Below, piece after piece: positions 1-64,000 of a DNA stretch of 64,000 nt (the stretch's first letter is position 1; each line of letters starts with the position of its first letter). The notes beneath the pieces were generated by a model that worked only from the letters and a program-made list of their open reading frames with translations, was not told the origin of the DNA and made no database searches. The translations under genes and the position numbers were made by a program. The stretch is from assembly GCF_009834535.1 (NCBI RefSeq), contig NC_045696.1, positions 50,842,001 to 50,906,000 of the forward strand, read 5' to 3'. Source of the DNA: Camelus ferus (Eukaryota).

Positions 1-1227
1 TTCACAAAAATTCTAACTTACTCGCTGTGTAACTTTGAGTAATTTTTTTGATCACACTATGCCTTCACTCTCTCTTGTATAAAATGAGAATATTAGTAGC
101 ACCAACCTTGTAAAACTGTTGAAAAACTCTTAGAACAGTGCCTAGCACATAAAAGCAATCAATAAATGTTAGTATTGCTAACATTTTCTTATTCGTAGCC
201 TCAACAAATGAATAGTTAGAATGAAGAAAATCATGTAAGAAAAAATAATCTGACCTATCAACTGGATGTAAAATAGATAATGGACAATATCAACAGCCAA
301 TAACATGAAGCCAAGAGCCTAAATGACCAATGCCCTTCTCCCAGGCTATGGCAGGTCCCCTGATCATCTGTTTCTATTTCCTCTATGTTTCTTTTATAGC
401 ACATCACACACATCACACATTGTTCAACATTTATCTTTCCCCCAAAATATAGAGTATATAGAAAATATGCACCTTAGTAAGCGATGGGAGAAGGTAAGTT
501 AGAATTTAATCTATAGCTAGCAGAGTTAGTGACAATTCCAAGATTTTTTAAACAGATCTGTTCAATTATTCTATATTTCAAAAAGGCCAGGTTTAAATTG
601 GAATAAAAAGGATTTAAGGATAGTTAAAAATGTCTTTCTCATAAAGACACTGGGAATCAAGTCATGGGCACCTGGAGAGTAGTGCTTGAAGGTTCTTAAA
701 TAAAGGACAAAATCACCCCGTCCTGAAAAAAGACCAGTGTATGATACGGTGAAAAAGACCCAAAGACCTGAAATCAAGAGTAAACTCTGCTGCCATTTAG
801 TATTGAAGTTCCTGCATCAGAAATGATTCTCTTATAATTCTTGTTTTACAAATGAAGACTGAGTTCAGAGACAACAAGATGACTTACCCATCACACAACA
901 TTGCTACACCACATTTAATAGTGGATCTGAAAGTTCAATATGAACTTGGACACAGCACGCTAATGTTAATACATTATACAAACCTGTAGGAAGAGAAGCC
1001 TACAAGAAGGCAGCAAGTTAAATTTAAAAGCCTTTCTTTTATCTGCACTGTCTTCAGCAATAAAATCCCCATTTCCAATTACAAAAGCTGCACAACAGTT
1101 TTTTAAAGTAACACCATAAAAAATATCCTGTTAACAACACCAGCAAAAATGTCTCCAGCTGTTTAATCCTCTTAGCAAAGACCCTTACGATAAACTACTA
1201 GCACCTGTTCTCAGTCACACAACCTAC

Positions 1228-1444
1228 TTGATGTGGCCTGATCCTGATGTAGTAAGCTGCTCGTCGTTTTCAGGATTGAAAGTAACCTTAAAAACTTCCT
1301 GGGAAAAAGCTTTTGTCCTCAGTAGGGGCTGCTCTTCTTTCCAGTTCCAGATGGTTAGTGTGTGATCGGGGTTGCCGCCAACAGAGGCCAGCAGGGTACC
1401 ATCGTAGTTAAAGTCCACGTAAGCATAGGCCAGTTCAGTCCCAT
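1228..1444 (-). CDS. CFAP44: CFAP44 exon 7 (217 nt), WD40 repeat
   Basis: Acceptor AG at 1445-1446; (G)AT GGG ACT GAA... to CAC ATC AA|GTAGGT; overlaps ORF 1224..1418. Confidence 0.95.
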
Positions 1445-4400
1445 CTGAGAGGATGAAAGGATGAATGGGAGTCTAATGCACAGGGGCAGCATTTATTTAA
1501 TTTTCAAAACCATATTATCAAAAAAAAAAAAAAAAGGGAAAAAGAGAGAGCACCCTCGGTGATGTGCACTGACGGAAGAAGACCAAGAATCCCCTAAAGA
1601 AACAATTCCAAAATCATTCACCACCATTGGCTTTAGAATGAATTACATGTATGAGTGGTGAGGATGAAGAATTTTTAATCACATTTTACATGAGGAAAAC
1701 GCTTTGAGAACATACTCCACTTTATGAAGCCAGGACAGAAAAGCATGCTAGATAGCAGAAAGAAATCAGCATTTAAAATTTGCCACTGAAAACGTCACAA
1801 AACAAAAATTAACGACTTCAGGTTACTGGTTAGGCATGTTAAGAGCTTAGACGCCGCCATTCCAGCCTAACAAGACAACTTTTTAGCTAAATAGACTGAA
1901 AAATCAACAACTCTTCCTGGATCTACAAGAGAGGGAAGGACACAGGGCAAAACGCTGCCCCCCAGACTAGAGAGACCAAAGGGTGAATACAGGGATTTAC
2001 AATTTACCAGAGCGGAGACTTACAAGCAGAAACAGCCAGAACAGCTCAAGGAACCCACTGCCCGGCAGTAAAGCCTCAACTAGATCTGACGATTTGCTGT
2101 AGCCTCAGCGTGGACAAGCCTGAGAGTTAAAAACTCCAGAGGGATGCAGTCATAAGGTGGCCCCAACAATATTGTGAGATTGTGAGCTCCTCCAGGAGCT
2201 TGACCAGATTCCTGCAGTAAAAAATCTCGAAAAATCCCCCCAGGCTTCCAGCAGAGGAAAAGGAAAAGGAGCCATTTTGAAATACACCCGAGCATTCTGT
2301 TCTCCTTAATAAGGTCTACGCTCAGGGGAAACTAATTAACCAGAGCCTGATTGACCTGGAGAGTAAGTATCCAACTTCAGCCCACTCTCACCGTCCTGTC
2401 CCACTTAAGGGGGAAGAAAAATGCTGGGAAATGTTTGTGAAATTCACAGTTCAGAGGCACCAGCTCACTAAAAAATTGAGACCTAATCACAGGACTAAAA
2501 AAATGCTTCCCCTCCCCCACACCACAAGGACACTAAAGGCCTATTTCCAGCAGTTCTTTTTACCCAGTACATCACATCTAGCTAGCTATCAAGAAAAAAG
2601 TACAAGGCATACCAAAAAGCAAAAAAAGGCAATTTGAAGAGACAGAGCATGCATCACAACCAGACACAGCATAGATATTGGAATTATCAGACTGGGAACT
2701 TAAAACCACTATAATTAATACACCAAGGGCACTAATGGAGAAAGTAGACAACATGCAAGAATAGATGGGCAATGTCAGCAGAGAGATGGAAATCCTAAGA
2801 AGAACCAAAAAGAAGAGCTAGAGCTAAAAACCACTCTCACAGATGAAGAATGCTTTTGATGGGATTACTAGATTGGACACAGCTGAGGAAAGAATCTCTT
2901 AGCTACAGGGTGTCTCAACAGAATCCTCAAAAACTGAAGAGCAAGGAGAACAAAGACTGATCAAAACAGAACGAAGAGCTAAGGACTGTGGGACAAACAC
3001 AAAAAGTGGAACATATGTGTGATGGGAATACCAGAAGGAGAAGAAAGAGAGACAGGAACATAAGAAATATTTAAAATAATAATGACTGAGAATTTCTCCC
3101 AACTTAATGTCGGATACCAAACTGCAGATCTAGTAAGCTTAGATATCACCAACCAGGATAAATGCCAAAAAACAAACAAACAAACAAACAAACAAAAAAC
3201 TACAGTAAATGAAAGACAAAGAAAAAATACTGGAAGAAAAAAAAACATCCAGAGGAGAAAAAAAACTCTTATCTATAGAAGAACAAAGATAAGAATTACA
3301 TCTGACTTCTCCTCAGAAATCATGTAAGCAAGAAGAGTGGAGTGAAATTATTTAAAGTGTTAAAAGGAAAGGAAAAAAACCCCACCAACCTAGAATTCTG
3401 CACCCTGCAAAATTATCTTTCAAAAATGATGGATAAAGAGTTTTACAGACCACCAAACATTGAGGGAATTTGTTGCCAGGAGACCTCCCTTATGAGAAAT
3501 GTTAAAAGAAGTTCTTTAGAAGAAAAATGTCAGAAATTTGGATTTAGATAAATAAAGGAAAAGCATTAAAGGAGTATATGAAGGTAAAATAAAAACTTTT
3601 TCTTATTCTTAATTGATGTAACAGATAAGAGTCTGTTCCAAACAAAAGCAACAATGTATTAGATTATGTATGCTTATGTATGTGTGTGTATATATACATA
3701 TATATGCTTGTGTATAAGTAAAATGAGTGCTTACAGATAAGCTTATATATAAGTGAAATGAATGACAGCAACTAAGATGCCCCTTCGTAGGTGAATGGAT
3801 ACATAAAATGTAGTACATACAGACAATGGAATATTATTCAGCACTGAAAAGGAATGGCTATTGAGCCATCAAAGACATAGTGGAAACTGAAATGCACATT
3901 ACTAAGTAAAAAAGGCCAACCTGAGAAGGCTATATACTGTATAATTCCAACTATATGACATTTTGGAAAAGGCAAAACTATACAGTCAATAAAAAGGTCA
4001 GTGGTTGCCAAGGGGGGACGGGGCAGTTATGAATGGACAGAGCACAGATGGTATTTAGGACAGTGAAAATACTCTGAATGATATTATAATGAGGGACAGA
4101 TATCATTATACATTTGTCTAAATGAATATACAACACCAAAAGGAACCCTAAGGGAAATTAAGGACTTTGGGTGGTTATGGCATTACTGTTGGCTCATTCT
4201 TGGTGAAAACGCGCCATTCTGAGACGTGGTGTTGATGAGCAGGCTATGCATGTGTGAGGGGAGAGGTATATGGGAAATCTCTGACCCTTCCTCTCAATTT
4301 TATTGTAAACCTAAAACTGCTCTGAAAATAAAATCCTTCTTAAAAACCGACTGCTGAAATTAATTATGTGGAAAACAGAATTGTAAGATACTTGGGCTAC

Positions 4401-7400
4401 AGTATCAACTATTCAATTAAACACCACTCTGGATGTTGCTATGAAGGTATTTTGTAGGTGTGGTCAACATCTCTAATCAGCTGACTTTAAAGATTATCCT
4501 TGATAACCAGGGTGGGCCTCATCCCATCAGCTGAAAGCACTTAAAAGCAGAACTGAGGTTTCCCTGAGGAAGAAGAAATTCTGCCTGAAGATGTAGAATC
4601 AATTCCTGCCCAAGAATTTCCAGACTGCTAGCCTGCCCTGTCAACTTCAGACCTGCCAGCCCCCAAAATTACATAAGCCAATTCCTTTGAATAAATCTCT
4701 CTTCTACCTCCTACTAGTTCTGTTTCTCTGGAGGAACCTGATGCTACAACAATGTTACATCTTCAGAATGTTGTTAACCTTGAACATGGGATATTTTAGA
4801 GATTCTACTGGACTCACCTTGAAGGATTCTGTAGGGCCTCAAAGAAGGATATTCATAAATGATAATCTTTGGGAAAAGCTCCTTTCTCTGCTACTGTGAA
4901 GCAAGTTTTATATGGGTGAACCTATAAAAAATAAAATCTCACTAAAGTATTAAAAGGGAAATTGTCATATAAACAGTTCTATTAATACAGTACTTAGTAT
5001 CTGTTACTTTATAATTTATTAGGATCAACTCCAGTAGAAAACTCAAAACTAGGCATCTTTTTCCTACAACATGGATGGACCTGGAGATCATCATTCTAAG
5101 TGAAGGAAGCCAGAAAGAGAAAGAAAAATACCATATAATATCACTTATATGTGGAATCTTAAAAAAAGACACAAATAAACTTATCTACAAAACAGAAACA
5201 GAATCACAGACATAGAAAACAAACTTGTGGTTACCAGGGGTAAAGGGGGTTGGAAGAGGTAAATTGGAAGTTCAAGATTTGCAGATACTAATATATATAT
5301 AATAGATAAACAACAAGTTTATACTGTATAGCACAGGAAACTATATTCAATATCTCATAGTAACTTATGGTGAAAAGAATATGAAAACGAATATATGTAT
5401 GTTTATATATGACTGAAACATTATGCTATACACCAGAAATTGACAACATTGTAAATGACTATACTTTAATTAAAAAAAAGGTCATCTAACAAATTCTTGA
5501 CAATGAATATAACTTAAACTGAAAACAAGAAGAATACTCATTTAAGTTTCACTTTCATTAATAGAGGCATATCTAACTCTACAATTTAAAAAATTGCCAT
5601 CAGAAGAAGCTAGAACATTGAGCAGGCATCAGAATCACAGGGAGGGCTTATTAAAGCTCAGATTACAAGCCTTAACACCAGGTTTCTGATTAGTAAATCA
5701 GGGCTGGGACCTGAGAATTCAGTTACAATTCTAACAAGTTCCCAGGTGATGTTGATGCTGCTGGCTCGGGGTTGGGGGGGGGGCACTCTTGGAGAACAGC
5801 TGAGTTAGATGAATTGTTTACCCTGCATATAAATTAACTTACATATTTGAATTAAAAAATTCATGTTTCCAGAGTAGGTTACATCACAATTTCTAAAATT
5901 TCACCTTGGACAAACTTACCAGAAATGGATGTAAACTTAGTGGAAGTGTGAAAGATAACAATATTTCCAAGCCAGAAGTAGAGGAAAATATAGTAAATAA
6001 GCCCTTGACAAACTATTTGTGTCAGCATTTCAGTAATAGCCATATAAATTGGATGGAATCGTAGGTTCACTTCTGTTACTTTTGTTTATTCCTGCCAATG
6101 TGCAGGAAGAGTAAATGAGTAGTCAAAAAATAAAAATAAAAATAGGCTGTTATAAGAAAAGCTATTTAAAACACACATTTATAAAATTCCACTTTCAGTT
6201 ACCATTTTGCAACTCCTGATTATATACCTTAGGGAGTATTCTCGGGCACAGAGGGCACTGGAAGTCCTTGTACCCAAGATTAGGTTCTTGCTCTTCTTCA
6301 TCCCTCCGCATGTGGGAACCTAAGACCCATAACAGGCTGTCTTCCAACTGGTAAGTCGCCTTTTATTCTTCAATTCAAGTAAATACCCATCACTTCAGCT
6401 TGGAACAAGGCTTGTGTTTATAGGATGGATACTCAGTGAGATAATGATAATGTTGAAAACAGATAACATTTATTGAGTACTTACTATGTACCAGACACTA
6501 AGTTTGACATGAATTAATTTCCTTAAATTTCACATCAACCTTGTGAGGTTGTATATCATTTTTATTCCCACCTTATTGATGGGGAAACTGAGGAAAAGAG
6601 AGGTTAAGTAACTTGCTTGAAGTTATACAGCTGGTAAATGCAAGAGCGTGGATTCAAGCCAGGTGTTGGGGCTAAGAAGAAAATGGAACTAAAAAGTAGT
6701 AGATTCAAGGGGAGGGTATAGCTCAGGGGCAGGGTGTTTGCCTTGTAAGCATGAGGTCCTGAGTTCAATCCTCAGTACCTCCAGCGCTACCAACAACAAA
6801 TAGCAGATTCTATGAATTTAGTGAGAAATGCATTGAGACATTTCTAGATTCCCCACTTACAAGGGAATATTCTGTAAGATATGGGGGTCACAGAAATCTG
6901 AATGGGCATTCAGGCAAATCTTTCACCTGTTTAGGTCTTGTCTATAGTAAGTAAAAATACTTCTGCTCTTCCAGATCAGAAGCTGCTGTGGGGTTGGGTT
7001 TGCTGTTTTGCTTTATTTTTAGTGGAGACCTGGAACAGTAAGTCACTATATACTCATAGTCATACTCAACATATAGATTCACCCTATCTTTTCTGGAAGA
7101 TAGTTTATATGCCCCGGAACACATTTCTCACAGGTTTCTCATAGCCTCATGGAAGAATTGCTCATCCACAAATAGATAACTGTTTCAGAAAAAGTGAAGC
7201 AATGTGGGCAGTGGAGGAAGGCCCCTGTCACGATCCAGGCTCCAGAAGCCCCAGCACACATGGAGACGAGCCCCGTGGACACACGAGTGCTCGGAGTCCA
7301 GGGGGTACAGTTTAGGGTGAGCATTCTTGACCACATTCTTGACTTCACTACATCCCTAAGCACTGACCTCAAGCCAAATTATCATATAGCAAAGTAAAAT

Positions 7401-10400
7401 GGGCATTCCAAAACTCCTGTTGGCCACAAAGTGATAGAAAAACAAGTGAGTTAGATATTGCTGAGTCCTCTGCAGATGGTGTGGACCCCAGGGCTCATGA
7501 CACCCCAAGATGGCCCCAGTTGACTTCCCTCCAGAGAGCCCGTGACCCTCACCTTGGGCCCATGAACATTTGCAACAGCTGGTCCCACAGTACCAGGTAC
7601 TTGTATACATCTAGCCTTGGGGTTTTTTGCTTTTTAATATGGATCCTGTCTCTTTAGATGGATTTTAAACTCTGAATTCACAGGAGTCATGAACCCTTCT
7701 TCCTCTGAATCCCTGCATGTTTTGAGCATTGGCTGCAGAGTTTTATACAATAAATTCTTGCTGAATTCATTAATTCGTCTTATAACAAACTCCCTGAAGA
7801 CAAAGACTTAATTATATACACATGCTATATCCAGATAGATGATCAAGAAGGAAACAAACCTGAGATTATCTTTGACTCTTTCATCTCACCACATCCTTAG
7901 GCAATCTAAGTCCTGTTTTTGGGTCTCAGATTTCCTCATCTTCTCCATCCCATTGCCATGTCCCTGCTTCACTCCCCAGATCAAGAATCTTCAAAACCTC
8001 CTCACTCACCTCCACTTCACAACTAAATCTAACCCGATCAAACTGTTTCCCACTGCTTCCTGCAGGCTTGGCCCATTCTCTCTGCTGGAGCCACATCAGT
8101 CTTTCTGCCAGAAGCCCTGGCCTCAGCATTGTGCTGTGAAGAGGGCCCTGCACCTCCTAGTTCCTTCTGGTCTGCTCACACCCAGCAGGAAGGGCAGGAG
8201 TGGGGATTTGGTATTTGGATCCGATCCCTCTAGAAACCCTCTTGAGCATCTCATGTGGAACTGCTGCTTGTTTCAGCCCCCAATCCTGTATATTTCTCCT
8301 CCTTTCCCTCATTGTCTCTCTCAGCCTCATCTGAATGGATGGTCCTCTCATGACTCCAGTGACACCGAGAGGCATCCCTCAGGCCATTGGTTACTGGTGA
8401 GAGTAGATCTAGGGACACCTGCTTTAAGGAGCAGAGAGTAGAAAAACAGCCAAGAGTAAAGCTCAGTTGTGGGGCCATTGCTACAGGGAGGTCAGGTAAT
8501 TAGAAAAGTATTCTTCAGATTTGGCTATTAAGAGGGCCTTTGGTCACCTTAGTGAGGTGATGGGGAAACAGACAGCAGATGTTTGGCTCTGGATGAAAGC
8601 TTAAAGGTCACTGGGTAAAGAGAATGTATGGTCAGAGAGGGGCCTTTTAAACTGAGAACAAGTTGATTTAGTTTGCTTTTGGGCTGAGGATGGAAAGCCC
8701 AAGGAAGTAGAGGCTGAAGATACAAGAAAGATGATGACTGATGGAGACAGACACCTGAGGATGAAGAGAGGCTCCAAATCACACACAGATCCTTTTGTCA
8801 ACTGCTCGAAACTACTGAGTGTGCAATCTGTACTTCATCTCTAATGTTCAACTCTATGTTCACATCTTACCTGGCATTTAGCTCTAATTCATATGTGAAT
8901 TATCATTTGTGTTATTCACCACAGTGTTTTTGCAGAATAGCAACATACCATTCAGTGTGAAAAACCTGCATGACTGTGGGAAGTCACTGAACCTCTATTA
9001 GCCCTGGTTTCCTTATCTGCAAAATGAGATGGTAGTATTATTAATATAATAGTGTACTATTGCATGGGATAATGTCAGTGAAAGCAGTGGCTGCAATCAC
9101 GGAATTGAAATCCACACATTTACTACCACAGATTACTCACATAGAGGATGAAATTAACTCAAAGACTTCAAAGAGATTTTTAAACTCATTATACGCATAC
9201 ATATATTTAGAATTTATGGCACAAAATAAGTTCTCTGTAGAGTTTTATTTTTAACATCTAAGTTTTCTATGTCTACCTCTTTTAGACTCATACCATCTCC
9301 AGTTGACTTAAAGCTGTGTCCTTTTCAACCTAAGTTCTAAAGGTGACTGCTTTGGAACCTGGTAATAAACAAAAATAAAACGTATGTATATAGCCCAAGA
9401 AAATGCCTTAAAGACTGCTGTGCATTTCATGTAATCCCACAGTACTGCATGTGGCCCTGGCACCTCACAGTCCAGCTGGTCTACAGAACAAAGAATTTTT
9501 TTTCTAAGTTAGTAAAGACATACCCCAATGACACCAATTCCTCTGCCACTGCTACTTCGCAGGTAGGTCTGTTCCTTGGTTTTCAAATTTAGAAGGATCA
9601 GCTGGTTCCCAGCTATGTACATCACGGTATTGCTGTCCAGAAGTTGTAGGTTGGCCCGCTTTCTGCAGTCATAACCAAAGGAATGTCTGAGGGAAAGCTG
9701 CTAAGGAAAAGAGGTGAACCAAAGTAACCACCCTAGAGACAGGAAAAGCAATGAAATCAATATGTTAAAAAAAAAAAAAAAAAACCAAATCCTTAGATAA
9801 AGATTCAGTGTTGAAGTATGAATTTTACACCAAAACTCAGAGTTTTTAAAAAATGTATTACTAATGCAATCTTGTTTTTAAATTATGTAAAAATTCTCCT
9901 ACTCTGATTTAGTCAATATTTTAATTTTCTTAGGAAAATCCTGAAAGCATACTAATTTTGTTTGCAGTAAAAAATCAAGTTAAACTTTCAATTTGGGTAC
10001 TATAGAGAGTAAAGTTGTCCCCTAAATAACTTCATTTCCCTCTCTCCTGCTGAAACTAAATCACATCATAATGCGGGAGGAAGTCTGTCTTTGTCATCTT
10101 TGTTCTCCTAATGCCTGTTTAGTTTGTTGACTGAACACAGTAAAATGATCCTGTAGGTCTCTTCCTTGATGCTGAAAGATAAGCCGTTTAAAATTCTGAC
10201 ATGCTTGTGAAATTGACACACCAGTGATTATGTAATAAATTCACATAAATATAATTGAAATGTTATCACATGAAAAACCATGAAAACTGACTAAATAATA
10301 TGTAGTATGTAAGAATATAAAATAAATACCCTAACATTTCCTTTCTGAGATTATTAGTGTGTATGGGTGTGTAGATGAGTGTATATGTGTGTGTGCATTT

Positions 10401-13400
10401 ATGCTATAGAGTAAAACTGCATTAATTCAAAATAGAGGTTTTAAAAATCTGAGTTATAAAACATCTTTTAAATGTACTTTATCACTCCATTCAAATTCAA
10501 ATTACTATAACCCAAGATATAAATGTAATAATAGATCAATCTATTAAAGAAATTATAGCTTGCCAAAGAAACATATTATAGCGTATCTTAAGGAAATAGA
10601 TTCCTATTTTCGAAGAACTCACTGCTGAACACAAAAGTTGAAGAATCATTGGAGAAATCTTTATTTCTTGAGCCCTTATTTAAAAAAAATCTGATTTTAG
10701 AGAATTCACCTTATTTCTAAGTAAATATTTTCAGAGAAAGAAATTATGTGGAACTTTTAACAAGAAGGATATATAGAATGTAAAAAAAAAAGATTTTAAT
10801 GAATGCGATTTGAATTGTAAAGTACATACAAATTATAATGAACTACAAGTTACTTTCCTTATCTCATTGTCTAACAGTTAAATTGAAAAAGAGAGAGAGA
10901 ATATTTCAGAACATTTGATCTGTTCAAGAAAAAGGAATTTTATCAATTTAAAAGATATAAATGCCTAAAACTGAATCTTATAAAGGCATATGAGTAAATA
11001 TGTGATCCAAGCTCTAGATGAAGCTGCTCTGGCCTCGTGGTTAATATCCGAGGACTCTTTACAAAGAAAAGAGTGGAATCGACAGTCCCTGGTCTTCCAG
11101 AGTCCGGTGCAGGGCAGAAGTTTTGCCTACCCTCTCCTTCCCTCTCCCCAGACTACGCTCTCACCTTTCCTTTTTCCTCCTCCCCTTTCCCTTTTCCCAG
11201 GCGCCAGTGTCATACTTCAGAGGGCTGAAAGTATGTCTGTAACTGTGAGAGTAGAAGTGGGCTGCCATCTCTTCACGACCTTGGATGACAGTGGGGAATC
11301 AGAGATAGGATCGGCTACCTAGTATTACCATGTCTAGTTTCAGGGAGATGACTCTTACTTGCTGCTGCTTCGATCTTAGTGGGTGAGACTGTAACTTCCC
11401 AAACTCTTTCCCTATAAATCACAACCTGCTTGAGGGCAGAGACTGATTCTCACTCCTCTCTGCTTCCTGGAATGCAGACCACAGTGTTTAGAGCCTATTA
11501 AGTTGAATGAGTGAGTGAGTGAGTTGAATGAATGAATGAATTCATAACTGGAGCCTGATCTTTCCCTTCTAACCCCAGAGGACAAGGCAGCCCCTAAGCA
11601 GAGCTCTGAAAGTGTTTTCACCTCTTCAGGTGTTCTGATATACATTCAACTCCCTTCTGTTTTGTCTTACCCTCCCTTCTGGCTCTTCTTCCTAACTTCC
11701 TATCAGAGGCCCCGGGCCCTCACTGTTCATTCGTGGCCATTGAGGACCTCTGCGTTAAAACGGGGTTTAAATACCCTGTTAAGTTCTGTTTGGCGTCTTT
11801 TATGACTTATGCTGTGGTTTAGGTGATATGTTATAAATTACACATTTCTTGATTGATTTAGAAGACAGAAATGTTAAAACTGAAGTAGATAAAGAATTGA
11901 AAGAGTACATGGGGGATATATGACAGCTGACTTCTTTGAGCTTCTCACAAGAAATAGAGATTACATTTGTTCCATCTCTAGGGAGTAGGACTAAGTCTAA
12001 TGCAGGACATTCCAGAGAGGCAGGTTTTGATTCAAGGCCTGGAAGAGCTCTCTAATAATGCAAGCTGTTCAAAAATGAGATAACTTTGTGTGATTGCTCT
12101 GGTTGTGAAAGTGTTTAAAAAAAAAAATCTACAGCTTATGCAGCCACTCATCCAGCGTGTGTGGAAAGGATTCACGCATTGTGCCAAAAGTCAAGGCCTC
12201 TCTGACTCCATTATTTACAAACTAGGCTTCTCTCTCTAACACAGAGATCCTTGCAGCCTGGAGCAGCAAGTCCCCCGAGGTGGGGGCCAGGAGAAGGCAG
12301 CACAAGCACAAGTTACCGAGAGGAGACGTGATGAGGAGACCAGGAGGCCTCTGATTCTGTTCCTCAAGGCTGTCTTCTCTGTACCTCATGTGATGAATAC
12401 TGTGAAAGCACTAATGCCTGGCAGTGGCCCCATCAGTGTTTCAAGAAGGGAGATCAAAGATTTTAACTGACAGTCATTGAAAAGAGGCTGCCAGGCTGGT
12501 AGAGGAGGTGAATGGGGATCAGAGGCCTCCTGGTCTCCTCATCACGTCTCCTGAAAGGACAGCCAGAAAAATCATCATTTCTCATTACGGTTGTTTGGCA
12601 TCAAACAAAATCTTAGTCTAAATTAAGAGCAAGCTTTTCTGTCTCAGCTTCTCTAAAGGCCAAGCTTTTTAGAATGACCCAAGACAGGGGTTGGCAAACT
12701 TTTTCAGTAAAGGGCCAGGTAGTAAATATTTTAGGCTTTGTGGGTCAGATTGTCTCTGTTGTAACTGCTTAAATCTGCCCTTGCAGTGTGATGGCAGCCA
12801 TACACAAAAGGTAAATGAATGAGCAGTGCTGTGTTCCAATAAAACTTTATTTAGGAAAAAAGGCCAGGGGCCAGATTTGGTGCATGGGCTCTAGTTTGCC
12901 AACCCCTGACCTAAGAAGCTGAAATTCCAAGACTATATGTATGTAACTGGAGTGGATACACAAGTGTGAGAAGATCCAGTGGTATGTTTGAATCCGGAGT
13001 CACAAAAGGCATCGAAACAAGTTCCATATAATTGTAGAAGAAGCTCTCTGATATTTTCTTCTTAACTTCCTCCTCTGCCTCTTCTGCAGCTGGGACAGGA
13101 GTTTCCATATACTGAGATTCTAAAAAGTTAAAATGTTTTAACTAAGAAGAGTGTCTGCTCAATCCTAAAATCATGTTTCATGAAGACGGGAGCAATGTAC
13201 CCAGTCTGTCTTACTCCAGCAGTAACTACGACTACTGGCCCGAACATAGGATGCCACCCACTAATGAGCATGGGCACCGAGGCACACGCCTGTGTGCATC
13301 AGGGTGAACGCTGAGCCCTGCTCATGATCCCAGCAGTCCCAAAGAACAGTTCCCAGTCAGTTCCAAGAGAGAGTTGTTCTCACTAATCTGGGGTAGATCA

Positions 13401-15933
13401 CTCTTTAGACCATCCCCACTCCCCAGGAAAACCCAGTATGAGAGTATGTGATCCTCAGAAATAGACTAGCCAACCCCAGAGCTGCTAAACCACCCTATCA
13501 GCATAAGATTGATGCTCTTTCTTTTATCACCCCCACATATCTTGCAATTTTTTTTAATGGATTTACAACTGTTCAGTTTGGGCAATTTGTCTTTAAAACA
13601 GTGACAACTACTGAACTGATTTAAAAAAAAAACCTAATAATACTTACCACCAGTGCTTTCTGCATAATCATCTTGAAGTGAACTTGAACTTCTTTCCAAA
13701 TGTTCCATATATGAGTCATTGTCCCCTGAATATGATTCTTCCCCTTCAGTAAATGTTTCGTCTGTGGTATCTTCCAAAGATTTGTAATCCTCTTTCATAG
13801 CAGCTATTAAAAATCCTTTGTTTTAATAATTTCTAAATTTTAATGAAATATTTTCTTATTTCCAAAGTAGCTAGTACTTCCAATTCATTTGTGTTCTAAG
13901 TTGAATGAATTTTAAGCTCAAAAATCCCTACAAAAATCATTTTATTTGGTCACTCATAACTTTACAAAAATTTTTAAAAGCTTTTCCTGTGAGTTAATCT
14001 CTGTTTTCACTTCATTTCCAGTCCACTTCCACTTACAAGAAAATAAAATAGAAAGAAAAGAAGATTGGTCAAGTATGCTGCTATTACTTTTTTAATTCAA
14101 TTTGATTTGACCAAAACTTATTATTTATAAGGACCTTTTATGTCAAAGATAAATAATGCACATTCAAGAACAAACTTGTCTGGGTATGACTACCTCTGAG
14201 TGATATCACAGGAATAAGTTAGACTGTTTGCTTCAGGATAAGCTAGAAGAGAAAGAGAGTTGGAATGGGAGTAGAACAGACCTAGGTATAAGCCAACATT
14301 CAGATCAAGTCCAAACATGGGTATGGTTCAAATATACCATGTCAAGCAGGCGAAAGGGCGGGGTGAACTTTCAGGAGAACAAGGCAGAAATGGTAAGTAT
14401 GCCAGAAACAGTAGAACCACCGACTAGATCTATTTGAGATGAGGCTAAAAGATGAGGAATAAGGCCCAAGACTAACATAGATGAGGTGGGAAAGCTAAGC
14501 CAAGCCAATTAGCAAGACAACAGGACACGGTTCTGTAGGATTCGTGTATTTGTATAGAAAAAAAAAATTATCTTGGGCACCTAAATGGGCCCCACTGCTT
14601 GAATTCCCCCAAGGGAGAGCCTTGGGTAACTACCCTCCAATAACACCATTTAACAGGTATCTTAGATCTTTCTTGTGACCATCCCAAGCAAAGATTATTT
14701 CCCCATCTCAACACTAAAAACTTGACGTGTCGTCCTGCGACTTACCCCTGGGAACAGAGTTCAAGTTGCCATTAGATGAGTTAAGACTGCCAGTGAGAAT
14801 GAGAGAATCATTGATAAAGGAATTGGCAGTGAACACAGATAAAGGAGAATAAATCATTTGTTTTTAAATTGAAGTATAGTTGATTTACAGTGTTGTGTTA
14901 GTTTCTGCTATACAGCATAGTGATTCAGTTCTACATATAAATTTTATTTTTCATATTCATTTTCATTACAGGTTATTACAAGCTATTGAATATAGTTCCC
15001 TGTGTTATACAGTAGGACCTTGTTGTTTAGCTATTCTGTGCATAGTAGTTTGTATCTGCTAATCCTAAACTCCCGATTTATCCTCCCCCCCGATTTATCC
15101 TACCTTTCCCCTTTGGTAACCATACAGAATTTAATGTAAATTTTGTAAATGAATTGATTTCCCCAGGACCTGATCTCCTGTAACTGGATAGTAAAAACTG
15201 TATTTCTGAAACTATATTTAGGATTAGAACTAAAAAAAGTCAAGATTCCACCAGGCTACCTAACACCATGATGTTCAGTCAGAAAAAGGCAGCCATCTTT
15301 TAAAACTCTTATTAATTATTAAAAATTATTAATCTTAAAAATCCTTCACTTCCCCTTCCATCTGCACTCTGTGATATCCTTCCATGCATGTCATCCAATT
15401 TAATCTTCAAACAGCTCACAATCATCATTTTAATAGGTGAGAAAATTGAGGCTTAGAAAGGTGAAATAATTTATCCAAGATCAAACATCTCAAAGTGGTA
15501 GACCCAGGACTTAAAACTGAAATCCAGCTCTTCTTTTCCACTACAGTGGTGTAAGAGAAGTCCATTAAAGACTTTGTAGACCCTACAGGAGAAAGCCAGC
15601 AGATGTGAAGATAGGTCATTATCAACACAGAGATGACAGTACCTTCTGTGTTCCAGGAGCTAGAGATGAAATGATTAAAACACAGACTCTGCTCTTAAAG
15701 AACTTAAGGTTTAATAAGGGAATTAAATGAATAAATATCATTCTGTCATATAAACTTAGATATGTATTCTTTAAAATATTATTCTACCTGAATTTAATAA
15801 TAAAGACCCTAAGTGTAAATTATAATCTTTACTTACATCTTGTTGCAGATTTAAAGGACCGAGACTGCCTTTCATCACTCTTTGATCTATCTGATTTTCC
15901 CCCATCAGTATCCTGATCATCTGGTTCCTTCAT
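1228..15933 (-). CDS. CFAP44: CFAP44/WDR52 (cilia- and flagella-associated protein 44), 5' coding part: exons 15837-15933, 13648-13803, 12960-13119, 9524-9686, 4818-4921, 1228-1444; gene continues past the left edge
   Basis: Spliced translation [14 protein letters not shown]...[95 protein letters not shown]...[86 protein letters not shown] matches the recalled CFAP44 N-terminal WD40 region. Boundaries are GT-AG, and synteny with SPICE1 fits. Confidence 0.95.
1810..4340 (+). mobile_element. Old L1 (L1MC-like): 5'UTR/ORF1 remnant (~1810-3600) followed by 3' end (~3770-4340)
   Basis: Degenerate ORF1-type sequence (gaaagtagacaacatgcaagaatagatgggc..., aagaattacatctgacttctcctcagaaa) and L1M 3'UTR motifs (gaatggatacataaaatgtagtacat, ggaaaaggcaaaacta...gtggttgcca). 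Confidence 0.75.
4390..4748 (+). mobile_element. ERVL-type solo LTR (MLT2-like)
   Basis: ggatgttgctatgaaggtattttgtagg...gggtgggcctcatcccatcag...ttctgtttctctggaggaacc, typical MLT2 motifs. Confidence 0.7.
4818..4921 (-). CDS. CFAP44: CFAP44 exon 6 (104 nt here; a 3n+1 length is needed), carries an apparent 1-nt insertion
   Basis: Acceptor TAG|GTT CAC CCA ([14 protein letters not shown]), donor CAAG|GTGAGT; the 3' half reads [16 protein letters not shown] only after removing one base. Confidence 0.88.
5060..5479 (+). mobile_element. Lineage-specific L1 3' end with A tail
   Basis: acatggatggacctggagatcatcattctaagtgaa...tactgtatagcacaggaaactatattcaatatct...taaatgactatactttaattaaaaaaaa. Confidence 0.85.
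5605..5800. mobile_element. MER5A-like hAT-Charlie MITE
   Basis: gcatcagaatcacagggagggcttattaaa...ttctaacaagttcccaggtgatgttgatgctgctgg. Confidence 0.7.
6440..6665. mobile_element. MIR SINE
   Basis: acatttattgagtacttactatgtaccagacact...gatggggaaactgagg...gaggttaagtaacttgc core. Confidence 0.75.
6709..6800 (+). mobile_element. tRNA-derived SINE (camelid Vic-1-like), diverged copy
   Basis: ggggagggtatagctcag...gtcctgagttcaatcctcagtacctcc with A- and B-boxes; approximate TSD aa(g)tag(t/c)agattc. Confidence 0.75.
9524..9686 (-). CDS. CFAP44: CFAP44 exon 5 (163 nt)
   Basis: CAG|A CAT TCC TTT GGT ([17 protein letters not shown]...GIGVIG) GGG|GTATGT; phase 2 in, phase 0 out. Confidence 0.93.
12321..12552. 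repeat. Perfect 35-bp inverted repeat (12321-12355 / 12518-12552) with a 162-bp spacer
   Basis: aggagacgtgatgaggagaccaggaggcctctgat is the exact reverse complement of atcagaggcctcctggtctcctcatcacgtctcct. Confidence 0.95.
12685..12908. mobile_element. MER58A-like hAT MITE
   Basis: 16-bp perfect TIRs caggggttggcaaact / agtttgccaacccctg; 8-bp TSD acccaaga / acctaaga. Confidence 0.88.
12960..13119 (-). CDS. CFAP44: CFAP44 exon 4 (160 nt)
   Basis: TAG|AA TCT CAG TAT ATG GAA...([24 protein letters not shown]...LDLLTLV) GT|GTATCC; ORF 12911..13108. Confidence 0.92.
13648..13803 (-). CDS. CFAP44: CFAP44 exon 3 (156 nt), acidic low-complexity segment
   Basis: TAG|CT GCT ATG AAA GAG...([52 protein letters not shown]) G|GTAAGT; phase 1 to 1. 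Confidence 0.88.
14860..15123 (-). mobile_element. L1 3' end fragment
   Basis: ttttaaattgaagtatagttgatttacagtgttgtgttagtttctgctatacagc...ccctttggtaaccat. Confidence 0.8.
15837..15933 (-). CDS. CFAP44: CFAP44 exon 2 coding part with start codon (exon begins at 15938)
   Basis: CAG|AGGAA ATG AAG GAA CCA ([32 protein letters not shown]) T|GTAAGT. Confidence 0.9.
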
Positions 15934-17259
15934 TTCCTCTGTAAGCACAAAATTGAGAGAGAGAAATAGAGAGAGCTGTAAAATAGAAATCACTGACAGA
16001 TTTTTTTGCCCCAAATTCCATGAGAACCAAACACCATGTGTGTTGATAATCCTATGTTTGCATGGTATCCGAAATGACTTTACCATCAGGTGGGTACAGC
16101 CACCATCAGAGACCTCTGCAGAATGGCAAAATATAATCAGATATTCCCTTCCTCCAGGCAAACTTTTCACCGTGGTGCCCTCTGGTTTTCCAGAAAGCCA
16201 CAGTGAAAATAAAAATTAACCCTCTGCCAGCCTTCCTTTGGTTTACCTCCTTCTCTTCCTCCTCCCATCATCAAATTCCCCTGGTGTTACTAACCAATTT
16301 CAATTTTTAAATATTGTTGAGGACACCTTCTATGTATCAAATCTTATGTTAGCTAAATTATGGTACTGAACTAGAGAGGTATGATCCCTAACTTCGTGGA
16401 GCTTGTTTAGAAAGATAGGTGTTATACAAGCAATTAAAATATAATGAGTGTTACCAAAAATAGGGTGCTGTGCGTGCATCTAGCAAGAAGATTAAATCAT
16501 GTCTGGGGTTAAGGAAGAGGCATTTGAAGACACAGGGTGATGGGAGATCTTTAAAATCCAAATTCTATCATCTAGTACATTTTATATTCCTTTCAGTTTG
16601 GATACACAGGCTTGCTTTCTGTGCTCATACAAGTGACTCACTTTAGAATGAATAATTAAGTAATATCTGCTATTACAAGGCAGCGTCAGTTATGGCAGGT
16701 TGATTGCAGATGATCACATACTGTGGGTAAACATGTTCAGATAGCCACAAACATATCTCAATGCCATTTCCTCCCTTGATTTCAAGGTTCTCCACAGTTT
16801 AAAGCAGTTCAATTCTTAAAACTATTGGTCATCTTTATATACAGATGATACTATGTCAGGCCCTGCAGATGATACAAAGATGAGCACTATACAGCCCTTG
16901 GCTCTAAACAGTTTACAGTCTAAGAAAAAGAAATTGACAATTCTCTTTTCATATCATCTCAGAATAAACTTCTCTTCTAAATCACTGATTCAGACCCATC
17001 TGAGGTTGACCAGGATGGTCTGATCATCATGATTGAAGCAGCACTCTAAATGAAGATTTCCTTGATAAAAATCAACATTTAAGGTACTGGAAGGAAACGA
17101 AACTACTCTCTAAAGTGCCATGATGCAGGCCCCAAATAGGTGGAGGTAAGGCAGTCCCTCAACAAAACTGAACTGATATTCTATTGTTGCTATTCAATTA
17201 AGAACTAAATGAAAAATTTTAGTCTGCAAATTTCAATAACACTTCAGTCTGTAAACAGG

Positions 17260-17620
17260 TATTGTTTCACTTTCCTATTGTTGTCATACAAATTTAGCAG
17301 CTTAAAATGGCACCCATTTATTATCTTCCCAGTTCTATGGGTCAGAAATCCAAGCACAGTTGTGACTCAGCTGGTTCTCTGCTTAGAGTCTCACAAGGTT
17401 GAAATCAAAGTGTGGGCCAAACCCTCTTCATTTCTGAAGGCTCTGGGGAGGAATCTATTTCCAGGCTCACTTAGGTTGTTGGCAGAATCCAGTTCCCTGT
17501 GGTTGTAGGACTGAGGTCTCTGTTTTCCTGCTGGCTGTAGGTCAGTTTTTCTAAGCTTCCAGAGGCTGCCTGCATTCCCTGGGTCACGGCTCCCTTCAAA
17601 GCCGGCAACAGTAGGTCAAG
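17260..17620. mobile_element. MaLR (MLT1-type) LTR fragment
   Basis: catttattatcttcccagttctatgggtcagaaatcc...ctgaaggctctggggaggaatctatttccaggctcac...gttgttggcagaatccagttcc. Confidence 0.7.
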
Positions 17621-18784
17621 TACCTCTCAGTGAGTTACATCTCAGTTTTCTTTCCTGCTTCCCACCAATAAAAGCTTCATGAGATCATTTCCTACCCTTT
17701 AGTCTTTCCTTGTCTGCATACACTCATTTTTAACATCCTATAACTGAACATTAACTGGGTATAGATTCTAATCAAGAGCCTGTAAGACCTAATAAATTTA
17801 CTCATAAATTGATCATAAAATGGGTAAGAAACAATTATGCTAACTGAACCACTCTGCAAACAAAGGATCTGAACCACAACAAAAGGTTAAATGGTGTCAA
17901 GACAAAAGTACCACACTTTTTGTTATCATAGACAATATAATCCTCAGGTGGCTAATACCACCATGCAATAGACATTAACATCACCAACCTAGGTATACCA
18001 GGTTGTGTATAGTATGAAAGAAAATACTGGGGCTAAATGAATTTGCCCTGTCTTCTGAACTAGCGACACAGGACAAAAAATACTGAGATTTTTAGATTTG
18101 GGGGTCATAAAGGGTGACTGATGAACCTGTGAAAAGCAGGTGAGCAGGTCAGGTAGGAGGGGCTCCTGGAGTGCCAGAGATTAGCAGTGTAACTGGTGAG
18201 ATGGAATAAGGTAGACTTTATTTGTTTGTTTTGTTTGTTTGTTTAATTGTTTGTTTTTAGAATGAAGGGGTTGGGAAGGTGTATTGTAACCTGATGAGGC
18301 TTTGATGCCACAGACACTTGGGTTCACATCCCAGTTTCTCCAAGGAAAAAAGGTTAAGTTGGCCAAGGGCCAAGCCCCAGCATCCCTTAATGTGTTAGTC
18401 CTTTTATATGTAAAATCAGAATAATAAGTCATCTGGCAGAGTTATTGTAAGTACTAAATGAGATCTTATATCCATAGTTCTCAACTGTGGCTGCACTTTA
18501 GAATCAGTTGGAAAACTTTTTACAACATACCATTCTCAGGGTCTCACTCTCTACATAATTCTTTTGTGCAGCCAAGGATAAGAATCAGAGTTAAGGACCA
18601 CGGGTTTATATAAAACTCCTGTAGGTACTGGAAAATGGTAGTTGTTTTTACTATAGTTACTACACATTCTCTTTAATACAGTTAGGGCTCAATAAACATC
18701 ATAGGATCTTCAGAGTTGAAAGAGGTTTAATCCATCCAACCTCCCACCCAACATAAGTCACACACCTATACTCAGCCCAGCACC

Positions 18785-19060
18785 GCTAGAAAAGCAGTCT
18801 AGTGTGTTGGTCAGGCTGAGAGTATTGGCTAGAACTGCACTGACCGGGCTCAAAGCCCAGCTCTTCCTCTTACTAGTTGTAAGGTGTAAACAAGTATTTA
18901 ACCTCTCTGTGCCTTCTCACCTGTAAAGTGCAGTACCTACTTCATAAGGTTGTTCTCAGATCCCAATAAGTTAATACAGTAAAGCTTTGAAATAACAGTG
19001 ACTGTCACTCAGTATGTAAAATAGTTGAAGGGATGAATGTATTAATCCCTGAATAAATGA
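18785..19060. mobile_element. MIR SINE
   Basis: caaagcccagctcttcctcttactagttgt...atttaacctctctgtgccttctcacctgtaaagtg...gtacctacttcataaggttgtt. Confidence 0.65.
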
Positions 19061-21227
19061 ACAAATGAAGGAACACTTCTAAAGATGATCAACTTCAATT
19101 TTAACATTTCAGGTAAGAGGATGAGCACATTTCTGTTAATGTTCTCAGCTCTAGTTTTTAGTAAGTTCATTTTATGTTATATGAAATCTCCCTCCCTGCA
19201 ACTTGGGTCTATCTGGCCCTTATTCTTCTGAGAACACATAGAACAAGTTTTTCCATTTACTACAGCCATTCAAATAATTGTAGCTGGTTTACTTTCCTCC
19301 CCAGATCTTCTCTTTTCCCAGCTAAAGCATCTCAGTTCTTTCAACTATTCCTTGCTAATATGTTTTCAAATCTTTTCAGCATCCTGATAGCTCAAGAAAT
19401 TAAATTCCAATCCACCATATATCCCTCCCAATTTTGTATGTTCTTCGAAGGATCCGGATACTTTCCAGAAGATATAAACTATCACTTTACCTGCTGGGGA
19501 CACTGTATTCCTTCAAGGCAGCCTAATATTACATTATCTTTTGGGTAGGAAGGCTGGTTTATCATACCCTGACTCACATAATCCATTTGTAACCAACTAG
19601 AATAACTAAACCTTATCTGCATGTTCCTAACCATGTCCTATCTTATACAACTGAACTAGCTAGATTTGGAAGTCTATCTACAGAACTATCTTAAATCTGT
19701 TTCCTGGACTCAGGCTTATTGGTCCAGCCTGTGGCTAATTCTGTTAACCAGCTCTTTAGGCAGACTGTCAAGTTTCGTGTCAACCCTGAGGAAGTGTAAA
19801 CAGAAAAGAAAATCATAGTATGCAGTGGTGCAGCGGGTGTGTTGCTAGAAGGAGGTTGGCTGGAGGCCAGACAGGGTGCTCCCCAAAGTGACAGTACTCA
19901 GATTCATCCCCTACATTCCAGGGTCGGTCCCCGGTCCCCACTCTCACAAACTCCAACACTCCATCTCAACAGTGTGCCAGAGCTGTTCAGGTTGAGATTC
20001 ACAAAGATGACTGCATATAAACAGATACTTTGTTTTTACTTTATAGTGTGAAATACAAATGTGAAGAGAATAGTAGCTCCTGGTTTGTTAATGTTTACTG
20101 TGTGTCAAGCACAGTTCTGAGGATTCTACACATATTATTTCATATATTTCTCAAATCTCTGAGTTAGGTGCATCTTACAGATGAGAAAGCAGAGCAGGTA
20201 CTCTTTGAATCCTTCCCTCTCACTCAGTTCAGGCAGTTGGCTCCAAGTCCTGTTGCCAAGTGTCCAGTTATCCAGCCTTTTGTATCTATCCCCTCCCTTC
20301 TACTCTCCTGTCACCATCCTAGTTGTGGCCCTCATCTCGTCACACTTCCATCATTTCCACAGCTCATTCTCTCCCTTCTCTGGTCCGTTTCTGCACTGCC
20401 ACTTATATTTCTAAGACACAGCTTGCAGTGCACCATTCTTCTTGTTTAAAGCCATTAATGGTTCCTTGTTGCCATAGAATAAGAACTCAGATTCCTTGGC
20501 ATGGCCCAAAGGTCCTTCATCTTAGAGTCTGTAATTCACCTCCTGCCACCTCCCCACTTCCTGGACCCTCCTCAGCCTCTCCTCCTCCTCAAAGGTTTCT
20601 CATCAATATTGTAAATTGACTGTACTTCAATTTTTAAAAATTGTATCTTAGAAAGTTTACATTAGTAGCCATCTGGGTCAACTCATAATTGGCTGGACTG
20701 ACACACTGAGCTACTATATCCACCTGTGTGCAACAAAGATTTACTGTGCACCTACCATGTCATGCATAGGCCACACATCTTACCTGAATTCTCCTATTTA
20801 ATGGTAACAAGAACCCTATGAGGTAAGCACTATCACCTTCCCTTTTAGAGATGAAGACTAAAGCATAGAAGGTCAACTTGCCGAGTGTCATACAGCTTAA
20901 CGTGAGAGGGGTGGCTTGCTTGACCCCAGAACCAGGCAATTTCCCACCGACTCCCTACTTCTGGCTCGGCTGGGTCTAATTCGTACTCCTGGATTACGAA
21001 CTCCTTGCAGGCAGGAACAGTGTCCGCTTTGTATCTAGTGTGTAGCTCCATGCCTGTGAATGTTGTCACTTCAAACGTATGTCTGATCCACAGAAAGGAG
21101 AAGGAATGTGTCCCAGCCAAGCCCGGAGAACACTTGTTGGCCTTAAGAGAAGTCCAAGTGAGGTTCACTGCTCTCTAACAGATTGGGAAGTTGTGGGAAC
21201 TGCCAGGCTGCTGAGGTCCAAACTTAC

Positions 21228-21290
21228 CGAAGGCGCCGATCTCCGCAGCGAGTTCCTAGTCACAGCATCTGCCCAAGGTCTCCGTTTACC
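21228..21290 (-). other. CFAP44: CFAP44 non-coding exon 1 (5' end approximate)
   Basis: Strong donor TCG|GTAAGT (plus strand acttaccga, 21222-21230) immediately downstream of the CpG-rich promoter and X-box. Confidence 0.7.
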
Positions 21291-21293
21291 GCG

Positions 21294-21308
21294 GTTGCCA
21301 ACGGCAAC
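21294..21308. promoter_or_regulatory. RFX X-box GTTGCC-AAC-GGCAAC
   Basis: Perfectly palindromic half-sites matching the GTNRCC(N0-3)RGYAAC consensus at the promoter of a motile-cilia gene. Confidence 0.8.
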
Positions 21309-21929
21309 ACCACCCCGCCTCCGGGAGGGCGGAGACAGGCGTCCGTGAAGCTCATGCGCCGCCTAGAAGCAGCTTTTTAGAGAAATACCGCAGCGTGCCC
21401 GGAGGACATTCAATCTTATTTGCCTTTCTGGTCCCGGCTATTTCGTGGTCCATGACTCAAGATCAAAGCCAAACAGAAAGCCCAGCATTTTATCAGCTTT
21501 TTATCCCAGTTTAATTTTTATGTCCAGCTATATTATTATCATCATCCTAAGGATGCTTCATTGATAATTAAATGAAATGATCTGAACAATTTTGAAAATA
21601 TGCCCAATGATACAAAATGGCTCAAAGGGGCCCTGATCGCACACAATCATCAACAAAGATACGTCGCAGGGCGAATTTCCTTTTACTTCTTTGTTTTACA
21701 CTATGTTATCTTGTTGTCCTTTAAAAGTAAATATTTTATGTTGTGGGCTCCTTGGTCACGGGACTCTAGGCGCACAAAATACAGGCCTAGCTTCGCAGAT
21801 TTCTCGGTTCAGCAATCTGCTCTTCAACTGCTCTGTGGCACAGTCAGCGATTATACTTATTTTTAAGTACCTAACTAATCTGACTGCTTACAAAACGTTT
21901 TGAAATGGCTACAACTTCGCAATGTGACA

Positions 21930-22795
21930 AAAGACTTTGTGCCCAGAGTAGGTAAAGGATTCTTGTAATTCAACAAGAAAAAAACTAATCACCTAATTTT
22001 TAAATGGGCATAGGACTTTGAATACTTCACCACATCGGATGTACGAGCCGTCAATAAACACATGCAAAGATGCGTAACAGTAGGCCCCAGGGAGATGCAC
22101 GCTACAATGTTTACACTCCGCACCCACTGGAATGGGTAAACATTTTAAAACTGTCTGCACCAAATGTGGAAGGATGTGGAGCAAATGGAATTCTCACTAT
22201 ACTGCTGTTGGGAATGCACAGTAGCACAACCACTTTGAAAAAACATTTGGCAGCTTATTTAAAAGTTAGATACATAACAAGCCATTCCATGTCCAAGATA
22301 TTACCCAAGAAAATCAAAAACATCTGTCCAAAGCTTGAACATGAACGTTCACAGCAGCCATATTCATAAATAGCAGAAACTGGAAACAACCCAAATGGCC
22401 ATTGACAGGTGAATGGATAAGTATCTATAAAATGGAATACTACTCAGAAGTAAAAAGGAAGAAACTGATACACACAGCATGGATGAATTTCAATTAGGAT
22501 GAGTGAAAGAAGCCAGGCACAAACAATAATACAGGTGTGTGATCCCACTTATATAAAATGCAAACCAATCTATCGTGACAAAAAGCAGATCAGTGGCTGC
22601 CTAGGGCTGGAGCCAAGGGATAGACGCACTGCAGAGACAGGAGGAATCTTTTAGAGATGGCAGAAATAGTCTTAATTGTGGTGGTGGTTTGTGTATATAT
22701 ATGACTGCCAAAAGTCAATGAATTGTTCTCTTTAAATGTATGTATGGATGTCGTTTAATGTCTATAAATTATTTCTCAATAAAGTTGATAAGAAA
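21930..22795 (+). mobile_element. Old L1 (L1MB/ME-like) ORF2 end and 3'UTR
   Basis: aaatgggcataggactttgaatacttcacc...aaactggaaacaacccaaatggccattgacaggtgaatggataag...tctcaataaagttg. Confidence 0.8.
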
Positions 22796-22965
22796 AAGAT
22801 GTCTGTATTATATTTTATTAGTTCCATAATGTTCCACAATGATCTTCCAAAAATGTTGTACCATGCATTTGTTGGGAACATTAAAATGTTCTCCTTAGTC
22901 AAGTATTCTGCAGGATTAAAAAACAAGAGCATTATCCTTGCTGTTAATTATTAAATAGTACATCC

Positions 22966-23960
22966 AGGGTGTCAAAAAGTCAGAAGACATAGGATAAACT
23001 AATTTTTTATTGAAGTATAGTCAGTTTACAGTGTGTCAATTTCTGGTGTACAGCATAATGTTTCAGTCATAAATATATATGCATATATTCCTTTTCATAT
23101 TTTTTTCATTATAGGTTACTACAAGATCTTGAATATCTTATGCTATACAGTATACTGTATAAACTCGTTTATCTACTTTATATATAGTAGTTAGTATCTG
23201 CGAATCTTGCACTCCCAATTTAACCCTTCCCACCTCCCTTCCCCTCTGGTAACCATAAGTTTGTTTTCTGTGTCTGAGTCTTTCTGCTTTGTAAATAAGT
23301 TCACTTGTGTCTTTTTTTAAGATTCCACATATAAATGATGCCATGTGGTATTTTTTTTCTTTCTGGCTTACTTCACTTAGAATGATGATCTCCAGGTCCA
23401 TCCATGTTGCTGCATATGGCATTATTTTATTCTTTTTTATGGTTGAGTAGTATTCCATTATATATAAATACCGTATCTTCTTTATCCAGTCATCTGTTGA
23501 TGGATATTTAGGTTGTTTTCCATGTCTTGGCTATTGTAAATAGTGCTGCTATGAACACTGGGGTACATGTATCTTTTCGAATCAGAGTTTCCCCCCTGGA
23601 TATACATCCAGGACTGGGATTGTTGGATCATATGGTAAGTCTATTTTTAGTTTTTTAAGTAATCTCTATATTGTTTTCCATAGTGGCTGCACCAACTGCA
23701 TTCCCATCAGCAGTGTAGGAGCATCCCTTTTCTCCACACCTTCAGTATTGGATAAACTTATTTTTAAACAGCATGTTGGTTACATTTTTCAAATACTATG
23801 CTCAACATGTTTTATTTCAATCTCCAAACATCTTTTCAGGTGAAACAGCTCTAAATTTAAAGCACTGGGTCCAGTTATTAGTTTGAGAAAAACACAAATT
23901 CACTACAGAATGTCTGAAAAAATCCAGAAACACAGAAGGAACAGTGTATTTATTTGTACA
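22966..23960. mobile_element. Tc1/mariner-class MITE (DNA1_Mam-like) interrupted by an L1
   Basis: cagggtgtcaaaaagtcagaagacataggataaact resumes after the L1 as ggataaacttatttttaaacagcatgttggttacattttt; family name recalled, not searched. Confidence 0.55.
23008..23749 (-). mobile_element. Young 5'-truncated L1 with a 16-bp TSD
   Basis: TSD ggataaact(a/t)attttt at 22992-23007 and 23750-23765; TTTTT/AA endonuclease site; ORF 23138..23458 begins with an ORF2 C-terminal-like peptide ([32 protein letters not shown]). Confidence 0.9.
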
Positions 23961-23979
23961 CCAAAAACTTGGCAGTCAT

Positions 23980-24700
23980 CATTACTGAATGCTTGTGAGT
24001 CAGGTCCTTGTTCTTAACATATTTACATATATGTACCTCACTTAATCCTCACAACCCTATAAGAAAGGTATTCTCCCTGACTTTCAAGTGGGAAAAATGA
24101 GATTAATTTGCCCATGGGACACAGCCCAAGTAACAGAGATGGCACGAGAACCCAAGTTTTCTGATGACAACCCTTGCGCCCTTGGCCACTATGCTATATT
24201 AGTTATTTCTTTCCAGTTAGTACAAGTCCAATAGTTGTTTTAGAAAAGAGCTTCAAGTCCTAGCTTCCTTTCTTATAAGCACGCTGACATTGGGTCACTT
24301 CCTCCGCCTCTAGAGCTCAGCTTCCTCATCTGTAAAGGGCGGTGGGTGGCATTTAAACATGACCAACTCATAGGCTTACTGTGTGATTTAAACAGATAAG
24401 GGGCTAGTGCAGCTCAGCACCATGCCTGCCACAGCACAAGCTCAATAAGGCACACCTACTACCTCACGGGGCTTCCACAGCACACGCCGGGAGAGGGCAG
24501 CGCAGCACAGGCCCTGGAGAAAGATGGCCTACCTCCCCAGTCTAGTGCCGCCACTCCCTGCTTACGTGACCTTAAGAGACTGCTCACCTCCTCGTACCTC
24601 ATTTCTTCATCGGCAGAGTAAGGATACAGTACTTACCTCATAACAGTGTCAAGAAGTCTGTGGCTAAAACAGTACCTTCGCAAAAAGTAAACAGTTACTA
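23980..24700. mobile_element. Cluster of MIR fragments
   Basis: cctcacttaatcctcacaaccctataag; ctcagcttcctcatctgtaaa; cctcatttcttcatcggcagagtaaggata. Confidence 0.6.
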
Positions 24701-24993
24701 AATTCTGCCAATCCAAATGATTTTGCTATACAGTATAGGAATGATTATACCCTCAACTGTGGATTGAACTATCAATCTAGCTTCTCTTTCAAGCTGCAAA
24801 TTGGAGAACTGTAAATTTTATTAAAGTTTAGCAAGTGATCAGCAGCTTTCTGGGGCTGGAAATTGGAGGACCTATATGTTATAAAAAAAACTTGCTTCTA
24901 AACACAGGTAATGAGTTTGGACTGTTAAAGTAAATACAAATGCAGTACATCACAGTCAAATATAGCAGAGTTCCCCTGTCTGCAATGCTACAG

Positions 24994-25422
24994 ATCAATG
25001 GTTCTCAAATTTGAACACGCACCAACTCACATGAAAGGCGTATTAAAAGAGCTTCTGATCAGTAGATCTGGGGTAGAGCCCAAGAACTCTCATTTCTAAC
25101 GTAGCGAGGTGATGCTGACACTGCTGGTTGGGGCTCAAGACCCACTGATGCAGCTGGCTCTGAAAGCTGATAAAGAGGGGCTGATGAAGGTAATTAAAAC
25201 CAAATATGCACTAATTATGACTTGGGGATAAGAAATGTCTTTATAATGATGATTCCCAAGCTTGGCTGTGCACTGGAATCATCTCAGGAGGTTTTTAAAA
25301 CACGAATGTTTCTGTCCTTCCCCCAGAGATTCTAATTTAACTAGTCTGGGGTGAGGATTAGGCACCGGGAATTTTAGAAGGTCCGCAATGACTCTAACGG
25401 CAGCTAAAGTTGAGAAGCACTA
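24994..25422. mobile_element. Two adjacent MER5-type MITEs
   Basis: caatggttctcaaatttgaa...catttctaac...gtgatgctga; ttcccaagcttggctgtgcactggaatcatc...aagttgagaagcact. Confidence 0.6.
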
Positions 25423-25799
25423 CTTCAGACAGCCTAAGAAAGAAAGGCCCTTTTCTCTGCATCTATTATTGTTGGAGTTTTGTCAATCTACTTTTGTATT
25501 TTATCAGCAAAAACAAATATGAACAGGATGAATACTTAAATGTCAGCCCCACAGGTTGCCAGTGAGCTAGTGGCAAAAGATTTTTTTGTTTTGGTTCTCA
25601 ACTCTGGCTGCACGTTAAATCAACCTTGAGCAGCTTTTAAAGATGTCATACCAAACATTTTAGAGGTTTAAAGAAATACACAGGAAAAACAAAGAGCCAA
25701 CCAGCTGGAGAATATTAAGGAAAATACATGTCAAAAGAATGCATTCACAAACAATGTGGACACCTTGACATCTCAATAATATATGGAGTAACACTAAAA

Positions 25800-26988
25800 T
25801 TTTTTAATATCCCAGACAAGAATAGTATTTATTAAATACCAAGTTTCAAAAAGTGCAATGCAGATGGAAGACTGCAATAATGCAAATATATACAGATGAC
25901 TTCACGTAAATAAAATCAGTGATACCAGAAGAAAATGTTTTTGCCACAACGAAGAGGCCCAGATGAAAAATGAATAGGATGCTTCCTAGAACAGTGACTT
26001 TTAACTTCAGGAGGAGGGAAGGTGTTGTCTGAGGAAGTTCCCCAAAAAGTTTCAGGGTGTTTCGCCCACCCCATGCCCATCACACTTAGACTGAGAATTC
26101 CTATAGAGCCAAGGAGCAGAGACCATTCAAAAGGCAAGTTTAAAACAGGAACTAATAACTGAGACCAAACAGGTGCCTAGAAGAAAAATCTACCCTGAAA
26201 GTACAGTAGATTCAGGGCTGGGAAAACTGATAGCCATGTTTTGTACGCCACTCTGTTTCAAACATTAAAGAAACCAATAAATCAATGTTACTGCATTTAG
26301 ATAATTGAGCTCAATGATCGTTATTTATTTGATATACATTGCCAATACTGATGACATTTTCAGATTTAAAGGCTACGTAAGAAGTTTATAATATTGTATA
26401 TATTATATACAACCACCCTTACCTGCTGAAGTAAATATAAACAAATATTCTCACACTTACTTTTTAAAAGTATACACTCACTTAATGGAAAAAAGTGATG
26501 GACTACAGTGACTTCCCCTAAAAGGAGGTGTTAAATTTTTCTGAAAGCCAGATTTTAATCACACAGAGGCATTTTATTGTAAGTTATATGCAAAGAGCAA
26601 CTTAGTTCTTCAGAAAAAGATAAAAATAAAATATATCAATATTTAAGATATACTAGACCCCCCAAAAAAACCTGAATAAAGATGGTAAAGATAAAAAGAT
26701 ATTAATCCAAAAAACCCTTGAATGTATTAAGATATAAAACTTTAATTTCCCTCTAGTCAAAATTTTATTCACAAGAGGTTGTAGATTGGTTGATTGCTAG
26801 AAATCTATTTGAAAGGTCAAAAAATCACAATAATTGCTTTATTTCTTTGTTCCATTAGTACTAAGTCACGAGATCTTTGTAAGTTTTATCTGAAAGAAGA
26901 ACACAAAAACTTGAAAGCAGGAGCAGGGAAAGGGGAGTAGGAAGTCAAGAATATATTACTGAGAGCAAACTGTGAAACTCAACCTCGC
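25800..26988 (-). terminator. SPICE1: SPICE1 3' UTR with several candidate AATAAA signals (26838-26843, 26764-26769, 26573-26578, 25828-25833); true end uncertain
   Basis: AT-rich, repeat-poor sequence after the stop codon; TTTATT on the plus strand at the listed positions. Confidence 0.5.
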
Positions 26989-27042
26989 TTACGACACGTG
27001 GGTAGAAAGAGCAAACCAGCCTTCCTCATTTTGTTTCTCGGT
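26989..27042 (-). CDS. SPICE1: SPICE1 last coding exon ([17 protein letters not shown])
   Basis: CAG|ACC GAG AAA...GTG TCG TAA. Confidence 0.93.
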   Translation of the reverse strand, partial: TEKQNEEGWFALSTHVS

Positions 27043-30000
27043 CTGTTGAACAAAGATGCAAAAAGGATTTAAAGTAATCAGGAACATGAGACCATTCAAG
27101 ATTTACAATTATTTATCAAGTACACAGAACCAAAGTTATCCTACACTGCTGAAAGGTACTGAAAATTAAATTGCTACTGGCAATTTTTATTCTCTAACAG
27201 AGACACTCCCCAAAATTCCCTGGTCGGCATATCCCCTCATTGATTTGGGAGGCCTAATTTTTAAAAAAAGAATAAATCCAGTATTTTATGTAAATCATAG
27301 AAACAGCTTTTTAAAATAACAAAAAGTTATTTGATCTTAGTAAATTAAATGTGTTACTAATGATATAAAACAGTTTACATTAAAGCTGTTTCAGAATATA
27401 AGAAACAGCAAAGGACAAATCTTCCAGGGCTGGGCAACTGCGACATCTGAGCCTACTGATTGATTTGGTCGATAAGTACTCAATGATTATTGATGCATTC
27501 ACTATTTGGTCTGATTACTGAAGTTAGTACTAAGAATAACAAGGAAGGCACCCCCCCTTATCAAATAGCTGCCAGCTCACGTTCGCAAATGTAATGTTTG
27601 TGATTTTAAAGATATCCTGAATATATGCTATGACCAAACAGTCAAAAGAACTATATTTTGCTGTATTATCAGCACAGAAAAATGACTTTTGCAAAAATTT
27701 TGGATATATTGTAAGATGCTTAGTTTCTATATATTCCTCTTGCAAATCAGAACACATAAAGAATATGTAAGACATTTATTTTCCCTTTGTGCTATAACCT
27801 AAGTGTGGCATGTCACCTCTCTGTGCACACTCAGATACAGCACCTGGGGCAGAGTGACAAGGAAAGTGACTAGCCCCAGGGCTCGGGCTATCCCAAGCCT
27901 CACACAGCCACAGCAAGGACTGAGGAAACTCGTATCTCAGTACACCTATAGCCCATTCAAGGCTCCCCTGTGTATCTTGCCACACTATTTGGAAAGCTTT
28001 GCTTGAAATAGTAATGTCCAGTCTCTGCCTGTTGAAATCTTATTGAACTTTATCTTATTCCTTAGCTACCCTAGGAAACAAAAGAAGTGTATGCTTATTT
28101 GTTTTTCTCTAATGAAGGTGAATTTGTATTTCTTTTCGTCTCGGAATTCTGCATCATCTTTAAGATAACAGGAATAATAATTAAGCATGGAAACTGCCAA
28201 ATCAGCCCGCTTCCTCCCTCACCCTCTACACACATTTCACAATCACATTTTCTCATATACCTTTGCTCTCGGATTAAGCGGTGTCAAGTGCCCGCTTCCT
28301 GAGCTGGCATTTAATGGAGAAGAAGAATTACTAGTAGCCCCTGAAGATCTATTTATGAGAAATGAAAGACAGAAAGAGAGTAATCTGTTATTATTATTAA
28401 CTTTCAAAAATTATGTAAGACACAATTCTCAATACTGGCAAGAACCTAAAAGGGAATGGATGACTTAAGTCCAAAGGAGGTAAATTATTAGCAAGGTATT
28501 TTCACCAGCCTAAGTCTTCTTTTTTTAATTAATAGACTTTCTTTTTAGACTATGTTTAGGTTTACAGAAGGACTGAATGGAAAGTACAGAGACCACTATA
28601 GTATCATGGATGTGCAGGGGTAGGGGAGAAGCCAAGGCCGTGGAAGAGTGCTGAGACTCAGAGCGGTGCAGTGGCAGCATGGAGAGTGGAGGCAGAGCCA
28701 GGGACATGCTCAGTGTCACCATTTAGCAACCGTGTGACCCATCGAGACAATTCAGCCAATTAGCTCCATGAGCTTCGGTTTCACTTATTAAAGGAAGAAA
28801 ATACCGCTGGTCAATTTGCCCACCCTGTCATATATTATCTGCTAATTCTGTAACCCATAAAGCACTCTACATATGTGCTATTATCCCATTTTTCAATAGC
28901 CAACCCAGTGCTTTTCTACTTAATTAAGGCTTGTTCCTCACTACTTTTTTTCCTCCCAAAATTCTCCTCCCCAATTATTCTATTTTCTCTACATGAGTGA
29001 ATCTGTCTGGATCTATGTCAGACACTATGCACTTCCTTTCTTCACAGAAGGAATAGAATACAAACCACCATGTTCTTGATTTTAACCCTACCTTCTTGTA
29101 TTTAGCCCACTGGTAGGAGAGACAGTACTGCATTTTGAGCTTTCTGGGGCTTCTGCTCCTGGAATAGACACCTCAATTGTCCTCCTTCCTCCTTCTAAAA
29201 ATATAAGAATAAACATTAGTTTCATTAAAATTTAACTTGATATCTGTCTTACTGTAAATTTCACATTATAAATTTGAGGGTTCTTTCTACATTTTTATCA
29301 TTATGGCCCATAAATGCACTTCAAGGATTTTTTTTTTAAATGAGCTGTGAGACAAGAAACTTCAGTTGCTAGTGTCAATTCAGTAGCATGCCAGTTCATA
29401 GAGAGCCAGAATGTTCAGACAAGTGGTACCATGTCAGATCTGCAGCAAGAAACAGAAATGAAGAGCTGGCCCTAAAGGACATGAGAGCTTGGTCAGAATA
29501 GCTTATCTAAAGCTTTCCAAAAAAAAAAAAAGGAGAGGAAATTTCTGAAGTTATTCAGTAAAACTTTAAATCCTCTAAATCTATTACATTACTACCATTA
29601 CTGCAGACATTAAATTAGGATGGGAAAGTTGGCTGAGGAGATCATGTAGCCAATTATAAGTATAATTATGTACATTTTCAAGATTTCAGAAGTATCTGAT
29701 TTCAGAATCAATCAAATATTTACTATATCTACTAATGACAGGCTTTATGTCCATCTCAGTGAGTTTCACAGAGGCTCCTAAGAACCACTGCTTAAAACCA
29801 GTGATTTCTAGGCTTTAAGAGGTAATGAAGCCCTATTCAATTTTGTAGCACATTCCTTGTTTACCCTAGAAAACAAAAAAGGTTTTGCGTGGCATATGAT
29901 TTATTTTTATCTCTATCATTACAGCCCACCGAGGCTCCTGTGAAACCAAGAATTTTACTAAGAAAAGAATATCTCAGACATAAGCACTGGAAGGGAAACT

Positions 30001-33000
30001 ACACAGTTGCAAAGAGTTGCAAGGATGCCAGGTACAAGGATGCCAGTTTGCTTCAGAACTTCAGACAAATCACTCAACTTCTTTGTGCCTCAGTTTACTT
30101 ATTTACCGAATAGGTCTATCAGCTTTGTCTACTCCGAGGGTGTGCTGAAAACTAAATGAGATGACAGAAGTGCAAGTATTATTAATCTCAAAGAACTAGT
30201 GAAATAAATGTCTCATTTAATCATAAAATTATTCTTAAGAGTGACCTGCTTTATTCTTCTTCATTGCACTTATCACCAACTGATATTTTCTCATATATTT
30301 ATTTGCTTATTTGTTTACTGCCTGCTCCCCAACTTGAATACTGGAGTAGTCAGCTGGGCAGGGACTTGTCCTGTTCGACACAGTACTCCCGGTACCCAGA
30401 ACATGGCAGGCACACAGTTGGTATTCAGATACATTTAGTGATTTAATTTATTCATGTCAATCAGAAGTTCCCTCTAGACTTTCTTACTATGAATAACAGG
30501 AGACAAAGCTATAATGTGAAGGGGCCCAGAATAAACCAAGTAGAAGGGTCTTAGGGAAATAAATTATCCAACATTTTCCAATAATTTCCAAATCATTCTG
30601 CTTTCTGGCTCTATAGTTTCAAAAAGGAAGTAACTCCTGTGAGAAAAAGTCTTATTGGCAGACACCTTAAAGGTAACCTACCTCAGCCAGCCACAGGACA
30701 CAGGAGTCCCTTTAACACACCACTTACTGATGCAGAGCTTCTATTCCTGACACTTAGAACCTCCCCTCACACCAGGCCTAACTTAGTCTCTCTACAACAT
30801 TCATGCAGCTCTACCCCCAAGGGTCTTAATAATTCAAAAATTTTTGGCTAAACAGCAATTTGAGATCTACTGCATTTCATCAGTACTTTTTTTAATGTGA
30901 ATACAATGACAACTAATTTTTCAGTTACTTTTCTATTATTTAGAACCCCTTCCAGCTTTCCACATTCCTAAATGAAACAACAGAACAGAAAGTTTAATTT
31001 ACAAGTGAAAATGACTTAATGGTTTTAACAGAATAGTAACTTGTAATTTGTAATTGCTAATGCAATTCTAAATGATCATTTTGCTGCTATATAATTAGCT
31101 GCAGCATATGTCCTAAGTGAATCATACACTGTGATCAATCCCATGTACATGTAGGGCAATGTAGGAACTCAGACACCAAAGATTAACTGCATGGGATAGC
31201 TTTTTATCAGAAGACCCGCCTCCTAGTCCCATTTCTGTCACTTATTCTGTGACTTAGGTCTGTTTCTTTCTATATAAAATTGAAGACATTGAAATATCTG
31301 CTCTCTGAGATTTCTTTTGACTAAATATTTACTCACAAAATCAAGAAAGTGAAAATGTTCATATGTCTAAGCTTTTAAGTCATAAATTTGTGACTAACCA
31401 GTCCATGCTCTGAGAGGTGACTGAATAGGTGACATTGCTGGCGGGGAAGGATTCAGACCGATGAGTTTCTGCTGCTCTAGTAACTGCAGGAGTTTTTCAC
31501 GAGCCTCCATACTCTGCCGATTCAATTCTGCAATTCGTTCTTCCATGCTACTTGGTGTTAGAGGTTGTACTGCTGGAAAAGTCTTTAAAAAAAAGGGCAC
31601 AGATTCCATGTTAGAAATAATCCAAACAATTATGACTTTTTGTAAAAATAAACTCTTCCACTAAGAGCCATCAAAGTATTCATAGCCCTTGCTACATGCA
31701 AACTTGTCTAGTAAGCGAGTAGTAGTAAGATTAACAAATCACCTAACATTTAAGGCTAAAGTAAAGGGATACTAATTTTCTACTATTGGTGCCACATAAG
31801 TTCTCTAGTCCCTTTGTCCATGGAGAGTGTCTGTGGGACAGAGCAAAACCTCCCTGCACCTCTTAGTGTTTGTTGAGCTGCACAAAGATCATATGAGCAA
31901 AGACACTGCTTGTAGTGACTGGCTTCTAATTAACATCCCTATTAACACGCTGATTGCCACGTCACCCAAATCTAGGTGACAGCTGTGTCTCCTCAGGGGC
32001 ACCAGATCCACAGTGGGTGATCAACAACAGTGTTACAGACAGGTCTGGGGTTTGAATCACAATATACAAAAGAGGATCTGCTGTAGTTGAAACAGATGCT
32101 TCTATAATTATAATCTTTATACCTGCATCATGAGCTATTTGGCAAAGATTTGTAGGAATCTTATACTCCTTCTGACCGTGTGTCAGCCTCCCCGGGCTAC
32201 TCTAGCCTAAGACATCTGATTCAAGAAAATGTGTGACTGGAAAGGAATATGAACTGAAAAGGAGCCACCCAAGGAGTATAACGTAAGTTTGATTTGAAAA
32301 TTGTTGAAAGGAATGTATATGTCACTCTTAACTATTCACTTAGTCTAATATGTCCCTTTGGGAGAAAAACAATCCCTAATAGAAATCACTAATTTGTAGC
32401 TTATGCTCACTAGTTAAAAAAAGAGACAAGTAAAACAGTATGAATTAAAAATCATTTTGTAATTCCGATGAGAACAAAAAGGGCAGTGAGGGCGATAATA
32501 TTAGATTATCCTCTCTAGCCTGATTGCTATACTAAGAAAAGGGGGCGAGCTCAATTTTTAATTCAGTGGCCTTTTTTAAACCAAGAGTTGCCTGTTTCAA
32601 ATAACCTTCAAAACTCTGCAAACATAGAAGTGCCTCCATGGACTAAAACCGAGGCAGTCTGTACTCACACACAACCGTATGGATGACTGCTGCCCTGCTA
32701 ATACTCTTTCGTGGCCCCTCTGCCAGTGCGTGACTGCTCCTCCTGTGACTCCATACCCATATTGCCCGTAATCCCCATGAGCCAGTGCTACCAGGGATGC
32801 CCTCACCCCCACCCTCCCCTGTAACCTTCCTCATGGAAGCCCTCAATCCCCCTCTGGTAGAGTCCTTATGGAAGCAATCACCTCTGGAACCCCTAGTCCA
32901 AGAAGCTGGCCAGCTCCTTCCTGCTACTAAAATGAAGCCCCATCCCCTATCAGAACCCTGACAGGTGCCACCTTAGCTCATGAAGGGGTAATAAGAAGTC

Positions 33001-36000
33001 TCTCCCATTACTGGGACCAGCATGAGGATGTGTGTTATAAATACTCCACACCTGGAACTTAGAATCCCTTTTCTCCTCACAAACAAGGAAACAAAGGTTG
33101 ATGTTACCAGGTCAGCTCACAGTTTACTTAACTTACAGAATTCCAGCACTACAATGTGCAGACATTTGCTCCTCAAAATGTAATCCTCGGACCAACGTCA
33201 CCTGGAAACTTATTAGAAATGCACAGGCCCTACCTCAGACAAACTCAATCAGAAACTGCATTTTAGCAAGATGATTTCATATGTACATGAACGTTTGACT
33301 TTAGTAATTCTGTAAAACATCATTTCTATAGAAAAATGCACTCTGTGTCCTAAAAAATCATCTACTCATAAGCTGAGAGACAACTACATATAATTCTATT
33401 TAATGAGCACCTTTAAGAGTAAAAATGATTTCAATTAAAACATAGTTGTGTGGCAAACTTTCAAGACATGTTAACTCTACATTTTATATTTAAAACTTCA
33501 TCCCTAGCTTAACTTTAGCTTTCCTACACTTTTTTTACCTTTGTCCTATTTTCCTCATTCATTTTGCCATTTTTAATGTTATGCTATCCTCTTTTAATGT
33601 CTGTGCAATGTAAACAGATAAATAACCTCTACTTATTTTGTGACGAGGACATGACAAAGCATAAGCTATCTAGGGGCAGGGTCACTTCTGGAAGGAAGTC
33701 CCTTAAGATGTTCCAGCAATATACTTAAATTCCTATATGTCCACAGTCAATCCTTAACTGGTACTCACAGCGGTCATGTCACTGGCATGACTTGTCTCCT
33801 GTTTGTTAAACTCCCGAAGTCCATCCCCTTGCTCTCCTCCTGGCCCAATAATATTATTCAGATGTGCCTTGATAGCTGAATTCTGCAGTGTCAACTCAGC
33901 AATTCGTGCCATGATGTCCTTTCTTTGTATTAACGTCTCATTTGTTCTAAGCTGTTGTCCATCTCCCAGTACTGGGGGTTCTTCTGAGAATGCAGGGTTT
34001 CTCGATTGCTGACCACTTGAATGGGAGCTGCAGAGGGGCTGAGAGAGGTTAACAAAAGGGGCTTGGGTTTTGTTCCCCAAATCTTCTCCCATGTGAGAGG
34101 CCCTCCACCTCTGAGTAAAGAGGTGACTCTCTTCACTTGAATTCTGAACGTCTGTGCCAGTAGGTAAGGTCTTCTCCCAATTTTGTTCCTTTTCAATTAT
34201 TTCCACAGTTGGAGGAATTCGTGGAGCAGGCCGAGTTTGAACAGTCCTCCTCAACACTGTAGATTAAAATTAAACCATAATAAGCATCTGTCATTTATCC
34301 ATAGTTGGCACTATAATCATCTCATTACCCATCATGAGAGTTAGACAAGTATTTCAACAGGCGGGCTTGGCTTCTGAATGCCTCAAGAACAGACCAGCAA
34401 GGCCACCTCTAACAGTTAAGTACAGGGACTTTTATATCCTTAAACCTTATTAGCATCCATGTGAAGAACCAGCTACCAAGTTCACATTTTAACACATATA
34501 TTAAAACTCACATCTGGGAATCTTGAGGTGGGGGGAGTATAGATACATAATATAAACTGAGGATGGGCAGGGAAAGCATCTTTGAAAAAGTACAAATCTT
34601 AGATAATTACATACGTGGCAAAAAGTAAAGCAAAGAACATTACAGTCAGAGAGAACAACAGATGTGAAGGCCAGTCTAGCTACAGCATGGCAACAAGGGA
34701 GAACTGGGAACATGCGAGCCTGGAGAGGCCTGCAGGGGCCATTTCTTGAAGAGCTTTTTAAACCATGTTAGGAATTTTATAATTTAATCCAAGAGCAATG
34801 AAGCTTGGAGAAGCCTTGGCAATGACTCAATTTATATATTTAACACTTCTTAAATACTGTGATAACTAGAAGGTCCAGGAACAGAAGTAGGGAGACCAGT
34901 AAGCAACTGTAGCGGGCAAGAAGATAGATGATGGTAGCTTTGACTAAGATATGTTGGCTATAGAAATGGAGAGTAGGAGATACACTGTGAAGTATTTTAG
35001 CAACAGAACTGAGAGTGATAAGCCAAAAGTGGGGAGTGAGGGCAACACATAAATCAGGACAGCATGCACAAGTGCATGGATGGAGAAGATAGGGAGAACA
35101 GATTTGGGGGAAGAGAGATTATCAAGAATTGTATTCAATATGCTAAGTTTAAGGTGCCTAACAAGTCATCCATATATCTATCCAAGAAGATGAAACAGGG
35201 GTCAGAAACTCAGGAGGTCATCTGGGCTAAGATCCAAAACTGGAAGTCACTGGCTTATAGAAGGTATTGGAAGCCACGAGAACAAGTGAGGTTACAGAGA
35301 AAAAACAGACTGAGAGAAGAAACCAGTAGCAAGACATGAAGGACTCAACATTTAGAGTTGGGTGAAGCAGGGGAAGCTGGCAAAGTAGAGTGAAATGGAG
35401 CAGCAAAAAGATAAGAGAAATAATACAAGAATGTGGTATCAAGGAAACAAAGAGGCAGTGGTTAACTGTGGGTTACACTGCTGTAAGACCTAGAAACGTA
35501 AGGTCAGAAAAGTGTACCCTGGGCTTAGCAACATGGTGCCACTGGAGCCCTACACAGGAGTGAGTGGTCTAGGTAGATTGACCTAATTGGGAGTGAACTG
35601 GGAAAAGAGATGGTTCTGGTTCAAGACTACAGACTGAGCACACATTTATCTCACCCTCTTTCACTGACAGTAAGGAAATACAAAAGAAAATAAACCCACA
35701 ACAGTAAAGATAATGGTCTGGGGAGAAGCACTAGCAAATCAGATATTTCAACACATTTCTGAAAGACTGAGAGTGTATGAGAAGTGTGTGAAAGAATGAA
35801 ATTGAGCGGAAGCCACAGTTCAGAATATGTCTATATTAGAAGAAAGCTACAGGCAAAGCCAGTCTCTTCTGGGGGCACTAAAAAGGCTGCAGGCTCAACG
35901 CTGACAGGTACAGAGAAAGAGAAAAGGAGGACTAAACTGGTGAATTACTGGAAAGTTTCTTTCATACATTTATATCCGTTAAGCTGTTGCTCATCACTTC

Positions 36001-36107
36001 CCCCACCCATCCTTGAAAGCAAAAAAAAAAAAAAAAGAAAGAAAGAAAGGGAGGGAGGGAAGGAGGGAGAGAGAGAAGGGGAGGGGGAGAGAGAGAGAGA
36101 GAGAGAG

Positions 36108-36170
<63 letters not shown>

Positions 36171-36179
36171 ACGAAAGCA

Positions 36180-36217
<38 letters not shown>

Positions 36218-38362
36218 GGAGAGCAAATGTGGTAGGCCCAACTGAATAGCTGGATCCTGCTTGCCGACTCTAAAGGAAGCCTGCAGTTAACACCTCATGC
36301 CCATATATACAAAGCAGCTGCTTTAGCCAAAATCTGTTGGGAAAACAGATCTAGATGTAACTACATCACAGGGAAGAAAACTTTTGCCAATCACCTATAC
36401 TATTTAATCTAGTCATTTATTCTGAAATATGAATGGACAATAAAGACATATGAGGAAAGCCAGCAGTACAAAGGTAAATAGACAAGAGACTGAGAAGAAA
36501 AAAAAAAAATCAGGTACAGAAGAAAATGTAACAAAATTTTAACTGGTATCCTCAGAAGATATTGCATTCATAATGAAAAAAGGACAATCAGACAATAAGA
36601 AAGGAACCTTGCTTGAAATTTTAAAATATGATTGCTAAAATATAAAAATGTAAAAGACAGATTTGAGTATAAAGTGAAAAAAAATTCCAGAATGTAAGAA
36701 GGAAGATATAAGACCAAATACATGAGGAAATAATCCAGAAGGTCAACATGTAATTCCCCCAAACTGCTGCAGAAAGTCATGTCTTCAGACTCAAAGGCAC
36801 CACTGGTGCCTGACAGCATAATGAGAAAAAAAAAACCCACATTTAAACACACCTTGTGCAATTTCAGAATAAAAATAAAGGATCCTAAAAGCTTCTACAG
36901 AGAAAAAGAAGGTCAAAAGTACAAAGAAATAAAAGTTAGATACGGCACCAGACATCTCAATTCCAACACTGGAAACTAAAAATCAATGGAATAATACCTT
37001 TATTTCTCAGTAAAGGGGACTACAGAACTAGAATTCTACTTCTAGCCAAATTATCAGTTAAGTGTAAGAGAAAAACTAAAATATTTTCAGATTTTCAAAA
37101 ACTGAAAGTTCACCTTCTATATACCCTTTCTGATGACTTCTTTCAGAAAACTGAGGGAGAAAATCAAAGAAGAGGAAGAAATGGAATCTAGGACACAACA
37201 GGCTCAACCCAGGAGTATGATAACCACAAGTCCCAGTACGAGAGCTGCACAGCAGGCCCCGAAAGCAGTCAGTCAAGACTGGAGCAGGGGCTGGGGGGCT
37301 TTGGGAAGGGATCTGTGGGATGAAAGTGGATTCCGTGCCAAAGACAGCATGACTAAAGGACTTGCAGATATGATGAATGTGCATTATTCTTTTGTCAACA
37401 AGATGGTAAAAGCAGTCTGAACTTTCAGGCAAAATAAAAACTGAACAAGAAAGTCCCAGTATGTAGAGCCAACTAAGATTCTGAGCAAATGATGAAGTGA
37501 AATAAAGAGAATTCACCTTGATCTTCATACTACAAACTTTTTCCTTTTGTATGGAACAAGGATTGATAGTAACAATGGACACCAAAAGAAAATGTAATTG
37601 TTATTTGCTTGCAATGTTCAGTATCCAACCATAGATGAGACACAGAAGACATGATTGTAATAGAACAATGTAAATGTTATCAAACTTGATACTATTAAAG
37701 GGAAGGCAAACTTGACTGATGGTGGGATGTGGAAACGAAGGAGAGGGGGAAGGAAGGGAAGGGAGCTAGTGTCCTCACCTTATATAGCAGAAAGCCAAGA
37801 GATATTACTTAAAGTCAATGAAGGAGAAATTGAAAGTATTTTAAGTCACAAAGTTATGCAATCGAAAAATTAAAAATAAAAATATAATTACCCAAATTAG
37901 AGAAGAGAGGTAGGTGTTAATATGAATTAAACCCTCTTCTTTTATAAGGGAGAGTCTGACACAACATTGTAAAATGACTATAACTCAATAAAAAAATGTT
38001 AAAAAAAAAAAAAGGGAGAGTCTGCAATGATTGTGTGAAGTTGATATTTCAAGAAAAGAGATATAAAATATTTTATGTTAATTATGAAGACAACCAGCAG
38101 AAAAACAGAAATCAAATTGGGATAAAAATAATTGCTTCTTTTTTTTTTAATTGAAGTACAGTCAATTATGATAAATTTGGGAGTTTGAGATTTACAAATG
38201 TTAGCCACTATATATAAAAATAATTGCTTTTGAGGTAGGCCTAGAGGTAGGGGAGGAGGAGACCCTTATATGTGGTTTTTTTTAAAACCACCTGCAAACA
38301 TGAATTAAATTAATACTTTAAAACAAAAAGTGAATGGGAGAAAGTAAAAGTGAAACTAGCAC

Positions 38363-38416
<54 letters not shown>

Positions 38417-41400
38417 ACTCTTTCAAGAAGCATGGCTATAAAAGAAAGCAGAAATTAATTAGTAGCTAAAGGAAAATATTTATGATGGGAAATTCTAGGG
38501 CAACATTGTCCAACATAGTAGCTGCTGGTCATATGTGGCTATTCATACTCAAACTTAAATTAATTACAATTAAACAAAATATAAAATTCAGTTCCATCAT
38601 TCACAGTATCCACATTTCAAGTTCTCAGCAGCCCCATAAGGCAAATAGTGGCTACCATATTGAATGGAGTAGACATTGAACACTTTTATCATCAACAGAA
38701 AGCTCCATTGAACAGAGTTGTTCTAGAGCCTAACTGAACACTGATGAAGGGCCCTATCTCTCATCTCTGTCTGCATGTTCAGTTCAACAGAACAAGTCTT
38801 TACATGTGAGTATTCCAAACTGCTGAAAAATATAACAAAACTTCACCAATTCAGAATACATATTCAAAGATAGTTTTAGCTGCTGTAAAAGACATGTGCA
38901 GTATTATTTTCAGTGCAGTACCTGATGCTAACAAAATGATGTCTACAGCAGTCCCAGAATAACTTGCTTTAATGAACATTAAGTTTATTTGCAATCAGAG
39001 TAAACATATTTATTGTAATTATTTCTTTAAAAGAACTTCAAGCTATCTTACTATCACCAGTGGAAAATAATTTCCAGTATCTCATAAGAGATCATTAGAC
39101 AAGCTCATTAATATCATGCAAATATTTGAAAAATTACTTTAAGGAATGAAAATCTAACCTGAATAGAAATCAGAATTCAAATCATATTTTCTAAGTCTAA
39201 TCAGGGATTAAAATACTCTCTAGATCTCTAAAGAAGAAATATCAAATCATAGAACTGTTGTGCTGAAGGAACAGTAAAGAAAAAGGAAAAGCCTCTCATC
39301 TGAGAGACAAGAAAGTCCAGGAAGGGTAAGTATCTCAGCCCCGCGCTGCACAGCTAGTCACTGGATGGGCACGCCAAGACTCCCGCACTCCCGACCCTCA
39401 GCCTAGCACGGTCTCCCTGCACCACGCAGATCTGACAGACTCTACATGCGCGTTGTAAATGCCAAGACAAATTTTATGTAACAAAGATTTGTCATTTTCT
39501 TTAACCTCTTAAGGTCTCTCCATGTCCTCCTAGGGAAACAAAGTGCAGAAAATCTGACAAAATATTTATGTCCCAATGACAATAAAAATTATTCTCCTGT
39601 TCCCCTATATAGGAATATAAACACTCTTCTCTAAGAAATAAAAAATTAGGCAAATAAAGAATAAATCACATTTTTCTGAAAATGTGAAAGTCTAAGGTAG
39701 TTTTTTGATTAAAGAGCTCTTTTGAAAGTGAAATGAAAGCTACAGCTCCAGAATAATGCGCATGTGGACAAATAAATACAATTTTCCAAGCAATGAAGCA
39801 GTCTGTGGAGCATCTGAAGACCATCCATGAGCTCCAAGTTAAGAATCTCTGAGCTCAGGATTAACAATAAATTGTTTAAATTTGATTTAAAGCTATATAT
39901 GTGTTGCACAAGGGACTCTAAAGCTAATTTTAATTGTCCATTGACACTTCATTATAAAATTCCCTCAACTGACTAGGCTAAAAACTTTGATGAAAAAGAG
40001 GTTAATAACCAGATCTGACTTTCAAAATCCTCAAAGTTCCAGTTCCTACCTCTCCTTGGTTAAACTTTCTTTACTTTCTGGAGTAAAATCTCCTCTTGTT
40101 TCTTCCCACTTCCTATGTCCCTGGACCATAGGGACAGAGGGCATTCCCCTTACTCCACATTTTAATGCTGAGGACTTTGGTCCTTTGACCTGAGTTTACT
40201 TAATATTTACCATGTCTGATGGGACAGACACATACTAAAATTCATTGTCACATTTCACCATAGCTGTAACACCCATGAGATAAACAACCTAAAAAATCCT
40301 CCTTCAGCTTAAAGGTTATGTGTAATAATCAGTACCTTTTGGAATTCTGCTTTTCAGGTAACAATGAACACAATTATTACATTTATGAAGCATAAAAACA
40401 ACTGCCGTATAACTTGAGAAGAAGGCGGCTCACCATCCTGCAAAGGAGAGAATTCTGAGGTGCTCTTCTGTCGGGGCGGTGTTAGCAACACAGCCGGCTC
40501 AAATACACGTGCTGGAAAACTGCTGGCCAGATTCCCACTTCCTGGAGGGTTGGGCACCTGAGACAGTTTAACAGGCAAATCTTCCTGAGGGAATTCAGCC
40601 ACTTCATCCCCTCTGAACATCAACGGCATGGAGACATCAGCATTCACAACTGGACCCTCTGAAGAAGATGAAAGGCTGTTAGTACTTAAAGGAATTACGA
40701 GCACATGTCAGGTATTGGTACTTACGTGCATTTCCACGAAGGGCAAAATCACGTGGTCTCCAGAGCCTTCCTTTTCTAGTCCATATCCTCATTTAGCAGG
40801 AACCCACAGGAAAAGCTCCTGTGGGGCCAGCACTGGGAAGAAGTAGCCGGGTTTTGGTTTTCTGCTTTGTTTTTTTTTAATGGAGGGACTGGGGATTGAA
40901 CCCAGGACCTCGTTCATCGCTAAGCACGTGCTCTACCCGTGAGCTATCCTCCCACCCCCAGAAGCAGTTGTTTTTGAGAGAAGCGCAAGGGTCCCCTGCC
41001 CTTGAAGACCTACCCTAGCCATTGAGTTTATGTCAGGCAAGTGAAATTTTAGAGGCAGCCACTTCTTAGAGTCCGTAAGAAAACACTCCTAAACATATAA
41101 AACTCTTTCCACACAAAGACACTCATCAAAGTATTACTTAGAAGTAAAAAACATGAAAAATCCTATATGTCCTATTCAGCCTGTGGAATATGATGATGGC
41201 CCATGAGATGAAGAAAGGCTTTCAAAGCATTACCACAAATGAAGTAAAGTTATGAATTTCTGAAACTCTATTTTTCTCTTCCCAAGACCACCTCTTCTCC
41301 TCCTGAACCTGGGGCACCATAACGAAAGGTGCTGCACTAAATTCCGACATGTCTGGGAAGCTAGTTCTGCTACTTTCTATTTGTGTGACTTCAGTAAGTT

Positions 41401-44400
41401 ATTAACCTTCTCTCCTGCCTTAGTTTTCTCATCTAAAAAATGGGGATAACAAGGACACCTACCTCATAAGATTGAGTGCAGAACTTTTTGCAAATTAAGT
41501 GAAAGCTGCATTATAAGGATTAAACAAGATAATACATACAAAACACTGTAAAAGTACTTGGCATAGAGAAAGCGTCTGATAAATATTAGCTGAAATAGTA
41601 GTGGCCAATGTAACAGTGACAATGCTGTTTATGCATAAACAGCCAACGGCTACATATAAGTTTACAGTTTTGTTTACTCTGTAAGTTATTTTAATGCTAA
41701 TCTGAGATAATAAGATTATTCCACTCACCTGGACTGTCCATATTTCTTCTACTTGTGGCTCCCCTTTCTAATGCCTGACTTCCTTTGTTATTTATCACAG
41801 GACAGTTCTTAATGGCATGGGTGAGTGATATAAGTTGCTCATCTGTTGTGATCATGTACTGCTGAAGTCTCGCCTCAAGAAAAGAGAACAAAATAGTATT
41901 ACTGGCATATCAGACCCCAAATCATCACATAGATATGTATAATTATGTCATTGCTTCAAATACTCTTAGGAATTCAGACTTTCATTCAAATACTAAAATA
42001 ATGCTTTCATAAAAATACATAATTATAAATATTTATTAAATTCCATGATAGAGGAATGGTTAAATAAATGATGGAACATCATTAATTAATAAGTGCACTG
42101 CTACAATAAGAATTAACCCTTTCACAGGGCTTTCAATTTACAAAATCCCTTCACATAGATGATACCTACTGACTCTCGAGCTACCCCAAGAGTCAGATAC
42201 ATTAGAGGGAGGAGACTCAATACAATATTATACAGGCATTTAAACTGATAAACATGAGCATTATAAAAATTTATGGTAATGCATATAAAATAGTATTAAG
42301 AGAAAATATATACATATATATATATACATATATATATATATTAGTCGACACTTGAACAACGTGGAAGTTAGCAGTACCAACTCTCTGCTGTCAAAAATTC
42401 GTGCCTAACTTTATAGTTGGCCCTCTGCATCCAAGGTTCCACATCCACGGATTCACCCAACTGCAGACCGTGTAGTACCGTGGTACGTATTTATTGAAAA
42501 AAATCCACATGTAAGTGAACCAGCACAGTTCAAACTAGGTGCTGTTCAAGGGACAACTGTATATACATAAACAGACATATTTATCTCCAAGATGTACACA
42601 CATTTGATAAAAATCAGATGTGGTCAGAAATCAGAAATATTATTAGTATGACAGCTAAAGAAAGGCCATGAAACAGTTTTATATCAGCCAAATTTTCCCC
42701 AAATTCCACACTCATATACCCAATGGCCTACTTAACAACTCCATCTAGAACTCACACAGGCTTCTCAAACTCAAAATATACAAAAGCAAACCCCTCTGCA
42801 ACAGCCCCTCATCAACGACACTTGTCCCTCTAACTGCTCAGTCCAAAACTCTGATTCTTCTCTCTGGTCTTCTCCTTCACTTCACATCCAACCCATCAGC
42901 AAATCCTACTGGTTGACTTCAAAACATGTTCAGAATTTGGTCCCTTTTCACCACCTATTCCACTTCCAACCTAGAACCAAGCTGCCATAGTCTCACCTGA
43001 ATTATTCCAGTAACTCCTGTCTGTAATACTCTGCTTCTGTGTTTGACCACCTAAACTCTAGTCCTCCACTGCTCCCAGACTGCACCTGGGGGCACCAGAA
43101 TGGATCACAGGGGCACCACAGGACATTTTAAATCCTCAAGGGAAACACTGATGTTCAGGTACCAGTGAACTACTACTAGCTTGAAGCAGTTCACAGACTC
43201 CACATTAGATCGAGATACATTCCTTTTGATGGTGTCCTATCTTTGTGAAGCTGAGTTTTTAGTAGCTGCTGTGCCCAAAAGCATTAAAATGATTGTGGAG
43301 TAGGAAATAAGAGTGATGGTGTCCAATATGATTCCAAGTTTTGAGAAGCTGTACAATGCCCAACAGGTATCTGTGATCTCATTAGTGAACAATTATGGTT
43401 ATTTAATCATGAATAAAAATATGGCTTTTTCAATCACTTTACATGTATTATTTTTTTCACACAGCATCCAAGTTGTTAAGACGTAAGTACTTATTGAGTT
43501 GTTTGAACCTCACTACTTAATCAGTGAGACTGCTGGGTATTTCTTTGGCCCGGGGTGTTCTGAGACACTAAGGGCACCCTGAGCGGAGAAAGGGTGGTGA
43601 TCTCTGATCTAATCTCAACATAGCAGTCCACTGTTGTCCTCTTAAAACCTAAGTCAGATCACTCTCTTCTCTACCCAGAGCCCTTCAGGGGTTTCCCTTC
43701 TCACTGGGAACAAAAGCCCCAGTCCTTATCCAGCCTGCAGGGTCCCACATGGTCTGGCTTCCGGGCTCTTACCTCCTCCTACTCTCTGTCTCCCACAGTC
43801 CACTCTGGCCGCACTGGTCTCTTCCATGGCTCTGAGCTCAACAGCCACATTCCCACCTAAAGACCTTCACCCTTGCTGTTCCTCTGTCTCAAGTGCCCTT
43901 ACCCCAGCCATCAGCAGGCCGGCTCCCTCACCTCCTTCAAGCCTTTGCTCAAACGTCTCCTCCTCAGACAGATGTGGCCCATCTCACTTACACCTCCCCA
44001 CCCCAGACACTTCCTATACCTCCTACCTTTTTCTTTATAGTACACATAACCATCTAACTTACAATATACTTCACTTCTTTTTTTTAAGGATTTATTTAAA
44101 GTATAAGCTCCATGAGGGCCAGATTTCTTTTTCATTCATTACTGTACTTCTTGTACCTAGGACAGTGCCAGGCCCACAGTAAGTGCTCAGTAAAGATTTG
44201 TTGAACAAATTGATACACTTGAAAAGTGCCCACCTTCCCAAGAGAATTGAAAACATATGTTCACAAATACTTGCACATGAATGCTCACAGCAGCATTGTC
44301 CATTCATCGCACACAAAAAGAGGAAACAACTCAAATCTCCTTCAACTGATGCACAGATAAGCAAAGTGTGATAGAGCCAGATAAGGGAATATTACTGGGC

Positions 44401-47400
44401 AATAAAGAGGAATGCCATACTGACACTCACTACAGCACGGATGAACCCTGCAAACATGCTGAGTGAAAGAAGTCAGACACTAAAGACCACACACTGCATG
44501 ATTCTATTTACATAAAACATCCAGATTAGGCAAATCTATAAAAACATAAAGCAGATTTGTGGTTGCCAGGGGCTGAGGCAAGGAGAGAATGGAAAGTGAA
44601 TACTAATGAGTATAGGGTTTCTCTTTGGAGTGATGAAAATATTCTGGAGTTAGATAATGGTGCTGGTACCAAATTCTGTGAGTATACTAAAAAAAGCCAC
44701 TGAATTGCACCCTTTAAAAGGGTGAGTTAAATGGTATGTGAACTATACATCAATAAAAAAATGCATATTTTATATCTAATGTCCACTGACACAAACACAA
44801 CTTGTCTTCTAACTATTGATTTTCTAGTCTCTTTTGGCTGATAAATAAAAGTAATAATAACCACTATTTGACAAAAAGATGACTAAAGATACTAAAGATA
44901 CTATAAACATCTTTAAATGGTGTATGTTACAGGAGGGTTCCTCAAAGGGTATCCTCTGCTGTCCTGAAACTAAAAGTAACTATCATAACACTCATTTCAC
45001 ACTTTCAATAAACTCCTGTAATATTGGTAGTTATCATTTAAATGTAGACTCTGTCCTCCCCAATAAATATCAAGTTTCTTAAAGACAGTAGATTTATTCT
45101 GTACAGTATTTGTAGTGCACATTTCTACTATAGGACCTCCAATGTAATAAATGTTCAATAAAAGTTACTGTTGATGACAATAAAGAAGTGATAATCACAC
45201 CGGCACAACTAAACCAAAAGCCAACTGGAAGAGAATCTCATATATTCTTAAAGATGGTTTACACTACTAAACACAGAAAAATCTGGGATCTCATCTGAGT
45301 ACCTGGGTAGCAGTATTTTCTTCTCTCAGGAGAAGAATTTCAGCTGTCAGAGCATCAATGAGCTCTCGATGATCACCTAACACCTGTTCCAGTTGCTTCC
45401 TTGTCTCGACTTCTTTACGCAGCTGGAGCTCACTCTACAAAAAGAAAATCAAATAAACTCCCATCAACAGCATTGAATGTCAAAAACTAAAAGTTCCTAC
45501 TCAAGCTGTCAAACAAGGTAATACTTGCAAAGGATATATTACGTGACTGTAATGACTTAATATTTTTATTAAAAGGTTTATATTTCATTAAAATGTGCTG
45601 CTTTATCTCTTCCCTTCTTTAGATAGAACACAATGAACAGAATGGTATATAGAATTAAATGACTACAATTTCTGTAGAAGAGCATGGAGAGAAGTACATA
45701 TGCGTACTGCTTACGTATATGTAGGCCATCTCTAGGACACGCTGGTATCTGGTAATGTTAGTTGGTGACGAGGAAGCAAACAAGTTAAATGGAGGTTTGG
45801 GTGGGAATTAGATGTTTCATCATATACCCTTCTGTATCTTTGAATTTCATACCATGTAAGTGTATCACTAATTCAAAAACTAAGTTTGTTAAAAAATAAT
45901 TAAAAATTAAAAAAGCAAATTTAAATTATTTAGCTTTGTAAACCAAGTGATTAACTAAACAGTACCTGCTTTTTAAGCCTGTAATACCTTCCAAAAGCCA
46001 GAAGTACATTCCTAGAGATTCCTGACTTACAGGTGGAGGAGTGTTAAGACTTCCACAAGTCTGACAGTATAATAAATCTTTAAAAAGCAATTTTAGGAAG
46101 ACAGCGCCAGAGAAGTTGATACATGTGAATCAGGGTGGCGAATCAACTTTTTTTTAAATAATAAAATTTCCTTTCACATTTTTTGGTCATATTTGCTTAA
46201 CAAATTTAAATACATAAAAAATAAATAACAGTTTAAATAGATTTCTCAAAAAGATGTAATACATAACCAATTCTAATTCCATAGCATTCTGAGGACTGAT
46301 TATTATTCACAAATGAATTAATGAAATTATTCCTTTAACGACAATAAAATGTCTCCTACTTCCGACACTGCAGCAAAGCCCAAGTTACCAGTGATGCAGA
46401 TAACATGAAGAATTTTCCTAATCTATGTCTACAGACTACAGGCATGCCACTCTCCACACTGAACTGACGTGGGAGTAGCAAGGAGAGAAGAGCAGTAGAA
46501 CGAGGACATGGTTAGTACTTCTAATTAATCTGTCACTGTCAAACTGCAATATTGAGTATTAGCACAAGATATAATTTTATTTATAGCAGGCTTACCTTAT
46601 TAATTATATTTTACTAAAGCTCATATTAAAAGCAGCATCAGAGGGGAGGGTATAGCTCAGTGGCAGAGTGTATGCCTAGCATGCATGCGGACCTGGGTTC
46701 AATCCCCAGTACCTCCACTAAAAAGATAAACCTAATTACCTCCCACCAAAAAAATTTTTTAAATAAATAATAAAATAAAATAAAATCAACATCACTTATC
46801 TGATGTATCTGTATCAAGATGTTGAGGGGAATTAACAGGATAAACCTTTACTACAGATAATTCAGAGCTGAGGTCTTTTAAACAAAGCTATTCAAATACT
46901 TGGAGATTCCAATAACTCGAGTGTTGAGAGGAAAACCCCACCCATTTCTGCTAGCAGTCTGACAGAAGGGGAGACTGACAACCCCACGCCCTTACCTCTT
47001 TAAGGTACCGAACCAGGCGACAGAGGGAGCTCACGAGTGACAGGGTGAAGCCGGTGAGACCCTGACTGTTCTGGAGCCCCTGGACCTCGCGTCCTGTCCA
47101 CCGCTCGTATTCTTCCATTTCGTGTTCCACTTCGTGTATCATGTGTTTGAGGACATCCAGGCTGGAGTTACTGCTAGTTGGTAAATCCGTGGAGGCTGTG
47201 CTGGCTGATAACGTGCTACTCTTCTGCTTGGAAGGAGGTCTTTTTTTCACTGATAATGACAGAAGTCATTCTATGTTAAGACCAGGAAAAATTATACTAG
47301 AAAAACATTTGACTGTTGTTCACAATTTATAGAAAGCTTTTTAACAATAAAAATTATCATCATTTTCTCATTTAAAAAAACTATACTGTTCAAACCAGAC

Positions 47401-50400
47401 TTATGCTATCCATAATGAATGTATGAGAACCATCTTTCTAGAATTAAATGGAATAAAAGTAGACATTATTTGGCTACCATTCAACAAACTTACTTAGTAG
47501 AATCCAACAGGATGAGCTTAAGGGAAAAAACACGTACTAAGAAACTAAGACAGCTGTATCTAGTTACATGTTTAATAACTCATCTTTGTGAATGAAGGGG
47601 TGGAACCTTTATTTAACAGCTGTTTTTGCTTCCTGGAGTTCAGCACTTGCCCCACAGCATAGCTGGCATCTAGAGTCGTGGTAGACGCCTCAGGTGGAAG
47701 TCTGCTATGGATTCTCTTGACAGCATCGGGAGCATTCAGAGCAGCTAAAAGGAAGAGTATTTCCAAACGTATCTCAGGTGAACGACAACAAAAAGTCTTT
47801 TATGCATTTCAACTGACAGATCAATCAGTATTTTAATCAGGCTAAGACAATCAAAACTCAAGTAATGTTCCTTTAAAAATTACTGTGCTTCAGGAAGAAC
47901 ATAATAAAGCCAGCTACTCTCTAGGGAAAACAACACAAATGGGGACCAAACCTTTTCGGTCTCCTGGTGGAGAAGCAGATGATGGAGTTCCTGAAGATGT
48001 TGTTATTTGTGACTGTGTTGCTATTTTTTGCTGAATATCAGTCCATAGTTTATTAATCAACTCAGAATTATCTTCCTTTATTTGCTGGAGAAATCTATAA
48101 ATTATGCGACAACAAGCTACATTAGAATTCACAAGTGCTATCATTTAAACTGTTCAACTGCTTACATGTTTGGTCTGAAGAAACTTTAAATAATTCACAA
48201 TCAAAGAAAAATGTTTTGCTTTAACTTATAAGACAAAAAACTAAAACGCCAGTCTTCTCAGTGTTAGAAAGAACCATTTCATCTCCCTCTCAGTTTCTTA
48301 TCTATGTTGGCTCCTAAAGCAGGAGTGATTTGCCCTTTCTGAAGTTTTGCACTACAGGCTCCATCTTCTCCTCGCCTTGTCTAGAGGAATTACATGGCTT
48401 GGCCCCTTCTGGTTTATACAAAGGAGCTTGTCCTCAGAGCACAGGCTCTGCCTATCACTGAAGTAAAGTGACTGGAGCAGACTCTGCTCCTGTGCGTCGG
48501 GAGGCGGGGAGAGGGAATGAGAAGGAGAGCTGCAGTCTAGAGGGTTAGAGAGCTAAGCCTTTTGCTATAATCACCTTTATTATTGATAAAGCTGATATTT
48601 CAATCTGCAATTGTCTGATTTCTTTGTCTATTTCCCAACTGGACTGATAATTTAAAGGAGGTAGGGGGCCAAAAAGTGGAAACAACCCAAATGTCCACCA
48701 GCTGATGACTGGGTAAGTAAAATGTGCAATATCCATACAAAAGAATATTATTCAGCCATAAAAAGGAATAAAGTTCTAACAAGCTACAACATGGACGAAT
48801 CTTGAAAACATGTGAAAGACACCAGACACAAAAGACCACACATTGCATGATTCTATATATAGGAAATGTCCAGAATAGGCAAATCCATAGAGAGAAAAAA
48901 ATAGATTCATCTAATAGATTAGACAGGGCCGACAGGTTTGGGAAGAAATAGGGTTTGGCTGTTAAAGAGTATGGGGCTTCTTCTGGGGGTAATGAAAAAG
49001 TTCTGAAATTGACTACATTGCACACTCTGTGAATATACTAAAAATCTTTGAATATTATACTTCAGATGGGTAGATTGTATGACATGTGAACTATATATCA
49101 ATAAAACTGTTACAGGAAAAAAACAACAAAGACAACAAAGGAAAGGTGAAATCTTACTTAGGGGCTCCACAAACCTCAACCTAGAGGAGCTGCTTTCAAG
49201 CAGCCTGTGGACAGCACATCAAACATTAGCTGCTACAAAGTTTAGTTAGCAAAAGGTCTATAATGTGGTCCGTTCACATTATGGCCAGGTATCAAAACAT
49301 CAGACAGACACCTCTGTTAAGATAGTGTTAATTAACACTAAATCCAACCTTCAGGATAAATCCTAAGAAACATGTTGTAATGAGATTTCTATAGAAGCTG
49401 GGAAAATCCAAACCAGTTTAAGCTCACATTACTGTCTCTAATGTTTGTACTTTTAAGAGTCAGGTCAGGTGAAATAGCAAGAACAACAAAATAATACACA
49501 TCATCTATGGTAGGCTTAAGAATGGCCCTCCAAAAGATACCCATAACCTAATCCCTGGAACCTACGACTGTTACCTTAGCTGACTAAAAGGGGACTGAGC
49601 AGCTGTAATTAAGTTAAGGATCTTGAGTTAGGGAGAGGATCCTGGAGTATCCAGGTGGACCCTAAATGCAGCCACATGCATCCTTATAAAGGGGAGGGAA
49701 ATTCTGACAAATACAAGAGGAGAAGGTGATCTGAAAGTGGAGGCAGAAATTGGAGTGATGTTGACACAAGCCACCATCAGCCACCAGAAGCCAGAAGAAG
49801 TAAGGAATGGGTTTTACCTTAGAGTATCCAGAGGGAATGTGGCCCTACCAACACCTTCATTTCAGTCTAGTGAAACCAATTTAGGATTTCTGGCCTCCAG
49901 AACTGTGAGAGAATAAATTTCTGTTCTTTGAAGCTGCCAAGTTTGTGGCAATCTGTTACAAAGTCCCCCAAAATTAGTACAGTTTTTGGTACCTGGATAT
50001 GGGGTGCTGATGTAACAAACACCTAAAAATGTGAAGATAGCTTTGGAATTGGATAACGGGTAAAGCTGGAATAATTTTTAGGTGAATTTATGACAGAAAA
50101 AGCCTGAATGTCTTAAAATGACTATTGATATAAATACAAATGTTAAAGACTCTTCCAGTGAGGGCTCCAGAGGAAGTGAGCAGCATGGTAGAGAAAGCCA
50201 GTATCATCTCAGAAAATAACATATCACTATAAAGAGAATGTTGGTAGAAATGTGCATTTATCAAGAGATAAATTAAGAGAACTGTTAAGCAAAAAGGAAC
50301 CAGGACTTAGTTTGAGAAATTCTCATACACTCTAGATTACAAAAGATACTCAAAGCAGGAGTCACTGTTAGGAAAATATGCTCTGTAGAGAAGTGTATGG

Positions 50401-53400
50401 CTGGATAACCTTTTGCTACTTCTAAAAAGATTAGGCATATGACTCATGGACCCTCTCAATGATCTCAGCAGAAGCCAACAACAAAGATGGAACTATCCAC
50501 AAAAGCTCTATCGGGGACTTCTTATCTAATGACATGCTTTTCCATGACATACACAGGAGACCCATACGATCTTTTGAGAATGTTATACCAGCAGAAATAC
50601 TATTAGCTTGTACTGAAAGGGACAGAGATAGGATAAAATAAAGGAAGGGTGTCAAACTCCTAAAATTCTCCAGATAGAAAACAAGTCTATAAAATTACTC
50701 AGGGGCAAACATGGGCTTCAAGGAAAAGGAATAATGATTTCAAAGCCAGGGCTGCAGGTATAGAGACCAGATCCACAGGCACAGAGGTCAAAGTCAGAGC
50801 CACAGGCATAGAAGACAAAGCCATAGACCCAAAGGATGAAGTCTCAGAACAAAGAAGATTATTACCAGGCCTTGAAATATAATAGAAGTTGCCCTGCTGA
50901 GTTGGGACTGGTGACCCATTTCTTCCTTTGATTTTCTCTCTTTTAGGATAGAGATGTCTGTAATTATCCTATGTAATTATCCATCATTGTATTTTGAAAG
51001 CAGATAACTTGTTTTCCAGTTTTTTAGGATCATAATGGAGAGGAATATTGGCTCAGGGTGTATCACATCCAGAGTTTGACCTGTATCTCACTTAGATGAT
51101 CAGACTTGGTTTGAACTGATGTTTCGATGAGATTTTGAACTGGAGCTAATGCTGAGACTTCAGGGGATACTGGAATGGGGTGAATGTAAATTTTGCATGT
51201 GGGCCAGTGGGTGGACTGTGGTAGCCTAAATTATAGTCCTTGAAGATATGCCCATGCTCTAATCCCTGGAACCTGAAAATGGCCAAAAAGGGTCTTTGCA
51301 GATGTGATTAAGTTAAGGGACTTGAGATGGTGAGATTATATTGGGTGAGCCCTAAGTGCAATCATGTATATACTTATAAAAGAGAGGCAGATGTAGATTT
51401 TGATACACGTAGACACACACACAGAGGAGGTGATGTGAAGACAGAGGCACTGGGGTGATGCAGCCATTGATTCATAGCCAAGCTCCTTCCATTTTCACTG
51501 TTGACCACTTATGAGCACCAGATCTATTTTATGGCAGCATCAACTACAACAGTACTTTAATGACTTTATTTCATAGACAGCTTAGGAATATCAGCCCCTC
51601 TAATCCTTAGCATATAAACCCAAGCCTACTTGAAAGAGCAATTTTCCTTGTCCTTCAGTTTTTGCCAGGTGGGATTTCCTCCTCACATTCTTCCCGCCTT
51701 TTTCCCATAACAGACTCTAACACCACCCTTCCTCCTCCCTAGCCTGCACACAAAGGTCTACGGAGGGAGTAAGGCAGTGGTAAAGGTTACAGTAAGAGAA
51801 ATGCTTGCAGTCACTGCTTCCTCACCTGGAATGTGCTGACCCCCCAGAAATACCAACGACCTAGTAGAGGTTTTTGAGGATTGGGGTAAGAATTTATTTA
51901 TCACATATAACATTATTTCTATGAGAAATCAGTTCAGTGCTCACAGGAACTCACAGAATTCACAGAAATTTTCAAACCAGAAGGTACCTTAGAAATCATA
52001 TATTCTACACCCCTCATATTTTACAACTGAGGAAACAAACACCCACAGATTATCTGATCAGTAAGTAACCTTAGTTGCCAGATAAGTCTAATGCCTCTTC
52101 TAATACCTCATGCCCAGTATGTAACAAGTAGCACTGGAGACATAAAGTATTCAAAAGTTGGAAACTGGGCGGGGGGTGGGAAGAGATAGACTGGGATTTC
52201 AAAATTGTAGAATAGATAAACAAGATTATACTGTATAGCACAGGGAAATATCTACAAGATCTTATGGTAGCTCACAGAGAAAAAAATGCGACAATGAACA
52301 TATATATATGTTCATGTATAACTGAAAAATTGTGCTGTACACTGGAATTTGACACAACATTGTAAAATGATTATAAATCAATAAAAAAAGTTAAAAAAAA
52401 GAAAAAAAAAGTTGGAAATCGCCTATTTACCCAACTAATGAGATAAAATTAACCTTAACTAACCAAATAAAAAAATTACTTGATTCAAGTGTGAAGAATA
52501 GAAGCGATTCTGTACAAGATTAATTATATTTATGTTGGGAAAGAAAAAGATGACACATATTTCCAGATATCCCTAAGAAAATGGTGACCAGCTAAATCTG
52601 AATCATGCTATATGTCTCCTAAAACACTATAGAGTGAAACAAGAAAAGCAAACAAAACAGTAGATAACCCATAGCTCCTATGTTATTGAAAGACAGAGAG
52701 CACTACTAACTTCAAACCACCTGTAAGTAGAAAAATAAGCACCAAATTCCAGCAAACAGATTACCTGTGCTCCTGCTGGAAGCCTCTGCAAAGAATGGGG
52801 GCAGTTCAAAGTGACTGCGCAGAGAAAAGGAAAGCTGAGAGCCTAATGGTGGCAAAAATCACCTCTAGAAATAAAAGGTCCACTCTGAGAATGCAAATAC
52901 TTTAAAAACAACAGTAACAATCTGGGCAATCATAACACCACCAAGAAGTGTACAGAACCCAAGGTGGTAGTCTTGGAAAGGTATCACTTCTTAAGGAGAA
53001 CAGAGTGAACAGGAAAGGAGAGGCGCACTTTGAAGGGTGAGTCCTGAAGGGGAAAAGAAGTACAAGTCCTTCAAGACAAAAGGGAACCACAAAATTGGAG
53101 TATAAACAACTTTAACCCACCCATACTTTTAAAAAAAGAACAAATACACCCATTAAATAAACTGTGCTTCACTATAACTGAGAAGTCACTCAAACTCCAA
53201 ACCCTCTCCACAAAATGTAAAGTATAACAAAGGCAGTATATCAAAACAGAAAATTTAAATTGAAATATTGCAGCTGATGAAAATTCCTGCTCCCCACCTG
53301 TGAAAAAAAAGTAAAAAAAACTATAACATAATACTTCAAATGGAATAAAATATACTTAAAGAAGCACTTCTTCAATCAGAAATTCTGAAACTAAGACTAG

Positions 53401-56400
53401 AAATGGACAAAAAACAGGAAGAAATAAAACAAGAATTAATTAAGCTGAGGAAAGAAATTGAAGAAAAATTATGTCAGAAATAAAAATTAAACAACATGTC
53501 CACTGAAGAAGTGTTAAACAAACATTACTAAGCAATATTGAAGAATTACAGAAAAACAACAAAAAGAATAATAAGGAGAATAAAAAGGGTTAGAGAGAAA
53601 GTGCTTGAAGTGAAAAACAGAAATCTTTTACTTATATAAAAGGAGTCTCTGAAAAAGTAAAACAAAAACAGTATTTTAGAACTAAATATATATATGTATA
53701 TTTAAATAGTTTGTATGTATATAAAAAAGGGCAACCTGGGTTGGGAAAGGAAAAACTGACCTGGAAAGGTAAACTCCAAGACATAGCTTAGCAATATTTA
53801 AATTTTAAAGACAAAATAAATTTTAAAGATAATGGAAATCAAGTCACTGGACAAAAATGCCAAATCATAAGGGCAAGAAAATTATCCTAGCATCAGACTT
53901 CTAAAAAACAACATTCAAGGCAAACCAAGAGTGGAGTAGCATTTTCAGGAAAGTTAAGGAAACAAAAAGGAATCAAAGACACCAAAAGCACAAGCAAAAA
54001 ACCAAAAATAAATTAAGTGGAACTACATGAAACTAAAAGCTTCGGCACAGCAAGAGAATCAATCAACAAAATGAAAAGGCAACCTGTGGGATGGGAGAAA
54101 ATATCTGCATATCATATATTTAATAAGGGGCTAATATCAAAAATCTATAAAGAAGTCATACAACTTGATGGTAAAAAAACCAAACAATCCAATTTTTAAA
54201 ATGGGTAGAGGAACTTAATAGACATTTTTCCAAAGATGACATACAAATCCAACAGGTATATGAAAAGGTACTTAATATCACTAATCATCAGGGAAAAATG
54301 CAAATCAAAACCACAATGAGATATATCCTTACACCTGCCTAAATGGCCATCATCAAAAAGTCAAGAGATAACAAGTGTTGACAAGGATGTGGAAAAAGGG
54401 AACACTTGTGCACTATTGGTGGGAAATTTAATTGGTACAGGCACGATGGAAAACAGTGTGGAGGTCCCTCAAAAAATTAAAAATGTAACTAACCTATGAT
54501 CCAGGATTCCCACTTCTGGGTATATCTTCTGGGTATATATCCAAAGGAAATGAAAATAGGACATCAAAGAGATATCTGCACACCCTTGTTTACTCCAGCA
54601 TTATTCACAATAACTAAGATATATCCACAACCTAAGTGTGTGCCAATAGATGAATGGATAAAGAAGATGTGATATATACATAAGTATATATACACAATGC
54701 AATATTATTCAGCAATGAGAAAGAAGGAAATCCTGCCATTTGTGACAATTGTGGATAAACCTGGAGGGCATTATGCTGAGAAAAAGAAGTCAGAGAAAGA
54801 CAAATACTGTATGGTATCACTTATAGGAGGAATCTTAAAAAAAAAAGAAAAAAAAAGCTGAACTCATAGAAACAGAGTTGAGTAGTGGTTGCCAGGGGCT
54901 GGGAGGTGGGAGAAATGCGAAGATGGTAAAAGGGTACAAATTTCCAGCTACAAGATGATTAATTTATGTACAGCATAGTGATTGTAGCTAATAATATTGT
55001 ATTATATATTTGGAAGTTGCTAAGTGAGAAGATCTTAAATGTTTCACCACAAAAAAGGTAACTATACGATGTGATGGAGGTATAACTGCTGTGATGGCAA
55101 CCATGTTGCAATATGTAAGTGTATTAAACCAAAATGTTGTACACCTTAAACTTATACAATATTATATGTCAATTATATCTCAATAAAACTGCAGGGGGAA
55201 AAAGAAATGGCCTTGGAAAAAAGCATTGTAGGTCTTTATGCCATATATACATACGTGTCTGCATTTGTGTTTGACTGAGAGTTTAGAGAATTATCCAACT
55301 CATTCTCACTTTCTTCTGACTGGCTGGTAACAGTTCCTTCTTCTTTGTCATCATCAACTTCATTAAGAGCCTTTCTCAACACAACAATAAAGTAACATCA
55401 TAAGTTGGTTATATATACACTCATCCTTTCCTTTTGTCATAACAAGAGAGATCCTTCCTTCTAGGGCTAATTCCTCCCCATGTGTTCTAGAACCCAAACG
55501 CTCTTACCTCCTTCTAGTTCACCAATTGCCTCTTTCCTCTCCTGGACCTTTAACCTCTCCTTACTGGCTTCAGCTCATCCACATTTAAATGTAAGTCTCT
55601 CCCATCTTATCCTGACCCTAAATTTGTCTGAAGCTACCATCTATCTTCTCTCTTTGCATCATAAACTTCTTGAAAGAGCTGTCCCCTACTTCTCATCCAC
55701 CATCTATGCCCTGAAACTCTGCTTCTGCCCTGCCATTAAATTTAAACTGACAAGGTCAACATCAACACACTTGTTCCCAAATCAAATGGGTATTTCTGAC
55801 TTTGCCTTCCCTTACCTCTGACTCATTAGACACCAGTGACCACTCATTTCTTTCCTTCAAAATCTTCTTTATAAACTTTTCTTTTTCATTTCTATCATAT
55901 TGCATTTTCTTGGTTTTTCCTCTTCTTTTGACCATTCCTTCCCAATCTCCTTTATTGGTTCTTTCTCTACCCTCCCCTTATAGTTGATATCACTCAAGGT
56001 TTTCCCTTTGGATCTTTTCTCCTCTCATCTGACTCATTTTCTGTATGATTGTATCTTATTCCAAAGCTTCAACTACACGCCAAATGCTGTTGATTTCCAA
56101 ATCTCTATCTTCATCCAGATCTCTCCTGAGCCCTCAACATTCATATCCATCTGCCTAAAAGATATCCGTAGAACATCTTACTCCACATGTCTGAAATTTA
56201 TCATTTTCCTAAGCCTCTCCTATCATTCTTCCACAAACCTCATTCTTGCCATATTACCAAGATGATGAACAGCATCACCCTCTACTCAAGATTCTCAAGC
56301 CAGCAAACTGGAAATTATCCTTCTCTTTCATCCATCACATCCCATCAGTCACCTAATCCTGTCAATTCTACCCCTTTTTAAAATCTCTCAAATCTATCCC

Positions 56401-59400
56401 TCTTCCCCTTTACCTACTTCCTGTCAGTCCTCACCACTTCTCACTAAGATTCCAACCTGAGTCTTCTGTAACCAGATTCTCTAACCAGTCTTGTCCCTCC
56501 CCAGTTCGTCTCCCACACTACTGCCAATTTCACTATGACTGCTTTAGTGGCTCTACTTTTACTTTCTGATTCCTTAGCCCTTCATGACCCAGCTCTTCCC
56601 TGTCTCTCCAACCCTGGCTCTTGCCACTTCCCCACCCTCATCATAGAGACCATGATCATCCGAAACCTAATTTTTTAATAAGTATCAAAACATAAATGGT
56701 TTCTGGCTAGGGATACAGCTAATGGGTTTTGGCTATTTAAAATATGTGTAACATTCTACTTAATTGCCCTTATAAGTAGAAAACAATATACTAATACAAT
56801 TCTGGACCTTGTGATTCCCTAGGATCATCTAACTGATGTCTCCTTTTCTTCAGAGAAGATACAAATAACTTAAGAAATTATATTAAATAGGTCCTAAGTC
56901 CTAGTCATTTATAAAAAGTTGATTTATTTTAATATTAAATTCTTCATAGACTTTTAAAAAATGTTTCCTATCTCAAAATTCTAAACATTTTGATTAAGAG
57001 TTCCAATTAGGTTAAAATATAGGTAATTAATGTTTTACTACTGTACTTTTCCCATGTAATTAGTCAATAAATTCCAAGTTTCTTGGGTAGCTGCTTTTTA
57101 AACACACTAATACATTAGAAGGGACTAAGATTTAATAAAGAACTAGTATCTGGTATTATGCTAGGCATTTTACATAACCTACCTTGGTGGATCCTCACAA
57201 TGACCGTAGCCTGTATATTCTATTCCCATTTAATAAAAAACAGTTTAAGCCGACTCAGATACCTTGAAAAATCAACTCAATATCAAACTGCTAGTATGTA
57301 ACACAGATTCATTCACCTGACTCAAAGTGGAAGTGGATAGACTCTCTTTTCCATATTTGTAGATGGTGCCACAGTATTATGGAACCAGACAGCCTCAATT
57401 TGAATGCCGTCTCTGACACTAACTAGCTTTGTGATCTTGCACAAGTCATTTAATTTTTCTAAGCCTCAGTTTTTTCATCTACTAAATGGGGATAATAATA
57501 GTAACTATCTCCTAGGTAAGTACTCAATAAATGTTAGTTATTATTATCCAGTCCTATCTTGTTTAGTACAAGCATTATTCACAGAAAGTACAACATGCTT
57601 GAGTAAGAACAATTCTAGCAACCACAACTTGGTATTTATTGATACTAAAGCTTTTCGAATGTTTACCACAATGCCCATCTACATCAACTTAAACTTAATT
57701 TCAGCATGAGCACTTATGGCTGTGTGCAAAGCACATTACCTGAGGCTCTACGACAGATTCGCTAAGGATAGCCTGGGTGACTGGATCTTGATTTACCACA
57801 ATGGGACCTTGAGAGGAATCAGGAGCCATCGTTACATTTGGAAACCCTGCAGAAGGAAAATAAGTCATGATGATTTTGTTTCATTTAATTCAATTGACTT
57901 CACACGCACTAAACACTGCCATAGGTTTGAATCATCATGAAAATCTTAATCATAATCATAATCATAATAATAGCAAGTCACACTTACATAGTGCTTACTA
58001 TATGTAAGGCACTGTTCTAAACACGTTCACACAAATTAAATTGTTTCACCCTCACAAAATCCTACGAGGTTGTTACTATAAGTGTTTTACATATGGGAAA
58101 ACTGAAACTCAGAGACATGAAGTAACTGGCTGGCACAGAGTCAAACTAGTGAGTGGCCAAGCCAGGATTCAAACCTTAAACTGAAAACTAATGATCTGTT
58201 TTCAGGGATTAAGATAAACAATAGATTATATACACATTAAAGTGAATAATGTGTATCTCACAAAAGGAAAAGTTCCCCTGAGAGAGAGACTGAGGTTGCT
58301 TTAAGTTTCAGACTAAGCTTTACTCAAATTATATACAAAACAGATACTTTAATTATATGGTAATTTAATATTAATAATCTGAAATTAAGTCTTATTTTAA
58401 ATTATGATCTTATATATTTCACCATAAAATATCTTAGTAAATAAAGTTACCTTTCCTTAGCTGAGTAATTTGTAATAGTTAATATTCTTAGTGAAAAGCA
58501 AATAAATTATAATAAATCTATGCCTAACAACTCTTGCATGCTATCCGCTCTAGAATACACATAATATAAATAATACGATGCCTGAAAAAAGATTTTAAAT
58601 TCTTCCAAATAGCCAGGTATGGACTATGGTTTATAAGATAAAGAAGCTTTTGTTTGATTTGAATACTTCACCTGTGCGCCTACGAGGAAAATCAACAAAT
58701 AGATCTTTTGCTGTAGCCATCAAACGATCAGTTTTTTCCAATACATCCTGCATCTGGTATTGATCAGAAAGAATCTAGACATATGTTAATGATAAATATT
58801 GTTCAGAAATATATATATATACACACACACACACACATAAATACTTAACAAATCACAAAGGAAAAGTCTCTATAAAGGCGGGAGCATAAAAATAACCTAA
58901 AGTCCTTCCGTGGCAATATCTTTAAGTACCAGTAGATGGGGCTATTACAATAATAAGTGGATTCCAAATGCTTGCCTTAGATCCAAAGAATTATTAAATT
59001 ATGACCCAGTCCACACACAAACATAAAGATAGATACACACCAAAATAAAAGTTTTGCTTAATCTTACTCTTTGAGAACCACTCTGATATTTTCTTTTTAG
59101 TTTCTGTCCTATTTTTTCAAATGATGGTTGCAACCCATTAACTTGATTTTACAATCCACTAACAAGTTGTGATCCACAGTTTGAAAAACATTGATTAAAG
59201 ATATGAATCTCGGAGCCATAAACTCAGAGATGTGAATCTTTGGTATTACAACCATTAACTGATTTCATAGTTCACCAGTGGATCATGACCCACAACTTAA
59301 AAAACATGTGGTGAGGTTTGAGTTTGAAGACATTAAACAAAAAAAAATGATGCTTCTGCATTTATAAACAAGCTCAGTTTTTATCCTGGAGAGATGAGAA

Positions 59401-62400
59401 CTCAAAAAATACCATTACAGTGGTGCCTCTGACTATGCACTTTCAACTTAGAACTTGCTTAATTACAGTAAGGACAGACACATAGGCTGGAGTAAAAGCA
59501 AGTTAACTCCATCCACCACCACTAGAAGGCACTCTTAGGATGGAAAGAATCTCAGAATTGGAAACTGCCCAGTTTGCAACACTGACTGAAATCAAAACAT
59601 CTAGTAACAAATGCTCTTACTGGAATTTCTCTAGACCATGGAAACAAATATATAGTATGACCTCAGTTATTGTTTTAGGATGTGAAGAAAAATAACGAGA
59701 GTCACATTTGACTTTTTCTCCTTCTCCCCTGCTAAAGCCAAGCAGGTTAGCTGGCTCAGTAAGTGAGAAGTCCTGAATTTGTTCCTTCCACAAAGAGTAA
59801 ACTTTGGAATGGCGTATGGCAAAGAGCACATCTGAAACCAGAAGACTGGCATCCTAGGTCTGGTCAAGACACGCTAAGCAAAATCCAACCTCTTTAAATT
59901 TAGTTTCCCAATCTCCCGATATGTAAATGAAGATACAACTACCTCCCAGCCCACAGGGGTGTTATAAGGTTGTGGACTGAAAATCTGCATACAACTCTAT
60001 AAATATTTGAGAATGTACAACTTAAATTTCCATCCCTGGTTAGAAGCCATCATGCAGTACACCAATTAGAGCTTAGGAAAGAAAGTAAATGAGCATTATA
60101 ATCTATTATTTATACTAGAAAAATTACACAAAATATATTTCCTGATGGCAGGTTTAAGAGTTCACCATTTTTTTTTTTAAAAAAAAGGCTTGACCTCCTA
60201 TCAAAATAAAGAGATACAAATTGACAGAAGCAGATTGTGGAGGAATAATTTTATCATATGAAGACTGGGTATTAATTATAATGAGGTCTCCAGTAAAGCC
60301 ACTGCCCTGCAGCCCTCTGCTAGCCTCTGTCCAGGCTCTTTGGAGCAGATGGTTTGAGTGGCCAGAGGTCAGTGCATTGGCTTTCCCTCGTTCTTTGTAG
60401 ATTTCTTTACTACTCCTCTGTGCGAGAACTCATCGTCATGACAGGTAAATCAATCTGTGTACATATTGTTTCTCCAGATGGGTTTGTAGAGCACAAAGCC
60501 AAACTTATGAATAGTAGAACACATCTTGGATTTTCAAAAGATCAGTCAAGGTCCCTTCAAAAACACTATTGGAAACTTCTCATGCTAGCAGTTTTGCTCT
60601 CTGGTAATAAAAACCAGACAGAATTGGGAAAGTACAGAGACTAGGTTAGTAATTATACTTTAAGAATTTATAAAATCTTATCAAAGCCCCCCTTTCTCTG
60701 ATTTGGATGTGAACTATTATTTGCTTGATTCCCATGGCATGAGTGTATCATACTAGCAAATGAAATACAAGACTTTGCGGGTCAAAGAGCCTTTCTCTTA
60801 ATTTACGTTAATTGAGGAGCCCAGCTTCTGGGGGATGGGTCCTGATAGCTCTAGCCCATATTGATAAGGACCGAGGTGGATATGCCCAAAGAGGCCTCTT
60901 CCGTTGGTCCCCACACTCCCTTATCAGAGACATTACAGATTTAGCAATATTGACACAATAGATGTATGCATCCTTTGACTCAGCAATTCCACTTTTAAGT
61001 GTTTATCCTACAAATATATTAATACATGTACTCAAAAACATTTCAAGGATATTCATGACATTATTTATAATGACAAGGCAGGAAATAATCTGTGGGTGGC
61101 AGACACTGCTACTTACCCACCAATATCCTTTCCATTTTCCCTGTAACAGTAGAATTCCCAAGTTAGTCAAGTACATAGCTAATTTGCCAAATACCCTTGC
61201 AGGTAAGAATGGTCATGTTCTGAACTTCTGGACAAAGGGACAGCAGCAGAGCTTCTGGGTGGTGTGTAAAAGGAGTAGCACGCATTCTCCTTCCCATTCA
61301 TGCTGCCTGGAATACAGCTGAAGGAAGCTGGAACAGCCATTTGTACTCAGACACGGAAGTCCTGTAATAAAGGACCAGAGAGCCCCCTACCAACTACCAT
61401 GGACCTCCAAGCTGTACCATAAGAGAGGAATCCATTTCTATTTTGTTTCAACCACTATGTTTGGGGGTCTTTTTGTCCAGGTGCTTATACTATACTCTAA
61501 TACACATCCTAAATGTCCACCAGTAAAGCACTGAATAAATAAACTGTGCTACATTCGTATACTATATGGCTACTAAAAAGAAAAGTAGATTTCTAAATAC
61601 TGACATGGCATAACCTTCAAGAAATGTTGTTAAATGGAAATGCCTGAATCCCGCTAACAGCAGAGGTTCTCAGCTCCAACAAAATACTAAAATTACATAG
61701 CAACTGTCTAAAAAAATACCTAAGTGGAGTCACATCCCAGGTCCACTGAATCAGATATCTAAGTATAAATACGGCTGAGTCCAGAGACTGGTTTTTTAAT
61801 GGAAATTAGTCAGTCAGGGTTGAGAAACACTACACTAGAGCAGGAGGAAGCGGCATTACCAAAGGAAGGCAGAGAAATTTCACTCTCTCCCCCTCACTAC
61901 TCTTCTTCAACCCCTAATTCTACAACATCTACTACATACAAGGTATAAGAAATTCAAGACATGAGCAGGGACCACTAGGGAGGGGAAACAAAAGCCCAGA
62001 GTCACCTCAAAGGGGCCTCCTCTTTCCCTGACCAGATCTGTGTTCTTAGGTCTTTCCCTGAGAATTACTACATAACATTTAAATGTACGTGACTTGTCTA
62101 AGATCACCAAAAGATATACACCTCTAAGGAACATCCTCTCTCAACCCACTGTTCTTTCTATAAACTCATGTAAACATTTATTTCACAGATATAATTCTTC
62201 CTAGTGATACATAAGGTCAAGATTTTCATATTTCACTAAGAAGCCTGATGAATTCCTCAAAAGACAGAGTGTCACTTAAAGCTACAGTAGAAGGTCACCC
62301 AGACAGCCAAGTGCAATAACCTTCAACACCGAATAGGAAGCAGCACTGAGCAAGAAAAAAAAAGGACATTTCTTTTATATTGATTTCAGCCCAAATAAAA

Positions 62401-63315
62401 GGTTTTTTTTGCTGTAGTTTCCTCTTATTTCCCATATTGTTTATTCTGATTACTTATTCAAACACCTCCATCCAGCAAGAGATTAAGCCAAAGACAAGTG
62501 GCTTACTAACTTCTTAGACAAGCACACAACATTATTTTTTTTTTTTTGGTAAAGTAGTCTAACAGCATGGCTATTAGAACTGAGAAAAATATTTATAGCA
62601 ACTTATATATATATATATATATAAATATTATATATATGCCATATATATATGTGGCACTAATTATGTGCCAAAGACTATGTTCATCACTATATTAGTATTT
62701 TATCACTGAATTCTCAAAACAATACAATCAGGCAAATAGTATTATTCCAGTTTTAAAGATCAGAAAATTCAGGCTGAGAGGGGAGGGTATAGCTCAGTGG
62801 TAGAGCACATGCTTAGCATGCATGAGGTCCTGGGTTCAATCTCCAGTACCTCCATTAAATAATAAATAAACAAACAAATAAACCTAATTACCCCGCTCAA
62901 AAAAAAAAAAAAAAAAAAAGGAAAAAGAAAACTCAGGCTGAGAAGTTAATTTAAGGTCATGTGGCTAATAAGCTGTAGGGCAGGAATTCAAAGCACCAGA
63001 CTAGACTCTAATTGTCACTCTTCCTTTCTTCGAAAGTCCATATGTGGATAGTTGAATGAGGACACAATAATAACTAGAGTCTCTCCAATGTGAATCAAAT
63101 ATGGAGGGAAAGAGAGAAACCTACTTATCCCTTCTTTTCCTAACTCTACAGATAATGCAGTTTAGCATTACCTCCTTCATGATAGACAATCTCCTTTTCT
63201 CAAGATTAGAAATTTCTGGTTTCTGCTTCTTCCATTTTCTCTTCAAAGCTTTTTCTTGGAGCTCCCAGTGTACTAATGCTCTATTCTTCGATTTGTGTAT
63301 TTCATGACGACGTAT
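26989..63315 (-). CDS. SPICE1: SPICE1/CCDC52 (spindle and centriole associated protein 1), 15 coding exons, 2424 nt including stop; N-terminal exons lie beyond the right edge
   Basis: Spliced translation from [28 protein letters not shown]... through [26 protein letters not shown]... to ...[16 protein letters not shown] matches recalled SPICE1; all 14 introns are GT-AG with consistent phases. Confidence 0.96.
28261..28348 (-). CDS. SPICE1: SPICE1 exon (88 nt)
   Basis: TAG|A TCT TCA GGG ([29 protein letters not shown]) AAG|GTATAT. Confidence 0.9.
29092..29194 (-). CDS. SPICE1: SPICE1 exon (103 nt)
   Basis: TAG|AA GGA GGA AGG ([35 protein letters not shown]) AG|GTAGGG. Confidence 0.9.
31399..31582 (-). 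CDS. SPICE1: SPICE1 exon (184 nt), coiled coil
   Basis: AAG|ACT TTT CCA...[28 protein letters not shown]...AWT G|GTTAGT; ORF 31394..31609. Confidence 0.92.
33769..34256 (-). CDS. SPICE1: SPICE1 large exon (488 nt)
   Basis: CAG|TG TTG AGG AGG...[19 protein letters not shown]...ACC GCT|GTGAGT; ORF 33754..34257. Confidence 0.93.
34550..35610. mobile_element. L2 fragment
   Basis: Purine-rich degenerate L2 motifs (aggccagtctagctacagca; ggagaccagtaagcaactgtag...gatgatggtagcttt; caggaggtcatctgggctaagat). Confidence 0.6.
36021..36216. repeat. Compound microsatellite A16-(GAAA)-(GGGA)-(GA)n-(GAAA)n-(GCCA)9
   Basis: Read directly from the sequence. Confidence 0.95.
36400..37150 (+). mobile_element. 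Ancient L1/HAL1 ORF1-like remnant
   Basis: A-rich; ggatcctaaaagcttctacagagaaaaagaaggtca...gaactagaattctacttctagccaaattatcagttaagtgt. Confidence 0.55.
37959..38011 (+). mobile_element. 53-bp L1 3' tail with a perfect 13-bp TSD
   Basis: TSD aagggagagtctg at 37946-37958 and 38012-38024; insert matches the L1 tail at ~52351-52400. Confidence 0.88.
38138..38214 (-). mobile_element. Mini L1 insertion with 5' inversion and a 15-bp TSD
   Basis: TSD taaaaataattgctt at 38123-38137 and 38215-38229; polyT plus antisense tail, then a sense-strand 3'UTR piece. Confidence 0.75.
38365..38414. repeat. (TA)25 microsatellite
   Basis: Read directly from the sequence. Confidence 0.95.
38497..38725. mobile_element. 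MER3/MER33-like hAT MITE
   Basis: tgtccaacatagtagctgctggtcatatgtggctatt...cacatttcaagttctcagcagcc...gtggctaccatattg. Confidence 0.7.
40434..40658 (-). CDS. SPICE1: SPICE1 exon (225 nt)
   Basis: CAG|AG GGT CCA ([16 protein letters not shown]...[18 protein letters not shown]) G|GTGAGC; ORF 40354..40704. Confidence 0.92.
40855..40959 (-). mobile_element. tRNA-derived SINE (Vic-1-like)
   Basis: polyT, then atggagggactggggattgaacccaggacctc...gctaagcacgtgctctacccgtgagctat. Confidence 0.8.
41729..41873 (-). CDS. SPICE1: SPICE1 exon (145 nt)
   Basis: GAG|GCG AGA CTT ([26 protein letters not shown]...DSP) G|GTGAGT. Confidence 0.9.
42343..42560. mobile_element. Tigger2-derived MITE
   Basis: TIR-like ends agtcgacacttgaacaac / tgttcaagggacaactg flanked by TA; aaaaaatccacatgtaagtgaaccagcacagttcaaac. 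Confidence 0.75.
42690..44220. mobile_element. L2 fragments interrupted by a hAT-like DNA element (~43070-43610)
   Basis: Pyrimidine-rich L2 motifs (catccaacccatcagcaaatcc; ctttgctcaaacgtctcctcctcag; aagctccatgagggccaga...gtgctcagtaaagatttgttgaa) on both sides of an unrelated block. Confidence 0.6.
44230..44762 (+). mobile_element. L1MB-like 3' end
   Basis: cccaagagaattgaaaacatatgttcacaaa...ggttgccaggggctgagg...gaactatacatcaataaaaaa. Confidence 0.82.
45303..45434 (-). CDS. SPICE1: SPICE1 exon (132 nt), coiled coil
   Basis: TAG|AGT GAG CTC ([44 protein letters not shown]) CAG|GTACTC. Confidence 0.92.
46643..46785 (+). mobile_element. tRNA-derived SINE (Vic-1-like) with A-rich tail
   Basis: ggggagggtatagctcagtggcagagtgtatgcctagcatgcatgcggacctgggttcaatccccagtacctcc...taaacctaattacctccc. 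Confidence 0.85.
46996..47249 (-). CDS. SPICE1: SPICE1 exon (254 nt)
   Basis: CAG|TG AAA AAA...[28 protein letters not shown] 46951..47250. Confidence 0.92.
47607..47744 (-). CDS. SPICE1: SPICE1 exon (138 nt)
   Basis: TAG|CT GCT CTG AAT ([15 protein letters not shown]...KQLLNK) G|GTTCCA; phase fits both neighbours. Confidence 0.85.
47952..48094 (-). CDS. SPICE1: SPICE1 exon (143 nt)
   Basis: TAG|A TTT CTC CAG ([29 protein letters not shown]...DRK) G|GTTTGG. Confidence 0.9.
48668..49135 (+). mobile_element. L1MB-like 3' end
   Basis: gccaaaaagtggaaacaacccaaatgtccacc...ggaaatgtccagaataggcaaatccatagag...atatcaataaaactgtt. Confidence 0.82.
49506..51480 (+). mobile_element. MaLR (MLT1C/D-like) provirus: LTR 49506-49980, internal region, partial second LTR from 51217
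   Basis: Both LTRs start t(a/g)tggtag...ctaatccctggaacct...taagttaagg(a/g)(t/a)cttgag; the internal region starts ttttggtacc and ends with the PPT-like ggccagtgggtggac. Confidence 0.82.
52165..52406 (+). mobile_element. Young L1 3' end with a 12-bp TSD
   Basis: TSD aaaagttggaaa at 52153-52164 and 52407-52418; A-rich tail. Confidence 0.88.
52600..53970 (+). mobile_element. Ancient L1/HAL1 5'/ORF1-like remnant
   Basis: Very A-rich degenerate ORF1-like sequence (ctagcatcagacttctaaaaacaacattcaaggc...gtggagtagcattttcagg). Confidence 0.5.
53975..55192 (+). mobile_element. L1MA-like ORF2 3' part and 3'UTR
   Basis: ORF 54017..54199 is ORF2-like ([40 protein letters not shown]); caaatcaaaaccacaatgagata; ends tatatctcaataaaact. 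Confidence 0.88.
55255..55370 (-). CDS. SPICE1: SPICE1 exon (116 nt)
   Basis: AAG|GCT CTT AAT GAA ([38 protein letters not shown]) AC|GTATGT. Confidence 0.88.
55430..56640. mobile_element. L2 fragment
   Basis: Pyrimidine-rich; gatttccaaatctctatcttcatccagatctctcctgagccctc...catcccatcagtcacctaatcctgtcaattctacc. Confidence 0.65.
57130..58175. mobile_element. MIR copies on both sides of the SPICE1 exon at 57740-57846
   Basis: gtgatcttgcacaagtcatttaatttttctaagcctcagtttttt; gtgcttactatatgtaaggcactgttctaa...gccaggattcaaacc. Confidence 0.65.
57740..57846 (-). CDS. SPICE1: SPICE1 exon (107 nt)
   Basis: CAG|GG TTT CCA AAT ([36 protein letters not shown]) CAG|GTAATG. Confidence 0.92.
58672..58774 (-). 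CDS. SPICE1: SPICE1 exon (103 nt)
   Basis: TAG|ATT CTT TCT GAT ([34 protein letters not shown]) G|GTGAAG. Confidence 0.92.
58915..59310. mobile_element. Charlie1-like hAT terminal fragment(s)
   Basis: gttgcaacccattaacttgattttacaatccactaac...ccacagtttgaaaaaca terminal motif, present twice. Confidence 0.55.
62780..62925 (+). mobile_element. Young tRNA-derived SINE (Vic-1-like) inserted in a MIR, 18-bp TSD
   Basis: ggggagggtatagctcagtggtagagcacatgcttagcatgcatgaggtcctgggttcaatc; TSD agaaaa(t/c)tcaggctgaga at 62762-62779 and 62926-62943; long A tail. Confidence 0.9.
63172..63315 (-). CDS. SPICE1: SPICE1 exon (144 nt), most 5' exon in the window
   Basis: TAG|ATA CGT CGT CAT ([48 protein letters not shown]) GAG|GTAATG. 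Confidence 0.93.
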
Positions 63316-64000
63316 CTATATAGAAGAAAAAAATTTACAAGAATATTTCAGAGACAAAGAACTTGCCTATTCAGATGATAGGACCATCTAATGTAGTCTA
63401 TCTTTGAAAATTTTTTCTAGTCCAACATATGTATATTTATATATATTCACAGCCATTTTCACAATCTTCTAAATTTTCAAAAATGATTTACAAAAAGAAG
63501 TATCTAAAACTAGTAGACCTAGCTAAAAGACAAAATGAAAAGAATGTTAATTTCTACTTCTTTTGTACAAGCCTATCCAATAAAGCAGTCTTTTTCAAAC
63601 TGCAGTTGGAGACTTAGTTAATGAGTGGTAAAATAAACTAGTGGATCAAATATTTATAAAATAAAACAAAATATAAAACAGCAAATATTAAGAATACATT
63701 GCACAGAAGAATATGAAAAGTAATATACGTATGTTCATGTATGACTGAAACATTGTGCTATACACCAGAAATTGATATAACATTGTAAATTGGCTATATT
63801 TCAATTTAAGGAAAGGACACACTGCACATAATGAAAGTTGAAAATTGTTTTGTTAAACTTTTCAGTTACATATGTGTGTACATGTACAATTACACACATA
63901 CAACTGACTTGAGTATAACATAAAAGGCACAAAACCCACTGAGTCATCTTTGGCAAAGCCACACCCATTCCATGATATTCACATCACCACCAAGAACTAA

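Follow-up and report, generated by a model that had tools for sequence, protein, structure and literature searches.

The CFAP44 Locus

The window, by which we mean the whole analysed stretch of 64,000 nucleotides, covers positions 50,842,001 to 50,906,000 of contig NC_045696.1 in assembly GCF_009834535.1 of Camelus ferus, the wild Bactrian camel. It contains six coding exons of CFAP44, all of which are encoded by the minus strand. In the first, the coding part extends from the ATG at 15931-15933 to the donor (15837-15933), while the second (13648-13803) and the third (12960-13119) were both found intact using tblastn and mapping of the RefSeq protein XP_032335093.1 (P0123). They are followed by an exon of 163 nt at 9524-9686, which ends ATT GGG/gtatgt in phase 0, by the fifth coding exon at 4818-4921, and by an exon of 217 nt at 1228-1444, which starts cag/AT GGG in phase 1 and needs one carried-over base.

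That the gene is CFAP44, as the original prediction had it, is confirmed by matches to solved CFAP44 chains, by tblastn and by an orthologue search, and the orthology extends along the whole protein. The orthologue search used the peptide of the exon following the fifth; of 271 candidates, 172 matched at E <= 1e-20. Among the 120 of these that are listed, nearly all named entries are CFAP44 or carry the older name WDR52, and a few are called only "hypothetical protein". A single cluster among the matches listed has 100% identity to the query; it is represented by an alpaca CFAP44, and the 15 members listed out of its 30 belong to alpaca, dromedary, domestic Bactrian camel and Camelus ferus.

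The neighborhood of the gene is conserved as well. A minus-strand open reading frame at 46951-47265 matches the Pfam SPICE family (PF15678, 3.5e-34), and SPICE1 is presumably located directly upstream of CFAP44 also in human. Exons of SPICE1 share the strand of CFAP44 and are found upstream of it, within 31394-48144. A Pfam search using the long open reading frames at 33754-34263, 40354-40707 and 31394-31660 gave no match. A purine-rich simple repeat at 35781-36294, inside a SPICE1 intron, leaves several frames open on both strands and encodes peptides of the types KKERKKER... and SQPASQPA....

Two features concern the 5′ part of CFAP44. The dromedary isoforms X1 (P0127) and X2 (P0121) have 51 extra residues upstream of the usual ATG. 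In the window the corresponding stretch (15838-16086, minus strand) is open, with 100% identity, and an upstream start here is at least possible. Furthermore, two acceptors are found 14 nt apart at 9686-9700 (minus strand), ttag/CAGC... and ctcag/ACATTC. The second is used by the RefSeq-type models, while the first is read through in P0124, a GenBank model from dromedary; the choice made in P0124 would be either an annotation difference or the use of a tandem acceptor.

The window also contains an interspersed repeat. Two copies, at 5067-5484 and 23003-23409, lie in opposite orientation and are 83% identical over 418 bases, and weaker copies are found at 14861-15085, 52208-52389, 63707-63819 and 54752-54843. 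To judge by its open reading frames, the repeat may correspond to the end of L1 ORF2.

The Fifth Coding Exon Is One Nucleotide Too Long

The minus-strand boundaries of the fifth coding exon are ag/GTTCAC...TTCAAG/gtgagt, giving a length of 104 nt. Since the upstream exon ends in phase 0 and the downstream exon starts in phase 1, this exon must be 3n+1 nt long, and 103 nt are required. The original prediction, where it was called exon 6, had noted this discrepancy, and both the splice borders and the phases of the flanking exons bear it out.

The two halves of the exon match CFAP44 in two different frames. Frame 1 encodes 22 residues before it reaches a TGA at 4853-4855, while frame 2 carries a CFAP44-like peptide of 19 residues. 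For the first half, matches to solved CFAP44 chains are found at residues 191-208 of 8j07_i7 (E 0.0035) and 193-210 of 9fqr_H9 (E 0.0056); for the second half, which is read in a frame shifted by one, the match is to residues 207-226 of 9fqr_H9 (E 4.4e-06). Both halves were also recovered by tblastn with camel CFAP44 as query (7e-14).

When the window's six coding exons are joined as assembled, the TGA is reached in the shifted frame after 214 aa, which reproduces the stop and the product length given earlier. Exon skipping had been said not to restore the frame; indeed, when the exons are joined without 4818-4921, a stop follows after 221 aa. All the coordinates and numbers of the original prediction were found to be correct, and a break of the reading frame is present in the assembly.

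A truly extra base could be tolerated if the gene were rescued by a cryptic acceptor, by a +1 ribosomal slip at AAA-G, or by shorter isoforms starting downstream. A cryptic acceptor is found 34 nt into the exon (...cacagtagcag/AGAAAGG), and its use would leave the frame open, with 4 residues in place of 15. Relatives also have gene models whose start is downstream of the exon, one example being P0125 with 1550 aa. However, the cryptic acceptor has a poor pyrimidine tract, and the residues that would be removed belong to the stretch aligned to the solved CFAP44 chains and are conserved among orthologues. As for the slip, the codon following AAA is, in our reading, not a known stalling signal. 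Taken as an explanation of the extra base, rescue is extremely improbable, and it is the least probable of those considered here.

The Remainder of the Gene

Mapping of P0123 on the assembly, which is partly circular since the model was built on this same assembly, gave 35 colinear blocks separated by 34 junctions and corresponding to 34 coding exons over about 92 kb. All 33 introns are GT-AG and join the exons with exact translation, and the remaining junction is a skip of one nucleotide without an intron. Compared to the dromedary isoform P0132, P0123 differs at four of 1845 residues (207, 1317, 1511, and 1845). This near-identity shows that nothing else in the gene would have needed repair.

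These results bear on the question of whether CFAP44 might be a unitary pseudogene fixed in the species. The premature stop is the one point in favor of such a loss. A pseudogene would be expected to display several independent disabling lesions together with relaxed constraint, and this is not what was found: there is a single lesion over 34 coding exons, every intron is canonical, and the protein has hardly diverged from that of the dromedary. Moreover, loss of CFAP44 is reported to cause male infertility in mouse and man (PMC5814398), which argues against its fixation. We thus regard a fixed loss as very improbable.

Which Base Is Surplus?

The original prediction proposed that one base is to be removed from the TTTT-CCC-AAA run, and homopolymers are a classic site of long-read consensus errors. 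Each of the 104 bases of the exon was deleted singly, and the resulting peptide compared with those of RefSeq and of the sister species. Removal of any one base at 4867-4877 yields the RefSeq peptide, which has an alanine. Only one of the 104 removals, that of the coding-strand C at 4878 (minus strand), located between GAG and TTTT, yields the peptide of dromedary and domestic Bactrian camel. Without C4878, the translation agrees in all of its first 298 aa with dromedary P0132 and with domestic Bactrian P0130.

The alanine is unusual also in a wider comparison. Nine camelid proteins were printed, eight of which span the site, while the ninth begins downstream of it. The peptide AEKGVFPKIII is found in seven of the eight, P0123 being the sole exception. 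In a set of 134 proteins, 115 orthologues match the motif pattern, and the residue at the site is V in 54, S in 43, I in 9, F and Y in three each, N in two and A in one; the only alanine is again that of P0123. The 19 proteins outside the pattern comprise two with S in a variant motif and 17 that lack the region or the motif.

It follows that removing a base from the run does restore the frame, as was proposed, but leaves an alanine that none of the seven other camelid proteins carry. A homopolymer error is accordingly not the best description of the lesion, as C4878 is flanked by G and T and its removal gives the sister-species protein exactly. If the error were placed in the homopolymers, a change in run length and an independent V-to-A substitution two codons away would both be needed, while a single insertion of C between GAG and TTTT would explain the frameshift and the odd alanine together. 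The surplus base thus probably lies outside the T, C, and A runs and is better placed at 4878. This position is inferred by parsimony from the proteins of the relatives, not from their DNA.

The RefSeq Model

The break has left a trace in the public annotation. XP_032335093.1, which derives from the same assembly as the window, has the title "LOW QUALITY PROTEIN: CFAP44 [Camelus ferus]". In RefSeq usage this label denotes a model that has been corrected against a suspected genome error. P0123 is identical to the translation of the window for 210 aa, and then, in contrast to it, continues past a skipped base. The base omitted is 4867 (minus strand), seen as a skip of one nucleotide at contig position 50846867; dropping it reproduces P0123 over its first 298 aa. 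A base is skipped in the exon at 4818-4921 and nowhere else in the model.

P0123 retains an alanine at residue 207, whereas the sister species point to C4878 as the surplus base, the removal of which gives valine. The alanine is found in P0123 because the correction dropped 4867 rather than the likely insert C4878, eleven positions away. It could be misread as a species-specific substitution by users of the public protein. The frame break as such is already known, since the RefSeq model is flagged and reads through it; what is new is that the surplus base is probably to be placed at 4878, outside the homopolymer runs.

Consensus Error or Null Allele

Two explanations of the extra base, both already given in the original prediction with an assembly error as the likelier, are left to be weighed, and the one we favor is that the frame break is an error in the consensus of the assembly, which we consider probable. 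One extra C, at window position 4878 on the coding strand, would then be a single-base insertion that was left uncorrected in the consensus and does not occur in the gene of the animal. The true exon would be 103 nt long and encode the same peptide as in other camelids, and CFAP44 would be an ordinary functional gene.

The window's assembly was, we assume, made from long reads with short-read polishing. Several observations argue for an error in it. The insertion is the sole lesion in a 34-exon gene that is otherwise exact, and there is no sign of decay, as only four of 1845 residues differ from dromedary, one of them beside the break itself. Removal of C4878 not only restores the frame, but also gives the valine found in all seven other camelid proteins. 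The label on the RefSeq model points in the same direction. That long-read indels may stay uncorrected and interrupt reading frames is recognised as a problem of camel assemblies (PMC6618069; PMC7468183). The former of these reports gives the numbers of short indels corrected by Pilon as 564,275 (first round) and 101,228 (second round), and refers to Watson and Warr (2019) for uncorrected long-read indels, while the latter describes the contigs of the window's assembly as much longer than those of other camel assemblies. The present case resembles the known artefacts in that one base is inserted into a conserved coding sequence that is otherwise perfect, in a chromosome-level assembly. It differs from them in that the base lies outside a homopolymer, which is a point against a consensus error.

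According to the other explanation, the sequenced wild camel does have the extra C in its germline, as an insertion that is private or rare and probably heterozygous. C4878 would then be a true null allele of CFAP44 that segregates in the wild Bactrian camel and is present on the haplotype that was assembled. Both the insertion and its status as such an allele are possible, and we consider them rather unlikely. The allele would encode a product of 214 aa without almost all of the 1845-aa protein, or its mRNA would be lost to nonsense-mediated decay, and it would be recessive for male infertility. The assembled sequence itself carries both the insertion and the stop, and the position of the insertion, outside a homopolymer, suits a real allele, as does the intact state of the remaining gene, which is what would be expected of a young one. 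A second haplotype copy of the region was sought in the assembly, where only one match was found, so that no second haplotype contradicts the insertion. A heterozygous carrier would be healthy and could truly have a recessive null on one haplotype, and small endangered populations can hold such alleles. The wild Bactrian camel is critically endangered, with a very small population.

However, all the points that suit an artefact fit at least as well as those for a real allele. The original prediction had called for a comparison with other assemblies of this and sister species, and at the protein level four other camelid assemblies, two from dromedary, one from domestic Bactrian camel and one from alpaca, encode an intact exon. 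By our own rough estimate, breaks of frame in the consensus would also outnumber true frameshift alleles in haploid long-read consensus sequences.

The consequences of losing CFAP44 are known from other mammals. Male mice homozygous for a Cfap44 knockout were reported to be infertile and to have severe defects of the flagellum, and a group of infertile patients with abnormalities of the sperm flagellum included six men with bi-allelic mutations of CFAP44 (PMC5814398). The camel lesion is like these in being an early truncating lesion of the same gene. It is unlike them in that the phenotype is known in mouse and man, while the camel break is known from an assembly only and may not exist in the animal. 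Given the infertility of the knockout mice and of the affected men, a homozygous null would be selected against. Taken together, a consensus error is more likely than a true infertility allele, and we infer that C4878 is absent from the DNA of the animal.

Public Sequencing Runs and Literature

Public sequencing runs contain the region around the exon. Among the runs listed, 20 of 24 contain all or part of 4000-5060, and these come from 11 studies. When 101 words sampled from 4000-5060 were considered, the top DNA run contained a share of 0.97 of them, and 13 others, one of them another run from the same sample, contained 0.93-0.94; these gaps correspond to 3-4 of the 101 words, and it cannot be read from them which site differs. 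Two RNA runs labelled reproductive system contained 0.64 and 0.60 of the words of this mostly intronic stretch. Such shares would fit abundant pre-mRNA or carry-over of DNA, and are evidence neither of expression nor of an allele.

Metagenome contigs were scanned for stray camel DNA with 44 bases of the exon, requiring an exact match, and none was found. When the literature was searched for CFAP44 together with camel, neither term was present in the title or abstract of any match.

Implications

If the extra base is an artefact, screens for gene loss or for the load of loss-of-function alleles in endangered species that trust the assembly as it stands would wrongly count CFAP44 as knocked out in the wild Bactrian camel. 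The RefSeq correction would at the same time have planted a spurious alanine at residue 207 of the protein. If the base is real, and homozygous, defects of the sperm flagellum and male infertility may be expected by analogy with mouse and man. In so small a population C4878 would then be a candidate allele for infertility, and genotyping for it in conservation breeding would be worthwhile.
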